Shown: positions 1 through 62,106 of the stretch, piece by piece
Numbering within the stretch: the first letter of the stretch is position 1
Layout of the letters: the number at the start of each line of letters is the position of its first letter
Source: Candidatus Aceula meridiana
Lineage (GTDB): Bacteria; Omnitrophota; Gorgyraeia; Zapsychrales; Aceulaceae
Direction of reading: 5' to 3'
Length of the DNA: 62,106 nt
Assembly: GCA_030765185.1 (NCBI GenBank)
Contig: JAVCDE010000015.1
Span: forward strand, 1 to 62,106
Program-made: the position numbers and the translations under genes
The notes under the pieces: model-generated
Databases searched by the model: none
Told to the model about the DNA's origin: nothing
Seen by the model: only the letters and a program-made list of their open reading frames with translations

Positions 1-30
1 GATAAATTTTATTTCTAAAAAAGAAATCCA

Positions 31-636
31 TTATCGCTCGAATTTAACAACGTTTTGCCACCAAAGAGAACTGTCCCAAGTTTGCAATTGTTTCCATAGC
101 TTTTTTGCACTCTTTGTTCTTAAGAAGCTTGGGGCCCTTTTTAAGAAAATCTTAGCCTTGGTGTGGCCGTCTTGATGATATTCTTTGGCCTGCAACAAAC
201 ACTCAAGGATATCAGCATCTCGGGCAATCAAGCTTGCGAGTGTTTGTTGTTTATCATATTTATCCCGAAGCTGGCGAAGATCTTTTTGAACGCCAATGTC
301 TAGATTTTCCATCTGGTCTTGAAAAACTTTCTTTTCAGCTTCTTTAAAATCAATATAAAAATGCCCCATTTTATGCAAATCATTAATACGGGCTTCATGG
401 ATATCATTAAAAAGAGCCATCATAACAGCTTCATAAGGAGGAGTCTTTTCCATGTGGGCGATATAATGAGCAATAACAGCACATCGAAACGAATGATCGG
501 CAACGCTTTCTGGGTTTTTGATCCCTGCAACCCACCATCCGCTACGTTTAACACGTTTTAAAAGCCCGGCTTCGGCAAAAAAATCTAAAGCCGGTTTTGT
601 CTTCTTAGGTTTTCTTTTTTTGTTTTGTGATTTCAT
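31..636 (-). CDS. HD-domain phosphohydrolase (YfbR/HDDC2-like, HD_3 family)
   Basis: From ORF 31..666. RSGWW..PESVADHSFR and LFNDIHEARINDL align to the H..HD..D metal-binding pattern of YfbR-type 5'-nucleotidases, but the HD dyad reads ND. Start moved to MKSQNKK (636) to reduce overlap with the upstream gene. Confidence 0.55.
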   Translation of the reverse strand: MKSQNKKRKPKKTKPALDFFAEAGLLKRVKRSGWWVAGIKNPESVADHSFRCAVIAHYIAHMEKTPPYEAVMMALFNDIHEARINDLHKMGHFYIDFKEAEKKVFQDQMENLDIGVQKDLRQLRDKYDKQQTLASLIARDADILECLLQAKEYHQDGHTKAKIFLKRAPSFLRTKSAKKLWKQLQTWDSSLWWQNVVKFER

Positions 637-1327
637 AGCAAAAAATAGTTGTAGCCTGGGCGGCATTAAGCGATAGCCTGGCTTGCTTCATTGGGATTGT
701 TATTTTCATATCTAAATGTTTCAAAATAGGACTTCGGATGCCTTTTTGCTCTGATCCTACCACAAGCCCTACAGGGTAAGAGAATTTAGCATCATAAATG
801 TCCTGGCCGTCTTCAACAACAGCCCCGGCAATCCAAAACCCTCTTTCTTTTGCCTCTAAAATAGCACGGGATAAATTAGCAACCTTGGCAATATGAACAT
901 AGTTCTCCCCGCCGCAAGCAACGCGTGAGACAGCCTCAGTAACTTCAACAGATTCTTTCTTCGGTAAAACAATTGCGAAATTCCCTAAACAAGCTAAACT
1001 CCGAACGATAGCTCCAAGATTCTGAGGATCTTTAAGTTCGTCTAAAAAAAGCAAAGACAATTTCTTTTTAACAGCAAGGTCTAAAAGGTCTTCATATAGT
1101 AAATACGTAAAATCGTCAACCTCAGCTAACACGCCCTGCGAATTGGCATGACGCGTCATTTTTATCATCTTGCTCTTAGGAACAACATAAAGAGCAAGTC
1201 CCCATTTTCGAGCTTTTTTCTTAATATATAACGCGTCCGGATGCGCCTCTTGCAAATAAATTTTCTTAATGCTTCGGGGATTTACCTTGATTCGCTCAAT
1301 AACAGGATTTTTTCCGAATAATCTCAT
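605..1327 (-). CDS. rlmB: SpoU/TrmH-family rRNA 2'-O-methyltransferase (RlmB-like)
   Basis: 240 aa. Substrate-binding N-terminal module (FGKNPVIERIK). C-terminal knot motifs GSEQKGIR, ITIPM, SLNAAQATTIFCYEI are typical of SpoU methylases. Confidence 0.7.
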   Translation of the reverse strand: MRLFGKNPVIERIKVNPRSIKKIYLQEAHPDALYIKKKARKWGLALYVVPKSKMIKMTRHANSQGVLAEVDDFTYLLYEDLLDLAVKKKLSLLFLDELKDPQNLGAIVRSLACLGNFAIVLPKKESVEVTEAVSRVACGGENYVHIAKVANLSRAILEAKERGFWIAGAVVEDGQDIYDAKFSYPVGLVVGSEQKGIRSPILKHLDMKITIPMKQARLSLNAAQATTIFCYEITKQKKKT

Positions 1328-1330
1328 AAG

Positions 1331-2005
1331 TTAAAACCTATAAATCTTTCCAAAAATTGGCATAACAATAATAACAATCAAATAAATATAAAAAGCCATC
1401 GTTATCCAAATAGATAAAATATCTAAAAATTTCTCCACCAGCACATTTCCTCTCATCAAGTCAAAATAAGCGCTTCGCTTCCCATGATTAGTCCGCTCAA
1501 GGGCTGCTTCCTCGAGGCTCTTTAACCCAATAAAAATCTTACCGCAAAAAAGGCTCTGAACAATCTGGTTATATTCTTGGTTATATTCACAATCATCTTT
1601 ACAATGGCCTTCCCCGGAAATCGGAACATATTTCATATCACACACCTTGCAATAACCTTGATAAGAAAAATAAAAAATAATTGAACAAAAGAAATTAATT
1701 AAAAACCACGGAAGCTTAATAAAACCACTCATGCTCATGGGCTGAATCCAAAATCTTTTCCTTGATTGCCCACTCTTCATGTCATTAAGACTAAACAGAA
1801 AAGAAGTCAAAAAAGTTCTTCTTCTAAAAAAAACTCCTAAAAGATAACTTTTTCGTTCGTGAGTCAAAACCTCACGATCCTGGATAACAATTTTTTCTGT
1901 AGCCTTGCGCTTAAAGATGTCTCGTTCAAACAAAGCTCCATCGCAATAAATACACTTGCTAAGTTTCTCTGCGTCAAACGACACGTTGCATCGTGGACAA
2001 TGCAT
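1331..2005 (-). CDS. Zinc-ribbon membrane protein, function unknown
   Basis: N-terminal CPRC..CIYCDG ribbon, several hydrophobic helices, Cys-rich loop CKVCD..HCKDDCEY. No family recognised. Confidence 0.4.
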   Translation of the reverse strand: MHCPRCNVSFDAEKLSKCIYCDGALFERDIFKRKATEKIVIQDREVLTHERKSYLLGVFFRRRTFLTSFLFSLNDMKSGQSRKRFWIQPMSMSGFIKLPWFLINFFCSIIFYFSYQGYCKVCDMKYVPISGEGHCKDDCEYNQEYNQIVQSLFCGKIFIGLKSLEEAALERTNHGKRSAYFDLMRGNVLVEKFLDILSIWITMAFYIYLIVIIVMPIFGKIYRF

Positions 2006-2202
2006 TAGATTTTCCCTTTGCGGTGATCAACAAGGCTAAAGGTTTTCGCCTGAGAGCGCGTTAACTTTTCCCTTTGTGCCTGCTCGGTCATAACTCTCGC
2101 AATCTGATCAACATTTAAATCTGGTAAAAGACCATTATAAAAAATGCAATAGCTGCGGTCATCTTTTTTATAAGAAATTGTACAGCGGGTGCACTTTTTC
2201 AT
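2005..2202 (-). CDS. Small hypothetical protein (degenerate zinc-ribbon)
   Basis: 65 aa. TAATG 1-nt stop/start overlap with the downstream gene. N-terminus CTRC..YCIFYNG parallels the neighbour's ribbon, with the second CxxC lost. Confidence 0.3.
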   Translation of the reverse strand: MKKCTRCTISYKKDDRSYCIFYNGLLPDLNVDQIARVMTEQAQREKLTRSQAKTFSLVDHRKGKI

Positions 2203-2215
2203 AACATTTTATAGA

Positions 2216-2947
2216 CTATTTCTTAAAGCCAAACCCGAGATAAAAAATTGGTTTTAAAATACTCCACCACCCCAAAAAGGGACGCATTTTTGTATAACCC
2301 AATTCTTTGGGCGGATAAATCTTGGTCACAGGAACCTCTATATACCGATACCCTAAGGTCACAGCTTTAAAAAGAAGATACGGTTCCAATTCATACGCAT
2401 TTAGCCACGACTGATGAAAATCAATTTGCTCATTATTGAACAAAGAAAGCCGTATCGCGCGAAATCCATTGGTGCTGTCAGTTATTTTTCGTTTTGTAAA
2501 GAGCGAGAAAAGAAACGGGTGGAGCTGTGTTGCCATTTTTCGATAAAACGGCATATCTCCGCCAATTTTTCCTTCTTTAAGATAACGTGATCCTTGAACG
2601 AAATCGTAAGAATATTCAGCAACCTGAGAGACCAAATCCATAATTTGATTAGGGTCATCCTTATCGTTTCCAGCCATAATCACAATGATTTCATAGTCTT
2701 TTTCCCTCGCGAAACAAATCGCTGTACGGATGGCTGTGCCGACTCCACTGCGTTTATCATGCCGGATGGTTCCGACCCCTTGATCGAAAAACTGATTAAT
2801 AATTTGCGTGGTCTCATCCGTTGACCCATCATCAACAACAAGATAATCAACTTTTCCATGCGCAGAGCTCTTTAAAAATCGCTCTATTGTTTTCTTAATT
2901 TTAATGTGCTCGTTAAAGGCAACAGGACAGACGAGAATTTTAGGCAT
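2216..2947 (-). CDS. Glycosyltransferase family 2
   Basis: GT-A signature CPVAFNE..DYLVVDDGSTDET and downstream DKDD/QGSR motifs. 243 aa. Confidence 0.7.
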   Translation of the reverse strand: MPKILVCPVAFNEHIKIKKTIERFLKSSAHGKVDYLVVDDGSTDETTQIINQFFDQGVGTIRHDKRSGVGTAIRTAICFAREKDYEIIVIMAGNDKDDPNQIMDLVSQVAEYSYDFVQGSRYLKEGKIGGDMPFYRKMATQLHPFLFSLFTKRKITDSTNGFRAIRLSLFNNEQIDFHQSWLNAYELEPYLLFKAVTLGYRYIEVPVTKIYPPKELGYTKMRPFLGWWSILKPIFYLGFGFKK

Positions 2948-3497
2948 CGCAAATCAGGCTTTCTTTTTCCTGGTGATATTTAAGGCCACAAGGACAAACT
3001 AAAGTTTTTTCTAATTTTTGTCCACATCGGCATACAAAACCAACAGGCTTAGCGGGATTACCGACGAGTAAAGCATGAGATGCAACATCTTTAGTCACAA
3101 CGCTCCCGGCACCAATAAAAGCATACTCCCCGATAGTAACGCCGCACAAAACAGTGGAATTGCTTCCTAAGGTTGCGCCTTTTTTAACAACAACTTTTTC
3201 TAAATCCCAAGAGTCGTTATAATGACTTCTTGGATGACGGTCGTTAACAAAAACAACATTCGCTCCACAAAAAACATTGTCCTCTAGCGTGACACCATCA
3301 AAAACGGCAACACTATTTTTAATCGTGACATTATCACCAACAACAGCGCCTTTTTCCACAAAACATCCATCGCAAATATTGCACTGCTTACCAACAGAAG
3401 CCCCATCTTGGATGTTAACAAAAGCCCAGATGCGCGTCTTATCTCCCACGTTAGCTTCTTTGCCAACAAGGGCTAAAGGATGTTTAAAATAATTCAT
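2940..3497 (-). CDS. Left-handed beta-helix N-acetyltransferase, WbpD-like (amino-sugar N-acetylation)
   Basis: Hexapeptide repeats (IWAFVNI, VGKQCNI, VGDNVTIKNSVAVFDGVTLEDNVFCGANVVFVNDRHPRS, GATLGSNSTV, GAGSVVTKDV..VGNPAK) and a C-terminal CRCG..CPCG tail, as in WbpD-type enzymes. Confidence 0.65.
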   Translation of the reverse strand: MNYFKHPLALVGKEANVGDKTRIWAFVNIQDGASVGKQCNICDGCFVEKGAVVGDNVTIKNSVAVFDGVTLEDNVFCGANVVFVNDRHPRSHYNDSWDLEKVVVKKGATLGSNSTVLCGVTIGEYAFIGAGSVVTKDVASHALLVGNPAKPVGFVCRCGQKLEKTLVCPCGLKYHQEKESLICDA

Positions 3498-3500
3498 GCG

Positions 3501-4517
3501 TTACCTAATCTTTATAGGTGCCCCGTTATTTTTTATAGACTCTTGAATAGCAACTAATGCTCGAACAACATCGCCGGCTTTTTTTGCATCAGCCAAATCA
3601 GGAGATGTGTTGTTCTCAATACAATGAATAAAATATTGATCTTGTTTTTTAAGCGGCTCCCCTGTAGCTATCTTAGGAATTGTAATACTTCCCTCTCGCG
3701 ATAAAAGCTGAAACTCTCCATACGTCTGATAAAAAACCTCTGTTTTCTCGACGTGCTTATCATAAAGCTTAATAGGCCCGAGATTATCCAAGTCATCCCA
3801 GACAACCATTTTTTGCCCACCAACAACTGTAATTTGACGAACCTTGCGCGGATCTAGCCAACTGACGTGTACATTAACTAAAATATCATTAGGATATTCG
3901 AGCGTAGCAAAGGCCAAATCTTCTAAGGATGTTTTAAGGGCCTTTTGCCCGCGCGCTGAAACGCTAAGCGGACAAGCATCAAATAAATAATTAAAAATGG
4001 ATATGTCGTGAGGAGCTAAATCCCAAAGCGCATTAACATCATAACGAAAAGGCCCTAAGTTTGTTCTTTCGGAATGCGCATAATAAACATCCCCCAGCTC
4101 TCCGGAAGAAATATATTTCTTAAGATGCGCGATCCCTTCATTAAAAACAAAAATATGACCAACCATCAAAATCTTGTTTTGCTTTTCCGCCAAATTTTGA
4201 AGCTCCTCACACTCTTTAACAACAAGGCTTAGCGGTTTTTCGCAAAGGACATGTTTGCCGGCCAAAAGAGCATCTTTGACAATTTGATGATGTGTCACTG
4301 TTGGCGTTGCAACGCAAACTGCATCAACGTCTTGACTATCTAGAATATCCTGATAATTTTTTGTTACCTTAATGCCAGGATGCATGCCTTTGATTGCACT
4401 TAATCTATCTGCATCGGAATCAGCGCACATCAAGACATCTACATCAGGCATCTGATCAAAAACTCGAAGATGGTTTGGGCCCCAATGGCCGCATCCGACA
4501 ACACCTACAGAAACCAT
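3501..4517 (-). CDS. Gfo/Idh/MocA-family NAD-dependent sugar oxidoreductase (WbpB-like)
   Basis: N-terminal Rossmann VGVVGCGHWGPNH and conserved CEKPL motif. Adjacent to the WbpD-like acetyltransferase. Confidence 0.65.
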   Translation of the reverse strand: MVSVGVVGCGHWGPNHLRVFDQMPDVDVLMCADSDADRLSAIKGMHPGIKVTKNYQDILDSQDVDAVCVATPTVTHHQIVKDALLAGKHVLCEKPLSLVVKECEELQNLAEKQNKILMVGHIFVFNEGIAHLKKYISSGELGDVYYAHSERTNLGPFRYDVNALWDLAPHDISIFNYLFDACPLSVSARGQKALKTSLEDLAFATLEYPNDILVNVHVSWLDPRKVRQITVVGGQKMVVWDDLDNLGPIKLYDKHVEKTEVFYQTYGEFQLLSREGSITIPKIATGEPLKKQDQYFIHCIENNTSPDLADAKKAGDVVRALVAIQESIKNNGAPIKIR

Positions 4518-4526
4518 ACTAAGCTC

Positions 4527-5000
4527 CTAACGTTTAATGGCTGTCAGTTTATACTTCAGTGTTCCAGCCGGAACTTGAATTTCCACTTCATCATCTATTT
4601 TATGCCCTAAAAGAGCCTTCCCGATAGGTGATTGAATAGAAATTTTTCCCGTTTCATAATCAGCTTCTTCAGGACCGGTCAGAGTATATTCCTCCTCTTG
4701 TTCGGTCTCGAGATCTATAATCGTAACCGTAGCCCCGATAAAAGCTTTATCCTTAGGAATGTCTTCGTCATCAATGATTCTTACACGAGAAAGCTTACCT
4801 TCAAGCTCAGCAATGCGGGCCTCACAATACATCTGGGCATCCTTGGCCGCATCATATTCTGCGTTCTCGGAAAGGTCCCCTAAAAGACGAGCTTCCCCAA
4901 TGGCCTTTGAAATTTTCGGGCGCTCTGAGCCTTTAAGGCGTTCAAGCTCCGCTTGTAATTTCTCAAATCCTTGTCGTGATAAATAAACTTCATCTGCCAT
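4527..5000 (-). CDS. greA: Transcription elongation factor GreA
   Basis: LSRQGFEKLQAELERLK..RPKISKAIGEARLLGDLSENAEYDAAKD coiled-coil plus C-terminal FKBP-like domain. Start taken at MADEVYL. Confidence 0.85.
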   Translation of the reverse strand: MADEVYLSRQGFEKLQAELERLKGSERPKISKAIGEARLLGDLSENAEYDAAKDAQMYCEARIAELEGKLSRVRIIDDEDIPKDKAFIGATVTIIDLETEQEEEYTLTGPEEADYETGKISIQSPIGKALLGHKIDDEVEIQVPAGTLKYKLTAIKR

Positions 5001-5042
5001 AAAAAATCCTTTCACTTAAAAAGAAAGCCTTATGGCTTTAAA

Positions 5043-5276
5043 TTACATACTGCCAACAGCTGTATTGATTAAAGGAAGAATTCCTTCTAACTCTACTTTT
5101 GTCATACGTCCTAGCTTAGCGAAACGCCATTCTTCAGTAGGTGACTTATTTTCTCGGCTAATCTGAATTTTTTTCTCTCCGCCATTGTAAGAAAAAACAC
5201 CTACAGAAATTCTTGTGTCTTCAAATTCTTTGATGTCTTTGAAGATCTCCGCGTCTAACGACTTGTCATACGGCAT
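5043..5276 (-). CDS. PC4/YdbC-like ssDNA-binding family protein
   Basis: 77 aa. Pattern VGVFSYNGGEKKIQISRE..KLGRMTKVELEGIL resembles B. subtilis YdbC (SWNGRPPKFDLREW..GITLTNEEFAEL). Confidence 0.5.
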   Translation of the reverse strand: MPYDKSLDAEIFKDIKEFEDTRISVGVFSYNGGEKKIQISRENKSPTEEWRFAKLGRMTKVELEGILPLINTAVGSM

Positions 5277-5321
5277 GTCCTGCTCCTTTGGTTGAATGAT
5301 TATTGGTTATTTTAAAAAATC

Positions 5322-5609
5322 TTAAAATCCGGGAAACCCGGCCATGGCCTTCATTTTCTCGGCAGCAATCGCCTGAGACTTTAAAATAGCCTCATTGGCG
5401 CCTTTTAAAAATGCCTGTTCTAAGCTTTCTTTATTGTCCTTATTTAAAACATCAAAATCAAGTTCAATTGATTTAAACTTCTGCGTTCCATTGATAACAA
5501 TCTTAATTCCCGCAGGTGCATTTGTCTCAACTTCGGCTGCTTCCAAGTCGCGCTTGATTTGTTCAGCCTGTTTTTTCATCTGCATCAATTTCTTCATTTG
5601 GTCAAGCAT
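5322..5609 (-). CDS. ybaB: Nucleoid-associated protein YbaB/EbfC
   Basis: 95 aa. MKKLMQMKKQAEQIKRDLEAAEVE..GTQKFKSIELD..LEQAFLKGANEA is a typical YbaB/EbfC fold signature. Confidence 0.8.
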   Translation of the reverse strand: MLDQMKKLMQMKKQAEQIKRDLEAAEVETNAPAGIKIVINGTQKFKSIELDFDVLNKDNKESLEQAFLKGANEAILKSQAIAAEKMKAMAGFPGF

Positions 5610-5636
5610 GTCTTTCTCCTTAAGTTTATGAATGAA

Positions 5637-5930
5637 CTATTGCAACCTGTACCCGAGACCAAATAATGTTGCAACCACAAACGATTTTAAAAAGATAATT
5701 GCCAGAAAAGCAACAATCGGTGAAAGGTCAATCGACATCATAGGTAAAAATCGGCGGATAGGCTGCAAAATCGGCTCAGTTGTCCGATACAAAAACTGGA
5801 CAATCGGATTAGAAGGATCTGGATTAACCCAACTAATTAAAGCACGAACAAGAATAAGCCAATACAAAAGCGTTAAGACAACATCGATAACCTTGGCTAG
5901 GGCAAAAACAAAATTACTTACAGCGAACAT
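5637..5930 (-). CDS. YggT-family membrane protein
   Basis: 97 aa, 2-3 TM. YWLILVRALISWVNPDPSNPIVQFLYRTTEPILQPIRRFLP is the YggT consensus. Confidence 0.75.
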   Translation of the reverse strand: MFAVSNFVFALAKVIDVVLTLLYWLILVRALISWVNPDPSNPIVQFLYRTTEPILQPIRRFLPMMSIDLSPIVAFLAIIFLKSFVVATLFGLGYRLQ

Positions 5931-5951
5931 CTTTCCTCCTTAGAATATTGG

Positions 5952-7022
5952 TTATTTTTTCTTCTCAAAAGCCTTTTCTTGATCATAATTAATTGCCCGA
6001 ATCGGATATGGAATATTAATACCCTCTTTAGCATAACGATTGTGCAGGCGTTTAATAAATTCATGCTTGATAAGATAATTATCTACAAATTCTTTAGCCC
6101 TTAGAATGACTGTAAAATTAATGCTGAAATCATCGAACGTATGATAACGAGTAAAAGGTTCGAATTCTGGAACACCGCCGGTTACCTCTTTCATCGTTTC
6201 TTTGCCGACTTCAATAGTTACCTTCTCAACATGTTCAAGGTCAGATTCATAATGAACGCCCACCTGCACCAAGACAGCCATTTCTTTTTCTGGGTAATAA
6301 TAATTTGTTACTCGCGAACTCACCAAAGACTTATTGGGAATGACAACCATATTATTAGGGAGCATGCGAATCCAAGTCGAGCGCCATCCGATTCTATGAA
6401 CATATCCTTCTTCCCCGCTTTCAAGCTTAACAAAATGCCCAACTTTAATGGGCTTGTCGACAACAAGTTGAATGCCGGAAAAAAAGTTTTCCAAAGTCGG
6501 CTGAAGCGCAAGAGCAACCGCCAAAGAACCAATTCCCAAAGATGCGATAATCGGAGTGATAGAAACACCAAAGCTATCCAGTAAAATAAGAAACCCAATT
6601 CCAATGACAAGAACACGGGCAATGCTACGCGCAACTCCACCTGATGTCTTTAAAATATCAACTTTATTCGAATAACTAAGCAAAAGGCTGCTAATAAGCT
6701 TATCAATAAACAAAACAACAGAAACAATCACGATAGCCTTAAACCCTAAGACAACAAACTTTGCCATTTCAATATTCCCTAAAAATGGCGTTGTTTTTTC
6801 CAAAAAAAGCCATCCACTGGCAAAGACTAACAACACAAGAGGAAAATCAAGCGCATTAAGAAAAATGTCATCAGCCTTTGTTTTTGTTTTATCAGCAGCT
6901 TTGCGAAACGCCCGAAAAATAAATGCTTTTAAAAAAAGCAAAGCCGTAACCCATATTAAATAAACAGCCGGGACATAGACAAAAAGTGGTATTTTAAGCC
7001 CAAAAATATTCATACTCTCCAT
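5952..7022 (-). CDS. Small-conductance mechanosensitive channel (MscS family)
   Basis: N-terminal TM helices. Pore/beta-domain motif GIGSLAVALALQPTLENFFSGIQLVVDKPIKVGHFV..IGWRSTWIR..VVIPN. Confidence 0.8.
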   Translation of the reverse strand: MESMNIFGLKIPLFVYVPAVYLIWVTALLFLKAFIFRAFRKAADKTKTKADDIFLNALDFPLVLLVFASGWLFLEKTTPFLGNIEMAKFVVLGFKAIVIVSVVLFIDKLISSLLLSYSNKVDILKTSGGVARSIARVLVIGIGFLILLDSFGVSITPIIASLGIGSLAVALALQPTLENFFSGIQLVVDKPIKVGHFVKLESGEEGYVHRIGWRSTWIRMLPNNMVVIPNKSLVSSRVTNYYYPEKEMAVLVQVGVHYESDLEHVEKVTIEVGKETMKEVTGGVPEFEPFTRYHTFDDFSINFTVILRAKEFVDNYLIKHEFIKRLHNRYAKEGINIPYPIRAINYDQEKAFEKKK

Positions 7023-7039
7023 AATCTTTTTCTCCTTTT

Positions 7040-7639
7040 TTAAAAAACTCTAAACAGAGTACCATCGATTAATCTTTGCTCTAAACGATTAAAAACACGT
7101 TTGATCGCTTGAAATTTCACTTGCACGTCTACCATCAGGTCATCTAAAGATCCTGCTGCCCCCTGAAATGACGCCACAGCCTCACCAAAAGTTTCAGCTA
7201 AATCTTGAACATTTAAAGGGTCTTCTCCTAAAATAGCACTATCTAAAGATTTCGTCCGATTTTGCCCGGTTCTGTCAGTGCTAATATTAACAATCTTCTG
7301 CCCTAAAACACCTTCAGTGGCAATACGAAAACTATAGGCTTTCTCAATTTGCGCTCGGTAGCGCTTAAAAAAACTAAGCGTAACTTCAACATTGCGCCCG
7401 TTAACTTCTTGAGGAAGAAAATCAATCTTTCTAACACTCCCTACGGTTACCCCGGAAAGACGGATTGGTGCCCCAATCGAAAGCCCTCCAACCTCACGAA
7501 ATAAAACCTTTACCGTAAACTTCGCCTGCATTATCCCTTTGTCCATTCCAATCGATAAAATAACAGCCAATATCAGAATAATTCCAATGACAAAAAATAG
7601 CCCTGAATAGAGCTTTACTAAAAATTCTTTTTTTTCCAT
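7040..7639 (-). CDS. mlaD: MCE-domain protein MlaD (phospholipid transport)
   Basis: N-terminal TM anchor and MCE domain VKVLFREVGGLSIGAPIRLSGVTVGSVRKIDF. Operon with mlaF and mlaE. Confidence 0.7.
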   Translation of the reverse strand: MEKKEFLVKLYSGLFFVIGIILILAVILSIGMDKGIMQAKFTVKVLFREVGGLSIGAPIRLSGVTVGSVRKIDFLPQEVNGRNVEVTLSFFKRYRAQIEKAYSFRIATEGVLGQKIVNISTDRTGQNRTKSLDSAILGEDPLNVQDLAETFGEAVASFQGAAGSLDDLMVDVQVKFQAIKRVFNRLEQRLIDGTLFRVF

Positions 7640-7650
7640 TTTCCCCTACC

Positions 7651-8367
7651 TTATTTTAAAAATTCTTTAACAAAAACATCATTAATAAATTTTAACTCTT
7701 GGGCCGTCCCCTTTGCGACTAGCTCGCCATCACGAATAATTGCAAGCTTATCAGCAATACGAAAAGAATTTTTCATATCATGCGAAGTAATAACTGTTGT
7801 TGTATTAAATTTTCGTGAAATATTTTTTATCAAATCCATAATTTCCCGGCTACGAATAGGGTCTAAGCCTGATGTGGGCTCATCGCAAAAAAGAAAACCT
7901 GAATCTAGAATAACAGCCCTGGCTAAAGCCGCACGCTTTCGCATTCCTCCGCTTAACTCCGACGGATATTTCTCTTCAACATTTTGAAGATCAACAGTCT
8001 TCAAAACTTCTTCAACCTTAGCACTAATAACTTCATCAGACAGCTTTGTATGTTCTTTTAGCGGAAATGCCACATTCTCAAAAACAGTCATAAAATCATA
8101 AAGAGCGCCGTCTTGAAACAAATATCCAATTTTTTTACGTAAGCTAAGCCAATCTTTTTCTTTAAACAGGCTAATATCTTTTTCCTGGATTTTAATCATG
8201 CCTTTATCCGGCTTCAACAGCCCAATCAAGTGCTGTAGCAAAACACTTTTTCCGGCTCCACTCTCACCTAAGATAGCCAAAATCTCCCCCTGTGCAATAT
8301 CAAGATTGATGTCTTTAAGGACTTCCTGATGAGAAAATGACTTGTATAGGCCAGAAATGTTAATCAT
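7651..8367 (-). CDS. mlaF: ABC transporter ATP-binding protein MlaF
   Basis: Walker A GESGAGKS, signature LSGGMRKR, Walker B FLFCDEPTSGLD. 238 aa. Flanked by MlaD and MlaE. Confidence 0.8.
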   Translation of the reverse strand: MINISGLYKSFSHQEVLKDINLDIAQGEILAILGESGAGKSVLLQHLIGLLKPDKGMIKIQEKDISLFKEKDWLSLRKKIGYLFQDGALYDFMTVFENVAFPLKEHTKLSDEVISAKVEEVLKTVDLQNVEEKYPSELSGGMRKRAALARAVILDSGFLFCDEPTSGLDPIRSREIMDLIKNISRKFNTTTVITSHDMKNSFRIADKLAIIRDGELVAKGTAQELKFINDVFVKEFLK

Positions 8368-8708
8368 TATTTTCTTTTTTTAAAGGAACGAAACTTATTC
8401 CTACCAAATTTTGTGTACAGCTGTTCATACGGGCGGACGTCAACCTTGCCAACAAAAACTTCAATATCGCGATATTCAGCAACGCTATAAACTTCCGCAT
8501 CTAACAAAATATCAACATTGTCCTGTGGATACCAGAGGCCTTCTTCAAATTTAATAGGTTCCCCATCACGAATCCATTGCGTTTCAACTTCAGGAAAATC
8601 ATAATCAATATTTTTCTTTTTACTGGAAAAGTTGCCGCCGCATCCAGACAGCACCACGATCATATTAAAAACAAGCATAACAAAAATAATTCTCTTAAAA
8701 ATTCTCAC
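8367..8708 (-). CDS. Small lipoprotein, function unknown
   Basis: Signal peptide with lipobox VVLSGC. 113 aa. 1-nt overlap with mlaF. Sits between mlaE and mlaF. Confidence 0.5.
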   Translation of the reverse strand: MRIFKRIIFVMLVFNMIVVLSGCGGNFSSKKKNIDYDFPEVETQWIRDGEPIKFEEGLWYPQDNVDILLDAEVYSVAEYRDIEVFVGKVDVRPYEQLYTKFGRNKFRSFKKRK

Positions 8709-8722
8709 TTTGCCCTCCTAGT

Positions 8723-9538
8723 TTATCCCCAAAAAGTTAAGATAATCTTTGTCAAAATCGTATTTGAAACAACAACTAAAATATAAGCTAAGGCAACAGC
8801 CTTTGTCGTGTACTTTCCAACCCCCAAAGACCCGCCCGTAGTCATAAATCCTTGATAGCAACAAGTCCAGCTAATTAAAATAGCAAAAAAGAATGTTTTA
8901 ATGAAACCGCTAAAAAAGTCAACATAATCCAAAGAACGTAATGTCTGATTAATATAAAAAGCACCGGGCATATTTGCATCTGTAACCCCAATCAAATAAC
9001 CGCCCATGATGCCGATAACTTCAGAAAAAACAACTAAAATAGGCAAAACTAAAAAACAAGCAACCATTCTCGGAACAACAAGAAATTCAATAGGGTCTAC
9101 GCCCATAACGCGAGTCGCTGTAATCTGGTTGTTAACATTCATAGCGCCTAGCTCGGCGGTCATACGCGCCCCGGCTTTTCCTGAAAAAACAAGAGAACTA
9201 AAGACAGGACCTAGTTCACGAACTAAAGAAAGAGCAACTAGAGAAGCAACTTTTTCCTTAGCACCAAAACGACTCATCGTAACATATCCCTGCAAAGCCA
9301 GCACAACCCCCGATGCAAGCGAAGTTAGCGCAATAACGACAACAGACTGCATTCCTTGCTCATTAATCTGCTTAATGACCTCGCCAAAGCGAATCTTTCC
9401 TCTAGCAATATTTTTGATAACACTACCAAGAAAAAATAGGGCATTGCCAAGGCCGGCTAGCCCTTCAGCAGCATGTCTAAAAAATTGCCCTAAAAAAGAA
9501 AATGAATGATTTGAGCGATTCATTTGTCCTTTAACCAA
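8723..9538 (-). CDS. mlaE: ABC transporter permease MlaE
   Basis: LVRELGPVFSSLVFSGKAGARMTAELGAMNVNNQITATRVMGVDPIEFLVVPRMVA matches the MlaE/Ttg2B consensus. Multi-TM. Confidence 0.8.
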   Translation of the reverse strand: MVKGQMNRSNHSFSFLGQFFRHAAEGLAGLGNALFFLGSVIKNIARGKIRFGEVIKQINEQGMQSVVVIALTSLASGVVLALQGYVTMSRFGAKEKVASLVALSLVRELGPVFSSLVFSGKAGARMTAELGAMNVNNQITATRVMGVDPIEFLVVPRMVACFLVLPILVVFSEVIGIMGGYLIGVTDANMPGAFYINQTLRSLDYVDFFSGFIKTFFFAILISWTCCYQGFMTTGGSLGVGKYTTKAVALAYILVVVSNTILTKIILTFWG

Positions 9539-10020
9539 GCCTCTGTAAGTTCATTATTAATTTTGTATTCTGCGCTCTTTGAAACCCTCTGAATTTCACC
9601 GAGGCCTCTTTTTCTTTTTAACGATGCTTGGAAACCTTGCTTCTTTTTTATTTTTTCAAAGAAACCTTTAACAGCTAAGACTCTAGCACCAAGCTTTTTT
9701 ACATAAATCTGGATTTCTCGATCTTCAGTAACAACAACAATATTCCGCGGATTTGCAGCGTTATCAACTATTCGTTTGATCCGATCATCCGCTGTCTGAT
9801 TTTCTGTAAAAATCACAAAAACCGAATTGGTTTTCATGCCGCTAAGCATTCCCGGTTGACCATCAAAAACAATTGTTACTTTATTTTTTATGCTCCCCTG
9901 GGGCCTATCGACCTCAAGCACTTGTACGAGACCCTCACGAGCATCTTTAAGACTCTTTTGTATCAGCCGAGGAAGCTTGTTGAGGACATTGTACCCATCT
10001 AGGATGTAGTGTAGCGACAT
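9520..10020 (-). CDS. NYN/YacP-like (PIN-related) RNA-binding/nuclease domain protein
   Basis: HYILDGYNVLNKLP..VTIVFDG..VIFT..ADDRIKRIV is the YacP/NYN pattern. Start taken at MSLHY. Confidence 0.6.
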   Translation of the reverse strand: MSLHYILDGYNVLNKLPRLIQKSLKDAREGLVQVLEVDRPQGSIKNKVTIVFDGQPGMLSGMKTNSVFVIFTENQTADDRIKRIVDNAANPRNIVVVTEDREIQIYVKKLGARVLAVKGFFEKIKKKQGFQASLKRKRGLGEIQRVSKSAEYKINNELTEAWLKDK

Positions 10021-10945
10021 AAAATAAAGCTCCTGTGAGGCCAATAATAACCATAAAAAAGAAATTTAATAGACTCATACTCGCAGCCGTTCCGGCATCA
10101 ATGCCAATCTTAGAAAACAAAAAGACGGCTCCTAAATCTCTTGTTCCCAACCCTCCGAGAGATGGAAAAGCTGCCGCAATACAAACTAATGGGACAAAAA
10201 CCAAACAATGCCAAAATAAAATTTCCTGATGCAATCCCCTAGCTGTCAAATAAAACGTCAGGGCTAATATCCCTTGGACTATGCATGAAATAAAAACAAC
10301 AGTAAAAATCGCTTTATGCTTGCTCTTAATTAAAACAATCGCGTAATGAAGTTTCATAAGCTTTTCTTGAATTTTAGGAAGTTTATTAAAAATACGGCAA
10401 GCAAAAGAATACAAACGCTCATGAAAAAGAAATAAAATTCCTATTCCAGCAAAAAAAGCCAAACTGAGAATAGCGACTAACAAGAACGGATCATAGACAA
10501 GTTTATAACCAAAGGCAAATGATACAGAAGCTACAAGAACAATCGCCACAAAGCCGAATATTCTATCCAAAAGAACAGAGGCAATCACAGTAGTTTTTTT
10601 ATCAGTGTCCTTAAAAAGTCCTATCGTTTTAACTACATCGCCTCCTGTAGAAGTCGGCAAGAAAAGATTAAAAAACGCGCCGATCGAGAAACAGCGTGCC
10701 ACGCTTTTAAAAGGAATGCTAAGTCCAAGGGCTTTAATAACAATATGCCAGCGAAGTAGTGTTAAAAAATATAAAATAAACAATGCCGCCAAGGACCATG
10801 CGAGATAGAAAAAATTTGCATCTTTGATAATGTTAAGAGTCTTCTGAACATCAATGATACGAAAAAGATACGTCAAAAGCCCAATGCTTAATGCAATGCG
10901 TAAGAATCCAGATAAGAAATTCTTTGTTTTTTGTGATAAAGACAT
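9947..10945 (-). CDS. UPF0104 / lysylphosphatidylglycerol-synthase-TM-region-like flippase-type membrane protein
   Basis: About 8 TM. Motifs FLPTSTGGDVVK and FPSLGGLGTRDLGAVF are typical of the family. Start moved to MSLSQKT (10945), just after the lipA stop. The 3' end overlaps the NYN gene by about 74 nt. Confidence 0.55.
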   Translation of the reverse strand: MSLSQKTKNFLSGFLRIALSIGLLTYLFRIIDVQKTLNIIKDANFFYLAWSLAALFILYFLTLLRWHIVIKALGLSIPFKSVARCFSIGAFFNLFLPTSTGGDVVKTIGLFKDTDKKTTVIASVLLDRIFGFVAIVLVASVSFAFGYKLVYDPFLLVAILSLAFFAGIGILFLFHERLYSFACRIFNKLPKIQEKLMKLHYAIVLIKSKHKAIFTVVFISCIVQGILALTFYLTARGLHQEILFWHCLVFVPLVCIAAAFPSLGGLGTRDLGAVFLFSKIGIDAGTAASMSLLNFFFMVIIGLTGALFYVATLHPRWVQCPQQASSADTKES

Positions 10946-10949
10946 GCTT

Positions 10950-11840
10950 TTAATCAACTCCAGACGTTGTTTTTTGACAATTTTGATACGCTTCTTTAGC
11001 ACAATAAGAACTTCGAACTAAAGGAGCGCTAAAAATATGTTTAAACCCTAGCGTAGTCCCAAACTCTTTATAGCCTTCAAATTCATCAGGAGAGACAAAG
11101 CGCTTAACGCTAACATGCCTGTGCGACTTTGATGGCGCCAGATACTGGCCAATGGTCAAAATATCGCAGCCAACAGAAGCTAAATCCTGTATAAGCCCTT
11201 TAACTTCGTCTAAGGACTCTCCTAATCCCACCATAAAGCCAGATTTTGTCAAAATAGATTTACGCGTCTGCTTTGCAATTCTTAAAACGTTTAATGATGT
11301 TGCATAATTGGCCTGAGGACGCAAAATTCCTGAAAGCCGCCTTATTGTCTCCATATTATGCGCGACAACATCAACGCCTGAATCAATCACACGCACAATA
11401 AGCTCTTTGTCAGCAGAAAAATCAGGGATTAAGGATTCCACTTTTATGCCAGGTATCATTTCCTTTAAAGAACAAATTGTGTTACAGAATTGGTTACACC
11501 CTTTATCCGGCAAGTCATCACGTGTAACCGAGGTGAGGACGACATAATCTAAATTTAATTCTTTAACTGCGCAAGCAACACGAAAAGGTTCCTGCTCGTC
11601 AATTGCTTTAGGCTCTCCTGATTCAACTGCGCAAAATCGGCACGCACGCGTACAAGCATCCCCTAAAATCATAAAAGTCGCGACACCTTTGCTCCAACAA
11701 GTCCCCATATTCGGACAATGTGCTTCCTCGCAAACCGTATGCAAGCAGGATGTTTTTAATATTTGCTTTAACGGCTCAATCTGTGAAAGATCCGGAATTC
11801 TCTGCTTAAACCATGCGGGCAACTTTGTCTGCGTTGTCAT
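10950..11840 (-). CDS. lipA: Lipoyl synthase
   Basis: CEEAHCPNMGTCW auxiliary cluster and radical-SAM CTRACRFCAV motif. 296 aa. Confidence 0.9.
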   Translation of the reverse strand: MTTQTKLPAWFKQRIPDLSQIEPLKQILKTSCLHTVCEEAHCPNMGTCWSKGVATFMILGDACTRACRFCAVESGEPKAIDEQEPFRVACAVKELNLDYVVLTSVTRDDLPDKGCNQFCNTICSLKEMIPGIKVESLIPDFSADKELIVRVIDSGVDVVAHNMETIRRLSGILRPQANYATSLNVLRIAKQTRKSILTKSGFMVGLGESLDEVKGLIQDLASVGCDILTIGQYLAPSKSHRHVSVKRFVSPDEFEGYKEFGTTLGFKHIFSAPLVRSSYCAKEAYQNCQKTTSGVD

Positions 11841-11852
11841 AAATCAAAAACC

Positions 11853-12377
11853 TTAAAGGCTTTCTTTTAATTCTTGCTCTGTCTTTGCAGCAAGCTTGTC
11901 TATCTGAGCCTTTTGCTCTTGCTTTTCTTTGTCGCTTGCGTAATCAATAATCATTTTGGCATGCAAATGGTCATATTCATGAAGAATAACACGCGCTAAA
12001 AAACCCTCACATTCGATATGGCGCTCCTCACCATTCTCGTCGGTATAATCCATGCTAATGCTTTTAGGCCTTTTAATTTTAAATGAAAGCCCAGGAAAGC
12101 TAAGACATCCTTCATCCATCTCTTCCTTGCCCTGAGGATTAGAAATCTTTGGGTTAACAAAAACAGATGGCCCGTCTCCCAAATCAATAATAAAAATCTG
12201 CTTACTAACGCCAATCTGGGGTGCAGCCAAACCAATATCGGTTTCTTTTTCTGAGATTGTGTTGATCATCGCCTGAATGAGCATAATCTCCGCAGGCCCC
12301 ACCTTATCAATAGGTTCTGCCTCTTTCCTTAAAACCGGATCACCGTATGTTCTAATTTTTAATTTTGTTCTGATCAT
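11853..12377 (-). CDS. def: Peptide deformylase
   Basis: GLAAPQIG, EGCLS and HEYDHL motifs all present. Start at MIRTKLKI overlaps the panD end. Confidence 0.9.
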   Translation of the reverse strand: MIRTKLKIRTYGDPVLRKEAEPIDKVGPAEIMLIQAMINTISEKETDIGLAAPQIGVSKQIFIIDLGDGPSVFVNPKISNPQGKEEMDEGCLSFPGLSFKIKRPKSISMDYTDENGEERHIECEGFLARVILHEYDHLHAKMIIDYASDKEKQEQKAQIDKLAAKTEQELKESL

Positions 12378-12711
12378 CGAGATAAACAATACGTGGGTTA
12401 CTTTGACTCTCCTTGCCTTTTTCTACTAAACCATAACTAACAATAATAACTTTATCTCCTACAACACCTTTACGTGCTGCTGGCCCATTAAGACAAACAA
12501 TGCCGGAGCCCGGCTTGCCAGCGATAGTATAGGTTTCAATCCTTGAGCCGTTGTTAATATTTAAGACTTGAACTTTTTCACCCGGGGCAATATCCGCTGC
12601 CTTTAAGATACTTTCATCGACAGTGATGCTTCCCTCATAGTAAAGCTCAGCCTCGGTTACGCAGGCACTATTAATTTTTGATTTTAAGACAGAAATTAAC
12701 ATCTTTTTCAA
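12352..12711 (-). CDS. panD: Aspartate 1-decarboxylase
   Basis: LKSKINSACVTEAELYYEGSITVDE (G-S self-cleavage site) and NGPAARKG..GDKVII are typical of pyruvoyl PanD. Confidence 0.85.
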   Translation of the reverse strand: MKKMLISVLKSKINSACVTEAELYYEGSITVDESILKAADIAPGEKVQVLNINNGSRIETYTIAGKPGSGIVCLNGPAARKGVVGDKVIIVSYGLVEKGKESQSNPRIVYLDDQNKIKN

Positions 12712-12724
12712 ACCTCTCTTATAT

Positions 12725-13048
12725 TTAGACTAATAGCTTATTGACACGCTCAACAAGCTGCTCTTTGGCAACAACTCCAACAGCCTGATCAGCGACATTG
12801 CCTTCTTTAAAAAAGATGAGTGTCGGGATAGACATAACACTATATTTCATTGCCAAACTTTGCGCTTCGTCTACATTCACTTTAGCCACTTTTATTTTTC
12901 CTGATAACTCATCGGCAACTTCATCAATAATTGGCCCCATCATCTTGCAAGGTCCACACCATTCTGCCCAAAAATCTACTACAGCCGGAACATCAGATTT
13001 TAGAATCTCTTGTTCAAAATTTTGTTCTGTTAAATGAATAGCTGGCAT
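12725..13048 (-). CDS. trxA: Thioredoxin
   Basis: 107 aa. VVDFWAEWCGPCKM active site and SIPTLIFFK. Confidence 0.9.
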   Translation of the reverse strand: MPAIHLTEQNFEQEILKSDVPAVVDFWAEWCGPCKMMGPIIDEVADELSGKIKVAKVNVDEAQSLAMKYSVMSIPTLIFFKEGNVADQAVGVVAKEQLVERVNKLLV

Positions 13049-13100
13049 CTCTCCTCCTTATTAGTTATCGGTAACTTTTATATATCAAAGTTAAAGAGAT

Positions 13101-13129
13101 ATTATACAAATATTCTATATATATATCAA
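13101..13129 (-). promoter_or_regulatory. Putative sigma-70 promoter of trxA
   Basis: Minus strand reads TTGATA-17 nt-TATAAT, about 50 nt upstream of the trxA ATG, which has AAGGAGGAG as its SD. Confidence 0.45.
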
Positions 13130-13310
13130 TACTATTTTTATATAGGAAAGACTTGCAATTCCTTTGTTTTCAAGAAATTACAACTCCGCTAAAAACTCTT
13201 TTATTATTAAATTTCCTAGGGGATGGTGATTAACACACTTGTCCTAAAAGTTTTTAAACAGGAAAGCACAAAAAAACACCTTAAAGTGATGGAATCTATT
13301 TACCTTAAAA

Positions 13311-14060
13311 CTATTCTTTTTTCCCTTGATTGGCCACCCTCGCGGTGGCCTTTCTTATAACTTCAGAATCTCCGAGATAATAATGGCGCAAAGGCTTTAG
13401 AGACTCATCAAGCTCATAAATAAGCGGAATGCCAGTAGGAACGTTGAGGCTTACGATATCTTGTTCGGAAATATTATCAAGATGTTTAATGAGAGCGCGC
13501 AGACTGTTTCCATGAGCAGAAATTAGAATCTTTTTTCCCTCTTTTAGCTGAGGAACAATAAACTCGTGCCAATAAGGCAAAAAACGTTCAACTGTACTTT
13601 TTAAACTTTCTGCCAAAGGAATATCTTTTTTTTCAAGACTTTGATACTTTGGGTCATGCCCAGGATACCGTTCATCACCTTCATCCAATGCCGGTGGCAA
13701 AACATCATAGCTGCGGCGCCAAATCAAAACCTGGTCCTCTCCGTATTTTTGTGCTGTTTCAGACTTGTTTAAGCCTTGCAACGCTCCGTAATGACGTTCA
13801 TTAAGTCTCCAAGATTGATGAATCTCAATATCGGAAAGCCCCATTTCCTCAAGAGCGATAGAAAGAGTCTCCGTTGCCCTTATCAAGACAGATGTAAAGG
13901 CGACATCGAAAGTGAAGCCTTCTTTTTTCAATTCTTGTCCGGCGTAGCGTGCTTCTTCAATGCCTTTTTCAGAAAGACCAATATCCGTCCATCCAGTAAA
14001 CTTATTTTCTTTATTCCAAAGGCTTTCGCCATGGCGTAAAAGAACTAACGAAATTGACAC
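13311..14060 (-). CDS. gpmA: 2,3-bisphosphoglycerate-dependent phosphoglycerate mutase
   Basis: [44 protein letters not shown] start preceded by GGGAGG. Confidence 0.9.
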
Positions 14061-14085
14061 GAAACCTCCCTGTTGTTTTCTTGAA

Positions 14086-14200
14086 CCTGGATTTTGCTAA
14101 TACAAAATCCGCCCAGAGGGCCACAGCGTCACAGCCTGTTGTGGCTTGCGGGGTTAACCCTCCTCATAGAATCTTTTTTTATATCAAAAAAAAGATTCTA
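14086..14200. repeat. GC-rich multi-hairpin intergenic repeat, family 2, copy 1 (gpmA leader)
   Basis: GGATTTT-N8-AAAATCC hairpin, GCCC-AGA-GGGC hairpin, GGGTTAACCC palindrome, then the TAGAATCTTTTTTT/AAAAAAAAGATTCTA palindrome. By my manual alignment, 49 of 60 core positions (14101-14160) are identical to 44751-44810. Confidence 0.7.
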
Positions 14201-14863
14201 TTGTGAACTCCGAGTTGAATAGCGCGCAGCATAAAAACTAACAATTTTTCCAATAAAGACCGCTAGAAAAATATGCCCTATGATGACTTCAAGATAAGAA
14301 AGATTTACCGCCCATGGATTGACCGGAACCATTTTAGCAAATTTTAAAGTCGTGAGAGTAGAAAAACTATACTGAAAGAATGGAATTTGTTCAATGATCA
14401 ATTTTGAGAAGATCTTTTTATCAAAAATAAAAATAAACGAATAAAAAATACTCCACAAGAAACCTACTAGAAGATAGCCACTGACGCCTAATTTAACTAA
14501 GGTTACCGCATCTTCATCTAAAGCTAACATTTTTCTCAAAAGAAATTTAAGGCTTAAAATCAAAAGCCCTCCATAAAATAAACGTATAAAAATTAAGATA
14601 ATCCTTTCTAATAAGGGGCTAACTGTCGCCATCAAAATAAGATCAAGGCAAAAGGCAAGACCTAAAAAAAGCAAGGATTGGAAAAAAAGCCTTCGTGGAA
14701 GATGCGTCATGCAAAGAGACAAGAAAATAATAATAAAAAAAACAAACGGAGCAACGGAAAAATGCAGGTCTTTTGCCTCGATAAAGGGCAATAAAAAAAA
14801 CAGCAAAATAAAAGCAGCGAGAAAAAGATTAAGGCGGTCCTGGATAATGCTTTTAATGTTCAT
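14198..14863 (-). CDS. Polytopic membrane protein, possibly ion-channel-like
   Basis: 221 aa, about 6 hydrophobic helices. C-terminal helix-loop-helix (SFSTLTTLKFAKMVP..IIGHIFLAVFIG) vaguely resembles a pore module but lacks a canonical selectivity filter. Confidence 0.35.
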   Translation of the reverse strand: MNIKSIIQDRLNLFLAAFILLFFLLPFIEAKDLHFSVAPFVFFIIIFLSLCMTHLPRRLFFQSLLFLGLAFCLDLILMATVSPLLERIILIFIRLFYGGLLILSLKFLLRKMLALDEDAVTLVKLGVSGYLLVGFLWSIFYSFIFIFDKKIFSKLIIEQIPFFQYSFSTLTTLKFAKMVPVNPWAVNLSYLEVIIGHIFLAVFIGKIVSFYAARYSTRSSQ

Positions 14864-14927
14864 TTTTGTCTCCTTTGAAACCTATTATACCTTAATTTTG
14901 AAGAAAAAGAAAATAGCTTAAGGCATG

Positions 14928-15104
14928 GAGCCCCACGGCTAAAGCCGTGGTACCTTCTAATTTACCCTGCTTCGCCCGCCATTGTTTCGGTGGCGGGCTT
15001 CGTAGTGTTATCCATCCAAAAGGCGAACATCCTCCGAAGCAGAAACTAACTGCCCGTTCGCATTCATCCGCGGATAAACCCATGGTTTTCTGCGAAGGAT
15101 GGAT
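14928..15104 (+). repeat. Structured GC-rich repeat, family 1, copy A (orphan copy)
   Basis: Shares perfectly conserved blocks ACCCTGCTTCGC, GCGAACATCCTCCG and TTTCTGCGAAGGATGGA with 19224-19378. Contains hairpins CCACGGC-TAAA-GCCGTGG and GCCCGCCA-N9-TGGCGGGC. Strand inferred from G-U-compatible differences. Confidence 0.65.
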
Positions 15105-15139
15105 AAAAAAGGCCGTCCCAACCAAAAGTCAGGACGGCC
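15105..15139 (-). terminator. Intrinsic terminator of gap
   Basis: Minus strand reads GGCCGTCC-13 nt loop-GGACGGCC followed by TTTTTTAT, 20 nt after the gap stop codon. Confidence 0.75.
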
Positions 15140-15158
15140 AACATAAGCTACTCAATCT

Positions 15159-16181
<1,023 letters not shown>

Positions 16182-16199
16182 TTAATCTTAAGAAAAACT

Positions 16200-16227
16200 A
16201 TTATAAACTTTCCGTATTTTAAGTCAA
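16200..16227 (-). promoter_or_regulatory. Putative sigma-70 promoter of gap
   Basis: Minus strand reads TTGACT-16 nt-TATAAT, about 50 nt upstream of the gap ATG. Confidence 0.5.
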
Positions 16228-16274
16228 GCCAATAAAGAAAATAAAACACAGTCGAAGTGTAAGCTAATAAATTA

Positions 16275-17276
16275 TCAAATCTTAGCTTCGCGAAGATAGC
16301 GGGCAGCTAGGCAAGGCGCTGTTGGGACAATATAAAACCCTGTTCCCCACTCAAAACCAGCCATGTTGGTTAGCTTAGGAATAATTTCAATGTGCCAATG
16401 GTAACCTTCCGGAAAACTATTGGTAATCGGAGCTGTATGAATAAAAAAATTATAAGAAGGGTCTGAAAGGCAGGCTTTATTGCGCTGTAGAACCTCTTTT
16501 AAAAATTTTCCTAAGCTGTGCTTGTTTCCATCAGACATTTGACAAAAAGATGATTGATGTTTTTTAGGCATAATCCATGTCTCAAATGGAAAGCGTGAAG
16601 TGTAGGATGCAAAACAAATAAAATCATTATTTTCTGTAACAATGCGCTCTTTGTCTTCTACTTCTTGCTTTATAATGTCGCAATAAACACAGCGACCATT
16701 GTCTTGATAATATTGTTTGGCCCCTTCTAGAGATTGCAAAACATATTTTGGTATCATCGGCAACGCGATAATTTGGCTATGAGCATGCTCAAGGCTAGCC
16801 CCAGCAGATGCTCCATAATTCTTAAAAATCATTACATAGCGAAAACGCTTATCGCGCGCTAAATCAATCGAGCGGCTGCAATATTTATTAATTACCTCAT
16901 ACATTTCCTTATCAGAGAAATCTGGAAAATCCTTATCGTGATCAGGCGTCTCAACAACAACTTCGTGAGCTCCGACACCTTTAGATATATCATAAAGACC
17001 AATGCCTTTGCGATCGATATCTCCTTCCGCCTCTAAAGCTGGAAATCTGTTAGGAACAACACGTGTAATCCACCCAGGACTATTGGCATGCGAACCATCA
17101 TATCGGACAGAATCAATCTCAGGTGGAGTTCTATCTTCTCTTTCAGGACAAAAAGGACAAATGGCTTGTTGCCGAAAAACTCTATTTTCCTTTTCATAGT
17201 CCTGTGGAGACAAAGAGTCGTCCGTCTGAACAATAACCCAGCGTCCCAGAACAGGATCTTTTCTCAATTCGCTCAT
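16275..17276 (-). CDS. GalT-family (HIT superfamily) hexose-1-phosphate nucleotidyltransferase / ADP-glucose-phosphorylase-like
   Basis: KDPVLGRWVIV, CPFCPE zinc motif, catalytic HAHSQ (HxHxQ) and YHWHIEIIP all present. Confidence 0.75.
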   Translation of the reverse strand: MSELRKDPVLGRWVIVQTDDSLSPQDYEKENRVFRQQAICPFCPEREDRTPPEIDSVRYDGSHANSPGWITRVVPNRFPALEAEGDIDRKGIGLYDISKGVGAHEVVVETPDHDKDFPDFSDKEMYEVINKYCSRSIDLARDKRFRYVMIFKNYGASAGASLEHAHSQIIALPMIPKYVLQSLEGAKQYYQDNGRCVYCDIIKQEVEDKERIVTENNDFICFASYTSRFPFETWIMPKKHQSSFCQMSDGNKHSLGKFLKEVLQRNKACLSDPSYNFFIHTAPITNSFPEGYHWHIEIIPKLTNMAGFEWGTGFYIVPTAPCLAARYLREAKI

Positions 17277-17278
17277 AA

Positions 17279-18319
17279 TTAAATTTCAACCTCTCGTAAA
17301 TACTCTGCAGCTGCCTCAGGCGGAATTGGACAAATATAAAAACCAGTTCCTTTCTCAAATCCAGCGGCTTGTGTCAGTCGAGGAGTAACTTCAATATGCC
17401 AATGATAATCTTCTGCAATTGTTTGATATTTTACTTCTCCTGGATTTTTTCTTAAAAAAGGTGCTGAATGAACAACAAAATGATAAGCAGGATTATTCAA
17501 TCCAATTTTCATTTTCAAAAGAATTTCTTTAAACGCCTTAGCCAAATATTTTTCTTTACCTTTAATTCCTTTCGGAAATTGAGAATGATGATCTTTAGGA
17601 ATAATCCATGTTTCAAATGGAAAGCGTGAAGCAAAAGGCACAACGGTTAAAAAATGCTCATCATCAGAAACAACGCGTTGATTGCTCTCAAGCTCTTGGG
17701 CAACGAGATCGCAATATAAACAACGCTCATGATAATCAAAATATTTTTTTGCACCCCTTAGCTCTTCTTTAATACGCATCGGGACAACAGGAGTCGCAAT
17801 AATCTCCGAATAAGAATGATTAATGTTTTGATTATCTCTCGTCCATCGAAAATTCTTATGCGCAAGAACATATTTGATGCGTTGATCATTTTCTAAATCA
17901 TTAATTCTTTCGGCATAAGTATTAATAACAAGTTCAATTTGTTTAAGGCTTAAATCCGCCATATTAGAAATATGCTTCGGGCTTTCAACGATAACCTCGT
18001 GGGCTCCACGTCCATTTAATTTCTGATAAAGTCCATGAGTAGTACGAGAAAGATCGACAAAGGCTTTTAAGATTGGATTTTTATCTGCAACAACGCGAAC
18101 CTGCCAACCTGGAGAATCTTTCTTTGTGCCTTTCTTCCGGACAGCACAAATTTCTTTAGGCGTCTCTGACTCGCGCCCTTCGCAAAAGCAGCAAGATTCC
18201 TCAGGAGTTTCAACTAAATTCGATTCTTCTGAATTGACAAAATTGCCCGGACGTCTAGCTCGGGAGGTGGCCATAATAACCCAGCGGCCGATAATAGGGT
18301 CTTTACGAAGTTCTTGCAT
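17279..18319 (-). CDS. GalT-family paralogue lacking the HxHxQ nucleophile (probable pseudoenzyme or partner subunit)
   Basis: Same fold markers (KDPIIGRWVIM, CCFCEG, YHWHIEVTP), but the active-site pentapeptide reads HSYSE. Start taken at MQELRKDP (the ORF track begins at an upstream TTG). The stop lies 2 nt before the paralogue's ATG. Confidence 0.65.
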   Translation of the reverse strand: MQELRKDPIIGRWVIMATSRARRPGNFVNSEESNLVETPEESCCFCEGRESETPKEICAVRKKGTKKDSPGWQVRVVADKNPILKAFVDLSRTTHGLYQKLNGRGAHEVIVESPKHISNMADLSLKQIELVINTYAERINDLENDQRIKYVLAHKNFRWTRDNQNINHSYSEIIATPVVPMRIKEELRGAKKYFDYHERCLYCDLVAQELESNQRVVSDDEHFLTVVPFASRFPFETWIIPKDHHSQFPKGIKGKEKYLAKAFKEILLKMKIGLNNPAYHFVVHSAPFLRKNPGEVKYQTIAEDYHWHIEVTPRLTQAAGFEKGTGFYICPIPPEAAAEYLREVEI

Positions 18320-18486
18320 AATCCTTTTCTCTTTTATTGTGTGCAAAAATTATAACATAAAGAAAAATGAAGGGAAATTATTTTGCTAGAATCTGTAAAC
18401 GATAATTTAGTGAAAAAATGCTGATCCTGTAAACAAAATTTGCGTAGCCCTTGACAAATAATAAGAATTACTGATAGGGTATATTC

Positions 18487-19218
18487 ATGGAAAAAATAAG
18501 CCTATCAGTTATTATCCCTGCCTACAATGAGCAAGACCTCATCCAGGAAACAATTACCCAGATCGACACTTTCTTAAGCCAGAATTTTGCTGATTACGAA
18601 ATTATCATCGTTGATGACGGAAGCCAAGATGAGACTTATAAACGCTGTGCGGCCCTATTAGAAAACTTTCCCCGCCTAAAATTACTTAAAAACGAAGAAA
18701 ATCGTGGCAAAGGCTTTAGCATCAAAAAAGGTGTCTTAGAAGCCTCATCAGATCTTATTATGTTTTCGGATGCAGACCTCTCAACGCCCATCGAAGAAAT
18801 CCTCTCTTTTCTTCCTTGCTTAGAACAAGAATTTTCTATCGCAATTGGATCGCGGGCTATCTCTGGTGCGAATATTATCAAACATCAACCTTTTTTAAGA
18901 GAGTTGATGGGAAAAATATTTAACCTTTTCGTCAAAATATTTGTCTTTACAGGTATCTCCGATACTCAATGCGGATTTAAATGTTTTAAAGCAAATATCG
19001 CCAAAGAACTTTTTCGCTTGCAACGTATTGAAAGATTTTGTTTTGACGTCGAAACCTTATACCTTGCACGAAAAAAAGGCTACAAGATTAAAGAGCTCCC
19101 CATCCGCTGGATTAACAGGGAAAATTCTCGCGTTCACATTATTTTAAGCCCGATTCAAATGTTTCTCAATATCTTGACGATACGCATTAACGACCTCAAA
19201 GGACTTTATGAAAATTAA
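18487..19218 (+). CDS. GT2 polyprenyl-phosphate glycosyltransferase (dolichyl-P-glucose/mannose synthase-like)
   Basis: LSVIIPAYNE, YEIIIVDDGSQDET, NRGKGFSIKKG, FSDADLSTP, DTQCGFKCF motifs. Confidence 0.7.
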   Translation: MEKISLSVIIPAYNEQDLIQETITQIDTFLSQNFADYEIIIVDDGSQDETYKRCAALLENFPRLKLLKNEENRGKGFSIKKGVLEASSDLIMFSDADLSTPIEEILSFLPCLEQEFSIAIGSRAISGANIIKHQPFLRELMGKIFNLFVKIFVFTGISDTQCGFKCFKANIAKELFRLQRIERFCFDVETLYLARKKGYKIKELPIRWINRENSRVHIILSPIQMFLNILTIRINDLKGLYEN

Positions 19219-19223
19219 CAAAG

Positions 19224-19378
19224 CTCCGCGGCCAAAACCGTGGACCTTTCTAATGACCCTGCTTCGCTCTAAGGCTTCTGCCTGGAAGTTTCGCAGGGTT
19301 GCCCATCCGAAAAAAAGCGAACATCCTCCGGAGCAAAAAACGAATTCTCGTTTTCTTCCGTTTCTGCGAAGGATGGAC
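19224..19378 (+). repeat. Structured GC-rich repeat, family 1, copy B (leader of the GT-C gene)
   Basis: Same conserved blocks as 14928-15104. Its 3' block TTTCTGCGAAGGATGGA contains the ATG (19373) of the downstream membrane glycosyltransferase. Confidence 0.65.
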
Positions 19379-20584
19379 AAGAAATGGGCTGCAATTTTAT
19401 TTTTGTGCTTCCTTTTTACAGGGCTCTTTTTTCGATACCTTAACCGCGCGCCAAAAAGACATTTCTGTGATTTTCGTGTTTATCATGCCACTGCTGAAAA
19501 GTTTCTAAACGGCGCGAATATCTACGAAAGAAATAAAGAGTCAGTCACTCCTTACAAATATTCTCCGACTTTTGCTTTTTTGTTTTCTTTTTTGGGGTGG
19601 TTTAGCATCAAAACTTCAAGTCTAGTCTTTTTCTCGCTAAATTTTATTTTTCTTCTTGTGCTCTTCCGGTACTCTCAAAAAATTATCGACCCTGAACTCT
19701 CTTTTAATAAATGCTTTTGGCTCTTCTTTTGGGTCTTTGCGCCGATTTCCAGGTTTGCTTTTCAAGTTCTAGATAGCGGACAGGTTAACATTATTATGGC
19801 GGGGTTGGTAGTCTTGGGTTTATATTTTGCTGACAGAGACAACAATATTGCCGCAGGGATGCTTTTGTCATTATCTATCTTTTTCAAATATATGCCGGCT
19901 TTGCTTATTCCTTATTTTCTTTTTAAGAAGAAATTTCGCCTACTCGGCTGGCTATTTCTTTTTGGAATTGCATTTATGGTCCTACCTCTTATTTATACAG
20001 GGGCAGAGAAATATTTAGCATATACAAAAGACTGGCTTCCCTCCATTGTCTCAACATCCCTAGACCATGGGTCATTGATCGATTATAAAAATCAATCACT
20101 CTATTCTATAATTCTCCGTTTTTTCTGCGAAGAATCACCTTATAAAATTAAATTGATGAATTTAACATTTCAATCAACAATGAGACTCTCAACCATTGCG
20201 TGTTTTGTTCTTTATCTTTTTGCCTTATACCCTCTTTGCAAAAATCGTAAGGAACAACTTCTAGACACTGCGATGCTTTTAATTTGCATGGCTCTTTTTA
20301 ACCCAAACGCCTGGATGATCAATTTTGTTAGCCTTACGTTTGCTTATATGCTCATTTTATATCTTTTTATCCAAAACAAAAAATTATCCGCTTTGATTAT
20401 CTTTGTAATTGCGTTCTTATTGGGTTCTTTTTTCGGGGAGTCTGTTGTGGGTAACGACTTAGAAAACTTTATGGAAGAGGCGTCTTCTGTGACTTTAAGC
20501 AGCTTAGTTTTATTCTTTTATCTTTTCTATTTAAAAATTAATCAATTCATTGAATTGCAACGAGAAAAACTTAAAAGTAGTTAA
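19373..20584 (+). CDS. Polytopic GT-C-type glycosyltransferase (DUF2029/GT87-like)
   Basis: DFRVYHATAEKFLNGANIYE..TPYKYSPTFAFLF matches the DUF2029 N-terminal loop motif. More than 9 TM. The start is ambiguous: 19373 (MDKKW) is preferred, because the upstream 55 codons of ORF 19208 lie in a repeat whose reading frame is not conserved in the other copy. Confidence 0.6.
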   Translation: MDKKWAAILFLCFLFTGLFFRYLNRAPKRHFCDFRVYHATAEKFLNGANIYERNKESVTPYKYSPTFAFLFSFLGWFSIKTSSLVFFSLNFIFLLVLFRYSQKIIDPELSFNKCFWLFFWVFAPISRFAFQVLDSGQVNIIMAGLVVLGLYFADRDNNIAAGMLLSLSIFFKYMPALLIPYFLFKKKFRLLGWLFLFGIAFMVLPLIYTGAEKYLAYTKDWLPSIVSTSLDHGSLIDYKNQSLYSIILRFFCEESPYKIKLMNLTFQSTMRLSTIACFVLYLFALYPLCKNRKEQLLDTAMLLICMALFNPNAWMINFVSLTFAYMLILYLFIQNKKLSALIIFVIAFLLGSFFGESVVGNDLENFMEEASSVTLSSLVLFFYLFYLKINQFIELQREKLKSS

Positions 20585-20587
20585 ACT

Positions 20588-21523
20588 CTACGTATTGAGA
20601 AAAGAAAACCCGGCCTCTATTTTATGGCCTGCCACAAAACTCGCGGCATCCATTGCACGCGAGGCCTCGAGATGAACTTTCTTAACGAGAATGGCTTTTG
20701 AAGATGTGCCAATAATAAGGCCTTCTTTAGAAATACTGCCAATGTGACCAGGAAAAACATTCTCCTCAACCTCGACAACCTCTGTCTCTAAAATTTTGAG
20801 CATCTTTCCCTTGTAGTGAGTATAGGCTCCTGGCCAAGGCACAAGCCCTCTGACAAGGCTATCAATCTCTTCAGCCTTTTTACGCCAATCGATAAGCCCA
20901 TCTTCTTTGGTTAGCTTAGCAGCATAATTCACTTTTTTAGAATCCTGTGCAACGGTCTGATAAGCCCCTTTTTCGATTTGGCCAATAGCCGTCAAAAGAA
21001 GCGGAAGGCTCCTCTTAATTATTTTTTCTTTTAAAGAAATCGCATCATCTTTTTTGTTTATCGAAATCTTCTCCTGAAGAATAATATCTCCTGCGTCTAG
21101 TTGCGGGCTAACTTTTATAATAGTGACACCTGTTTCTTTTTCACCATTTATAATCGCCCAATTAATAGGGGCAGCTCCTCGATATTGCGGAAGGTGCGAA
21201 GCGTGAACATTAATGCTAAATTTTTTAGGAATAGATAAAATTTCATTTGTTAAAATACGCCCATAAGAAATCACAACAAAAAGGTCTGCCGAATAAGAAG
21301 AAAGCTTCGCAATAAATTTCTCATCCGCAAGATTCGTTGGCTGTAAAACCTCAACCTCATGTTTTAGAGCAACCTGTTTTGTCAAAGGAGCCATAAGGTG
21401 CAGGAACCTTCCCTTAGGCTTATCAGGCTGAGTTACACAAGCCAAAACCTTATGCTTAAATTCAATAAGATTCTCTAAGTTAGCGGCAGCACAATTATCG
21501 CTTCCAAAAAAAACAATATTCAT
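20588..21523 (-). CDS. fmt: Methionyl-tRNA formyltransferase
   Basis: IVFFGS..VTQPDKPKGR, NVHASHLPQYRGAAPINWAIING, and a C-terminal Fmt domain. Confidence 0.9.
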   Translation of the reverse strand: MNIVFFGSDNCAAANLENLIEFKHKVLACVTQPDKPKGRFLHLMAPLTKQVALKHEVEVLQPTNLADEKFIAKLSSYSADLFVVISYGRILTNEILSIPKKFSINVHASHLPQYRGAAPINWAIINGEKETGVTIIKVSPQLDAGDIILQEKISINKKDDAISLKEKIIKRSLPLLLTAIGQIEKGAYQTVAQDSKKVNYAAKLTKEDGLIDWRKKAEEIDSLVRGLVPWPGAYTHYKGKMLKILETEVVEVEENVFPGHIGSISKEGLIIGTSSKAILVKKVHLEASRAMDAASFVAGHKIEAGFSFLNT

Positions 21524-21534
21524 TTCATTTCTTT

Positions 21535-23385
21535 TTATGGGTCAACATTAACGGTTATGATTGTTTTTCCTTTTCGCCGAAATTCTTTTTTTGTCCGAAG
21601 AATCAAATCAGTCATCTGGGTGATTGATTTTCCTTTTACTAATATAACAAATCGGTATTTATCACGCAACTTCTCAATAACAGCTGCTTGAGGTTCTGAA
21701 ATCTCAATGTTTTTAGAAGAATTCTTTTCATCAAGACTATTAAAGAATTGCTCAACTTGCTCTTGAACAATGTCTTGTTTTACCCCGCGGATGCGAACTT
21801 CGATAATATGCTTAAAAGGCGGCAAATCCAATTCTTTTCTTAGCTTCAATTCTTGTCTATAAAACTCTAAAGGATCCTTATCTTGCAGAGACTTAATACA
21901 ATAATTATCTTTTAAGGTCGTCTGAATCGTAAGCTGTTTTTCTGTCATATTCTTAATTTTTTGAAAGAGCGCAAACGCATGATAACCTGCTTGAAAATCT
22001 AACCGATTAAGCTCTGCATCGGCTGCAACAACAGCCGAAAGGCTAAATTTAATATGACCGCAAAGATGTAACACAGCTTGAGTGGCGACAAGAATATCAA
22101 AACGATCTGGAATTTTCTTGGTTTCCTTGTCATAGCAAAAAATACGTGTCGTAGGGAAAAAACGTGCCGCCTCGCTTTCTATCTTTTCTATTCCCCCTCC
22201 TTTAAAATTTAAATAAGAGCTTTGACATTCTGGACAAGACTGAGGCTTGGGTGCCTGATATCCGCAATAACGGCAGGCAACGCTTTTTAAATGATATAAA
22301 TAAGTTAAATGAGCATCACAACGTTTGCACTTAAGAACATGTCCGCATTTTGAACAAACCCCGAAACTTCCAAATCCTTTTTTGTTCATCAGCAAAAGAA
22401 CCTTTTCTCTTTTTTCAAGAACTCTCTCGATACCATATTGAAGAGGAAGCGAAATCGACCCAGCTCCTTTTGGTTTATAATTAAGAAGGTCAATTATTTG
22501 CACAGATGGCTGTAATTTTGTTGAAATTGTCTGAAGCGAGATTTTCTTTTGTAAGGCTAAGTGCATTCTCTCAACGGTGGGAATCTGCGAAGAAAAAATG
22601 ATAGAAGCTTTTTGCAACTCCGCTCTCATTAAGGCAACATGGCGAGCATCATAGAGTGGCGTTTGCTCCTGTTTATATGAGAAATTATCCTCTTTTAAAA
22701 TAACAATAAGCCCTAAATTTTTAACAGGCGCAAAAACCGCTGAGCGGCTCCCTAGAACAAAAGTTGCTTTTCCTTCTCGAATTTTTTTCCACGCATTAAG
22801 CTCTTGGACACTTGTCAGGCGTTTATCCAAAACTAAAACTTCTTGTTTTGTCGTCAACTCGAGCGTCTTCTTATAAGAAGGAATAAGTGAAACTTCCGGA
22901 GCAAGAACAAGAACGCCCTGTTTACAATCAAGCGTTTGCCCAATACGTTTAGAAATCTCAGACCCAACTCCTTCGCTTTCCCTGCCGCAGAGTAATAGAT
23001 TGTCCTCTTGGCTTTCTTTCTTTTTTATATCTGGTGTCAATTGCATTTCAATTATTTTTTTACGCTTATAAATAGCAACGGGAAGACTTGCTTCAATAGC
23101 TTCACCCCAAGAACAACAATAATATTTTGCAAACTCTTGAGTAAGCGTAAGAAGATCTTCGGACAAAATCGGTTGTGGATCAAGAACCGACAAAACTTCT
23201 TTAAGCTGAGGATAACGGCTTTTTGATTTGAGTCCGATAACAAATCCTATTATTTTTTGTGTTTGGAAAGAAACAAGGACGCGACTACCTACGGAAATTT
23301 GAGATACTAAGTTTGGAGGGACAGAATAATCAAAAGGCCCTTCGATAGGAAGGCCGACAACGACTTGAGCAATTGCTTTCTTCAT
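21535..23385 (-). CDS. priA: Primosomal protein N' (PriA) with degenerate helicase motifs I and II
   Basis: N-terminal 3'-DNA-binding domain (AQVVVGLPIEGPFDYSVP), Cys-rich zinc region (CSKCG..CKRCD..CRYCG..CPECQ) and a C-terminal domain. Walker A reads GRESEGVG and DEEH reads LKED. 616 aa is short for PriA. Confidence 0.75.
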   Translation of the reverse strand: MKKAIAQVVVGLPIEGPFDYSVPPNLVSQISVGSRVLVSFQTQKIIGFVIGLKSKSRYPQLKEVLSVLDPQPILSEDLLTLTQEFAKYYCCSWGEAIEASLPVAIYKRKKIIEMQLTPDIKKKESQEDNLLLCGRESEGVGSEISKRIGQTLDCKQGVLVLAPEVSLIPSYKKTLELTTKQEVLVLDKRLTSVQELNAWKKIREGKATFVLGSRSAVFAPVKNLGLIVILKEDNFSYKQEQTPLYDARHVALMRAELQKASIIFSSQIPTVERMHLALQKKISLQTISTKLQPSVQIIDLLNYKPKGAGSISLPLQYGIERVLEKREKVLLLMNKKGFGSFGVCSKCGHVLKCKRCDAHLTYLYHLKSVACRYCGYQAPKPQSCPECQSSYLNFKGGGIEKIESEAARFFPTTRIFCYDKETKKIPDRFDILVATQAVLHLCGHIKFSLSAVVAADAELNRLDFQAGYHAFALFQKIKNMTEKQLTIQTTLKDNYCIKSLQDKDPLEFYRQELKLRKELDLPPFKHIIEVRIRGVKQDIVQEQVEQFFNSLDEKNSSKNIEISEPQAAVIEKLRDKYRFVILVKGKSITQMTDLILRTKKEFRRKGKTIITVNVDP

Positions 23386-23400
23386 TTGTTTAAGGAAGCT

Positions 23401-24486
23401 TTACGGTATCAGCTTGATGATATCGGAAACAGCAGACGGACGAGCTATTTTCTTTATTTTTTCTTGATTGGCAAGGCGATATTCTTCAGATGAGCTTAAC
23501 TTCTGGATCTCCTGGGCCATTTCTTGAGCGCTGACATCGCTGACGCCGATGCCGTATCCTTTAAGAACTCTAATATTATTTGTCTCTTGCCCAGGGATAG
23601 CACTAAAAAATACAAGAGGCAAGCCACGGACTAAAGCTTCTGAAATTGATAGGCCTCCGGGCTTTGTAATCATGGCATCCGAAACAGCCATGTATTCGTG
23701 CATATTATCAACAAAACCGCATACCTTGACCAGATCCATTTTCTTAGCTGATAGACGTTTAAAAAGACTCTCATTGCTTCCGCAGATAACAATCGACTGA
23801 ACCCCTTTAAGATTGTCAATAATCTCTTCAATATTCCCAATGCCAAAAGACCCTGTTGCGATTAAAGTGGTAAAAATATCTTTTTTCAGTCCAAGCTTTT
23901 CTTTTAGCTGGTCGCGGTCATAAATTTTAGAAAACTTTTCATCTGTTGGAATTCCGGTGACACTAATTTGGCCCTCTGGAATCCGTAAAGAAATTAATTT
24001 ATCTTTTGTATATTCGCTAGCAACAGTGTAGTGGTCGATACCCTTAGAAAACCACATGCTGTGCACATCATAATCCGTTACAACACAGATAAGCTTCGAG
24101 CTAATAAGATTCTTTCTCTTTAGATAGCAAGCAACCTCATGCGGAAAGAAATGGGTAGCAATAATGCAATCGGGGTTTTCTTCTCTTAAAAATCGATGCA
24201 GCTTACCGGCATTTTGAATATAAAGCATCTTTCGCGAACCGCGAATAATCGCCAACAAAAAAGGAATATCTGTTAGCCAAAAGAAAAATGCCCACACCCA
24301 CGAAAAATAGCTGATAAGAATTTTATAACTTTTACGGTAGAGTGTTCGATAAAAAGAATTGGTGTAATCAAGGGCATCAACACAACGAACATCGTAATTT
24401 GTGTGATCCTTGATTCCGTTATAAACAGCCTCAGCGGCTTTTTTGTGACCGTTACCGGCTGTTGCGTGGATGATGAGAATTTTCAT
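23401..24486 (-). CDS. Diacylglycerol glycosyltransferase (MGDG synthase/UgtP-like, GT28)
   Basis: MKILIIHATAGNGHKKAAEAV N-terminal motif and C-terminal ITKPGGLSISEAL..P nucleotide-sugar motif. Confidence 0.65.
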   Translation of the reverse strand: MKILIIHATAGNGHKKAAEAVYNGIKDHTNYDVRCVDALDYTNSFYRTLYRKSYKILISYFSWVWAFFFWLTDIPFLLAIIRGSRKMLYIQNAGKLHRFLREENPDCIIATHFFPHEVACYLKRKNLISSKLICVVTDYDVHSMWFSKGIDHYTVASEYTKDKLISLRIPEGQISVTGIPTDEKFSKIYDRDQLKEKLGLKKDIFTTLIATGSFGIGNIEEIIDNLKGVQSIVICGSNESLFKRLSAKKMDLVKVCGFVDNMHEYMAVSDAMITKPGGLSISEALVRGLPLVFFSAIPGQETNNIRVLKGYGIGVSDVSAQEMAQEIQKLSSSEEYRLANQEKIKKIARPSAVSDIIKLIP

Positions 24487-25030
24487 GAATGATAATCTTT
24501 GTTGCTTCCTTTAATGATTTAACAACGTAATCTGGAGTAATATCCCAGCTTTTAATATCTTTACTTCGGTTCTTTCCTGACAAAACCAAAATCGTTTTAC
24601 ATCCGGCATTAATACCTGCTTCGATATCTGTCTTATCATCACCTACAAAATAAGCATATTTGGCGTGGTCAATAGTTTTGTTCATTCCCTTGAGCGCCTT
24701 TTCAACCGAGCCAGTACGAGGCTTTCGGCAATCGCAACCAGCATCTGAACGATGTGTGCAATAAAAAGTCTTCTTAATTCTTCCGCCGGCCTTTGTGATG
24801 TGGCGCAGCATATGGACATTAATCGTCTCAAGCTTGCCCTTAGAATAAAGTCCTTTTCCCACTCCCGCCTGATTCGAAACGACAAAGATCGAATATCCTT
24901 CTTTAGTTAATTCTACAATAGAATCAATCGCGCCGGGTAAAAAATGAAAATCTTTTACTTTGGTCACATAATTGCCAAATCCGGGAAAAGCGTTAATTAC
25001 GCCGTCTCTATCTAGAAATGCAATTTTCAT
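24452..25030 (-). CDS. gmhB: D-glycero-D-manno-heptose 1,7-bisphosphate phosphatase
   Basis: HAD-IIIA motifs FLDRDGVIN and VVSNQAGVGKG, zinc-loop YCTHRSDAGCDCRKP, and FVGDDKTDIEAG. Confidence 0.8.
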   Translation of the reverse strand: MKIAFLDRDGVINAFPGFGNYVTKVKDFHFLPGAIDSIVELTKEGYSIFVVSNQAGVGKGLYSKGKLETINVHMLRHITKAGGRIKKTFYCTHRSDAGCDCRKPRTGSVEKALKGMNKTIDHAKYAYFVGDDKTDIEAGINAGCKTILVLSGKNRSKDIKSWDITPDYVVKSLKEATKIIIHENSHHPRNSR

Positions 25031-25797
25031 TTACTCGTATTCCCCCTTTTCATTTCCCAATATTTTGCATAACTGATGATTTGATAAAGCGAAGCAAAAA
25101 AAGCAAACATAAAACCAATAAACCCGTCTTTGTATCCTTTTTTACGAATATATCGCCTTGGAAAACGATCGAACGTACGCCACAGAGCCCTTTTAAAACT
25201 CATTTGGCGCCCCGTTTGAACCCACTTCTTTGCTTCAAGAGTTGTTTGTCCGTTAAGCTTTGAAAGAAAATGTGAAAAATCTCGATAACTATAGTGAATC
25301 ATATCTGTTGTAAGATGTCCTGTTTCTCCATCTAAAAATACACGCGGATGAACTTCAACCTCTTCATATTTAAAACGGTCTCGCATAAAAAGCCTTAACT
25401 GCGCAGCCGGATACTGGCCACCACTTTTAACCCAATAATCCCCAAGATAATTCCGTCGAGGAATTGTAAACGCATGGAAATCTTTATTTTCTTTTAATAC
25501 TTTCGAAATTTCTTCCCTTAACTCAGGCAACAGGCGCTCATCGGCATCAAGACTTAAAACCCATTCGTTTTTTGCTTGCGCGTAAGCCCAATTGCGATGC
25601 TTTCCCTCGTTTTCCATCTTTCGATGAAAAACTTTATCCGCGTATTTTTCAGCTAAAGAAACTGTCTTGTCCGTACTTTCATCGTCAACAACAATAATTT
25701 CATCAGCCCAACCATGGGCACTCTTTAAACAATCTTCAATATTGTGTTCTTCATTTTTTGTAATAACAACAACGGATAATAGGGCTTTATCTACCAC
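25027..25797 (-). CDS. Glycosyltransferase family 2 (LPS-core WaaE/KdtX-like)
   Basis: LSVVVITKNEEHNIEDCL..ADEIIVVDDESTDKT and SLDADERL motifs. Confidence 0.7.
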   Translation of the reverse strand: MVDKALLSVVVITKNEEHNIEDCLKSAHGWADEIIVVDDESTDKTVSLAEKYADKVFHRKMENEGKHRNWAYAQAKNEWVLSLDADERLLPELREEISKVLKENKDFHAFTIPRRNYLGDYWVKSGGQYPAAQLRLFMRDRFKYEEVEVHPRVFLDGETGHLTTDMIHYSYRDFSHFLSKLNGQTTLEAKKWVQTGRQMSFKRALWRTFDRFPRRYIRKKGYKDGFIGFMFAFFASLYQIISYAKYWEMKRGNTSK

Positions 25798-26896
25798 GGA
25801 TAATCTCCTTTAGATTTGCGCAAACATAATCAACTTGATCTTGTTGCATATGTGGAAACATTGGCAATGAAAGAATTTCGCTGCAAATTTCCTCGGAAAC
25901 AACAAAGTCGCCTTTTTTATGCCCAAGCTCTTCATAAGCCTTCTGAAGATGAATCGGAATAGGATAATGGATTAAAACTCCAATGCCCTTTTCTTGCATT
26001 TTTGTACAAACATCGTCTCTATTCTTAACGCGTACGGCAAACGTTTGATACGTGTGCGTTCGGTCATCTCTTGTAATCGGAACGACAACATCGCCTATTT
26101 CTTTTAACTGCTCTTTATAATTCTTAAAACAATCAACCCGCATCACGTTCCATTTATCAAAACGCTTTAATTTTGCAGCCAAGACAACAGCTTGAACAGT
26201 ATCAAGCCTTGAGTTATATCCTTTAATCAAATGCTCATATCGGCCTTGACGTCCATAATCGCGCAACATCAAAACTTTCTGATACAAGTCCTCATTATTA
26301 GTCGCAATAAAACCTCCGTCGCCAAAACCCCCTAGACCTTTCGTTGGATAAAAGCTAAAACAACCGATGTCTCCCAAAGAACCAATTTTTTTTCCTTTAT
26401 AAAGAGCACCATGAGCTTGGGCGCAATCTTCGACAACTTTAATATTATGTTTTTTAGCAATTTGTAAAATCTCATCCATGTTAGCCGGTTGCCCATAAAG
26501 ATGTACAGGAATAATTGCCTTTGTCTTTTTAGTTATTAAAGATTCAAGCTTAGTTGGATCAATATTATAAATGTCGCTCTCAATATCAATAAAGACAGGC
26601 GTAGCGCCGGCATATGAAACAGCCAAAGCCGTTGCAATAAAGGTAAACGTCGGCAAAATAACTTCGTCACCTGGACCAACGCCTAAAGCCCGAAGAGCCA
26701 AATGCAAAGCATCTGTCCCTGAATTAACGCCTACGCCATATTTGGCTTCGCAGTAAGAAGCAAATTGAGCCTCAAAATCTTTTTCAGCTGGACCCAAGAT
26801 AAAACTGCCATTCTCAAAGACATCTTTAAGGCCAACATCAATTTCATCTTTTATCTCATGATATTGGGGTCTAAAATCAACAAATGGGACTTTCAT
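25787..26896 (-). CDS. DegT/DnrJ/EryC1/StrS-family sugar aminotransferase (WbpE-like)
   Basis: GVNSGTDALHLAL, CFSFYPTKGLGGFGDGG (PLP-lysine region), and the aminotransferase C-terminal domain. Confidence 0.8.
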   Translation of the reverse strand: MKVPFVDFRPQYHEIKDEIDVGLKDVFENGSFILGPAEKDFEAQFASYCEAKYGVGVNSGTDALHLALRALGVGPGDEVILPTFTFIATALAVSYAGATPVFIDIESDIYNIDPTKLESLITKKTKAIIPVHLYGQPANMDEILQIAKKHNIKVVEDCAQAHGALYKGKKIGSLGDIGCFSFYPTKGLGGFGDGGFIATNNEDLYQKVLMLRDYGRQGRYEHLIKGYNSRLDTVQAVVLAAKLKRFDKWNVMRVDCFKNYKEQLKEIGDVVVPITRDDRTHTYQTFAVRVKNRDDVCTKMQEKGIGVLIHYPIPIHLQKAYEELGHKKGDFVVSEEICSEILSLPMFPHMQQDQVDYVCANLKEIIRGR

Positions 26897-27993
26897 AAAA
26901 CCTCTTCTACTTTCTTGAAAACATTCTCTACAGTTATTAGTTTTAAACAGTTATGGTGCGAACAATCCGAAACGCGAAAACGCCTGTAGCAAGGCCTGCA
27001 GGCAATTGCCGCGTGAGCAACCTTATGACCATCTTGAGGATACGGCCCGTAAACATTTTCATCAACCGGGCCAAAGATAGAAACAGTTTTAATGCCTTGA
27101 GCAACAGCAACATGCAGCGGCCCGCCATCATTAACAACCGCCACCTGACATCTCGCAATAAGTGCTGCAAACTGGCCAACTGTTGTTGTCCCAAAAGCCT
27201 CAACCAAAGGAGCTTTTGTCTTTTGGGCAATAGCTTTACACAACGCGCTTTCCTCATTGCCCCCTAACAGTATAATTTTGTCTGAAGTTTTTTCAACAAT
27301 TTTATCGGCTAATTTTGTATAATTTTCAGCAGGCCATCGCTTATATTTTGCGGCTTTTCCCCAGCTTGCTCCGCCTCCTGGAATAATGGCAATCAGCTTT
27401 TGATCAGGTGCGATCTGTTTCTGCAAAAGGAAATCTTGCGCCCAGGTAACATCTTTTGGATTTAGAGGCATCGACATTTCTTTAGAGGCAACAGGAACAT
27501 CTAGATATTTTAAAATTTCTAAATAAGATTCAATAACGTGCTTATCTTTATAGCTTTCTAAAGGAATTTTCTTTGTTAAAAAAGGACTTCGGTTTTTATA
27601 GTTAAATCCAATACGGACAGGAATTCCGCTAAGCCACAAAAAGAAACCAACATACTCATTTAAAGAGACATCGATAACAACATCAAATTTTTCTTGCTTG
27701 ATAAGCGCCAAAAAATTCTGAAACTTCTTAATAACTTTTTTCTTTGACTCTTTATAAAATTTCCGATATTCATCTTTCTCGTAAACAAAAACCTTATCAA
27801 TCTGAGGATTGTCTTCTAAAAATCCGGATGTGCGCCGATTAGACATGTAGCCAATCACAACATCCGGCATGGCTTTTTTTATATTTTGAATAAGGGGAGT
27901 TGTAAAAAGAACATCACCGATTCCAAAAATATTAACAATAAGAATTCTTTTTTGCTTTGAATCAGCCATTTTATTAAATTTTTTCTTTAACAC
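26893..27993 (-). CDS. Glycosyltransferase family 9 (LPS heptosyltransferase-like)
   Basis: RILIVNIFGIGDVLFTTPLIQNIKKAMPD, KRWPAENY, and VVNDGGPLHVA motifs. Confidence 0.75.
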   Translation of the reverse strand: MLKKKFNKMADSKQKRILIVNIFGIGDVLFTTPLIQNIKKAMPDVVIGYMSNRRTSGFLEDNPQIDKVFVYEKDEYRKFYKESKKKVIKKFQNFLALIKQEKFDVVIDVSLNEYVGFFLWLSGIPVRIGFNYKNRSPFLTKKIPLESYKDKHVIESYLEILKYLDVPVASKEMSMPLNPKDVTWAQDFLLQKQIAPDQKLIAIIPGGGASWGKAAKYKRWPAENYTKLADKIVEKTSDKIILLGGNEESALCKAIAQKTKAPLVEAFGTTTVGQFAALIARCQVAVVNDGGPLHVAVAQGIKTVSIFGPVDENVYGPYPQDGHKVAHAAIACRPCYRRFRVSDCSHHNCLKLITVENVFKKVEEVL

Positions 27994-28822
27994 GTTTAAA
28001 TGTTTTATAGCGGATACGAAATGCTCGAAGAGGATTCCACCAATATTGCCTTAAAATAACCTTTTTGTCTTCACGGCTTAACTCATGGCTTTCAACTTCT
28101 TCTCTCATAACGCCTGGATGCGTTCCGTAATACGGCGGAAATCGCTTTAAATCTCCAAAAAAATATTTATCTTTCTTTTCGCTCTCCGCAAGCTCGACAA
28201 AACCTATCTCTTGTGCGTTTTTACGCCTTTGCCCCATGACATCCTCGGGCTGAACCCACCCATAATGATAAATAAAGGCATTTGTGTTTTTACGTCTCAG
28301 CGGTTCACCGTCTTTGCGGCGAAAAGTATAGGCATCACCACAAGACTCAACTTGTCCGTTGTTGCGAACAATGCGGTCCTGCTTTTGATACCACCCGCGA
28401 TCAATACGATAGCGGAAATAACTTCCATAAAAATGCAACCATTTAAAACGAAGCGCATCAACGCATGGGTCATCAACAGATTCTTCCATACACCTTTTTA
28501 TTCTTTTGAGATCTTTCTCGTGAACAACCTCGTCTGATTGCAGATAAAAAGCCCAATCGCCCTGACAAGCGGCAAGCGCTAAATTCGTTTGATACGACAA
28601 AACTTCCTTGCCCTGCGCCATGTCCCAGGTGTTCTTAATAATTTTTATCTTAGGGCTTTGAATCGAGTGAATCAGCCCAAGTGTGTCGTCTTCGCTGTCG
28701 CCAACATTAACAATAAATTCATCGCAAATCGGCAAGATAGACTCGATGGACTCCTTAACCGGATAATTAAATTTGATGACATTGCGAACAATGGTAAAGC
28801 CACTTACTTTCATAGGGCTCAC
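27974..28822 (-). CDS. Putative glycosyltransferase (GT2-like fold)
   Basis: SGFTIVRNVIKFNYPVKESIESILPICDEFIVNVGDSEDDT and YLQSDEV resemble GT-A DxD enzymes. Weak call. Confidence 0.4.
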   Translation of the reverse strand: MSPMKVSGFTIVRNVIKFNYPVKESIESILPICDEFIVNVGDSEDDTLGLIHSIQSPKIKIIKNTWDMAQGKEVLSYQTNLALAACQGDWAFYLQSDEVVHEKDLKRIKRCMEESVDDPCVDALRFKWLHFYGSYFRYRIDRGWYQKQDRIVRNNGQVESCGDAYTFRRKDGEPLRRKNTNAFIYHYGWVQPEDVMGQRRKNAQEIGFVELAESEKKDKYFFGDLKRFPPYYGTHPGVMREEVESHELSREDKKVILRQYWWNPLRAFRIRYKTFKRVKEKI

Positions 28823-29934
28823 TTATTGACAACTTCTTGATAAACGTTTAATGTTTGCTGCGCTGTTTTTGCAAATGAAAAATCATCAGCGCGCTTTAAG
28901 GCCTTTTGCTGCAAAGCACTTTTGAATTGTCCGTCTTCGCGTATCTTCTCAATTCCCCGTGCGATTTCTTCCCAGCTTGATGGGCTAACCGTAAGAGCCG
29001 CATCCGAGGCGATTTCCACGCATGAGGATGTATTTGATGTCACAACGGCGCACCCGCAAGAAAAAGCCTCTAAAATAGGGAATCCAAAACCTTCATAGAA
29101 AGAAGAAAAAACAAACACTTCGGCTAAATTATAAAGGCAGCGCAACTCCAAATTGCTCACATAGCCTAATCGCAAGATATCATCACTAAGGTTTTCTTTT
29201 CTGATTTCCTCCTCAATGTCCTTGGTCATCCATCCCTTCATCCCGCAGACAACAAGTTTTCCTGAAAATTTCTTCTTCTTTTTTAGGTCTTTAAAAGCTT
29301 TAATTAAATTCTTTAAATTTTTCCTTGGCTCAACGGTTCCGACGAAAAGAATAAATGGACCTTCAATCCCTTTCTTTCCTAAAAGACTAGCTGCCTGTTT
29401 TTTTTCTTCATCTGACAAAGGATAAAACTGAGACTTATCCACACCGTTATAAACAACACAAGTTTTGTTTTCATCGATAGAAAAAAACCGATGTAAATCT
29501 TTTCGCGTGTTCTCTGAACAACAAATTACCTTGGCGGCCTTAGCCGTAATCTGCTGAAATTGACTCTCGAATATTTCCAAGCTATCCGGCGTATGGACGT
29601 TAGAACAAGCTTTATAAATTAAGTCATGAACGGTAACAACAATCTTAGTTTCCGTTTCCGGTAAAAAATCTAAACTAGGTGAATGATAAAGGTCAACTTT
29701 CTTAAGAAGCGGGCCTAAACCCTTCCCTGAATAGTCAATCTGCCGGTAAAAATTCTTAGCTGAAAACTGAGGAAGCTTCCTCTTAAAATCAAAAAATCCG
29801 CTTTTGCGCGCATACAAATAATATTCGTTTTCCTTATCCATTTTCGCCAGGCAATCAACAAGATTAAAAGCATAGCGACCGATGCCTGTGTAGTTCTTCT
29901 TTGAAAATGATCGACAATTGATAGCAATGCGCAT
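28819..29934 (-). CDS. Glycosyltransferase family 4 (GT-B)
   Basis: C-terminal EGFGFPILEAFSCGCAVVTSN E-x7-E-type motif. 371 aa. Confidence 0.75.
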   Translation of the reverse strand: MRIAINCRSFSKKNYTGIGRYAFNLVDCLAKMDKENEYYLYARKSGFFDFKRKLPQFSAKNFYRQIDYSGKGLGPLLKKVDLYHSPSLDFLPETETKIVVTVHDLIYKACSNVHTPDSLEIFESQFQQITAKAAKVICCSENTRKDLHRFFSIDENKTCVVYNGVDKSQFYPLSDEEKKQAASLLGKKGIEGPFILFVGTVEPRKNLKNLIKAFKDLKKKKKFSGKLVVCGMKGWMTKDIEEEIRKENLSDDILRLGYVSNLELRCLYNLAEVFVFSSFYEGFGFPILEAFSCGCAVVTSNTSSCVEIASDAALTVSPSSWEEIARGIEKIREDGQFKSALQQKALKRADDFSFAKTAQQTLNVYQEVVNK

Positions 29935-29941
29935 AAAAAAG

Positions 29942-30652
29942 TTATTTGTTTTTTAATTTTTCTTGAGCCGTCTTATACCGTTCAGGGGTCCCGATATCCA
30001 GAAATTTATTTTCAGTAATAAACCCGAAGAAGTTTTTTCCTACTAGTTTTGGAAAAAATTCAGTCTCGATAGAAAAGGCTTGAGCCTCAGGCATCCAGTC
30101 AAAAACTTCACGATCAAAACAATAAATTCCGACACTGGCATAAGGTGAAGCAGAGCTTGAAGATTTCTCCTCAAAGCTAACAATTTGATTAGAGGAATCA
30201 ACAACAACCGATCCAAAATCATTCTTATTCTCAAGCTTGGACAAAACCAAAGACGCCTTTGCACCTTGCGCTTGATAAAATTTAAAGAAATCTGAAAAGG
30301 AAACAGAACAAAAACAATCCCCATTTAAGGCAAAGAAAATAGGACTTTGGACTTTATCTCTTGCGTTCTTAATCGCTCCTCCAGTACCCAAAGGAGTCTC
30401 TTCTTTTGAGAAAATAATCTCAAGGCCTAAGCTATTCTTTTGATAATGCGCTTCAATTTCATCAGCCTTATAACCTGTACAAAGAATGACACGTCTAAAT
30501 CCTTGCGCATAAAGATTCTTTAAAAGAATATCCAAAAAAGGAGTACCATCGACTTCGGCTAAAACTTTTGGAGCATCACCCGTCGTTGGGCGCAGACGCT
30601 TGCCAAGCCCACCAGCTAAAACGACAACATCAAATAATGAGAGATCTTGCAA
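29942..30652 (-). CDS. Sugar-1-phosphate nucleotidyltransferase (HddC-like)
   Basis: VVVLAGGLGKRLRPTT..PKVL signature. 236 aa. Directly downstream of an HddA-like kinase. Confidence 0.65.
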   Translation of the reverse strand: MQDLSLFDVVVLAGGLGKRLRPTTGDAPKVLAEVDGTPFLDILLKNLYAQGFRRVILCTGYKADEIEAHYQKNSLGLEIIFSKEETPLGTGGAIKNARDKVQSPIFFALNGDCFCSVSFSDFFKFYQAQGAKASLVLSKLENKNDFGSVVVDSSNQIVSFEEKSSSSASPYASVGIYCFDREVFDWMPEAQAFSIETEFFPKLVGKNFFGFITENKFLDIGTPERYKTAQEKLKNK

Positions 30653-30655
30653 AGC

Positions 30656-31654
30656 TTACAAAACCTTTCCTGTGTTTGGTTGATAAAAAATAATCTGGCT
30701 TCCAAGATTCTCAAACCGCAACGGGATCTCTAAAAAATCCTTAAGCTTTTCGCGGATTTTATCCTGTTTTTCAGGTTCAGCAAAAAGAAGAATAAATCCT
30801 CCTCCTCCCGCTCCTAAAAGTTTTCCTCCAAGCGCTCCAGCTTGTTGCGCCCTTTGGTAGATCTCGTCAATATGAGGTGTTGTAATTTTGTCAGATAGCC
30901 CTCGTTTGATTTTCCAACTCTCGTCTAAAAGCCTTCCAAAGGCTAAAAGATCATTTTTGTTCAGCAGCTCCACCGCTGTCGTTGCCATTTGATACATCTC
31001 ATCAAGATCTTTTTTCTTATTCGGAATATTTTTAATTTGATGGGCCGCAATTGCCGAGGCTGTCCGGGAAAATCCCGTAAAAAACATCATCAAGTGATTT
31101 TCTAGTCGTTTTACGCGCTCTTGAGCAACAGTAATTTTTGTAACCCTCAGGTGATTCGCACCACCGAATTCAATATAATTAAATCCTCCATGCGCGGCTA
31201 AAGCTTGGTCTTGGCAGCCAACGTTTTCTTTGCACATATTTTGCTCAACATAAATCGCCTCTTGCGTTAACCGTTCCTTTGTCAGCATTTCTCCTTTTAA
31301 AGCATAAAGTGCATTCAAAAGGCCGACAGTAAAAGAAGAGCTTGACCCTAACCCTGTACGTGCAGGCAAATCACCATCATGATGAATCTCAAGCCCATCA
31401 TTAATTTTTAAAAATCTCATAACTTCGCGAACAGCCGGATGGTCAATTTCATCAACCTCTTGAACATGTTCCATTTTCGAATAAATAATTCTAGATTTAT
31501 GCTTAAAAAAAGGTGGCAAATAACGACAAGTAATATAGCAATACTTATCGATGGTCGTCCCTAAAGAAGCGCCTTTATTCTCTTTAAACCAAGCAGGATA
31601 ATCAGTTCCTCCGCCAAAAAACGAAATACGAAAAGGTGTTCGACTAATAATCAT
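30656..31654 (-). CDS. GHMP-family sugar kinase (D-glycero-D-manno-heptose 7-phosphate kinase HddA-like)
   Basis: MIISRTPFRISFFGGGTDYP N-terminus, GHMP motif II PARTGLGSSSSF, and C-terminal KLLGAGGGGF. Confidence 0.7.
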   Translation of the reverse strand: MIISRTPFRISFFGGGTDYPAWFKENKGASLGTTIDKYCYITCRYLPPFFKHKSRIIYSKMEHVQEVDEIDHPAVREVMRFLKINDGLEIHHDGDLPARTGLGSSSSFTVGLLNALYALKGEMLTKERLTQEAIYVEQNMCKENVGCQDQALAAHGGFNYIEFGGANHLRVTKITVAQERVKRLENHLMMFFTGFSRTASAIAAHQIKNIPNKKKDLDEMYQMATTAVELLNKNDLLAFGRLLDESWKIKRGLSDKITTPHIDEIYQRAQQAGALGGKLLGAGGGGFILLFAEPEKQDKIREKLKDFLEIPLRFENLGSQIIFYQPNTGKVL

Positions 31655-31672
31655 TAAAAACTCCTTATTTTC

Positions 31673-33154
31673 TTAATCCGCTAGAATATTTCTTGTAAGT
31701 TTATAATCAAGCATCTGCTGAACATGATCAACAGTTCCCTGCCCAAATTTCTCTTTAATCATATCAAGATAATTAGAGTCGCTATAATATCTGTTAAAAG
31801 CATCATCGCGAAAACGTAAAACTTCGACTGCGGATAAATGCTTTGTTGGCAGCGGTAAAGTCTCTGGGCTAAACTGTGAAAATCCAACCCAGCTTTTCGG
31901 AAGCGCTAAGCCTCTCTCTAACGCATCTTGATATAACGGCGAACCTGGATAAGCCATAGTTGAATAAAAATTAACATATTCGCAATTAAGTTTTTGAGCT
32001 AGCTGAAATGTTTCCTGCATCGTCTCAAGATCATCGTCAGGAAGCCCAAACATAAAATTACCAATCACGTGAATACCTGCATCATGCGTCATAGTAATTG
32101 CTTTTTCAACCGTCTCCTGATCAAAACGTCCCTTAGAAACGCCTTTGCGCACATCTCTTGAGCCTGCTTCAATACCATAGCAAAGCCAATTAACGCCTGC
32201 TTTTTTTAGCTTCTCTAAAACTTCTTTTGAAACAGTGTCAACGCGGGCATAAGCCCAAATATTCAATTGATAATTGCGTTCAATTAACAAATCACAAATT
32301 GCAAACATGCGCTCCTGATTAATCACAAAAAGCTCATCTAAAATCTTTAAATGCTTAATCTGATATTGTTTAACGAGATAATCGACCTCTTCAATAACAC
32401 GCTTTGGGCTTCGAAAACGAATCCCAGGCTTACCACTATAAAGTCCATGAATATTGCAATAATGACAATTAAAAGGACATCCTAAGCTCGAATAAATAAT
32501 TGCATATGGAGAGCGCTCATTAATATGTCCGAAACAATGCCAATTGTGTGCCCGATATTTCTCCATCGGTAAAAGATCCCAGGCAACAAATGGCAAATCG
32601 TCTAAGCTCTCAACAACATCAGCCCACCCATTATCAACCAATTTATCGTCTTTTAAATAACACAGACCTTTAATGTTCCAATCCGAATTACTCTCATTTG
32701 TTTTTAGCTGCGTTAAAAGTTGAAAAACTGGATAAAAGGCCTCACCACAACAAACAAAATCAACATTATCTTCTTTAAGCGTACGTTCCGGCAAGGCTCC
32801 AGGATGAATGCCGTAAGTAAGCGTTTTTGTTTTAATGTTTTTTTCTTTAAGTATCTCAAGAATGTGCCTAACCCCAAGCATCTTAGGAGTTGAAGAAGCA
32901 GACGGATTTGCACCGATTGCGCCAATTACAATAAGCGTGGGGTCATGATTGATAACTTCTTCAACCGTCTCAACTGCCCCAAAACTTTCTGCGTCTGCAT
33001 CGACAATCTTAACAACAAAGCCCTTGTCACGTAAAAAAGCCGCCAAAAGTCCAATCCACAGTGGCGGCTCAATACCAGCCAAGCTTTCAAAAAGCTTGCC
33101 GTACATAGCTTTTTTATTGCTCGGATTAATTAAAACAATATCCGTTTTAGGCAA
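31673..33154 (-). CDS. Cobalamin-binding radical SAM enzyme
   Basis: N-terminal B12-binding Rossmann-like domain (VKIVDAD..VIGAIG) followed by the CPFNCHYC CxxxCxxC cluster motif. 493 aa. Confidence 0.8.
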   Translation of the reverse strand: MPKTDIVLINPSNKKAMYGKLFESLAGIEPPLWIGLLAAFLRDKGFVVKIVDADAESFGAVETVEEVINHDPTLIVIGAIGANPSASSTPKMLGVRHILEILKEKNIKTKTLTYGIHPGALPERTLKEDNVDFVCCGEAFYPVFQLLTQLKTNESNSDWNIKGLCYLKDDKLVDNGWADVVESLDDLPFVAWDLLPMEKYRAHNWHCFGHINERSPYAIIYSSLGCPFNCHYCNIHGLYSGKPGIRFRSPKRVIEEVDYLVKQYQIKHLKILDELFVINQERMFAICDLLIERNYQLNIWAYARVDTVSKEVLEKLKKAGVNWLCYGIEAGSRDVRKGVSKGRFDQETVEKAITMTHDAGIHVIGNFMFGLPDDDLETMQETFQLAQKLNCEYVNFYSTMAYPGSPLYQDALERGLALPKSWVGFSQFSPETLPLPTKHLSAVEVLRFRDDAFNRYYSDSNYLDMIKEKFGQGTVDHVQQMLDYKLTRNILAD

Positions 33155-33167
33155 TTATACTCTCCTA

Positions 33168-34097
33168 TTATTTTAGAAACGCGCTGACTTTTTCAACAAC
33201 GCTATCAGTATCAATACCATAATGTTCACGGATAACATTTCGTCCGCCATATTCATAACAATAACCTTGTTCAAGCGAAAGCCCTATGCGCTTAACAGGA
33301 ATCATCACACCATTATCCTGCAAAGTTTCACAAACAGCGCTCGTAAACCCACCAGTCAAAAAATGCTCTTCAAGGGCAATAAGCTTGTTTGTCCCACCAA
33401 GAGCCGCAATAAAATTCTCTTCATGAATAGGAATGGTATAAACGTCAATAACGCCGATGTTAAGTCCTTTTTGATTTAATTTTTCTGCAGCCTCGAGAGC
33501 AACATGCACCATGCTTCCTGTTGCCGCAATATAATAATCCCCTTTTCTTAAAGTCGCGACACCTTTAGAAAAGTCTTCATCCTCTTTATAAAGAGTAGGC
33601 AAAGTTAATCGGTCTAAGCGAACATAATTAGCCTCTTTCATCTGGCAAGATCTCTCAGCAACAGCAGCGGACATCACGCTGTCAGAAATACTATTAATAA
33701 TAAGATTCGGCATCGACCGCACCAAAGTAATATCTTCTATCATGTGGTGTGTTGGTCCGGAATCCTCATATCCAAAACCTGCACCTACGCCTACGATAGT
33801 AATCGGAATTTTCATCATAGAATTATTAACACGAATTTGCTCTAAACACCGAAATGTAATAAAAGGCGCAATGGCATAAACAAAAACTCTTTTACCCTCG
33901 GTTGCCATGCCAGAAGCTACAAGAATTCCATTTTGCTCGGCAATACCAACATTGATAAATTGGGCTGGAAGATCTGTCCGAAATTTATCCAAAGATGGCG
34001 CCCCCATGTCCGCGGAGACAATAATAATGTCCTTGTTATTTTTTGCTAAATCATAAACCTTATTCCAAAACGAGTCTCTCTGAGTAATATTATTCAT
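33168..34097 (-). CDS. Transketolase family, C-terminal (pyrimidine-binding) subunit
   Basis: DMGAPS..FINVGIAEQN..GPTHH motif set. Start at MNNITQRD overlaps the upstream subunit by 8 nt. Confidence 0.8.
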   Translation of the reverse strand: MNNITQRDSFWNKVYDLAKNNKDIIIVSADMGAPSLDKFRTDLPAQFINVGIAEQNGILVASGMATEGKRVFVYAIAPFITFRCLEQIRVNNSMMKIPITIVGVGAGFGYEDSGPTHHMIEDITLVRSMPNLIINSISDSVMSAAVAERSCQMKEANYVRLDRLTLPTLYKEDEDFSKGVATLRKGDYYIAATGSMVHVALEAAEKLNQKGLNIGVIDVYTIPIHEENFIAALGGTNKLIALEEHFLTGGFTSAVCETLQDNGVMIPVKRIGLSLEQGYCYEYGGRNVIREHYGIDTDSVVEKVSAFLK

Positions 34098-34917
34098 AAC
34101 TACACCTTCTTTCAAGTTCGGCTAGCGCCTTTTTCGCATCATCGCCTTTAGGGGCAATTCCATGACAAACAGGTTGATAACAAAAAGACTCAACCCCTTC
34201 TCCTTTAATCGTATCGGCAATAATCACTAAAGGTCTTGTTGATTTTCTCGAGCGAACCTGGCCGAGGACATCCAAGAGTATTTCCATGGAATGTCCGTCA
34301 ATACGCTCAACATCCCATCCAAAAGAATTCCATCTATCTTCCATGGGTTCCAAGGAAACGATATTTTCTGTAAAATCAGTTACGCATAAATAATTACGAT
34401 CGACAATCGCGACCAAATTATTCAACCGGTTATGCGATGCAAACATTGCCGTCTCCCAGATCGAACCTTCATAACACTCGCCATCTCCTAAAAGCGTAAA
34501 CGTTAAGAATAATTCTCTGTTCATTCTTGCAGCTAAAGCAACACCAGCCGCAAAACCAAAACCCTGTCCAAGCGAACCACAGGTAATCTCAACGCCAGGA
34601 ACACTGTTTTGCAAGTGAACACCAAACTGTCCACCCTTTTGAGCAAATTTATCCAAATCTTTCATCGGGAAATACCCACAATCCGCGAGAACCGTATAAA
34701 GCGCAGGAGAAGCCTGCCCCTTACTTAAAATAAAACGATCACGCTCGGCCCAACCCGGATTTTTAGGATCGTGACGCATCATCTCTCCTTGATACAAAGC
34801 AACCAAAATATCAACACAAGACATCGACGAGGTCACGTGTCCTGTCTCAGCCTTAATGCACATATTTAAAATGTGCTTTCGGATGTCCCAGGCTTTTTTC
34901 TTTAAGCTCTTTTTCAT
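34090..34917 (-). CDS. Transketolase family, N-terminal (ThDP-binding) subunit
   Basis: GHVTSSMS, SKGQASPALY, and GSLGQG..LLGDGECYEGSIWE (ThDP GDG motif). Confidence 0.8.
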   Translation of the reverse strand: MKKSLKKKAWDIRKHILNMCIKAETGHVTSSMSCVDILVALYQGEMMRHDPKNPGWAERDRFILSKGQASPALYTVLADCGYFPMKDLDKFAQKGGQFGVHLQNSVPGVEITCGSLGQGFGFAAGVALAARMNRELFLTFTLLGDGECYEGSIWETAMFASHNRLNNLVAIVDRNYLCVTDFTENIVSLEPMEDRWNSFGWDVERIDGHSMEILLDVLGQVRSRKSTRPLVIIADTIKGEGVESFCYQPVCHGIAPKGDDAKKALAELERRCSYE

Positions 34918-34932
34918 ATTTTCTCCTTAAAG

Positions 34933-35865
34933 TTAGATATTCGCGTATTGTGTACGCTTAACAATTTTATATCCTTTAACTAATTCAACAATGCCGTCGG
35001 ATAAAGAATGCTTAGGCTTAAAGCCTGCTTTCTCAATCTTTTCATTGCTGACAATATAGTCCCTTTTATCCGGGTCTTCTCCTATTTTTGATTCTACAAA
35101 ATAAAACTCCTTAACATGTTTTCTAATTTCTTCACAAAGCTCTAGTTTGCTTAAGTTCGCATCACTTAAACCCACGTTATACGGCTCATTTTTCATCTTC
35201 TCAAAATTCTTGAGTCCCAGAATAAAAGCATTCGCAATATCTCGAACATGAATATAATTTCGTTTAAAATGCGCCTCAAAAAGAACAATAAAACGATCAT
35301 AAACCGCACGATACGTAAAATCATTAACCAAAAGATCTAAACGCATTCTAGGGCTAATGCCAAATGCTGTAGCCAATCGAAATGTTATCGCGTTACCACT
35401 TTCTAAAATCATTTTCTCGGTCTCTGTCTTTAATTTTCCATAAAGCGAAACAGGATTTAAAGGTGTCTCCTCTGTGCAGCTTTTATCTTTTTGCCCAACT
35501 CCATAGCCACTGTTAGTCGTCGGATAAATGACTATTTGATCTTTACTACGTGCCTCTAAGATAAGCTTAACAGCATCTACAATAACTGTTTGCGCTTCTA
35601 AAGGATCTTGATTACAAAGAGGCGCTCCTGTTAAGCAAGCCAAAGGAAAAATAGCATCAGCGCTTTTAAGGCAATCGGCAATAAGACTTTTATTGCGCGC
35701 ATCTCCTCTTACAATAGTTAAATTCTTATCCCCACAGCAATCTAAAAGAGAGCTTTGAGAATACATAAAATTATCTAAAACCGTAACCTGATGACCTTGC
35801 GCTAATAGCTTCGGCACAAAAACTGACCCTATATATCCTGCTCCACCTGTGACAAGAATTTTCAT
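34933..35865 (-). CDS. NAD-dependent nucleotide-sugar epimerase/dehydratase (extended SDR)
   Basis: KILVTGGAGYIGS Rossmann motif and YGKLK catalytic YxxxK. Confidence 0.7.
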   Translation of the reverse strand: MKILVTGGAGYIGSVFVPKLLAQGHQVTVLDNFMYSQSSLLDCCGDKNLTIVRGDARNKSLIADCLKSADAIFPLACLTGAPLCNQDPLEAQTVIVDAVKLILEARSKDQIVIYPTTNSGYGVGQKDKSCTEETPLNPVSLYGKLKTETEKMILESGNAITFRLATAFGISPRMRLDLLVNDFTYRAVYDRFIVLFEAHFKRNYIHVRDIANAFILGLKNFEKMKNEPYNVGLSDANLSKLELCEEIRKHVKEFYFVESKIGEDPDKRDYIVSNEKIEKAGFKPKHSLSDGIVELVKGYKIVKRTQYANI

Positions 35866-36800
35866 TTTTTAAACTCCATTTTTTGTTGATAGCAATTAAA
35901 AGCCTCTTGTATCCCTTTTTGAATATCAACTTGAGGGACCCATCCTAATTTTGTTATCGGCTCATTGTCAAGAAGCTTACGCATAGCCCCGTCAGGATGA
36001 CTTGGGTCAAAAACAACATTACCGTTAAACCCAGAAACCTCTTTAATCATTTGCGCCAAACCTTTAATCGAAATATCTTTCCCACATCCAATATGAATAG
36101 GAATTTCTTTATTATAATGTTTCATCAAAAATACCGCAGCGCGCGCAACATCATCGCCAGAGATAAACTCTCGACAAGGCTGACCGCTTCCCCAAAGAAC
36201 AACTTCACTCTGATTTTTAACCTTTGCCTCATAAAACTTAGCAATAAGACTATCTAAAACATGCGCAGAAGACGCATCAATATCGCCTTTAACCCCGTAG
36301 GCCGTAGCCACAACAGCAACAATTGCGTTAAAACCATATTGAGCTCGATACGCTTGACAAAGTTTTACACCAGCTAATTTTGCCGTTGAATATGCTGCGC
36401 TCGTCGATTCCATAGGCGAAGTCATCAAATATTCCGGATTCATCGGCTGCGGGCAACTTTTAGGATAAATACATGAACTAGAAAAATATAAAAGTTTCTT
36501 TGTTGCAAACTTGTGCGCCGCATAAATAACATTATTCTGACTCGCGCTATTGGCGTAAAAAAATTCAGCAGGATTTTCCTGATTTGCCTTAATACCACCA
36601 GCGCGAATCGAGTTTAAAAATACATAATCCGGTTTATGATCTGCAAAAAAACGATTAACCGAACTCTGAATTGTTGTATCTAAGCCAAGCTGCGAAGAAG
36701 AAAAAACTTGTGTAAAATCATTCTCCTTAAAATACCGAATCAAAGACTCTTCAACGACGTCCTTATGCCCAACGATAAAAATCTTAGAATTCTTTTCCAT
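35862..36800 (-). CDS. GDP-L-fucose-synthase-like (Fcl/GER1-type) SDR with degenerate glycine motif
   Basis: SSSCIYP, YSTAKLAG and the C-terminal Fcl-like region are conserved. The N-terminus reads IFIVGHKDVVEES where Fcl has AGHRGMVGS. Confidence 0.55.
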   Translation of the reverse strand: MEKNSKIFIVGHKDVVEESLIRYFKENDFTQVFSSSQLGLDTTIQSSVNRFFADHKPDYVFLNSIRAGGIKANQENPAEFFYANSASQNNVIYAAHKFATKKLLYFSSSCIYPKSCPQPMNPEYLMTSPMESTSAAYSTAKLAGVKLCQAYRAQYGFNAIVAVVATAYGVKGDIDASSAHVLDSLIAKFYEAKVKNQSEVVLWGSGQPCREFISGDDVARAAVFLMKHYNKEIPIHIGCGKDISIKGLAQMIKEVSGFNGNVVFDPSHPDGAMRKLLDNEPITKLGWVPQVDIQKGIQEAFNCYQQKMEFKK

Positions 36801-36806
36801 AAGTTT

Positions 36807-37748
36807 TTAAGCGTTATCCTTAAACCAAGCAAACGTTCTAGCCAGACCCTCTTGAATCTGAACCTTTGGCTTCCATTTCAATTTTGTCTTCGCAATCGCA
36901 ATATCAGGCTTTCGCTGTTTAGGGTCATCAACAGGCAATGGCTTTCGAACAATTTTCTTTTTTATTTTTGCTACTTTCTGAAGAACTTTAGCAAGCTCCA
37001 GCATATTAAACTCTATTGGATTACCAATATTAACAGGAGTATGAATATTAGACTGCAAAAGCTTGACGATGCCAGCAACCATATCATCCACATAACAAAA
37101 AGAACGCGTTTGTTTTCCTGTTCCATAAATAGTTAATGGCTTATTGTGAAGTGTCTGATAAATAAAATTAGGAACAACACGACCATCACGCATGCGCATA
37201 CGAGGCCCGTAAGTATTAAAAATCCTGATAATGCGGGTATCCACTTTATGCACACGATGATATGCCATAACAATTGCCTCGGCAAAACGTTTTGACTCGT
37301 CGTACATGCTGCGCGGGCCCACAGAATTAACATTGCCCCAATACGTCTCTTTTTGCGGATGCACCAAAGGGTCACCATAAACTTCTGAGGTCGAAGCTAA
37401 AAGAAACTTAGCCTTTTTAGCTTTTGCAACCCCCAAAACATTATGCGTTCCTAAGGAGCCAACTTTTAAAGTCTGAATAGAAAATTCTGTATAATCAACA
37501 GGACTTGCGGGCGAAGCAAAATGTAAAATATAATCAATTGCTCCTTTGATATTAATACGTTTAGAAATATCGTGTTTACAAAACGTAAAATTTTTCTCTC
37601 CGAGAAGATGACGGATGTTATCTTTAGACCCTGTAATTAAATTATCCATACAGATAACACGAAAATCTTTTCGGATAAAACAATCACACAAATGACTCCC
37701 GATAAAACCTGCACCGCCTGTGATAAGAATAACTTTTTTTCTTTTCAT
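36807..37748 (-). CDS. UDP-glucuronate decarboxylase (UDP-xylose synthase-like)
   Basis: [55 protein letters not shown] are hallmark UXS/ArnA-C motifs. Confidence 0.8.
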
Positions 37749-37757
37749 ATTTTTAAG

Positions 37758-39041
37758 TTATAAAACAATGATTTTAGAATTCTTTTTTCCTTTATAAGCG
37801 TTGCATGCATCAAAAACATATCGAGCAGAGTCTAGAATCATGCGGTAATTAACGCCGGTGTGTGCAACAGCAATCACAACACAATCAAATTGTTTAATGG
37901 CTTTGCTGTTAAGTTTAATCGATTTTAGATGAAGCGCTCCCATCTCTAAATATGGGATCAAAGGATCAAAATAGCTAACGCTGTGCCCTCTTTTCTTTGC
38001 TGTCTCAATAAATTTAACAGCGGGTGAACGCCGAAGATCTTTAACGTCTTTTTTATAAGTTGCGCCAAGAACTAAAATTTTCTTTACCTTTTTCTTAAAA
38101 AGGCCTTCGACTCTCGTCAAAATATATTCTGGAATCTTTTCGTTAATGTCTGCCGAAAGTTTGATAAATTTAGAACTAACTCCATGATGGCGTGCTTTCC
38201 AAAAAAGATACAAAGGATCATCAGGAATACAATGGCCACCAACGCCCAAGCTTGGATAAAACGGCATAAATCCAAAAGGCTTTGTCTTTGCCGCTTCAAT
38301 AACTTCCCAGATATTAATACCCAGCTTATCACACATCATGGCGGCCTCATTAACCCAGCCAATATTAATAAGACGAAAAGTATTTTCTAAAAGCTTTGTC
38401 ATCTCCGCAGCCCGAGGGGACGAAACCACGTGTACTTTATTAACAATTTTCCTATAAAGTACTTTAGCTAAGCTTGATGATGCTTCGCTTAAACCGCCCA
38501 CCACTTTTGGAATCTTTGTTACAGGATACTTCTTGTTACCCGGATCAATCCTCTCCGGAGAAAATGCTAAATAAAAATCTTTTTCAGATTTCATCCCGCT
38601 TTTTTCAAGCAAAGGCTTAATCAGCTCCTCTGTTGTTCCCGGGTATGTCGTACTTTCCAAAATAATGAGCTTGTCTTTTGTCATAAACTTGCCAATAGTT
38701 TTAACAGCGCTGACAATATAAGAAATATCTGGAGTATATTTCCTCTTCAGCGGCGTTGGAACACAAATCAAAACAACATCAACCTGCTTTAAAAGTGAAA
38801 GATCAGTTGATGCTTGAAATGTTTTTTTTCGAATAAGACTTGTGATATCTTTGACCGCCACGTCTTTGATATAACTTTTTCCTTTTCGAATACGGTCAAC
38901 ACGGCTCTTATTGTTATCAAGCCCTAAAACCATAAATCCTGCCTTGGCAAAACTTACAGCTAAAGGAAGCCCGACGTATCCTAATCCGATTACGGCGATT
39001 TTAGCTTTTTTTGATATAATTTTTCTTTTTAGCTTTTGCAT
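37758..39041 (-). CDS. UDP-N-acetyl-hexosamine 6-dehydrogenase (WbpA/WecC/Cap5O-like)
   Basis: IAVIGLGYVGLPLA, GVGGHCIPDDP catalytic Cys motif, and the UDPG_MGDP_dh C-terminal domain. Start at MQKLKRK just after the rfbB stop. Confidence 0.75.
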   Translation of the reverse strand: MQKLKRKIISKKAKIAVIGLGYVGLPLAVSFAKAGFMVLGLDNNKSRVDRIRKGKSYIKDVAVKDITSLIRKKTFQASTDLSLLKQVDVVLICVPTPLKRKYTPDISYIVSAVKTIGKFMTKDKLIILESTTYPGTTEELIKPLLEKSGMKSEKDFYLAFSPERIDPGNKKYPVTKIPKVVGGLSEASSSLAKVLYRKIVNKVHVVSSPRAAEMTKLLENTFRLINIGWVNEAAMMCDKLGINIWEVIEAAKTKPFGFMPFYPSLGVGGHCIPDDPLYLFWKARHHGVSSKFIKLSADINEKIPEYILTRVEGLFKKKVKKILVLGATYKKDVKDLRRSPAVKFIETAKKRGHSVSYFDPLIPYLEMGALHLKSIKLNSKAIKQFDCVVIAVAHTGVNYRMILDSARYVFDACNAYKGKKNSKIIVL

Positions 39042-39042
39042 G

Positions 39043-39975
39043 CTATTTTTTCTTACAATACCAATCAATTGTCAAATCAAGCCCCTCTTCAAACGAGTAG
39101 CGAGGACGGAATCCAAGTTTTTTAATCTTTTTTGCATCAATGGCATAACGAAAATCATGCGCAGGGCGGTCTTTAACATTTTTAATCATCGACAAAGGCT
39201 TTTTCATTTTCTTAAGAATTTTCTTAGTAAGTGTCAAATTATTTAAATAATTTTCAGCGGCGATATTATAAATTTCTCCAATCTTTCCCTTGTGCAAAAC
39301 CAAATCAATGCCACGACAATTATCTTTAACAAAAATCCAATCGCGAATATTTTGCCCCTTAGCATAAAGCGGCACCTTTTTATTTTTAAGCAAACGCGTA
39401 ATAAAAAGTGGAATAATTTTTTCCGGAAATTGATTCGGCCCAAAATTATTTGAACTTCGCGTGACAACAGCCGAAAGTTTATGCGTCTTAACATAGGACA
39501 GCACCAAAAGATCTGACGCAGCCTTGCTAGCCGAATATGGACTTGAGGGGTCAAGATTATCTGCCTCCGTAAAAAAACCTCTTTTACGGCTACCGTATAC
39601 CTCATCAGTACTGATGTGGACAAATTTCTTAACACAGTTTTTAACAGCTGCCTCTAAAAGGACATGTGTTCCCACAACATTTGTCTGAACAAAATCACCA
39701 GAACTTTTGATTGAGCGGTCAACATGACTTTCAGCAGCAAAATGAACAATCCAATCGCAACCCTCAGTCACCTTCTCAATAATTTTCTGATTACAAATAT
39801 CAGCTTTAACAAAACGATAATTTTTACAATTCTTTATTTCTTTTAAATTCTTTAAATTGCCAGCATAAGTGAGCTTGTCGACGTTGATAATTTTATAACG
39901 CGGATATTTCTTAATTAGATATTTGATAAAATGGGAGCCAATAAATCCAGCTCCACCTGTAATAACAATTTTCAT
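39043..39975 (-). CDS. rfbB: dTDP-glucose 4,6-dehydratase
   Basis: [43 protein letters not shown]. Confidence 0.8.
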   Translation of the reverse strand: MKIVITGGAGFIGSHFIKYLIKKYPRYKIINVDKLTYAGNLKNLKEIKNCKNYRFVKADICNQKIIEKVTEGCDWIVHFAAESHVDRSIKSSGDFVQTNVVGTHVLLEAAVKNCVKKFVHISTDEVYGSRKRGFFTEADNLDPSSPYSASKAASDLLVLSYVKTHKLSAVVTRSSNNFGPNQFPEKIIPLFITRLLKNKKVPLYAKGQNIRDWIFVKDNCRGIDLVLHKGKIGEIYNIAAENYLNNLTLTKKILKKMKKPLSMIKNVKDRPAHDFRYAIDAKKIKKLGFRPRYSFEEGLDLTIDWYCKKK

Positions 39976-39987
39976 TTTCTTTAATTT

Positions 39988-41310
39988 TTAAACGCTTGCA
40001 GTTCCTATGCCGAAATATTCAAATCCCAGCTTTTCAAGCTGTTTTTTATCATAAAAATTTCGGCCGTCAAAAATAAGCGCATGGTTCATAAGTTGATGAA
40101 TTTTCCTAAAATTGAGCTTTTTAAACTCTTCCCACTCGGTCAAAAGTAAAAGACAATCAGCCCCTTTAGCGACTTCATAAGCATCTTTGACAAACTTTAC
40201 AGATTTTAAAACTTCCTTAGCTTTTGGCATAGCCTGCGGATCATAGGCTTTTATTTTTGCCCCCTCTTTTTGTAGAGCTCGAATAATATCCAATGAAGGA
40301 GCATTGCGCATATCATCGGTATTCGATTTAAATGAAAGGCCTAAAACACCTATGGTCTTATTTTTAACAATCCAGAGGCTTTCTTCGATCATCTTTACAA
40401 AAGATTTCTTCTGATTCTCATTGACGTTTCTAACTTCTTTCAAAAGATCAAAGTCATACCCGCTTTTTTGACTTAAATGAACAAAAGCATCGACATCTTT
40501 TGGAAAACAACTTCCTCCATATCCTATCCCCGAAGATAAAAATTCTTTACCAATTCGCTTATCAAACCCCATGCCCTCGGCAACCTCAAGAACATTAGCA
40601 CCTACACGATCGCAAATCTGTGAAACAGCGTTGATAAAAGAAATCTTTGTTGCTAGAAATGAATTCGAAGCATGCTTGATAATTTCAGCAGAATTCATAT
40701 CCGTTACAATCAATCGTGCCTTTAAAGGCTTATAAACATCACGAAGCATCTTCTCAGCTCTTTTCGACTGAACACCAATAACAATGCGGTCAGGATTCAT
40801 AAAGTCTGTAATAGCCGATCCCTCTCTTAGAAATTCAGGGTTTGAGGCTACATCAAAATCAATACGCTTAGTCTTTTTATTTTTATTTCTTTTTGACAAC
40901 GTCAGATTGATTGCACGCTCAATACGCTTTCCAGTCTGAGCCGGAACCGTAGACTTTTCTACAATAACTTTATAAGAATCCATGCCCTCAGCAATTTCGC
41001 AAGCAGCCTTCTCAACATAAGTTAAATCTGCATCACCATCTTTTCTAGAAGGTGTCCCAACTGCAATAAAAATAACGTCAGCCTTTTTAGAAGCCTGCGT
41101 AACCGATGTTAAAAAAGAAAGCCTTTTTTTGCGAACATTTGATTTTAATAAAAATTCTAGGCCCGGTTCATAAATCGGTGACTTCAATTTTTTAAGGAGC
41201 TTAATCTTTTCAGCATTATTATCTACGCAGGTGACCTTGTGTCCAATTTCTGCCAAGCAAACTCCGGTCACAAGCCCGACATAGCCAGATCCAATAATGG
41301 CAATGTTCAT
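39988..41310 (-). CDS. ugd: UDP-glucose 6-dehydrogenase
   Basis: MNIAIIGSGYVGLVTG, GYGGSCFPKD catalytic Cys motif, FDGRN C-terminus. Confidence 0.85.
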   Translation of the reverse strand: MNIAIIGSGYVGLVTGVCLAEIGHKVTCVDNNAEKIKLLKKLKSPIYEPGLEFLLKSNVRKKRLSFLTSVTQASKKADVIFIAVGTPSRKDGDADLTYVEKAACEIAEGMDSYKVIVEKSTVPAQTGKRIERAINLTLSKRNKNKKTKRIDFDVASNPEFLREGSAITDFMNPDRIVIGVQSKRAEKMLRDVYKPLKARLIVTDMNSAEIIKHASNSFLATKISFINAVSQICDRVGANVLEVAEGMGFDKRIGKEFLSSGIGYGGSCFPKDVDAFVHLSQKSGYDFDLLKEVRNVNENQKKSFVKMIEESLWIVKNKTIGVLGLSFKSNTDDMRNAPSLDIIRALQKEGAKIKAYDPQAMPKAKEVLKSVKFVKDAYEVAKGADCLLLLTEWEEFKKLNFRKIHQLMNHALIFDGRNFYDKKQLEKLGFEYFGIGTASV

Positions 41311-41336
41311 TTTCTTATTTTCTCCTTAAACTATTT

Positions 41337-43820
41337 TTAATCAGTTCCGACTTTTCGTCTATTAAAACTTGTGCTAAGTAAATCCAAAACCATGTCCGGG
41401 AAGGCTTTGACGCGGAAAACAACCCATATTTCACTTCCACTACTTTTTGTTTGACTGAAACTAACATCTGCCTCCCAACAATGCAAATCACGTGTGATAG
41501 TATATTGATGTTCTTCAAAATTACCGCCGTCAAGATTAAAACGCCCATAAACAGAAAATTTCCATTTTGGATTAATTCGATAAGACCATTGCGATGTAAG
41601 TTCATCATCGCTATCTCGATGATATCTCTTCCCAACGCCAAACGTCCATTTATCCTCTTCTTGACTTTTAATAAATATCTCTTGGTTCGAAGAAATAAGA
41701 TGCTCTTGATTCGCGCTATATTCTGTATCTGAGAAGAAAGTTAGCCAATCTGCCGGACGAAACTCAATATCTGACTTAACCGTATTAAAACTTCCAGAGC
41801 CGGGGTCTTCTTTAAGCAAAAAGTCACTCGTTAAAGAAACTAAAAGAAGGTCAACTGTTTTATCGTCCCTCTTTGTTTGAAAACGATTGTCCAGCGTAAA
41901 ATCAATCTTATGCGATCGCTGAATATCATCAATACCGGCATCAAATAAATCAATGTTAGTGTACGACAACGAAGGCTCATGTACATAGCTATAAGCAACC
42001 GTTGGCGTAATAATATGCCGTAGCCGATTAAAATCAATACCCCAAAAACTTCCCTTTGTATCAAGCGTTTTATAAAACTTCGTACTAACTTCAGCTCCTG
42101 TTTCAAAGATGGTGCGTGTTGTATTATATTTTGAAGGGCTTTTAGTTTTACTATAATATGTAGCCCTCTCTCCAACATAAGGAACCAAGTCAAAAATGCC
42201 GAGCCTAACCGGATAAGATATTCTATTTTTAGAATCAATGCGATGGGTATTCTTTCGAACCTCAGAAGGTGAAGCATCCGGATACGAAAGATTAGAATAA
42301 AGATTAGTGCTTTGAAAATAAAGATTTGTCTTGCCAACTTCTTGGCTTAGAAAATCATATCCAATTTGAGGTAATCTTTCAACGCTAGAAACAAAACGGT
42401 TAATGCGCTTATCGGTTCTAAAACTAAAAACCCCCTTATCAAAGCTTTTAGTAAACAAAAAATATGTCTCAGGGTTTGGATCCTTATCGTATTCTCGTTC
42501 AAAATAATCTTTTAAGAATTCGCTATCACTAAGCTTGTAGTACTGCCAAATTGCACGCGTCGTAGAATCAATCTTCCAATTATGACGCCACTCCGCCTTA
42601 AACCGTTCTCGCTCAATGGTCGGAGACGGTCGCTCTTCCCACCAACGTTTCGAAGTAATATTTCGCTCATTCATATAATAAAGCTTAACAAGGCCTTCAC
42701 CATAATTAGGAACTTTGTAAAAAGTATCTATTCCAGAAGCCACATCTTTCTTCTCTCTAAAATCAACACGAAGATTACCTTTAAAGTTCTCATTAAAGAA
42801 ATACCGCCAGGACGTCAACAAGAACATGCCCCATTCTTTGTCATAACCCGGAGTCAAAAGGAGCTTAGGCTTGCTGTCTTCCATCATTTTTGAATATTGA
42901 GGAAAATAAAAGATCGGCACCTTCCCAATCAAGAACGTAAGATTTTTGGCGACAATCTTATCTTTTGGATAAACTTCAATATTCTTAGCGTTAAGCTTAT
43001 AGTGCGGCTTGTCTAAATCACATGTTGTCATGTATCCTTGCTGCATTTCAATTTTGTTTTCACCCACTTTTTCAATTTTGCGCGCACCTCCATAATATGG
43101 TTCAGAAGTAATCTTTGCCTCCGAAAAAGATCCTGTCATAGTCTCAAAATTAAAGGTAAGTTCATCACCGCGAATTTTTCCTTGAGGGTTCGTTAAAACA
43201 ACATGTCCTTGCGCCACAGCAGTTTTTGCAAGATGAAAGTATTCTACGTGGTCGCATTCAAGCTTGACATCTTCTTTGGAAATAACAACATTCCCGTCAA
43301 TAATGGCCTTATTTTCATCTTGCAAGAATTCAACAGTATCTCCATCAATCTCAACAGGCTTAACAAAATCCTCTTCATTAATATCTTGATTTATTTCTTG
43401 GGCGGGAGTCTCAGCAGGAACCTCTTCCTTCTTGACAATAGGCTCAGGATCTTTTTCCTCAACAACAAGCTCAGATTTTTCTAAGGCAGACTCAAAGGGG
43501 TCCTTAGCCTCAGGCTCAAGGACAGGCTCTTCAACTTCTAAAATCTCTTCTTGTTGAAACTTTTTCTTCGAGGCAATGACTTCGGCCTCTAGATCTGCAG
43601 CGCTTTCTGATTCTATAATTGGAGCAGAATCTGAGACATCCTCAGATGCCTCTGCGTCAGGGCGGCCAGAGGGTCCTCCGGTATACTGGGCAAGGCCTAT
43701 CTTTGGAAAGACAAAATAGACTAGCAAAAAAGTAAAACTAAAGATGGCAAATAAGGGTTTATTTCGCACGAAACTTGATTTCCTCTTCAACCAGGGCCTG
43801 CGCTCCGATGATGCCGGCAT
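41337..43820 (-). CDS. lptD: LPS-assembly outer-membrane protein LptD (OstA)
   Basis: Signal/anchor segment and an acidic linker of about 100 aa. OstA-N jellyroll (VEIDGDTVEFLQDENKAIIDGNVVI..GDELTFNFETMTG), then a large beta-barrel rich in aromatic-terminated strands. The ATG at 43820 overlaps the ROK gene by 62 nt; an in-frame GTG at 43769 is an alternative start. Confidence 0.75.
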   Translation of the reverse strand: MPASSERRPWLKRKSSFVRNKPLFAIFSFTFLLVYFVFPKIGLAQYTGGPSGRPDAEASEDVSDSAPIIESESAADLEAEVIASKKKFQQEEILEVEEPVLEPEAKDPFESALEKSELVVEEKDPEPIVKKEEVPAETPAQEINQDINEEDFVKPVEIDGDTVEFLQDENKAIIDGNVVISKEDVKLECDHVEYFHLAKTAVAQGHVVLTNPQGKIRGDELTFNFETMTGSFSEAKITSEPYYGGARKIEKVGENKIEMQQGYMTTCDLDKPHYKLNAKNIEVYPKDKIVAKNLTFLIGKVPIFYFPQYSKMMEDSKPKLLLTPGYDKEWGMFLLTSWRYFFNENFKGNLRVDFREKKDVASGIDTFYKVPNYGEGLVKLYYMNERNITSKRWWEERPSPTIERERFKAEWRHNWKIDSTTRAIWQYYKLSDSEFLKDYFEREYDKDPNPETYFLFTKSFDKGVFSFRTDKRINRFVSSVERLPQIGYDFLSQEVGKTNLYFQSTNLYSNLSYPDASPSEVRKNTHRIDSKNRISYPVRLGIFDLVPYVGERATYYSKTKSPSKYNTTRTIFETGAEVSTKFYKTLDTKGSFWGIDFNRLRHIITPTVAYSYVHEPSLSYTNIDLFDAGIDDIQRSHKIDFTLDNRFQTKRDDKTVDLLLVSLTSDFLLKEDPGSGSFNTVKSDIEFRPADWLTFFSDTEYSANQEHLISSNQEIFIKSQEEDKWTFGVGKRYHRDSDDELTSQWSYRINPKWKFSVYGRFNLDGGNFEEHQYTITRDLHCWEADVSFSQTKSSGSEIWVVFRVKAFPDMVLDLLSTSFNRRKVGTD

Positions 43821-44697
43821 TAGGCCCTAGGTTTGATTTCTTTATCTTAACCATTTTCCCTTGAACGCGCATGGCTCTTTTTTGAATTGTTTCTAGCATG
43901 GGACCGCTAATATGAGCATAGGCATTGGCAACGCCTCCCCCGACAACAATACAACTTGGGTTCAAAACATTAACAACACCTGTCAATCCAATGCCAATTT
44001 GTTCGCCGACTTGCTGCCAAAACTGAACTGCTTTTCGGTTGCCCTGGCAAGCCAACTTAGATACATCTTCTAACGAAAAATCCCTTTTCTTAAAAATTCT
44101 TTTGGCTTTTTGCAGCAGATATCGGTTCCCAACTAACGTTTCTAAACATCCATTGCCGCCACAATTGCACTTTCTTCCTGCTTGCTGAACAGGAATATGT
44201 CCGATTTCACCTGCGGCAAAACCTTCTCCGCGATACATCTTGTTTTTAATAACCAGTCCCCCCCCAACTCCAGTTCCCAAAGTAATACAAATCATATTTT
44301 CCTTACCTTTGCCAGCTCCTTTTTTCCATTCGCCTAAAGTAATGACATTCACATCGTTATCAATAAAAACAGAGACACGTAATTTCTTTTCAATGATCCT
44401 TTTAAGAGGAACATTCTTCCATCCTGGAATATTCGTTAAAGAATAAACAATACCCTCTTTTGCATTAATCAAGCCGGGCAATCCGATTCCAATACCACGA
44501 AGATTTTCCTTCGATAGTTTGTTCTTAGCAATAATCTCCTCACAACCTCGAACCAATTTATCAATAAGCTTTTCTTTGTGGCTAATGCATTCTTTGGTAG
44601 ACAAATGGCTCCTATCAACAATTTTGCCTTTTTGATCAACAAGGCCAAATTTGATATTTGTTCCACCTACATCAATACCTAAAACAAATTGTTTCAT
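43759..44697 (-). CDS. ROK-family sugar kinase (glucokinase-like)
   Basis: GIDVGGTNIKFGLVD ATP motif, GTGVGGG, and the zinc motif GHI..CNCGGNGCLE. Confidence 0.75.
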   Translation of the reverse strand: MKQFVLGIDVGGTNIKFGLVDQKGKIVDRSHLSTKECISHKEKLIDKLVRGCEEIIAKNKLSKENLRGIGIGLPGLINAKEGIVYSLTNIPGWKNVPLKRIIEKKLRVSVFIDNDVNVITLGEWKKGAGKGKENMICITLGTGVGGGLVIKNKMYRGEGFAAGEIGHIPVQQAGRKCNCGGNGCLETLVGNRYLLQKAKRIFKKRDFSLEDVSKLACQGNRKAVQFWQQVGEQIGIGLTGVVNVLNPSCIVVGGGVANAYAHISGPMLETIQKRAMRVQGKMVKIKKSNLGPNAGIIGAQALVEEEIKFRAK

Positions 44698-44734
44698 GAG
44701 AAGTTATTTTACCTGAAAAAGGTAAGATATTCAA

Positions 44735-44870
44735 CCCGGATTTTATATTTAACAAAATCCGCCCAAAGGGCCGCAGCGTCGCAACTTGTTGCAAATTGAG
44801 GGGTTAACCCCGCCAAAGGCGTTTTAAAATAGAATCTTTTTCCGGAAAAGAACATTTAAAGAAATTCTAT
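44735..44870. repeat. GC-rich multi-hairpin intergenic repeat, family 2, copy 2 (ROK-kinase/lptD leader)
   Basis: GGATTTT-N9-AAAATCC, GCCC-AAA-GGGC, GCAA-CTTG-TTGC, and the GGGGTTAACCCC palindrome, then ATAGAAT..ATTCTAT. Homologous to 14086-14200. Confidence 0.7.
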
Positions 44871-45016
44871 TTTAAAATTCGGGTTCAATAAAATGTCTTA
44901 AATTTCATTACAGATATAAGTTATTTATCCTTATATATTTATGAAATTTATAAACAAAAAAAATACAAAAATACTAAGAATAAATATATATATAAATATT
45001 TATATGCATCTTTATC

Positions 45017-46039
45017 TTATTTTGATTTGTAGACTCCGAAGGCTGTCACACAATTTCGGCCGCGCTTCTTTGAGCGATACAATGCCCAATCTGCCTTGTC
45101 AATTAACTCCATGGAAGACTTTCCATCAGCCGGAAAGCATGAAATGCCAAGGCTTACGGTAACTTTTGCAGTTGTGTCATAGGCCTCAATAACAGCCTCC
45201 TCGATAGCCTGACGGATACGCTCGGCAACAAAAAATCCACCCTCGTTGTCTGTGTCTGGCAAGACAACCGAGAATTCTTCTCCGCCATAGCGCCCGGCAT
45301 AATCAATCTCACGAACATTTTCTTGAATCAAAAAACTTACAGCCTTTAAAATTTTGTCGCCAACGAGATGGCCATAATTATCATTGAAGCTTTTAAAACG
45401 ATCGACATCAATCATTAAAAAAGATAATGGGATTTTCTTAATAGTGGCACGCTGGAGCTCTTCCTCGAAACGCTCAAGAAGATACCGACGAGTGTGGATG
45501 CCTGTTAGACTATCTGTAATTGCAGCCTGCTCAATCTCCTGGTAAAGAATAATTCGCCTTAAAGCCAGCCCAAACTGCTGCGCAAGAATAATAAACTTAT
45601 CTTTGTCTTGCTCTCGCAATCCCTTAATAATAATATTTCCTAAAATCCGTTTTCGTCCTTGAAGAGGAAAAATAAAATAGTCTTTAGAATCAGGTATTTT
45701 TTTGCGTCGATCACCCTCGGCGTGAATAAGACGACAATCTTCAAAACTAACTTTCTCTTTAAGGGTTGCGCGAAAAACCTCAAAAGCTTCTTGCTCATAT
45801 GACTTTTTACTGATTTCTTTGGTAATGTCGTAAAGCGTAAAAATATCTGAAGCCTCCTGCTCAGCAAATTTCTTTTCTTCAGAAATTTTCTCCTTTTCTT
45901 GAGCAAGGCGGACAACATCCTCCTTCAAAACAGCTAAAGATTGCTTGTTGTCATTCTGAACCTGCTCTGTAATGTTTCGAGCAAAGTAAAACATAAAAAG
46001 AATAAAAACAACAATAAGAAGACTCATCAAAAGCAACAT
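45017..46039 (-). CDS. Diguanylate cyclase (TM + coiled-coil/sensor + GGDEF)
   Basis: LTGIHTRRY, MIDVDRFKSFND, the RYGGEEF active site, and an RxxD I-site (REID) five residues upstream. Confidence 0.8.
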   Translation of the reverse strand: MLLLMSLLIVVFILFMFYFARNITEQVQNDNKQSLAVLKEDVVRLAQEKEKISEEKKFAEQEASDIFTLYDITKEISKKSYEQEAFEVFRATLKEKVSFEDCRLIHAEGDRRKKIPDSKDYFIFPLQGRKRILGNIIIKGLREQDKDKFIILAQQFGLALRRIILYQEIEQAAITDSLTGIHTRRYLLERFEEELQRATIKKIPLSFLMIDVDRFKSFNDNYGHLVGDKILKAVSFLIQENVREIDYAGRYGGEEFSVVLPDTDNEGGFFVAERIRQAIEEAVIEAYDTTAKVTVSLGISCFPADGKSSMELIDKADWALYRSKKRGRNCVTAFGVYKSK

Positions 46040-47325
46040 ACGCGGTTTCGTCCTTTTCGTTTTGCTTGGTACATAGATTCATCAGCTTTTTGAATAAGCT
46101 CTTCCTTAATCTGAGCATCCGTTGGGAAACAAGCGATGCCGATCGAAACAGTAATATTTGTTTTTTCTCGGCGTAAAACGATTTTTTGCTCGGAAATAGT
46201 TTTTCTTAACGACTCGGCTAGCTCTTTAGCTTGCTCTTTTGAACAATCCGGCAAAAAGATAACAAATTCCTCTCCTCCATAACGGCAGACAATATTGCCA
46301 GGCTTATCAAACATTTTCAAAAGAATATCTCCTAAAGCTTTTAAAACAATGTCTCCAGCGATATGGCCGAACTTATCATTGTATTTCTTAAAATGATCAA
46401 GATCAATCATCAGAAGAGAAAGCTCTTGCTTACGGCGAAGCTGCCGAGGCAGTTCCTCACTCATGCGCTCTAGAAGAAAACGTCTTAGATGGAGACCCGT
46501 TAAGCCATCTTTCATCGCAAAATTTTGAATACGTTCATAAAGCTGCGCGTTTTCAATAGCCGCAGCTCCTAAATCTGCTATCGTCGATAAAAAACGTAAA
46601 TCTTCTGCTGAAAAACGGTCTTCCTGAGGGTTATCTAGGTGTAGAAGACCAAAAACACGCATTCCCACCATTAGAGGTGCAATCATAACTGAACGCCGTT
46701 GGCGATCCTTTTGCAATTCATCAATCTTCTCGATATCAAAACGAAAGTCACGATCTGAATCTGTGATAAGCAGAGGCTTCAGATTTTTAATAACCCAATG
46801 GTCAAATAGATCACCATTCTTAAATTTAATATTTATTTTTGACTCTATTCGCCTTGCTGCCATCATCTCTAAATCACTGGTCTTCGGATCTACAAGATAT
46901 AAGATAGTCGTTGTATCCCCTCGCCCGAATAAAGCCATAACCTCATCGGCGAGAATATCTGCAGCATTTTTACATGAAGAGCATTGGCTCAATTTTTCAG
47001 CAACAGCTTTAAGCTTGGTGTAGCCGCCGATTCTTTCGCGGAAAGAAGATAAAGCAACTTTTTCTTTCTCGATATCAAGAGACAAAAGATTTAGTTGTTC
47101 GCTATAATCTTCCTTCTGAAGATTGATATCCGTCTGAGAAAGAATTAATTGCTTGCGGAAAAAAAGAAGAACAAAGACAACAATAAGATTGGAAAAAACG
47201 ATGATAACAAAGAATTGGGAAGAAAACTTAAGGGCGTAGAAAAAAAATCCTACCAACAAAACCAACAAGATGGTAATAGGCAGGATATTCGAGTTAGATA
47301 ATAGTTTTTTCGGTTTCTTTATCAA
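46027..47325 (-). CDS. Diguanylate cyclase (2 TM + GAF + GGDEF)
   Basis: GAF-like region (SVMIAPLMVGMRVFGLLHLDN), LTGLHLRRF, MIDLDHFKKYND, RYGGEEF. No RxxD I-site. Confidence 0.8.
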   Translation of the reverse strand: MIKKPKKLLSNSNILPITILLVLLVGFFFYALKFSSQFFVIIVFSNLIVVFVLLFFRKQLILSQTDINLQKEDYSEQLNLLSLDIEKEKVALSSFRERIGGYTKLKAVAEKLSQCSSCKNAADILADEVMALFGRGDTTTILYLVDPKTSDLEMMAARRIESKINIKFKNGDLFDHWVIKNLKPLLITDSDRDFRFDIEKIDELQKDRQRRSVMIAPLMVGMRVFGLLHLDNPQEDRFSAEDLRFLSTIADLGAAAIENAQLYERIQNFAMKDGLTGLHLRRFLLERMSEELPRQLRRKQELSLLMIDLDHFKKYNDKFGHIAGDIVLKALGDILLKMFDKPGNIVCRYGGEEFVIFLPDCSKEQAKELAESLRKTISEQKIVLRREKTNITVSIGIACFPTDAQIKEELIQKADESMYQAKRKGRNRVCCF

Positions 47326-48409
47326 AAAAATGTACCTTGCTCATATCAAACACAAGGCTCATCTCACGATTAATCTCCGGCCTATTATGAGCGCCGACTC
47401 GTGCGATAAAACTGTGCTTTCCAGTGTTTAGGTATAGATACACTTCAGATCCTAATGGCTCAACGACTTCACAAATTGCCAAAATGGTATTATCCGGCGT
47501 TGACTCAGAGACAAAAAGTTTGTCGTAAATATCCTCTGCCCGGATACCAAAAAAGACTTCTTTTCCTTCATAAGGCGCAACAACCTTGCTCATATTCTCA
47601 ACTAATTTTACCTCAAAACTACCCTCATCAAAATAATATTTCCCTGCTTTTTTAATAATCTGGCCGCTCATAAAATTAATCGGAGGCGAACCAATAAAAC
47701 CAGCAACAAATTTATTAGCTGGTTTATCATAAATAGTCATCGGGTCATCGCATTGTTGGATAATGCCGTCTTTCATAACGGCAATGCGATCACCAAGAGT
47801 CAAGGCCTCTGTCTGGTCGTGCGTTACATAGACAAATGTCGTCTGAAGACGCAGACGAAGTTTATGAATTTCTGTGCGCATCTGAACACGCATCTTGGCA
47901 TCTAGATTGCTTAAAGGTTCATCGAACAAAAAAACTTTAGGCTTCCGGACAATTGCACGACCTAAAGCAACGCGCTGCCTCTCGCCACCAGAAAGTTGCT
48001 TCGGGCGCCTATCCAGAAGATGTTTAATATTGAGAATTTCAGCGGCTTCGTGAACGCGACGGGTAATTTCAGTCTTGGGATACCCCCTGAGACGCAGACC
48101 AAAAGACATATTTTCAAAGACCGTCATATGTGGATAAAGAGCATAATTTTGAAAGACCATTGCGATATTGCGATCTTTGGCGGGGACATCATTAACAATA
48201 CGATCATCAATTTGAACAGTTCCTGTAGAAACTTCTTCGAGGCCAGCTAACATGCGCAGTGTCGTAGATTTTCCACAACCCGAAGGCCCGACAAGAACAA
48301 GAAATTCTTTATCCTTAATGTCAAGGTTGACGTTCGTAACAGCCTTAACGCCACCCTTAACGCTTCCCTTATAAGTCTTATTTATATCTTTAAGAGTAAT
48401 CTGAGCCAT
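47294..48409 (-). CDS. Sugar-type ABC transporter ATP-binding protein (MalK/UgpC/MsmX-like)
   Basis: Walker A GPSGCGKST, LSGGERQR, FLFDEPLSNLD, and a C-terminal TOBE/MalK regulatory domain. No permease or binding-protein gene nearby. Confidence 0.8.
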   Translation of the reverse strand: MAQITLKDINKTYKGSVKGGVKAVTNVNLDIKDKEFLVLVGPSGCGKSTTLRMLAGLEEVSTGTVQIDDRIVNDVPAKDRNIAMVFQNYALYPHMTVFENMSFGLRLRGYPKTEITRRVHEAAEILNIKHLLDRRPKQLSGGERQRVALGRAIVRKPKVFLFDEPLSNLDAKMRVQMRTEIHKLRLRLQTTFVYVTHDQTEALTLGDRIAVMKDGIIQQCDDPMTIYDKPANKFVAGFIGSPPINFMSGQIIKKAGKYYFDEGSFEVKLVENMSKVVAPYEGKEVFFGIRAEDIYDKLFVSESTPDNTILAICEVVEPLGSEVYLYLNTGKHSFIARVGAHNRPEINREMSLVFDMSKVHFFDKETEKTII

Positions 48410-48450
48410 TGTTCTTTTCTACTAACCCCTTTTCTTTCAATGAATTTTCT

Positions 48451-48478
48451 ATTATAGCAAAATAGCTTCTCTGGGCAA
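48451..48478 (-). promoter_or_regulatory. Putative sigma-70 promoter of the MalK-like gene
   Basis: Minus strand reads TTGCCC-16 nt-TATAAT with an upstream TGC (TGCTATAAT), the same extended -10 string as the hrcA promoter. Confidence 0.4.
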
Positions 48479-48518
48479 CAATAAAGTTTGTGCCCCTTGA
48501 AAAAGAAGAATGTCGAAA

Positions 48519-49361
48519 TTACTTATTGGTATATTGGATAATTTGAGAAATTGTTTCTTTTAAGTCTTTTCGCTCGACAATGGCATCAATCATTCCATGC
48601 TCGAGGAGAAATTCAGACCTTTGAAAACCTTGAGGAAGCTTCTGGCGGATAGTTTGTTCGATAACGCGAGGACCGGCAAAACCAATCAAAGCCTTTGGTT
48701 CTGCGATAATCGCATCTCCGACTCCAGCAAAAGAAGCCATAATCCCAGCCATCGTTGGATTTGTCAAGACAGAAAGATGCAATAATCCTGCTTCATGATG
48801 CCTCGCCAAAGCAGCACATGTCTTAGCCATCTGCATCAGGGAATAAATTCCTTCATACATCCTAGCCCCTCCACCGGAACCAGAGATAATCACAAGTGGT
48901 AATTTGTTCTTTGTGGCAAACTCGGTGATACGCGTAATTCTCTCGCCAACCACAGAGCCCATAGACCCCATAATAAAACGTGAATCTGTTACCCCAAGAG
49001 CCGTCTTGACCCCATTAACTTTACCCTCTCCTGTCACAACAGCATCTTTAAGACCTGTTATTTTTTGATCAGCGGCAAGTTTTTGTTTATATGTTTTGGG
49101 CCCTTCAAAATTTAAAGGATCTGTTGAAATAAGGCTGGCATCATGCTCTTTAAAAGTCCCTTTGTCAAAAATAAGATCCACCCTCTCTGAGGAAATCATC
49201 TTCATATGAAAACCGCACTTCGGGCAAACATTTAAATTATCTTTGAGTGTTTTTTTATACTGCGGGGCCTGACAATCCTGGCACTTAACCCATAGGCCGT
49301 CTGGAATGGTTTTTTTTCTTACTTTAATAAGTGTGTATTTTTCTTTTCCGAAAAGGGCCAT
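48519..49361 (-). CDS. accD: Acetyl-CoA carboxylase carboxyltransferase beta subunit
   Basis: N-terminal zinc ribbon CQDCQ..CPKCG, then the carboxyltransferase domain (GSMGSVVGE, SGGARM). Confidence 0.9.
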   Translation of the reverse strand: MALFGKEKYTLIKVRKKTIPDGLWVKCQDCQAPQYKKTLKDNLNVCPKCGFHMKMISSERVDLIFDKGTFKEHDASLISTDPLNFEGPKTYKQKLAADQKITGLKDAVVTGEGKVNGVKTALGVTDSRFIMGSMGSVVGERITRITEFATKNKLPLVIISGSGGGARMYEGIYSLMQMAKTCAALARHHEAGLLHLSVLTNPTMAGIMASFAGVGDAIIAEPKALIGFAGPRVIEQTIRQKLPQGFQRSEFLLEHGMIDAIVERKDLKETISQIIQYTNK

Positions 49362-49382
49362 AGCAAACCACCTGTGACTTTA

Positions 49383-50654
49383 TTAAGAATTCATCTTGTG
49401 AATCGTTAGGCCGGATAATACTTTAGGGTAAAAGTATGTTGTCTTAGGCGGCATTTTTTCGCCATTTAAAGCCACGGCTTTGAGTTGCTGAATGCTAACA
49501 GGGTTCATAACAAAACAGGCGGCTGCTTTCTTTTGATCAACCATCTTGAAAGCTTCATTTAAATCTTTTTTATAAATAACCTGGTCTGTTGCGATATTGA
49601 GGCGGTCAAAAACAAATGTTTTTAAAATCATCGCATCAAGACGTTTATACTCCTCAGACCCTTCGTTAATATGCTCGTGGATTAACATGCGGTTCTTAAG
49701 ACGCAAGAGCTTAATACCGTCTCGCGTATAAAGCCCAAACGCATGCTCATTCTGCCCTGCTTTTCCTAACATGATTCTCAGGTCATTAGCTGTCTTAATT
49801 TTATCAATTCTAAAAAATTCTTCAAGAAAATCTATCTTGGCTACCGGAAACTTCTTAACAACCCGATGAATAGGCAAAATGTCCAGGTTGCGGGATTCTA
49901 AATTTGTAAAATACGTCATAATAAAATTAAAACATTCTTTCCCTGTGGATTTCTTTTTACGTTTAAGGCGTGATTTCTTATACTCGAGGGCAACCTCGTA
50001 ACGGTGATGACCATCTGCAATAAAAAGTAGTTGGTCGGCCATCAAGGCTTTAACATCCTCAATTAATTTTGCATCGGCCATGCGCCAAACAATGTGACGA
50101 ACCTCCTCCTTATCAACAATATCAATAAACGGCTCATTGCCCGCTATGAAATCATAAAATATCTTTTCAGTTTTTTTGTATCGATCAGAAAAACATACAA
50201 AAATCGGGCTTAAGTTAGCCTTAACGTTGCGCCACAAACGCAGACGGTCCTGCTTGGCAGGCATATGCGTATTTTCATGCGGAAAAATCTTTGATTTTTC
50301 CTTATCTTCAAGCTTCATGAGCCCTAAAAATCCAATGCGCCCCTTACGCTGTCCGCAAACTTTATATTCTTGTTTATAAATATACAAACACGTTTTTTCA
50401 TCTTCGGTGAGAATGTTCTTTTTTGTCCATTCAGTAAAAAGCTTTTTAGCTCGAGTGTATTTATTATCATAACTATTATCTCGAGATTTTTCGAGGCCGA
50501 GGAGGATACGGATGAAATTATTCGAATGAGCATTATGAAAAGCTAGCTGATCTTCAGGAGAAATAACATCATAGGGCGGACAAACGACCTGGCTAAAGTC
50601 TTCGATTTTCTTTGGATTGTAGTGGACGGCTTTAAAAGCCTTGATTTGTGTCAT
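49383..50654 (-). CDS. DUF1015-family protein
   Basis: IKAFKAVHYNP..VVCPPYDVIS N-terminal motif and IADGHHRYE are diagnostic for DUF1015. Confidence 0.75.
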   Translation of the reverse strand: MTQIKAFKAVHYNPKKIEDFSQVVCPPYDVISPEDQLAFHNAHSNNFIRILLGLEKSRDNSYDNKYTRAKKLFTEWTKKNILTEDEKTCLYIYKQEYKVCGQRKGRIGFLGLMKLEDKEKSKIFPHENTHMPAKQDRLRLWRNVKANLSPIFVCFSDRYKKTEKIFYDFIAGNEPFIDIVDKEEVRHIVWRMADAKLIEDVKALMADQLLFIADGHHRYEVALEYKKSRLKRKKKSTGKECFNFIMTYFTNLESRNLDILPIHRVVKKFPVAKIDFLEEFFRIDKIKTANDLRIMLGKAGQNEHAFGLYTRDGIKLLRLKNRMLIHEHINEGSEEYKRLDAMILKTFVFDRLNIATDQVIYKKDLNEAFKMVDQKKAAACFVMNPVSIQQLKAVALNGEKMPPKTTYFYPKVLSGLTIHKMNS

Positions 50655-50781
50655 TTTTTAACTATTGTTCTATATTTTTGTTGACCTTAAATACTAAGGA
50701 ATAATACCAGATTCACGCTGCCCAGGAAACCAAAATTTGAGAAATTTCGCCTTACCGTTTAAAGGGCTAAAAAGACCATTT

Positions 50782-51069
50782 TTAAGATTTTTCAGGATTT
50801 GCAGGGCAAGCCTTATTGCAACAACCGCTGGAACAAGGTGATTCACTTTTAGTTTCGTTTGAGGGTGCTAATTTTGGAGCATCCTTTTTTTTATAATCTG
50901 TTTCGTAAAATCCGCTTCCCTTAAAAATAACTCCGCTCCCCGTTCCAATAAGTCTCTGAAGTCCTTCTTTTTTACATTCGGGGCATTCAGTTAAGCGTTT
51001 TTCGGTCATCGATTGAAATATTTCCAATCCATGTCCACATTCTGAACATTCGTATTCGTATGTTGGCAT
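50782..51069 (-). CDS. FmdB-family zinc-ribbon protein
   Basis: MPTYEYECSECGH..CPECK CxxC-N-CxxC ribbon. Cys-rich tail CSSGCCNKAC. Confidence 0.7.
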   Translation of the reverse strand: MPTYEYECSECGHGLEIFQSMTEKRLTECPECKKEGLQRLIGTGSGVIFKGSGFYETDYKKKDAPKLAPSNETKSESPCSSGCCNKACPANPEKS

Positions 51070-51239
51070 AACCAAGGATCCTATTCACGGACGAACAAAG
51101 TGGAGAACGTAAATTGCTCGCCGAATTTATCCAGCACAAGCTGGATAATAATTGATATTATTTAACCCGATGTGCTTCACGCACGGTGTAAATTTAGACT
51201 TATAGCTTAGGAGCGCAACAGCCTTCCTAAAAAATGTCT

Positions 51240-52370
51240 TCATTTAAAAACCTTTTTTATTTTCTCAGAAAAAGTTCTATTTCCGTTTCCGACTTCCTCG
51301 TTACTAATCTGCGCATATTCTTCCAGCAATTTCTTCTGCTGATCCGAGAGTTTCATTGGCACCTGAAGCATTACACGAGCGTATTGATCTCCAACGCCTC
51401 TACCGCGAATATCCGGCATGCCTTTAGCCTTTAAGCGAAATGTTTTTCCGCTCTGCGTCCCTGAAGGAATTTTCATCTTGACTTTCCCTCCGAGCGTTGG
51501 AACGCTAATCTCAGCGCCTAAAGCTGCTTTAACAAAGCTAACCGGTAAATTTATAAAGATATCATTTCCTTCGCGCTGAAATGTTTCATGCCTTTGGACG
51601 CGAATATAGACATACAAGTCCCCTCTTCCGGCCTGGCCAACTTCGCCTTCTCCTTGAACTCTTAACTGCGAACCGCTATCAACTCCAGCTGGAAACTTGA
51701 CTTCAATTTTACGCGTAACACGAACAGCACCTTGCCCTTGGCAAGTTGAACAAAATTCTGTAATAATTTTTCCTTCGCCGCGGCACTCATGGCACGTTTG
51801 CGCCATTCTAAAAAATCCGCTGTTCACGGCAACCTGACCTTGGCCTTGACAAGTTGGACAAATTTTAGAGCTTGTTCCAGGCTTTGCCCCTGTTCCGTTA
51901 CAGGACTTGCAAAGATCGTGTCGGGGAACTTTAATCGTTTTTTTGATGCCCGAGTAGGCTTCCTCTAAAGAAAGCTCAACTTCATATTGAATACTTTTTC
52001 CTCGCCGAGGCCGCCTTGCTCTTCTACCGCCGCCTCCGCCAAAAATATCAAAATCTCCTCCCCCGCCAAAAAGTTGGCTCAAAATATCTTCGAATCCACC
52101 AAAATCTCCTCCACGAAAAATATCTTCAGCTGTATAATTCTGATCAATTCCCGCATGGCCATGCTGGTCATAAAGTTGTCGTTTTTTGGGGTCAGATAAA
52201 ACAGCGTAGGCCTCAGAAATTCCCTTAAACTCTTCTTCAGCTTGCTTTTTCTTTTCCTCAGGAACACGATCCGGATGATGCGAAAGAGCAAGCCTGCGAT
52301 AAGCTTTTTTAATATCTCCTATAGCAGCATCTTTTTTAACACCTAAAATTTCGTAATAATCTTTTTTCAT
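51240..52370 (-). CDS. dnaJ: Molecular chaperone DnaJ
   Basis: J-domain with HPD, a G/F-rich linker, four CxxCxGxG repeats ([32 protein letters not shown]), and a C-terminal substrate domain. Confidence 0.95.
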
Positions 52371-52511
52371 AAATGAACCCCGAGTTTATGGAATCCGCCA
52401 CGCCTTATTGGCGGATGACATAAATTTGCTGGGTGAATTTACCCCGCGTAAGTGGGGTAAATGGTTAATTATTGTCTACGTTAATTCCACGCCAACGAGC
52501 ATAAAAATTTT

Positions 52512-54449
52512 TTATTTAGTATCATCCTCAGCTTCAAAATCAGCGTCGATGACATCTTCTTTTTTAGAATCATTGCTCTTGCCTTGAGAAGTATCCCCAG
52601 GCTGCTCTTGCGGCTCAGCGCCAGGTTCACCCTCAGCCTGCTCACCAGCATTCCCTGCTGCTTGCTGAGAAGCTGTTGCCTTATACATTTCCTCGGCTAA
52701 CTTATGGCTTGCTTTCTGCAAAGATTCCATAACCGGTTTAATCTTTTCAGCATCATTGGTTTTAATGGCTTCTTTTAAAGCGCTTAATTCTTTTTCAATA
52801 TTTTCTTTATCCTCTTTTGAAACCTTATCGCCATATTCTTTTAAAGATTTTTCGGTGGCATAGACAAAGGTGTTGGCTTGATTTAAGATTTCGGCTTGCT
52901 CTTTTTTCTTTTTATCATCCTCGGAAAATTTTTCAGCTTCTTTGACCATTTTATCAATTTCCTCATCAGAAAGCTTAGTCGGTGCAGTAATCTTGATCGA
53001 CTGTTCTTTTCCGGTTGCTTTGTCTTTAGCAGAAACGTGAACGATGCCGTCTGAATCAATGTCAAAAGTAACTTCAACTTGCGGAATACCCCGCATTGCA
53101 GGCGGAATGCCGACAAGATCAAAACGCCCAAGCTCAGCATTGTCGCTAGACATCTGTCGTTCGCCCTGCAAAACACGGATGGTAACCGCTGTTTGATTAT
53201 CATCCGCTGTCGAGAAAATTTGGCTTTTCTTTGTTGGAATAGTTGTGTTTCTCTCAATTAATTTTGTGAAAACACCGCCTAATGTTTCGATTCCTAAAGA
53301 AAGTGGCGTAACATCTAAAAGAAGAACTTCTTTAGCGTCACCTTTAATAATTGAGGCTTGAACCGCTGCGCCTAAAGCTACACATTCCATAGGATCAATG
53401 CCGCGTTCAATTTTTTGTCCAACCTCTTTTTCCACAAATCCTTGAACAATAGGCATTCGAGTTGGGCCGCCAACTAGGATAACTTTATCAATTTTAATAT
53501 CTTCACCAAGCTTTGTTCCTGCATCTTTTAAAGCCTGAGTAATTGGTCCACGGCATTTATCAACAATCGGAGAAACAAGCTCTTCAAGCTTAGATCGCTC
53601 AACTTTTAAATTAAGATGCTTTGGCCCTGATTGATCTGCTGTAATAAAAGGAAGGTTAACATCTGTTGAGATCGTCGATGAGAGCTCAACTTTTGCCTTT
53701 TCTGCGGCTTCGCGTAAACGCTGAAATGCCATTTTATCATTTCTGACATCAATGCCGCTTTCCTTCTTGAATTCTGAACAAATATGGTCGATCAAAAGAT
53801 TGTCCATATCCGTGCCACCTAAATTATTATCACCGCTAGTGGACAATACTTCAAAAGTAGAAGCTTTGTGAGTTTCGTCCCATCCCATTTCTAGAATAGT
53901 AACGTCTAAGGTTCCACCGCCAAAGTCAAAAACCATAATCTTTTGTTCTTTTCCGGCTTTATCTAATCCATAGGCTAAGCAGGCCGAAGTCGGTTCGTTA
54001 ATAATGCGCAAAACTTTTAGGCCTGCAATTTCTCCTGCATCTTTAGTTGCCTGCCTTTGATTATCATTAAAATAAGCTGGCACAGTGATGACAGCTTCTT
54101 CAACCGTGTCTCCTAAATATTTCTCAGCATCAGCTTTAATTTTTTGCAAAATAAAAGCGCTGATTTGCTGCGGGGTAAATTCTTTTCCGGCTGCCGAAAA
54201 CTTTTCACTTGTTCCCATTTTCCTTTTAGCGGCATAAATCGTGCCCTGTGGATTAACTGCAGCTTGTCGTCGAGCAGGCTCGCCTACTAAACGATTTCCG
54301 TCTTTGTCAAATGCTACAAATGACGGAAAAGCTTTTCCGGATGCAACGCCTGCACCTTCTGCTGATGGGATAATATTAGGGCGCCCGCCTTCCATAACAG
54401 CGGCAGCTGAATTTGATGTTCCTAGATCGATTCCGATAACTCTTGCCAT
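52512..54449 (-). CDS. dnaK: Molecular chaperone DnaK (Hsp70)
   Basis: [30 protein letters not shown], and an acidic C-terminal tail. Start at MARVIGID. Confidence 0.95.
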
Positions 54450-54486
54450 TTTTTCCTCCTTAAAGCTTCTCAAGCTTTTTTTAAAA

Positions 54487-55017
54487 TTATTCTTTTTTCT
54501 TGGCGACTTTCACTTTATTGGTACGAACAATCCTATCACCAATCATATACCCTTTTTGAAACTCTTCTAAAACTGTTCCTTCTTCAACTTTGTCATCCTC
54601 CTCTTGCATCAAGACCTCATGGCAATTTGGGTCAAACATTTTTCCCTTTGCTTCAATAGGCTTTACATCATTCTTTTTAAGTAAATCATAAACATGCGCC
54701 ATGACCATCTCAATGCCTTTTAAAAAAGCATCATAGTCTTCATGATTCGCACGAGCGGCTTCAATCGAACGCTCAAGGTCATCAAGAATATTTAAAAACT
54801 CGACGATAAGTTCTTGATTCGCGTATCTGACAAACTCTCCTCTTTCGCGTTCCATGCGCTTGCGGGCATTATCAAATTCTGCAAAAAGACGGATATATTT
54901 ATCTTTATATTCGGCCAGCTCATCAATAATTTTTTGATGCTCTTCTTTAGATAAACAGACATCATTATTTATTTCTTCTTGTTCTTTATCTTTTCGTTTA
55001 TCTTTTTTTAGATTCAT
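54487..55017 (-). CDS. grpE: Nucleotide exchange factor GrpE
   Basis: [37 protein letters not shown]. Confidence 0.9.
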
Positions 55018-55019
55018 TT

Positions 55020-55754
55020 TTAAATCATCCTATCTACGAGTTGAGATAAATATTCCAAAGTCGATACAGCCTTATCGTAATTCATGCGGGTTGGACCTAA
55101 AAGCGCTAAGCGCCCCGATGGACCCCCTTTGCGGCCAAACCGGGAAACCACGAGCGAACAATCTTCCACTCCGGGCAATCCCACTTCTCGCCCGATAAAA
55201 ATCTTAGCCCTTTCGTCAATCTCTCGATCAATAAGCTTTAAAAGCTCCTTCTTCTGTTCCAAAACCTCAAGCATATAGCGAATTTTCTGAAAATTATAAA
55301 ACTCCGGATAACCGGCAACAAAACTAACTCCACGACAAAAAATAAGGTCGCGTCCATCCAAAGAAATAATGCTAGGGTAATGTGTTTCCTGGGCTAAAAT
55401 CTCAGACGTCCTTTCTAAGAGCCCTTCAAGCTCTCCCATCCCTTGGGCATACTCTGCCTGGATACGATCTTTCTCAGTACTCAAAAGATTAATTTCATTC
55501 ATCAGCTTATCAACATAATAACGATATCCCTCTTGGGTCGGTACACGCCCAGCAGAGGTGTGAGGATGGGTCAGATAGCCATCATCTTCGAGCTCTGCTA
55601 ATACATTGCGGATGGTGGCTGAACTTAGGCCACAAAGACACTCAGAAGCAATTTGACTTGAGCCAACAGGCACAACATGGCAAATATATTGCTCTACCAC
55701 ATAGGTTAAAACCTGCTCTTTTCTTTTCTGAGGATCTAGGCGTTTTGTTGTCAT
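55020..55754 (-). CDS. hrcA: Heat-inducible transcription repressor HrcA (short form)
   Basis: N-terminal wHTH (PVGSSQIA..SSATIRNVLAELEDDGYLTHPHTSAGRVPT) and C-terminal LALLGPTRMNYDKAV. Only 244 aa. Preceded by a CIRCE operator. Confidence 0.8.
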   Translation of the reverse strand: MTTKRLDPQKRKEQVLTYVVEQYICHVVPVGSSQIASECLCGLSSATIRNVLAELEDDGYLTHPHTSAGRVPTQEGYRYYVDKLMNEINLLSTEKDRIQAEYAQGMGELEGLLERTSEILAQETHYPSIISLDGRDLIFCRGVSFVAGYPEFYNFQKIRYMLEVLEQKKELLKLIDREIDERAKIFIGREVGLPGVEDCSLVVSRFGRKGGPSGRLALLGPTRMNYDKAVSTLEYLSQLVDRMI

Positions 55755-55807
55755 ATTAAATTCTTTGAGAGTTAAAATTCTTTGCGTTTAATAATGTTAC
55801 AGAAATA

Positions 55808-55834
55808 TTAGCACTCTTACATCAAGAATGCTAA
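55808..55834 (-). promoter_or_regulatory. CIRCE operator (HrcA binding site)
   Basis: TTAGCACTC-TTACATCAA-GAATGCTAA versus consensus TTAGCACTC-N9-GAGTGCTAA (one mismatch), immediately downstream of the -10 box. Confidence 0.85.
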
Positions 55835-55840
55835 TTTAGG

Positions 55841-55868
55841 ATTATAGCAAATTATCTTTTCTTGTCAA
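55841..55868 (-). promoter_or_regulatory. Sigma-70 promoter of the hrcA-grpE-dnaK-dnaJ operon
   Basis: Minus strand reads TTGACA-16 nt-TATAAT (both hexamers consensus; TGC precedes the -10). Confidence 0.75.
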
Positions 55869-55908
55869 TAATGTTTTTCGCGTGCTTTTCGCGTTGAAAA
55901 ATGGGGAA

Positions 55909-56523
55909 TTAAATCTGCTCCTCAAGCTTTGCAATGAGGCTATTAACTTCTCTGGCAATTTTATCCGGCAAAAGTTTAGTGTCTTCCATCTCTCTTTTAA
56001 GAGATTTAAGCGTTCCAATAAAACGCTTAATGTTGGTTTGTTTTTTTCTTTGCCAGGCTTCTTCGGGATCGTATTCTTCACGCTCGCGCATAAGAGTTGT
56101 TAAATCTTTTCTGACTTCTTGAGAATTCTTTCCCTTTACAAAAATATCTTCTCTAAGTTTTTGATAATCTTGGCGGTCTAAATTCTTTTCCTTCGCTCGA
56201 CGTAAAACATCAACTGCTTCATAGCTAGGAACTTTAGCAGGGTCGGTATCTTTTAGATAATCTTGCTGAAGATATGCAGGTTCTTCTTTTTCTAAAAAAT
56301 AATAAGAACGTAAAAGCTTTAATGACGTAGCCTTGCGGATTCCGATTTCTTTGGTGACATAAGTATCAAACTGCTGATATCCCCATTCTTTGTAATGCTT
56401 GTCTCGCCAAATCGAATAAAGAACACGTCCGAGTTCAATCCAGGAATTCTTAAAATCTTTGGCTGTTGTAATTGCTAAATCACGCAGAGATGATGGCTCT
56501 GCCATGGTTAATAAATCGTTCAT
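55909..56523 (-). CDS. Hypothetical protein, possible HTH DNA-binding N-terminal domain
   Basis: 204 aa with SD AGGGAG. N-terminal WIELGRVLYSIWRDKHYKEWGYQQFDTYVTKEIGIRKATSLKLLRSY looks HTH-like. Charged helical C-terminus. No family recognised. Confidence 0.4.
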   Translation of the reverse strand: MNDLLTMAEPSSLRDLAITTAKDFKNSWIELGRVLYSIWRDKHYKEWGYQQFDTYVTKEIGIRKATSLKLLRSYYFLEKEEPAYLQQDYLKDTDPAKVPSYEAVDVLRRAKEKNLDRQDYQKLREDIFVKGKNSQEVRKDLTTLMREREEYDPEEAWQRKKQTNIKRFIGTLKSLKREMEDTKLLPDKIAREVNSLIAKLEEQI

Positions 56524-56567
56524 GAAAACTCCCTTTTTTAGAATATTCTTTTCCGTTAAGAGGCTCC

Positions 56568-56596
56568 ATTGTATATCAGAAGTTTAATTTTGTCAA
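56568..56596 (-). promoter_or_regulatory. Putative promoter of the 204-aa gene
   Basis: Minus strand reads TTGACA-17 nt-TACAAT, about 45 nt upstream of the ATG. Confidence 0.4.
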
Positions 56597-56742
56597 AGAA
56601 ATGAAACGTCTATTCTCGAGGTCTGCCTATAATATAAATATTAATAAAAATCTTAATATAAGTAAAAATTGCAAAAAAGAGTATAAATATTAGTATTATA
56701 AGTTGTTCTGGTACAACTATTTATATTAATCTTAATAAAAAA

Positions 56743-56772
56743 TTGGCAAAGTACAGAATTACATGCTATATT
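56743..56772 (+). promoter_or_regulatory. Putative promoter of the riboswitch transcript
   Basis: TTGGCA-18 nt-TATATT with extended -10 TGC (TGCTATATT), about 15 nt upstream of the aptamer P1. Confidence 0.4.
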
Positions 56773-56788
56773 TTAAATGTAGAATAAG

Positions 56789-56908
56789 ATGATCGCTCTT
56801 TCATAAAGTTGAAAGGTAAACTACTCCGAAAGGGTAGGGCACAAAGCCGTGAGCCTTAACTTCTTAAGTTCTCTCAAGAAGAAAGGTTGTCTGGTTACCG
56901 TAGATCAT
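56789..56908 (+). promoter_or_regulatory. c-di-GMP-I (GEMM-I) riboswitch aptamer
   Basis: AUGAUC..GAAAGGUAAACUACUCCGAAAGGGUAGGGCACAAAGCCGUGAGCC..GGUUGUCUGGUUACCGUAGAUCAU parallels V. cholerae Vc2 (GGGCAAACC-GAAA hairpin-GGGACGCAAAGCC..GGGGUUACCG). P1 is AUGAUC/GAUCAU. Confidence 0.85.
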
Positions 56909-56928
56909 ACATTTAAATGATTTCGTAA

Positions 56929-56968
56929 AAAAGCCCTTTGAAATTTCTTTCGAAGGGCTTTTTTTTAT
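56929..56968 (+). terminator. Intrinsic terminator (riboswitch expression platform)
   Basis: AAGCCCTTTGAAA-TTTC-TTTCGAAGGGCTT (13 bp including one G-U) followed by T8, 20 nt after the aptamer and just before the SD of the small ORF. Confidence 0.8.
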
Positions 56969-56984
56969 GAAAAGGAGGGTTCAA

Positions 56985-57224
56985 ATGAGAAATTGCTCTT
57001 TAACCAAAATCTTTGCCGTTATGGTGATTGTCTTTACAATGTGCACCATCGCGGAAGCAGGCCAAGGCGCCACAAGGGTCTTTAAGTTTTCTGTGAGAAT
57101 CCCAGAAACCATTCACAACACAAGAAGAGGCCTACGAACAGAAGCTAAAGGGCAAGGATTTATTGCAACGAAAGAAATTCGAGACAGCAGAATTGTAATG
57201 GTGCAGACAACGGTTGCAAAATAA
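56985..57224 (+). CDS. 79-aa secreted basic peptide, function unknown (riboswitch-controlled)
   Basis: AGGAGGG lies 5 nt upstream of the ATG at 56985. Sec signal IFAVMVIVFTMCTIAEA|GQG. The mature part, about 54 aa, is R/K-rich. No family recognised. Confidence 0.45.
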   Translation: MRNCSLTKIFAVMVIVFTMCTIAEAGQGATRVFKFSVRIPETIHNTRRGLRTEAKGQGFIATKEIRDSRIVMVQTTVAK

Positions 57225-57270
57225 AATAGCTTTAAAAAGCAGAACTCTCTTTTTCATTTAAGAACTCTTT

Positions 57271-57306
57271 AAGCCAGGAGTACCTCTCCTGGCTTATTCT
57301 TTTTTC
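57271..57306 (+). terminator. Intrinsic terminator after the small ORF (overlaps the 3' end of the convergent OMP gene)
   Basis: AAGCCAGGAG-TACCT-CTCCTGGCTT followed by ATTCTTTTTT. Confidence 0.7.
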
Positions 57307-60300
57307 TTTACCGGAATGTGGAAAATATAAGTTGTCCCTTCTTGGACATCAATTTTATTAGTGAGCTTTATTAGAGGAAGGTACTCCATAGGGATTGAGT
57401 TGACATCAATAGCAATCTTATGCTCTCCCGCTTCAACATTATCAAAAGAATAAGAGCCCTCAAAATCTGTAACGGCCTCTTTCCCCTCAAGGGTAATGTG
57501 GACACCGTGAATAAACTCATCTCCAGAATCAGGTTTTTTGCTTTGATTCTTGTCATAATAAACTACACCATAAACTCCAGAACTCGTAGAAAGGCCAAAA
57601 TCGACCTTAACAATCTTGTGCGGAACAATTTTAACTTTGGCATAAAGTGGCGTCGTAAAAATATAGCCCTTAGGAACACTGTCAAAATCCATTCCGATTT
57701 GAACCTTCTTACCGCTAATCTTTATTAGATAGCGGCCGTTTTCATCGGTTGTGGTCTCCTTCTTTCCTACCTTTAATGTAATTCCTGGAATGCCTTTTTC
57801 ATCAGAATCTTGCACTCCGTTCATATTCATATCTTTAAAGACGGTGCCTCCAACATGGCCTTGCGGATTCCACCTAACAGGTAGCTCCCAGGACGTGCGC
57901 GCACCTAGCCTAATGTCTGCTTCAAAATAATTTGCAATATCTGAATCTTCAGGCCAGGTCTTACGGGCGGTAGCATCTAGATATATATCAAAATCAGAAT
58001 TCGGCCGATACGAAAGTCCCGCGGTTACAGCAGTTGAATCCTCCCCCGCTAAGAAACTGAAAGAACTTTCTGCTTCTTGTTCGTTGCGATAAGAAAGGTC
58101 TATATTCCCGAAAATGCTATCTGTAAGGTCCTTCCTATAACTTAAGCCCGTGGTCATTGCGCGAGGCTGGCTTCGGTTACCGCTTAAAATCTCATCAACA
58201 AAATAATAATCGTAATCAAGGTAATAGGAAAGCCAGTCAAGAACCGGAACCCGAATGCCTCCACCAAGCCCAATGCGGTCATATTCTGACGAAGGTGAAT
58301 AAGAATATCGACTTCTCTGGTAGGATTGGCGCAAGGTAACAGAGCCCATTCTCTCTGTTGAAAGAAAATCAAAATTCTTAGTTAAATAATTATAAATTCT
58401 AAAATCGCGATATGGCGAAATAAGGCCTGCAGTATCCAACCAATAAACATCTGTATTCCAGGTGGCAGATTGTTCTTCAAAAGGTTTTCGTAAAGATACA
58501 CTAAGATCATAGTTATAGGCATAAGGATTCTCAGGATTAACAGTGAGCCTATCTTTATAAACATTAAAGGAAGAATCTAAGCTAAAACTTTCAGGATGCC
58601 AGAAAAACGCCATAATTCCGCCAACTTCACCTTGACCCGAAGGATTCGAAACAACGGTTGTATAATCTTTTTCAATATCCCTAAAATCTAAAGAAAGGTC
58701 CATTTCAGAATTAAGAGGAAAATCAGCATGGGCTGTCCGGGCAAAATTTTCTTCGTCATGGGCTATCTCAGCAGATAGGTCTAACTCACCAAATTTCTGA
58801 AAAGTCTGAAAAGACATATTTTGATCAGCAAGATAGCTTTCTCGGTCGCTTCCCCAGCCTTCGGCATAATTAAAGTTATACTGATGGTCTCCGTATGGAA
58901 AAAAGCGTATTTGCCCACCCGTTATAAAGGATTGATCCTTAGATATAATTTCAGGTGATACAATCCCATAAGTAGCACGGTCTTGACCATTGATATAGGA
59001 ATACTCTATCGCATCATCAAACAATCTTTGTTCAAAAAGAATACCTCGGAAATATTTTCCGGACAAAGTCAAAGGCGAAAATGTTTTTCGGGCATCAAAG
59101 CCTCGAATGTTAAAATTAGAAATCGGCCCAATCTGCCCATCGATAAGACCTACAGAATACCCTGTTGCTACTGTTTTCTCTGCTTTTTTCTCAAACGTTA
59201 CAGAAGAATCAAGATTTCCATAAGGAGTTTCTCCTGCAAGTAGCATTCTTTGTGTAAAATTAAGTGAAGTTCTTTTTACTTCGTCTAGGTCTTGGTCTGA
59301 ATAGTAAGTGCTCCAGTCGCTTGAGTAATCAAAGCGAAACGGTTCAACTTCCTCTTGCCAGACATCTTTATCAACTCCGAACGGTCTCGATATAGGAATG
59401 GTCACTTGAACATTAAACGACCAACGGCCATGATCTTCCCAAATTAAAAGGGTTGTCCTTCCTCTTTTGTTGTCTGTAGAAATTGCAATACGGTCGCGAT
59501 CAATTCTCTCTAAATTAATAAAGCCAGGAGTCACGATAAGATACCTTTCAATATTCTTGCCTTCAAAAATTAAAGTTTTTCCCATTTCGATTTCTACTGT
59601 TGGCTTATCTGAATAATTCCATAGCTCACCATTTAAATAAATTGTGTCAGGGTCATAGACGGGAACATCAAGCCCCTCCTGCGTTATTGTTTCTACAGTC
59701 CGATTAGTATCAGACTGGCTACTAGACTCTTCTGCTATTTCTAGAGGATCATCTAGTCTTCCCTCTTCTGCCGCGTCTGCCATGCCTCTAGGCTCCTTCA
59801 AAGGCTGTTCTGGCTGTTCCCCCATGCCTTTAGAATTTTCGAGCGACTGCTGGCCTCTTGTTGTTTTTGAAACAGTAGGTTCGGATTGCGACTGGGCAGC
59901 TCTTTGGTCAGACTGATTATCGTTTTGTCTAGGTGTAAAATTCTGGGTAGGTGCTTGTTGAGCTTTCTCAGTCACTATTTCTTCCAAGGTAGTTGTTTCA
60001 CCCTCAGACTCAATAAAATCAGGAATATTTTCTGACTTCTCTCCTGCCATATGCTCTAAGAAATCGAGAGCTGATTCCATAGCTTGTTTTTTTGGATTTA
60101 TATCTTGGGAGGCGACAGGCTCAAGAGGTGCTGATAAATCTTGGCTAATCTCAAGTTCTTTTTCGGACTCAAGCTCTTGCTCGACCTCCTCAGGAAGAAC
60201 CGCAGCTTCAGAGGTTAAAGTTTTTTCATATTGAAAAAGTGCTTGATTAATAAACTGTTCGCGTTTGATGCCAACTGAAGAATCTTCTACCGGAAGGAAA

Positions 60301-60662
60301 GATGGAAAATATTCTTGCTGACTTTGCCCCTTATCTTTTAGAATGTCATCAGCTAATAATTCTCCAGAAGCTTTCTTTTTAAGATCTCTTACCTTTTCTT
60401 CATACTCGATAACTCCTATGCAGCCGTCTTGAAGTCGTTTAATTGTATTTAAAAAATGGAGGGAATCTTTTGCGTTAGGATTTACAATCAACGCTTCTTT
60501 AAAAAAAGCAACTGCGTCAGTGTAGTTGCCTTGCGTTAAAGCTTCCATGCCTTTTTTTTCAAAAAAACTATACGGGATAGGCTCTGTCGCATACGAAGAG
60601 CCAATAAGAAGAGAACCTAAAAGGAGTAAAACTCCTATAGTAAGAAGTGTTTTTTTCTGCAT
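57294..60662 (-). CDS. 1122-aa outer-membrane protein: TPR-like + acidic linker + pilus-N (secretin-N-like) domain + large beta-barrel + two CarboxypepD_reg/SdrD-B-like domains
   Basis: Signal peptide (LLLLGSLLIGSSYA). TPR-like GNYTDAVAFFKEALIVNPN. About 250 aa of E/D/Q/S-rich sequence. VEIEMGKTLIFEGKNIERYLIVTPGFINLERIDRDRIAISTDNKRGRTTLLIWEDHGRWSFNVQV fits the pilus-formation N-terminal domain pattern. About 560 aa of amphipathic Y/F/W-terminated strands follow. C-terminal GGTVFKDMNMNGVQDSDEKGIPGITLKV..TDENGRYLI and GVVYYDKN..GVHITLEG..TDFEGSYSFDNVEAGEHKI are beta-sandwich repeats. Confidence 0.6.
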   Translation of the reverse strand: MQKKTLLTIGVLLLLGSLLIGSSYATEPIPYSFFEKKGMEALTQGNYTDAVAFFKEALIVNPNAKDSLHFLNTIKRLQDGCIGVIEYEEKVRDLKKKASGELLADDILKDKGQSQQEYFPSFLPVEDSSVGIKREQFINQALFQYEKTLTSEAAVLPEEVEQELESEKELEISQDLSAPLEPVASQDINPKKQAMESALDFLEHMAGEKSENIPDFIESEGETTTLEEIVTEKAQQAPTQNFTPRQNDNQSDQRAAQSQSEPTVSKTTRGQQSLENSKGMGEQPEQPLKEPRGMADAAEEGRLDDPLEIAEESSSQSDTNRTVETITQEGLDVPVYDPDTIYLNGELWNYSDKPTVEIEMGKTLIFEGKNIERYLIVTPGFINLERIDRDRIAISTDNKRGRTTLLIWEDHGRWSFNVQVTIPISRPFGVDKDVWQEEVEPFRFDYSSDWSTYYSDQDLDEVKRTSLNFTQRMLLAGETPYGNLDSSVTFEKKAEKTVATGYSVGLIDGQIGPISNFNIRGFDARKTFSPLTLSGKYFRGILFEQRLFDDAIEYSYINGQDRATYGIVSPEIISKDQSFITGGQIRFFPYGDHQYNFNYAEGWGSDRESYLADQNMSFQTFQKFGELDLSAEIAHDEENFARTAHADFPLNSEMDLSLDFRDIEKDYTTVVSNPSGQGEVGGIMAFFWHPESFSLDSSFNVYKDRLTVNPENPYAYNYDLSVSLRKPFEEQSATWNTDVYWLDTAGLISPYRDFRIYNYLTKNFDFLSTERMGSVTLRQSYQRSRYSYSPSSEYDRIGLGGGIRVPVLDWLSYYLDYDYYFVDEILSGNRSQPRAMTTGLSYRKDLTDSIFGNIDLSYRNEQEAESSFSFLAGEDSTAVTAGLSYRPNSDFDIYLDATARKTWPEDSDIANYFEADIRLGARTSWELPVRWNPQGHVGGTVFKDMNMNGVQDSDEKGIPGITLKVGKKETTTDENGRYLIKISGKKVQIGMDFDSVPKGYIFTTPLYAKVKIVPHKIVKVDFGLSTSSGVYGVVYYDKNQSKKPDSGDEFIHGVHITLEGKEAVTDFEGSYSFDNVEAGEHKIAIDVNSIPMEYLPLIKLTNKIDVQEGTTYIFHIPVKKKE

Positions 60663-60680
60663 AGTATAACGTTTTGCCCA

Positions 60681-61490
60681 TCAGTCTCGTACCTGAAGGA
60701 TTTTAAAAGTAGAGTTTTTTGTTTTCTCAAAATCGACTTCCTCGACAAAAGAATCTCCCTCGCCTAATTCAAAAGTTAAAATTAGCGTATAATTCCCACC
60801 GGGAATATTATTAGCAATATCAACAAAAAATGGTGCACTCTCTCCGGGCGGAAGATAGAATGGCTCTATTTCGCCACGGTCTGCAACTATCCCCTCATCA
60901 TCCATAATATAGAAAATTCCTCGAGGTATCAATATGATTTGACTTTTATTTTCAATCGTTCCCAAAAGCTGATTTCCAGCTATAGCGATATCGAGAACTT
61001 TCGCGTCTTTTGAAGCTCCATTCTTTTCTAAAAAGAATAAACATCCTACCCTTGTCACAATCGTGACACCTGTCGCTGTCTTTTTGTCGCGAGAGTTGTC
61101 TTCAAAAAATAAAACACCATAGTAGCCATCTTCCGCATCTTCGGGAAGACGCGCAGAATAAGAAACAGCTTTTTTCCCGTAAGGACCTAACGTAATCTCT
61201 TGCGGCATAAAATTAACTAAATTTGAACAAGACCGGTTGCTCGTTCCCGGAGAAAGAAATTTTTTATTACCATCGAAAGGAGGCACATAAAGAAAATCTT
61301 GCCAATAGGCCTTTACTGATATTTCTTGATCTTTAGTGTTATGGATTATCACCTCTCCGGTAGCTGTCTCTCCGGGATCCAGGGAAAGGTTGACTTTGCC
61401 TTGTTGTAAAAGCATTTGCGAAAAAGCCGGTGTGCAAAAACTTCCAAAGCATAAGCCCAAGAGAAAAATCAATATAAGAATTTTCTTCAT
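60681..61490 (-). CDS. Secreted two-domain Ig-like protein (candidate periplasmic chaperone/assembly factor)
   Basis: Sec signal LLGLCFGSFCTPAFSQ. The beta-rich pattern LSLDPGETATGEVIIHNTKDQEISVKAYWQDF and ITLGPYGKKAVSYSARLPEDAEDGYYGVLFFE is reminiscent of PapD-like/DUF916-type Ig folds. 18 nt upstream of the OMP gene. Confidence 0.45.
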   Translation of the reverse strand: MKKILILIFLLGLCFGSFCTPAFSQMLLQQGKVNLSLDPGETATGEVIIHNTKDQEISVKAYWQDFLYVPPFDGNKKFLSPGTSNRSCSNLVNFMPQEITLGPYGKKAVSYSARLPEDAEDGYYGVLFFEDNSRDKKTATGVTIVTRVGCLFFLEKNGASKDAKVLDIAIAGNQLLGTIENKSQIILIPRGIFYIMDDEGIVADRGEIEPFYLPPGESAPFFVDIANNIPGGNYTLILTFELGEGDSFVEEVDFEKTKNSTFKILQVRD

Positions 61491-61516
61491 GATGTAAAAC
61501 CTTTCCTTTTTCTTCC

Positions 61517-61566
61517 AAAAAGGATTTTAAGGGAAAGGTTAAACCTCTCCCTTAAAATCCTTTTTT
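61517..61566 (-). terminator. Strong hairpin terminator/attenuator between the subunit gene and the assembly genes
   Basis: A 22-bp inverted repeat (AAAAAGGATTTTAAGGGAGAGG / CCTTTCCCTTAAAATCCTTTTT on the minus strand). Its single irregular pair is G-U on the minus strand but A-C on the plus strand. A U-run follows the GC core. Confidence 0.7.
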
Positions 61567-61618
61567 GAATTTTGTCTTGTGTCTCTTTTATTTTTGTATC
61601 GCTTAGCCTTTATTTAAA

Positions 61619-62106
61619 TTACGGCAATGTTGCTGAAACAGTCATTGTACCTTCATAGCTGCCAGGTGCATCAGAATTAGTAAATACTTCAGCGGTTGGC
61701 GGCATCGTACCTTCTTCACCGGTGTTGATTCCGAAGTACATCCTCAAGAAACCACCAGTAAGTTCACTTGGCTGGATAGTTTCATTGACAGTTCCAAAAA
61801 CTTCCTTTGGATGAGCAACAAGTGGTGTTTCTGTCTGAGCTCCTGTCGGACCGGTAACGGAAACAAAAGTAGCAGAACCTTTAACGCCCAAACCGTGAGT
61901 AGTTCCGCCATTAGGATTGTTTCCTTGTTTAAAAAATACTGATGTTGTTGGGTTACCTGTACCGCCTGTTGGCGCAACGTCAACAGCATAATACTCTGTT
62001 GCCATCCAGATTTCATTCACTGTGTCGTAATTCATGTTATACGCCAACGAATTTCCTACCGGCGTCCAGGTTGTTCCAACAACCCTGTTTGCATCAATTG
62101 AAACCC
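61619..62106 (-). CDS. Secreted beta-rich G/T-rich structural subunit candidate (5' end outside the window)
   Basis: The frame stays open upstream of the TTG at 62047 to the window edge (..VSIDANRVVGTTWTPVGNSLAYNMNYD..), so the N-terminus is missing. The C-terminal APGSYEGTMTVSATLP resembles the terminal strand of SCPU/DUF4402/CU-type fimbrial subunits. Confidence 0.5.
   Translation of the reverse strand, partial: VSIDANRVVGTTWTPVGNSLAYNMNYDTVNEIWMATEYYAVDVAPTGGTGNPTTSVFFKQGNNPNGGTTHGLGVKGSATFVSVTGPTGAQTETPLVAHPKEVFGTVNETIQPSELTGGFLRMYFGINTGEEGTMPPTAEVFTNSDAPGSYEGTMTVSATLP

Follow-up and report, generated by a model that had tools for sequence, protein, structure and literature searches.

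Organisation of the locus

In an uncultured bacterium of the Omnitrophota, a class-I c-di-GMP riboswitch is the 5' leader element of a monocistronic gene whose product is a small secreted protein. The window, by which we mean the whole stretch of 62,106 nt that was analysed, carries on its forward strand, in order, a promoter-like site, the aptamer, an intrinsic terminator, the peptide gene and a second terminator, which meets a convergent operon. Except for a pair at 18487-20584, every forward-strand open reading frame (ORF) of at least 110 amino acids in the window overlaps a longer frame on the reverse strand, in agreement with a previous sequence-only reading that had counted this as the sole plus-strand unit besides the pair at 18.5-20.6 kb. 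Omnitrophota are known here only via metagenome assemblies.

The promoter-like site (56743-56772, +) comprises a -35 element TTGGCA, an 18-nt spacer and an extended -10 element TGcTATATT, and scores 10/12 plus the TG in a consensus scan; transcription probably starts near 56779. Related leaders keep the same arrangement, in the form TTGtAA...TGCTATATT. The peptide gene (56985-57224, +) has 79 codons and a stop, beginning with the ATG at 56985, and is preceded by a Shine-Dalgarno sequence (SD) AGGAGGG at 56973-56979, which is conserved and stands at a proper distance from the start codon. The peptide transcript would end at an 11-bp hairpin with a T-run (57270-57306, +); the hairpin itself spans 57270-57296, and its 3' arm holds the stop codon (57294-57296) of the convergent 1122-aa gene, an overlap that the sequence-only reading had already remarked upon.

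The aptamer and its ligand

The c-di-GMP-I (GEMM-I) aptamer lies at 56805-56902 (+), where the Rfam covariance model RF01051 matches over its full length (model positions 1-87 of 87) with 59.7 bits (gathering score 35; E 3.5e-09 over both strands of the 62-kb window). This is the sole Rfam match within the 62-kb window. The sequence-only reading had called a GEMM-I riboswitch and proposed a covariance-model search as the check; the score, far in excess of the threshold, bears it out. The features from which that call was made are all where it placed them, including the hallmark strings AGGUAAAC at 56815-56822, GGGCACAAAGCC and GGUUACCG, the P2 hairpin capped by GAAA at 56828-56831, and P1, the terminator, the SD and the ORF. 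The P2 helix with its GAAA loop, P3 and the conserved junctions are those of the Rfam model. P1 is formed by AUGAUC (strand a, 56789-56794, +) and GAUCAU (56903-56908).

Comparison with related leaders upholds this fold. All five distal pairs of P3 have changed on both sides in a compensatory manner, and the whole structure is 96% paired in the leader alignment as against 41-52% when the partners are slid. P1 columns are 88% paired across 10 leaders; the relatives have UGAUUC:GAAUCA, of which the window has a matched shortening by one pair on both strands, and L106, from an independent lineage, has AGAUUU:AAGUCU, a different sequence with complementarity retained. The fold of the window from 56780 to 56970 has z = -5.0 relative to 200 shuffles.

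On alignment to the Rfam model, with columns mapped onto Vc2 numbering, G occupies both candidate columns for Vc2 G20 (56815 and 56816) and C occupies the equivalent of C92 (56898), and these candidate residues are invariant in 10 leaders. The ligand-contact rule calls for G at Vc2 position 20 and C at position 92, and GEMM-Ib, a variant that senses 3'3'-cGAMP, has adenine in place of G20 (PMC6140456). Specificity for cGAMP was rejected because G, not A, is at the G20 column in the window and in every related leader. The leader resembles Vc2 of Vibrio cholerae, the c-di-GMP-I riboswitch that serves as structural reference and is described as a translational OFF switch (PMC9262584), in its G20 and C92 residues, the GAAA tetraloop of P2 and the importance of P1 for binding; unlike Vc2, it has a 5'-side bulge of approximately 17 nt (strand b, described below, plus a spacer) separating P1 from the junction, and it has a terminator. 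The aptamer itself is ordinary and its class is well known; what is new is its cargo.

The peptide and its family

By inspection, the 79-aa precursor has a signal-peptide-like N-terminus, in which MRNCSLTK is followed by IFAVMVIVFTMCTI and then by AEA and G, giving a Sec-type pattern of basic n-region, hydrophobic h-region and small-x-small site that is conserved in the family. This accords with the tiny ORF with an SD and a signal peptide proposed by the sequence-only reading, and cleavage after AEA is predicted to release a mature peptide of 54 aa with pI 11.6. The same reading had described the product as a basic mature peptide of about 54 aa from no recognisable family; the length, the pI and the absence of any matching Pfam or NCBIfam family hold, but the basic charge is not conserved, since net charge in the family ranges from -3 to +8. 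That the conserved cysteine of the signal peptide marks a lipoprotein was judged unlikely, as the F before the Cys misfits a lipobox on inspection. In an AlphaFold2 model of the peptide, residues 3-26 form a helix; the model's pLDDT of 56 is too low for use.

A word-indexed search with the single peptide matched nothing but itself, and finding its homologues, of which there are approximately 21 of 69-92 aa, required an exhaustive HMMER search and a profile search. They share two motifs, x[YF][KR]xSVT[IV]P near the start of the mature peptide and Rx[ND]xx[VI]x[VL]KTx[VI]xK at its C-terminal end. Identity at third codon positions is 0.30-0.69 and in every case lower than at positions 1 and 2 (0.49-0.88), and dN/dS between the window and its relatives is 0.25-0.47. 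To judge from these coding-type substitution patterns, the peptide ORF is a real gene under purifying selection. The sequence-only reading had tied the fate of the ORF to its conservation alongside the riboswitch, and the ORF is present wherever the leader is found. This is a conserved family of secreted proteins of approximately 55 aa, without annotation, that is tied to a surface-fibre operon of Omnitrophota.

Linkage of riboswitch and gene

Nine distinct leaders in front of the peptide gene have a riboswitch that reaches or exceeds the Rfam threshold, and two further leaders carry insertion-bearing riboswitch variants below it. RF01051 scores are 52-61 bits in L009, L084, L089, L090, L099, L091, L095/96, L104 and L097, and 39.7 bits in L094. 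A DNA pattern blind to the peptide returned five true leader matches, every one followed by the peptide ORF, and two extra matches that arose by chance in coding DNA. Leader and gene are therefore one conserved unit in a clade of Omnitrophota.

Upstream neighbours vary between loci, while the convergent large gene does not: wherever a locus continues beyond the peptide gene, that gene converges with an outer-membrane-like gene of ~930-1120 aa. The sequence-only reading had recommended looking for peptide homologues beside similar OMP loci, and this is the arrangement in all loci that reach that far. When loci were fetched through the upstream 204-aa gene, only L009 among the best 8 of 80 loci had the riboswitch, which shows that the riboswitch-peptide unit accompanies the fibre operon, not the 204-aa gene.

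Alternative helices of the leader

Three strands of the leader offer alternative pairings. The 3' strand of P1 is part of a longer strand a', CG(U)AGAUCAU (56899-56908, +), which as a whole is the 5' arm of an anti-P1 hairpin whose 3' arm is strand a'', AUGAUUUCG (56917-56925, +). Strand a'' rivals strand a for a', including CCG of the aptamer core. The anti-P1 hairpin is present in the minimum-free-energy fold of the window and is 94% paired in the RNAalifold consensus; L106 keeps it with a different sequence (9 bp, -10.2 kcal/mol). The triplet of P1 and anti-P1 strands is thus kept in the window, the main family and L106, each with sequences of its own.

Immediately downstream of strand a is strand b, GCUCUUUCAUA (56795-56805, +), a 5' anti-Shine-Dalgarno strand complementary to the ribosome-binding region and invariant in 10/10 aligned leaders. 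RNAalifold pairs it with UAUGAAAGG, upstream of and inside the SD, the helix being 98% paired. Its partner b' together with the SD is UAUGAAAAGGAGGG (56966-56979, +), within which UAUGAAAGGAG is invariant in relatives save for L097, where G replaces A and pairing is retained as U-G. In 7/8 leaders the top partner of a+b is the ribosome-binding region (-13.4 to -17.1 kcal/mol, shuffle P 0.001-0.012), with a', the 3' strand of P1, as second best. The helix of a+b with the ribosome-binding site (RBS) appears in every ligand-free fold, the consensus fold included, and has ligand-stabilised P1 as its sole competitor. Strand a'' was considered as the RBS-masking partner and set aside, its pairing being far weaker (-2.7 to -8.1 kcal/mol, compared with -13.4 to -16.6 kcal/mol for a+b). 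The AUG conserved in UAUGAAAGG was likewise rejected as the start of an upstream ORF, because its frame relative to the main ORF varies and no SD precedes it on inspection; pairing with the CAU of strand b better explains its conservation. The sequence-only description of the leader was correct as far as it went, and overlooked both the anti-P1 hairpin and this anti-RBS 5' strand. The alternative helices are conserved but nearly invariant in the main family, where covariation gives no proof; strands b and b' show no variation there and take variant forms in L094 and L106.

Between the aptamer and the gene is an intrinsic terminator (56927-56966, +), identified from its fold and its conservation and already picked out by the sequence-only reading. 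It consists of A6 (56927-56932), GCCCUUUGAAA (56933-56943), the loop UUUC, UUUCGAAGGGC (56948-56958) and U8 (56959-56966), which fold as 17 pairs with a local dG of -20.8 kcal/mol in the window and -18.8 to -23.1 kcal/mol in relatives. It is 97% paired across leaders, where both partners of one pair have changed, is predicted to form in each of the two modelled states, and still forms when the aptamer and P1 are enforced. The terminator is present with a different sequence in L094 and L098, and in L106 its place is taken by an SD-sequestering hairpin (anti-SD:SD).

The third strand, Y1, is GAAAGGGUAGGGC (56828-56840, +), comprising the loop, the 3' strand and the junction of P2. It resembles the 3' arm of the terminator and is a candidate antiterminator strand, being the top upstream partner of the terminator 5' arm plus loop in 8/8 leaders (-10.6 to -14.1 kcal/mol, shuffle P 0.005-0.025), a count in which related leaders are not independent observations. 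Y1 is again the top partner in L094 (-11.8 kcal/mol), and in L106 it pairs with the anti-SD strand over 15 bp (-20.7 to -21.2 kcal/mol). The sequence-only reading had proposed an antiterminator GAAAGGG:CCCUUU; in that exact form it fits the window only, other loci having GAAAGUG, but the general idea survives in the rank of Y1 among possible partners. Two further antiterminators were discarded. One, from freed a'' and the distal part of the terminator 5' arm, occurs in the window only (-2.2 kcal/mol) and is absent elsewhere; the other, between GAAGG in the 3' strand of P3 and CCUUC of the terminator, looks compensatory in two lineages (the window and L095), but is mismatched in 3-4 lineages with an ensemble probability of ~0.

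The Y1 antiterminator is weak, with five G-C-rich and about six A-U-rich pairs closing a loop of ~110 nt. In ligand-free transcripts ending before the 3' arm of the terminator, the GCCC:(A)GGGC pairing has a probability of 0.56-0.95 in 5/10 leaders and 0.23 in the window, and the antiterminator has a probability of ~0 in 4/10 leaders. At full length, folds with this antiterminator are 11-17 kcal/mol less stable than the minimum, and so it could act only kinetically. Since GCCC...GGGC is a common terminator stem, the match between GGGC of Y1 and GCCC of the terminator could be partly coincidence.

Sign of control

The leader thus carries three switching layers, in which P1 opposes anti-P1, Y1 opposes the terminator for its 5' arm, and the RBS opposes P1 for a+b. 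The first two combine into a plausible Cd1-type OFF switch. Binding of c-di-GMP would lock the aptamer through P1 (a:a'), P2 and P3 and make Y1 unavailable, the terminator hairpin with its U8 would form, and transcription would end before the peptide gene. With ligand absent, a'' would capture a' in the anti-P1 hairpin, leaving Y1 free to pair with the terminator 5' arm and loop, and the resulting three-way junction of antiterminator, P3 and anti-P1 would block the terminator transiently. The third layer would have the opposite sign: in ligand-free, full-length mRNA, a+b would pair with the RBS in competition with P1 and mask it, and this helix taken alone implies that ligand unmasks the RBS and favours translation. 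The pairing of Y1 with the terminator 5' arm implies an OFF switch, strand b implies ligand-dependent unmasking, and these opposite implications leave the net sign between OFF and ON. The OFF inference of the sequence-only reading consequently gains from the consistent choice of Y1 as best partner in 8/8 leaders, but is complicated by the conserved anti-RBS 5' strand. We lean towards net repression by c-di-GMP as the most likely outcome, with a probability of roughly 0.5. The OFF reading is favoured by L106, where the 15-bp pairing of Y1 with the anti-SD strand makes sense only as an OFF design.

The closest parallel for an OFF switch is Cd1 of Clostridioides difficile, a transcriptional OFF switch whose terminator exists alongside the aptamer, both in competition with a transient antiterminator (PMC9262584). 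The present leader has the same class of aptamer, a terminator compatible with the folded aptamer and a transient antiterminator predicted to involve an aptamer strand. It differs in that the partner of the terminator 5' arm is the 3' half of P2 plus GGGC, where Cd1 uses the 3' closing strand of the aptamer; that closing strand has a separate anti-P1 partner here, and there is an extra 5' anti-Shine-Dalgarno strand. The cargo of Cd1 is a flagellar operon, in contrast to a small secreted protein, and the sign of control is in our case a prediction.

A translational ON switch is a doubtful competitor. The terminator would then be a constitutive attenuator, and c-di-GMP would lock strand a into P1 and free the RBS from a+b, such that read-through transcripts would be translated only at high c-di-GMP; without ligand, anti-P1 (a':a'') would release a+b. 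Such a switch would be in keeping with the RNAalifold consensus of 10 leaders, which holds the b:b' helix, anti-P1 and the terminator together, and with the preference of a+b for the RBS, followed by a', and the much poorer pairing of a'' described above. Strand a also shows complementarity to the spacer between SD and AUG in three leaders, L009, L097 and L089 (P 0.009-0.023 each, < 0.0004 when summed), L094 has a compensatory variant UCUUUUA:UAAAAGA, a CUCUU motif occurs 5' of the aptamer in 3/3 lineages, and ligand-independent terminators have been reported in riboswitch platforms (PMC11218506). Yet a translational ON switch accounts neither for the complementarity of Y1 to the terminator 5' arm and loop nor for the Y1:anti-SD pairing of L106, and most transcripts would be lost to a terminator of -19 to -23 kcal/mol with U7-8. 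On a geometric estimate, b:b' could moreover coexist with P1 as a pseudoknot, and the invariance of b and b' in the main family denies the helix any covariation.

It is unlikely, though in line with the conservation and about equal support of both layers and with the recurrence of their elements in L094 and L106, that the two operate together as incoherent control. At low c-di-GMP there would be read-through with the RBS masked, and at high c-di-GMP the RBS would be unmasked while new transcripts were terminated, so that most of the peptide would be made in a pulse upon a rise in c-di-GMP. Bc1 of Bacillus thuringiensis, a c-di-GMP-I riboswitch with a long platform and dual 'transcription-translation' control, has been described as incoherent in this combination of transcription and translation (PMC11218506). 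As modelled here, the leader shares with Bc1 a class-I aptamer, a ligand-independent terminator, ligand-dependent RBS pairing and two layers of opposite sign; unlike it, Bc1 has two terminators and no 5' anti-Shine-Dalgarno strand, and exposes its RBS at low c-di-GMP, when modelling predicts that ours is masked. Against a pulse stand the purely in-silico combination of two uncertain helices and the demand that full-length mRNA outlast transcription long enough to bind ligand.

It is very unlikely that the terminated leader of ~190 nt is itself the functional product, as a riboswitch-derived small RNA or c-di-GMP sponge with an incidental ORF, for although the strong terminator forms in both modelled states and the leader is better conserved than the coding sequence (77% as against 58% nucleotide identity), an ORF with retained motifs, coding-type substitutions and a conserved, properly spaced SD stands behind every leader, and L106 lacks the terminator.

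The riboswitch provides a functional handle, in that the peptide, and by implication the fibre system, would answer to c-di-GMP; this link between second-messenger signalling and behaviour at the cell surface of these Omnitrophota can be tested. With three alternative pairings in ~200 nt, and related lineages that exchange a terminator for an SD hairpin, the leader is a compact natural case of one aptamer rewired between transcriptional and translational control.

The neighbouring operon and the role of the peptide

The convergent operon has four genes, encoding a ~450-aa protein, a ~205-aa subunit, a ~270-aa chaperone-like protein and the outer-membrane-like protein of ~930-1120 aa. The last of these is 1122 aa long in the window (57294-60662, -) and has, by Pfam, N-terminal TPR and C-terminal SdrD_B / CarboxypepD_reg Ig-like domains, to which its homologues add a weak T2SS-T3SS_pil_N match. 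An usher family was not found by Pfam or NCBIfam in this protein, its homologues or the operon; the 1122-aa protein itself matched only SdrD_B, CarboxypepD_reg and TPR.

Upstream in the operon is a 269-aa secreted protein of two Ig domains with a chaperone-like or WxLIP-like fold (60681-61490, -). Its AlphaFold2 model (pLDDT 94.1) has the two Ig domains of a periplasmic chaperone, and a Foldseek search of the PDB ranks WxLIP 9i1y first (E 5.5e-13), followed by the pilus chaperones CfaA (TM 0.65), YadV, SafB, Caf1M, FimC and CsuC (E 2e-09 to 5e-07); one homologue is annotated as a PapD chaperone by JGI. The 3' part of the gene for the ~205-aa putative fibre subunit (61619-62106, -) is cut by the end of the window, to which its frame is open, and aligns with full-length homologues in L009, L084 and L089. 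Sequence searches of the PDB with profiles of the 270-aa and 205-aa proteins found nothing. The operon looks like a chaperone-assisted surface-fibre system.

WxL clusters of Firmicutes, composed of a small WxL protein, a large WxL protein and WxLIP (PMC10599100), offer one comparison. The 269-aa model is closest to WxLIP, with two Ig-like domains, and WxL clusters likewise have small and large secreted partners, there joined by strand insertion. Unlike in those clusters, a partner protein here is outer-membrane-like, neither a WxL motif nor a Pfam WxL domain was found, the 269-aa protein has no C-terminal membrane helix, and sequence identity is only ~14%.

Pili offer the other comparison, used here as an analogy for the peptide only. 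PapH, like FimI, is a chain-terminating or assembly-inhibiting pilus subunit. The peptide resembles FimI (PDB 7b0w, 9fxb) as a small extra protein beside a chaperone-assisted fibre system, with an N-terminal strand similar to that of the main subunit; unlike FimI and PapH, it is, at ~54 aa, too short for a pilin fold, and its operon has no detected usher family. The sequence-only reading had thought the peptide unusual cargo for this class of riboswitch. Small, secreted and without a family it is, but it is less odd as a target of c-di-GMP for being linked to an operon resembling a chaperone-assisted surface-fibre system. We tentatively suggest that the peptide could be an accessory of that system, while regarding this as less probable than not. 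Quite unlikely is the bolder proposal that the leader is a two-layer c-di-GMP device of opposite signs, delivering a pulse of peptide as c-di-GMP rises, and that the peptide is a minimal 'donor-strand-only' subunit, by which a chaperone-assisted surface fibre of Omnitrophota, not described before, would be capped or regulated.

The ~205-aa subunit starts with KTFTLSATVP and the mature peptide with (S)K(V)YKVSVTIP, both with alternating hydrophobic residues. Because these strands resemble one another, the peptide could bind the same chaperone-like protein or cap the fibre; hhalign aligns them over 21 columns with E 8.6e-4 and a probability of 24%, a weak local similarity.

The riboswitch and its ligand

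Rfam 15 was scanned over both strands of the whole 62-kb window, and RF01051, the c-di-GMP-I family, gave the sole gathering-level match. The aptamer lies at 56805-56902 (+) and scores 59.7 bits over the full model (gathering score 35, E 3.5e-09), confirming the place that the sequence-only reading had given to a riboswitch of this class. A sigma-70-like promoter site stands upstream at 56743-56772 (+; TTGGCA, 18 nt, TGcTATATT). The downstream elements that had been proposed are likewise all present: a terminator at 56927-56966 (+), with a 17-pair hairpin (A6, GCCCUUUGAAA, loop UUUC, UUUCGAAGGGC, U8; local dG -20.8 kcal/mol), the Shine-Dalgarno sequence AGGAGGG at 56973-56979 (+), 5' of an ATG at 56985, and a small ORF of 79 codons at 56985-57224 (+). 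As proposed, a second hairpin with its T-run (57270-57306, +) overlaps the stop codon of the 1122-aa gene that converges on this unit. Compared with shuffled sequences, the segment 56780-56970 folds with a z of -5.0. The riboswitch is real and of a known class, its cargo is newly recognised and conserved, and its expression platform is unusually layered.

When aligned to the Rfam model, all ten leaders have G at both candidate columns for G20 of Vc2, the Vibrio cholerae c-di-GMP-I riboswitch, and C at the C92 column, these being the columns that we take to carry that numbering. GEMM-Ib RNAs, which sense cGAMP, have A at position 20 (PMC6140456); since G, not A, occupies the G20 columns here, the residues lead us to expect c-di-GMP as the ligand.

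A family of small secreted peptides

A word-indexed search with the peptide returned no match except the query itself; four small homologues came from an exhaustive HMMER search covering 1.8 billion representatives. A profile of the family matched 21 proteins of 67-82 aa, and the related locus L106 contributed a member of 92 aa. Every member retains a signal peptide that ends in AEA or a like motif, together with two conserved stretches, x[YF][KR]xSVT[IV]P near the mature N-terminus and Rx[ND]xx[VI]x[VL]KTx[VI]xK at the C-terminus; Pfam and NCBIfam have no family for any of them, in line with the initial view that the product belonged to no recognisable family. Its description as basic holds for the window (pI 11.6, net charge +7) and fails for the family, in which charge is not conserved (-3 to +8). 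Pairwise codon alignments gave an identity of 0.30-0.69 at position 3, always below positions 1 and 2 (0.49-0.88), and dN/dS between the window gene and its relatives is 0.25-0.47, with synonymous sites close to saturation. ORF 56985-57224 is a genuine gene.

Association with a putative surface-fibre operon

A four-gene operon is conserved in Omnitrophota (window 57294-62106, minus strand; L009 1-5663; L084 10304-16402; L106 5818-11660) and is without family annotation. It encodes a secreted protein of ~450 aa, a subunit of ~205 aa, a ~270-aa protein with two Ig domains and a chaperone/WxLIP-like fold, and an outer-membrane-like protein of ~930-1120 aa with TPR, pilus-N-like and SdrD_B domains, and has the look of a hitherto undescribed surface-fibre system assisted by a chaperone. 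The 269-aa protein of the window has >100 homologues, mostly unnamed, one being named PapD chaperone by JGI. AlphaFold2 models it with confidence (pLDDT 94.1), and the model best matches WxLIP of Enterococcus faecium (E 5.5e-13); next come periplasmic chaperones from chaperone-usher pili, namely CfaA (TM 0.65), YadV, SafB, Caf1M, FimC and CsuC. Pilus chaperones act by donating a strand that complements the subunit. For WxLIP, insertion of a hairpin strand into the WxL partner has been proposed (PMC10599100). Searches of the 1122-aa protein against Pfam and NCBIfam found no usher family.

The contigs of ten peptide-family members were fetched, and in every locus extending past the peptide gene (all except L092) a large gene (about 1020-1120 aa; SdrD_B and CarboxypepD_reg) is convergent with it; peptide homologues lie beside outer-membrane-like protein loci similar to that of the window, and the neighbours on the upstream side vary from locus to locus. 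Besides the window, nine distinct leaders match RF01051 5' of the peptide gene at or above the gathering score, eight at 52-61 bits and L094 at 39.7 bits. One or two extra hairpins are inserted between GGGC and ACAAAGCC in L106 (12030-12187, minus strand), L094 (2440-2569) and L098 (1-115). In L106, where the Rfam alignment skips 84 nt against 19 model positions, and in L098 these insertions are large and the scores, at 30.4 and 26.7 bits, fall below the gathering score, which L094 just exceeds, so that both aptamers would escape standard annotation despite occupying the same genomic position. The riboswitch region of L093 is lost to a contig end. L092 retains the 3' half of the aptamer alone: at 2693-3046 coding-like DNA from an upstream gene on the same strand takes the place of the 5' half, including strands a and b and P2, and everything from the 3' half onwards (anti-P1 hairpin, terminator, peptide gene) is intact. 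The locus is either a decayed riboswitch or the product of a chimeric assembly.

Conservation of the ORF alongside the riboswitch was also evident when metagenome contigs were scanned with a leader-only DNA pattern, blind to the peptide: the peptide ORF follows all five true matches, two others being chance matches in coding DNA without a riboswitch. L106 was recovered through its 270-aa protein (only 51% identity), and the operon, the convergent 92-aa peptide and the aptamer variant are all present there.

The gene between hrcA and the riboswitch unit (55909-56523, minus strand) encodes a 204-aa protein that matches no family significantly and is conserved very widely across Omnitrophota. Its best matches are in Omnitrophota metagenome-assembled genomes, the closest relative listed being from Candidatus Aceula lacicola (74% identity); a scan found relatives encoded in 223 genome stretches, with 51-74% identity among the best 80. 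Among the eight best-matching loci, L009 alone has the riboswitch, and there it does not adjoin the 204-aa gene but stands at the end of an operon of 202-, 272- and 1078-aa genes, with which it converges; a terminator and an 82-aa ORF come after it. This arrangement, the same as in the window, indicates that the riboswitch and peptide unit travels with the fibre operon.

The mature ~205-aa protein begins KTFTLSATVP, resembling the peptide strand YKVSVTIP, and hhalign weakly aligned the two over 21 columns (E 8.6e-4, probability 24%). The AlphaFold2 model of the peptide is poor (pLDDT 56): it shows only a C-terminal hairpin of low confidence, the N-terminal part being unstructured, which is compatible with folding upon a partner. 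We tentatively suggest that the peptide may be an accessory or capping element of the fibre system. The cargo had been considered unusual for this riboswitch class; the peptide family is indeed newly recognised, but it seems less odd in a putative fibre context, since surface adhesion structures are typical targets of c-di-GMP.

Two proposed layers in the leader

Mean identity among the ten aligned leaders is 77%, well above that of the coding sequence (58%). The promoter is followed by a, the P1 5' strand (UGAUUC; AUGAUC in the window), b, an invariant 5' strand and putative anti-Shine-Dalgarno element (GCUCUUUCAUA), and the aptamer, including Y1 (GAAAG.G.AGGGC; the P2 loop, 3' half and GGGC). 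There follow a', which contains the P1 3' strand (CCGU.GAAUCA), a variable hairpin, a'' (UGAUUACG), which is the 3' arm of an anti-P1 hairpin and rivals a for a', the terminator, b' in the ribosome-binding region (UAUGAAAGGAG, including the Shine-Dalgarno site) and the AUG. From this alignment RNAalifold predicts P2, P3, the anti-P1 hairpin (a':a''), the terminator and a long-range b:b' helix. The distal part of P3 has 82% of cells paired and 5/5 pairs changing on both sides, and the terminator helix 97%, with one pair changed on both sides. The anti-P1 (94%), b:b' (98%) and P1 (88%) helices are almost invariant, and so conserved without covariation proof inside the main family. Extra support comes from elsewhere: a and a' of the window are shortened by one pair, matched on both strands, and L106 keeps the a/a'/a'' triplet with other sequences (AGAUUU, AAGUCU, AGAUUUACG), its anti-P1 hairpin reaching -10.2 kcal/mol.

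The terminators of the leaders (-18.8 to -23.1 kcal/mol, U7-8) form in silico with or without enforced aptamer and P1. It had been proposed that an aptamer segment could act as antiterminator; the exact GAAAGGG:CCCUUU pairing proved specific to the window, whereas the same segment, as Y1, pairs better than any other upstream stretch with the 5' arm and loop of the terminator in 8/8 leaders (AGGGC:GCCCU and GAAAGU:AUUUUC; -10.6 to -14.1 kcal/mol; shuffle P 0.005-0.025). In ligand-free ensembles of transcripts truncated before the terminator 3' arm, the GCCC:(A)GGGC pairing has a probability of 0.56-0.95 in five leaders, 0.23 in the window and about 0 in four. Because the full-length minimum is 11-17 kcal/mol more stable than folds containing the Y1 pairing, any action of that pairing would have to be transient, a likeness to the antiterminator of the Clostridioides difficile riboswitch Cd1, described as transient (PMC9262584).

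The antiterminator idea is strengthened by recurrence of Y1 pairing in two independent lineages. Y1 is again the best partner in L094 (-11.8 kcal/mol, against -6.8 for the runner-up). L106 lacks the intrinsic terminator and has in its stead a hairpin sequestering the Shine-Dalgarno site (11960-12030, minus strand), whose anti-Shine-Dalgarno strand GCCCUCUUUUUUGAG can form 15 bp with Y1 (-20.7 kcal/mol). Ligand binding there would hide Y1 and leave the Shine-Dalgarno site masked, making an OFF switch, and L106 appears to be a natural case in which homologous aptamers have had transcriptional and translational platforms swapped.

The second layer concerns the ribosome-binding region, which is the best partner of a+b leader-wide in 7/8 sequences (-13.4 to -17.1 kcal/mol, shuffle P 0.001-0.012), a' being second best; a'' is a far weaker partner of the ribosome-binding site. 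The helix occurs in the minimum-free-energy fold of 7/10 single sequences, survives an enforced antiterminator and is removed solely by enforced P1. The spacer between Shine-Dalgarno site and AUG is also complementary to a in L009, L097 and L089, a variant strand in L094 (GCUCUUUUAAUA) matches UAAAAGA immediately 5' of its AUG, and a 5' strand with CUCUU in L106 matches its Shine-Dalgarno site. Taken alone, this layer would unmask the ribosome-binding site upon ligand binding, via P1.

Net sign of control

Judged from sequence, the two layers would act in opposite directions. Net repression by c-di-GMP is the outcome rated likeliest, at a probability of roughly one half, because termination comes first in time, the terminator is strong and the design in L106 is cleanly OFF. 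Translational ON control behind a constitutive attenuator is a distinctly less probable reading, for which the Bacillus thuringiensis c-di-GMP-I riboswitch Bc1 offers precedent in a terminator reported to be independent of ligand (PMC11218506). An incoherent device, giving a pulse upon c-di-GMP upshift, is unlikelier still; incoherent transcription-translation control has been reported for Bc1 (PMC11218506).

Neighbouring genes

A heat-shock gene cluster, recognised by sequence resemblance, occupies 51240-55754 (-) of the window: hrcA-like (55020-55754), grpE-like (54487-55017), dnaK (52512-54473) and dnaJ (51240-52370). On the contig of L091, a fluoride riboswitch (RF01734, 51.2 bits; 3478-3541, minus strand) upstream of crcB and DUF190 genes adjoins the c-di-GMP riboswitch unit. 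Upstream of the unit in L084 (1634-8516, minus strand) are genes for large signalling proteins (CHASE-PAS, FIST, GAF-histidine kinase), which might feed the same signalling pathway as the riboswitch unit.

Follow-up and report, generated by a model that had tools for sequence, protein, structure and literature searches.

The window analysed here is a stretch of 62,106 nucleotides, and its end (57294–62106) is occupied by three minus-strand genes, SUB, CHAP, and OM, which were found as open reading frames just as the original prediction had described them. SUB (61619..62106, minus strand) comprises the C-terminal 161 aa of a secreted, G/T-rich subunit of ~203 aa. Its N-terminus had been placed off the window, and the reading frame indeed stays open up to the edge; on the near-identical contig L001, full-length SUB has 203 aa with a signal peptide, so that 42 residues at the N-terminus, among them the signal peptide, are missing here. 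Directly upstream of SUB, L001 carries a gene ending in "...EGTMTISATLP*". A fourth conserved operon gene, BIG, is located upstream of SUB outside the window and encodes ~455 aa with three repeated homologous domains. Counting BIG, this Omnitrophota operon has four genes, and the window holds its distal part. The order BIG, SUB, CHAP, and OM is kept in ~60 Omnitrophota species, and the observed synteny meets the expectation that the genes belong together in relatives. An LptD-like protein encoded in the window is counted as evidence of a diderm host.

The SUB family consists of 213 clusters at 50% identity and yields neither a Pfam match nor a PDB sequence match. The motif D..G-x-Y-x-G is invariant, and in 76 of 86 members the protein ends 11 aa past the motif Tyr, with the Gly 14 residues before the C-terminus. 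The mature N-terminus carries alternating hydrophobic residues in the pattern F-x-[VLI]-[ST]-A-x-[VI]-P. Between SUB and CHAP, an attenuator-type hairpin of 22 bp had been proposed; RNA folding places a perfect stem of 23 bp at 61517..61565 on the minus strand (−40.5 kcal/mol; z = −6.8 versus shuffles). As a candidate attenuator or partial terminator, this hairpin may set the ratio of subunit to machinery. Among related loci, about half have a stable structure between the two genes, whereas in the other half the SUB and CHAP genes nearly abut. Being located 3′ of the subunit gene, the structure suggests that SUB is made in excess as a fibre subunit would be. The attenuator is, hence, not universal, which counts against a chaperone–usher-like reading of the operon.

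CHAP (60681..61490, minus strand) is located 18 nt upstream of OM and encodes a 269-aa periplasmic protein with a signal peptide and without a membrane anchor. The AlphaFold2 model (pLDDT 94.2) features two Ig-like sandwiches, in line with the Ig-type architecture anticipated from the sequence, and its structural neighbours are of the WxLIP and PapD types. The best PDB match in Foldseek is Enterococcus WxLIP (E = 1.2e-13), followed by CfaA (5e-10) and SafB, with FimC, Caf1M, CsuC, and PapD near 1e-8; the pilus-chaperone matches overall span E = 5e-10 to 1e-7 with a TM score on the target of 0.52 to 0.64. The best PDB match by sequence profile is the fimbrial chaperone EcpB (E = 0.039), in an F1–G1-like region. 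CHAP has more than 100 homologues, one of which bears the JGI name PapD. Residues 131 to 146 form a 15-residue loop of lower confidence ahead of an invariant strand, R147..E155, that reads R-V-G-C-L-F-F-L-E. In WxLIP, a loop is predicted to turn into a strand that completes the sandwich of WxL (PMC10599100).

OM (57294..60662, minus strand) encodes a 1122-aa outer-membrane protein, characterised by Pfam, AlphaFold2, and Foldseek. The N-terminal part consists of a signal peptide, TPR-like helices (31–112; a single pair only), and a disordered acidic linker (112–337). It is followed by a pilus-N domain (339–421), a β-barrel (443–926; pLDDT ~90), and two SdrD-B-like β-sandwiches (934–1122). This is the usher-like domain order that had been proposed, except that the barrel measures about 485 aa in the model rather than the ~560 aa first estimated. 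The noted resemblance of the N-domain to pilus-N is real at the family level: PF13629, the Tad-type pilus-N model, matches 26 of 27 OM homologues (OM and 26 further members), with a best E of 4.9e-8. The best 13 PDB matches of OM in Foldseek are all FimD or PapC (E = 2e-21 to 5e-11; ~800 columns), and the top 12 are full-length ushers; whole ushers outscore other barrels by at least 10 orders of magnitude. An identity as a TonB receptor or polysaccharide porin, which would have spoken against an usher, was sought and found no confident match. The picture is weaker for the barrel alone, which matches usher translocation domains with E = 5e-11 to 4e-9 and TM = 0.46 to 0.51; in the model, its margin over TonB receptors and porins (~1e-8) is only modest. 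The barrel model has 26 strands, and its longest loops do not exceed 15 aa, so that an usher-type plug insertion is not evident. The barrel profile gives no match against the PDB, and OM does not match the Secretin model.

SUB, CHAP, and OM all fall short of the Pfam and NCBIfam models for pilins, PapD, and ushers, as the lack of evident likeness to FimD/PapC, PapD, and known pilins had led to expect, and no member of the four families reaches the Usher, PapC_N, PapC_C, PapD_N, PapD_C, or Fimbrial models. Likeness of the operon to chaperone–usher systems, hence, appears to reside in predicted fold, not in sequence, and true usher homology of the OM barrel is unproven, given the 26 strands, the absent plug insertion, and the lack of an usher-model match.

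A second unit converges on the operon from the plus strand. A c-di-GMP-I (GEMM-I) riboswitch aptamer, which had been recognised from the sequence, is located at 56805..56902 and matches Rfam RF01051 with 59.7 bits (gathering score, 35). It is preceded by a promoter-like site at 56743..56772 (TTGGCA-18-TATATT, with TG), identified by a consensus scan only. The expression platform, an intrinsic-terminator-type hairpin with U8 (56927..56966; sequence and fold), is positioned between the aptamer and the Shine–Dalgarno sequence, and the same layout is found in L002, L006, L009, L013, and L014. The small open reading frame behind it (56985..57224, plus strand) encodes a secreted mini-protein of 79 aa, ~55 aa when mature; its start was listed at 56967, yet AAGGAGG precedes the ATG at 56985. 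Between the two convergent units, an 11-bp GC-rich hairpin (57270..57296, no strand assigned; terminator scan and sequence) overlaps with the stop codon of OM, and the T-run that follows on the plus strand makes it the terminator of the small transcript.

Riboswitch and mini-protein gene are present together in 56 of 59 related loci, a linkage stronger than had been claimed; the unit is conserved with the locus and belongs to it, being more than a mere neighbour. The two nearby GGDEF cyclase genes that had been pointed out are found at 45017–46039 and 46027–47325. The mini-protein has 58 orthologues of about 80 aa, each encoded directly after OM, and features a SUB-like N-terminal strand and a terminal β-hairpin but no subunit body. 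Comparison of the mature parts with SUB by hhalign gives E = 3.3e-4 (reversed control, 0.18). The similarity is confined to ~14 residues past the signal peptide, and the common motif has the same position relative to the cleavage site in both proteins.

The operon shares several features with the chaperone–usher pili (type 1/Fim; P/Pap; class 5 CFA/I; archaic Csu; and Caf1). A gene for a two-Ig-domain protein immediately precedes that of a large barrel; the barrel is flanked by a periplasmic N-domain and two C-terminal β-sandwiches; secreted β-rich subunits are encoded upstream; and the subunit C-terminus has a fixed position and alternating hydrophobics. CfaA, FimC, Caf1M, CsuC, and PapD match CHAP in structure, and FimD and PapC match OM. 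OM differs from the ushers in its N-domain (PF13629 instead of PapC_N), in the additional N-terminal TPR and disordered linker of 100 to 220 aa, in the 26-stranded barrel without plug insertion, and in the SdrD-B-like C-terminal domains with a D-x-N-x-N-G motif; further differences are the large first gene BIG with its three homologous domains, the absence of any component from the chaperone–usher sequence models, and the host phylum. The N-domain family is that of the N-terminal region of Tad/Flp secretins (CpaC/RcpA), in which, however, pilus-N does not precede a monomeric β-barrel as in OM but a secretin domain. This family membership counts against an usher, as does the top match of CHAP, since WxLIP scaffolds non-polymeric surface complexes. 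On balance, the operon is rather probably a divergent, c-di-GMP-modulated fibre or adhesin system of chaperone–usher-like design, with subunit fold and polymerisation inferred only. The usher-type interpretation is supported overall, and the predicted folds, the architecture, the synteny, and the linkage to the riboswitch stand as shown; that SUB has an incomplete Ig fold and polymerises by donor-strand exchange remains conjecture.

The match of CHAP to WxLIP (9i1y and 9i25) gives rise to another reading, which is considered unlikely but cannot be dismissed: a diderm version of the WxL/WxLIP (DUF916–DUF3324) clusters of Firmicutes, in which CHAP stays bound to SUB and BIG stoichiometrically and OM exports this complex or anchors it at the outer membrane; the product would be a coat of adhesin or S-layer-like type and no pilus. 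WxLIP is the top structural match both alone and bound to long WxL (E = 1e-13), and CHAP members give sub-threshold Pfam matches to WxLIP_PGBD (25 of 56) and WxLIP_HBD (2 of 56), in that domain order. One WxLIP-like Ig-pair protein with a small and a large client is also the commonest make-up of WxL clusters (PMC10599100), and distant CHAP relatives in Patescibacteria-type loci have a WxLIP-like C-terminal membrane helix and adjoin T/S-rich proteins ending in "..YTGTAILIATPTY". CHAP itself, however, lacks this helix; SUB matches no WxL domain model and has no W-x-L motifs, nor do the Omnitrophota clients carry a WxL domain. The obligate usher-like partner of ~1000 aa has no counterpart in WxL clusters, the host is diderm, a c-di-GMP riboswitch unit is present, and the excess of SUB suggested by the hairpin is fibre-like. 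Very improbable is a third reading, in which OM is a large porin or a channel for uptake or for the export of polysaccharide, with SUB, BIG, and CHAP as accessory periplasmic or surface binding proteins and an usher resemblance generic to large barrels with flanking β-sandwiches. Here, the barrel-only usher E values, a few orders better than those of TonB receptors, Occ porins, AlgE, and MtrB, the strand number, and the missing plug are in favour, as is the N-terminal TPR (Pfam), which recalls exporters of the BcsC, PgaA, and PelB types, whose polysaccharides are under c-di-GMP control. OM has, however, just one TPR pair before its linker, and none of the 27 OM members gives a Pfam match to TonB_dep_Rec, Plug, or AlgE-, BcsC-, or PgaA-type barrels. 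No glycosyltransferase or polysaccharide genes occur among the called genes beside the two long-contig loci inspected, and the obligate partner of PapD/WxLIP fold and the full-length ushers as top matches likewise speak against a channel.

In the favoured chaperone–usher-like system, SUB as major subunit and BIG, read as three Ig-type domains in tandem and probably part of a tip or adhesin, would be exported by Sec, and soluble CHAP would capture both in the periplasm, as inferred from the folds. The flexible CHAP loop and the invariant strand may complete the client β-sandwich in the manner of PapD-type chaperones and WxLIP, an inferred donor-strand complementation. The complexes would dock on the periplasmic domains of OM, with pilus-N in place of the usher NTD and the C-terminal sandwiches in place of CTD1 and CTD2, and the large barrel would thread or assemble the clients into a surface fibre or adhesin layer.

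Within this fibre system, the mini-protein would most likely terminate, anchor, or cap the chain under c-di-GMP control, by analogy with PapH and FimI, whose chaperone-complex structures (2j2z and 7b0w) appear among the CHAP matches. This role is inferred: having the N-terminal strand of the subunit but no full acceptor, it would end or anchor the chain. PapH and FimI have the full size of a pilin fold, and their genes are part of the operon, whereas the mini-protein is small, convergently encoded, and riboswitch-controlled. It is possible, if rather doubtful, that it serves instead as an initiator or usher-activating primer, as a competitive inhibitor that occupies the CHAP or subunit groove and blocks assembly, or as an independent secreted peptide that merely has a Sec or sorting motif in common with SUB. 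The short stretch of similarity and the small mature size leave room for such roles, as does the switch direction, which is a matter of inference and does not emerge from the folds of the leader. The identical motif position speaks against them, and the locking of the gene to the OM 3′ end in nearly all loci across deep divergence points to a function tied directly to the machinery. As with other c-di-GMP-I riboswitches before adhesin, pilus, or flagellar genes, a canonical RF01051 aptamer with a terminator-type platform precedes an envelope or surface protein; unlike these, it controls only the mini-protein that accompanies a riboswitch-free assembly operon. Among the papers searched that name both c-di-GMP riboswitches and chaperone–usher systems, none concerns such a link, and there was no description of this system in Omnitrophota. 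If the mini-protein caps the fibre, c-di-GMP would set fibre length or retention while leaving the machinery genes untouched.

The predicted folds, the gene order, and the conservation of the locus at the end of the contig fit a chaperone-usher-like pathway. They support the interpretation put forward in the original prediction—the subunit fold and polymerization excepted—with donor-strand exchange, polymerization, and the role of the riboswitch-controlled mini-protein being inferred. As had been proposed, the last three minus-strand genes form one unit: the open frame of the secreted subunit SUB, running from 61619 to the window edge, and, as judged by the ORF listing, the 269-aa protein CHAP (60681–61490) and the 1122-aa outer-membrane protein OM (57294–60662), with CHAP 18 nt upstream of OM. 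The hairpin between SUB and CHAP, predicted to have 22 bp, is a perfect stem of 23 bp at 61517–61565 (RNA fold of −40.5 kcal/mol, z = −6.8). A stable RNA structure occurs at this place in approximately half of the related loci, and the genes abut in the remainder. An identical CHAP is found on a 1.7-kb sister contig (L001) together with the complete upstream SUB gene, which encodes 203 aa with a signal peptide and has 96% identity to the window fragment; hence, 42 SUB residues are missing from the window. L001 starts with the end of another gene upstream of SUB (...EGTMTISATLP, then stop). The window is the entire contig of 62,106 bases, and the closest longer relative, L080, yielded no further upstream sequence for the locus.

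The host is a diderm with c-di-GMP signaling, as indicated by an LptD-like gene (41337–43820) and two adjacent GGDEF genes (45017–47325), one of them with a GAF sensor domain; the latter are the two cyclases noted before, which lie at a distance of 10 kb from the riboswitch. Going by the window alone, they may be the source of its c-di-GMP signal. The locus is adjoined by hrcA-grpE-dnaK and a conserved 203–204-aa protein of unknown function (55909–56523; whole region 52512–56523). The same neighborhood is present in a contig of another species (L006:18290–20813), and macro-synteny is thus kept while the operon proteins of these species are only ~50–55% identical.

Scanning a single genome for each species revealed 72 loci; Omnitrophota MAGs account for nearly all of them, some of the records being labeled "uncultured Planctomycetales". 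HMM mapping of the ORFs places the genes in the order BIG-SUB-CHAP-OM on one strand in ~60 species-level loci, which answers the question of synteny in the affirmative: subunit, chaperone-like, and usher-like genes are clustered in one operon. BIG, the first gene, lies outside the window and encodes ~455 aa; SUB has ~205–220 aa, CHAP ~268 aa, and OM ~900–1100 aa, and some loci carry extra SUB paralogues. A variant cluster in an Omnitrophota MAG (L007:4628–14475, the same as L063) features one BIG-like gene followed by three CHAP-like genes (268–328 aa) that alternate with weak SUB-like genes, with no OM gene in view. A second copy of the locus (L076:4871–11312), in a MAG that also holds L045, has BIG, CHAP, and OM split into many short ORFs and its small ORF and aptamer intact—it is either a decaying paralogous locus or the product of frameshift errors in the contig.

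CHAP was modeled with AlphaFold2 from an alignment of 56 homologues. The model consists of two all-beta domains (pLDDT 94.2, pTM 0.84) whose Foldseek neighbors are Ig pairs, in agreement with the two Ig sandwiches predicted for this protein. The best PDB match is the WxLIP of Enterococcus faecium (9i1y, E 1.2e-13, TM 0.46), and WxLIP bound to a long WxL protein (9i25) is matched as well. The fimbrial chaperones rank below WxLIP: CfaA with an E of 5e-10 and a TM on the target of 0.64, and SafB, FimC, Caf1M, CsuC, and PapD with E ~1e-8 and TM 0.52–0.6. On this model, CHAP is a periplasmic protein of two Ig-like domains in which the PapD fold feature is present. Residues 131–146 form a 15-residue loop of lower confidence ahead of an invariant strand, R147-V-G-C-L-F-F-L-E155. 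The C-terminus (...KNSTFKILQVRD) contains no hydrophobic segment and, hence, no WxLIP-type transmembrane helix. At the sequence level, neither PapD_N (PF00345) nor PapD_C (PF02753) matches any of the 56 family members at E ≤ 0.1, and the only trace in a PDB profile search is a marginal one to the fimbrial chaperone EcpB (E 0.039). In WxLIP, the Ig pair consists of DUF916 (PGBD) and DUF3324 (HBD). The window protein has sub-threshold matches to Ig-type Pfam models (WxLIP_PGBD, E 0.0013); across the family, WxLIP_PGBD occurs in 25 of 56 members and WxLIP_HBD in two of 56, all under the curated cut-off.

Distant CHAP relatives of 302–321 aa and 25–29% identity occur in pairs on two contigs, L078 (95–7032) and L079 (5761–12753), from a Patescibacteria MAG and a MAG labeled Gammaproteobacteria. 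Each carries a C-terminal membrane helix like WxLIP and has as its neighbor a T/S/G-rich protein of 365–390 aa ending in ..YTGT[AV]ILIATPTY or ..VLYIVVPSY. A 765–781-aa membrane protein with a CarboxypepD_reg domain is also present, and these clusters look like what the Omnitrophota operon would be in a monoderm.

OM was modeled with AlphaFold2 using 27 homologues. From N- to C-terminus, the model features TPR-like helices (31–112), a disordered acidic linker (112–337), an 80-aa beta domain (339–421), a barrel (443–926, pLDDT ~90), and two beta-sandwiches (934–1122). DSSP counts 26 strands in the barrel, and the loops between them do not exceed 15 aa; a plug inserted between strands 6 and 7 as in ushers is not seen, and one built from other parts remains possible. 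As modeled, OM thus meets the usher architecture of a periplasmic N-domain, a large barrel, and two C-terminal beta-sandwich domains—the parallel in domain order that had been drawn from the sequence—and FimD or PapC ushers take the first 13 places among its Foldseek matches (E 2e-21 to 5e-11). The matches to full-length ushers span ~800 columns (E 2e-21 to 5.5e-14), and those to the translocation domain of ushers alone have E 5e-11 to 4e-9 and TM 0.46–0.51; TonB-dependent receptors, porins, AlgE, and MtrB follow behind all ushers with E of at least 1e-8. The likeness thus rests mainly on the N-domain, the barrel, and the two C-terminal sandwiches being combined in usher order; the barrel alone is only modestly nearer to ushers than to other large barrels.

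By sequence, OM carries TPR, a weak pilus-N match, and two SdrD_B/CarboxypepD_reg domains in Pfam/NCBIfam. The resemblance of its N-domain to the Tad/secretin pilus-N domain, suspected by eye, holds up in the homologues: PF13629 (T2SS-T3SS_pil_N) reaches only 14.2 bits on the window protein, under the 23-bit cut-off, but matches 26 of 27 homologues (best E 4.9e-8). At the level of the OM family, these profile matches place the N-domain with the Tad-type pilus-N domains, the window protein itself being sub-threshold. Usher (PF00577), PapC_N, and PapC_C have no match in the 27 homologues at E ≤ 0.1, and a PDB search with the barrel profile is empty at E ≤ 10. A match to a TonB-dependent receptor or polysaccharide porin would have refuted the usher comparison; no Plug, TonB_dep_Rec, or porin-export model of Pfam matches OM or its homologues, and such barrels reach only the Foldseek values quoted for them. 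A first homologue search returned only four relatives because low-complexity and SdrD words filled the candidate list, and a search with the barrel-only profile returned 26, all Omnitrophota. The linker (~112–337; window 59650–60330) is acidic and Q/E/S-rich, makes the window protein ~95 aa longer than its closest relatives (1122 versus ~1027 aa), and is the most variable part of the family. The motif S-F-L-A-G-E-D-S (residues 869–876, window 58035–58058) lies in an 11-residue loop between barrel strands and is invariant or nearly so across the 27 homologues at 30–55% identity; on these grounds, it is a candidate functional site, perhaps a gate or a contact with the client.

The SUB family comprises 213 clusters at 50% identity. 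In 86 representatives, the motif D..G-x-Y-x-G-T-L-T-I-T-A-T is invariant, and in 76 of them the protein ends exactly 11 residues past the Tyr. A fixed subunit C-terminus is expected if the terminal carboxylate sits in the chaperone cleft, as in Pap and Fim. The mature protein starts with a strand of alternating hydrophobics, F-x-[VLI]-[ST]-A-x-[VI]-P-x-A. Both ends are consistent with an incomplete-Ig, donor-strand-exchange subunit, the fold and polymerization being inferred from sequence. Pfam and NCBIfam return nothing for the window SUB, and no pilin, PapD, or usher model matches the 86 members. Matches to LPMOs in PDB sequence and profile searches are weak and probably spurious. SUB and the mini-protein were not read as lipoproteins because the Cys near the cleavage site, as judged by eye, is not in a lipobox. 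BIG consists of three homologous domains of ~140 aa each (hhalign probability 95–99%) and lacks the N-terminal extension; profile–profile comparison with CHAP or SUB gives no significant relation, and a PDB sequence and profile search gives no match.

The riboswitch unit lies on the plus strand and converges on the operon, as the original prediction had it. It consists of a c-di-GMP-I aptamer (RF01051; 56805–56902, 59.7 bits against a gathering score of 35), a 17-bp hairpin with U8 (56927–56966), a strong Shine-Dalgarno sequence, and a small ORF with a probable start at 56985 that encodes 79 aa with a signal peptide and has no match in Pfam or NCBIfam. A terminator hairpin (57270–57296) overlaps the OM stop codon. 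Nearly every locus has such a small convergent ORF (70–120 aa as called) after OM. Rfam identifies c-di-GMP-I ahead of it in the window and in loci L002, L003, L005, L006, L009, L013, L014, L017, and L018; in locus L020 (5458–5558), the element scores as RF03167, the c-di-GMP-I-GGC variant (61.5 bits), and not as RF01051, and it lies ~330 nt from the small ORF with two terminator-like hairpins between. A covariance model built from ten of these aptamers finds one in 56 of the 59 species-level loci with at least 450 nt downstream of OM, always upstream of the small ORF and on its strand; no such aptamer turned up ahead of BIG. The riboswitch unit is a part of the locus, ligand binding being predicted from the aptamer match alone. 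In each of 11 leaders, the minimum-free-energy fold contains the aptamer together with a self-contained terminator, and candidate antiterminator pairings picked by eye are short and not conserved; hence, the folds do not tell ON from OFF for c-di-GMP. Three loci (L042, L048, and L058) have the complete operon and 1.2–4 kb downstream without small ORF or aptamer, and L058 has three extra SUB paralogues upstream of BIG. Downstream of one OM gene, in locus L043, two c-di-GMP-I aptamers share a strand (4194–4284 and 5478–5570); the second, ~1.3 kb on, may control another gene.

The mini-protein family features a signal peptide, a mature N-terminus [ST]-x-x-[YF]-x-[LIV]-S-V-T-I-P, a variable middle, and a conserved end R-[ND]-N-x-x-[VI]-x-[LV]-x-[TS]-[IV]-V-x-[PK] directly before the stop. 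Its N-terminal strand matches that of mature SUB with an hhalign E of 7e-11 with signal peptides and 3.3e-4 without (reversed control, 0.18). The mini-protein has this strand and lacks a subunit body; its most likely function is that of a chain terminator, anchor, or cap—a putative role likened to those of PapH and FimI—with an initiator, an inhibitor, or an unrelated secreted peptide as the rival possibilities.

PapD-type chaperones have been shown to complete the fold of their clients with a strand of their own. In the proposed mechanism, Sec would export BIG and SUB, and CHAP would capture both and complete the fold of the client with its loop and invariant strand; completion by a loop has been predicted for WxLIP (PMC10599100). 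The CHAP–client complexes would dock on the periplasmic domains of OM, and the clients would be secreted or assembled through its barrel. The lack of an N-terminal extension would put BIG at the tip, with SUB as the repeating unit, and the mini-protein would end, anchor, or cap the chain in an amount set by c-di-GMP.

That WxLIP is the best structural match of CHAP, and that Patescibacteria-type relatives are membrane-anchored, would also suit a less likely rival, a nonpolymeric, WxL-like surface complex exported by OM. Such a complex has to contend with the usher-like OM being an obligate partner and with clients that lack WxL domains: PF13731 is absent from the scanned SUB, BIG, and mini-protein sequences at E ≤ 5 and from the 86 SUB members at E ≤ 0.1. 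OM could also be a porin or exporter with accessory proteins, an explanation supported only by generic barrel similarity, the absent plug, and the TPR; against it, ushers rank above other barrels, the partner has the PapD fold, and no polysaccharide genes are among the listed neighbors of the two long-contig loci inspected.

Compared with the chaperone-usher pathway, the Omnitrophota system would work alike, yet sequence membership fails for every component. The original prediction had seen no likeness to FimD/PapC, PapD, or pilins, and Pfam and NCBIfam scans likewise found none: no pilin, chaperone, or usher model matches the window proteins or the 56 CHAP, 86 SUB, and 27 OM members, and PDB sequence and profile searches with OM, CHAP, SUB, BIG, and the barrel give nothing beyond the marginal EcpB and weak LPMO matches. 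OM differs from ushers in the family of its N-domain, in having 26 instead of 24 strands, no plug seen, another type of C-terminal domain, and the TPR and linker; the locus differs by its three-domain first gene and the convergent riboswitch module. Literature searches turned up no account of the system, nor any chaperone-usher pathway linked with a c-di-GMP riboswitch. CHAP resembles WxLIP as well as PapD-type chaperones, and this dual likeness points to a possible evolutionary link of WxL complexes in monoderms to pili in diderms; neither chaperones nor ushers are mentioned in the WxLIP paper (PMC10599100). We advance only tentatively, and with considerable doubt, the fuller proposal of an assembly pathway across the phylum Omnitrophota, invisible to sequence models and structurally intermediate between Gram-positive WxL/WxLIP complexes and Gram-negative chaperone-usher pili. 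It would combine a WxLIP-like chaperone with an usher-like barrel bearing a Tad-type N-domain, and its fibre would be controlled not via the machinery genes but by a mini-subunit gated by the c-di-GMP riboswitch, little more than a donor strand, that caps or anchors the fibre.

Four abundant orphan families—SUB (213 clusters), CHAP (more than 100 relatives), OM, and BIG—have no Pfam or NCBIfam family model and constitute an annotation gap. The pairing of a c-di-GMP riboswitch with a 55-aa donor-strand-like protein suggests control of the fibre after assembly by a second messenger, and riboswitch and mini-protein make up a compact, testable control circuit. Descriptions of chaperone-usher pili come mainly from Proteobacteria, along with a few other phyla. 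A counterpart at the level of the fold, conserved in ~60 species of very small bacteria from an uncultured phylum, would widen the reach of this pathway and would supply a candidate attachment organelle for these cells.
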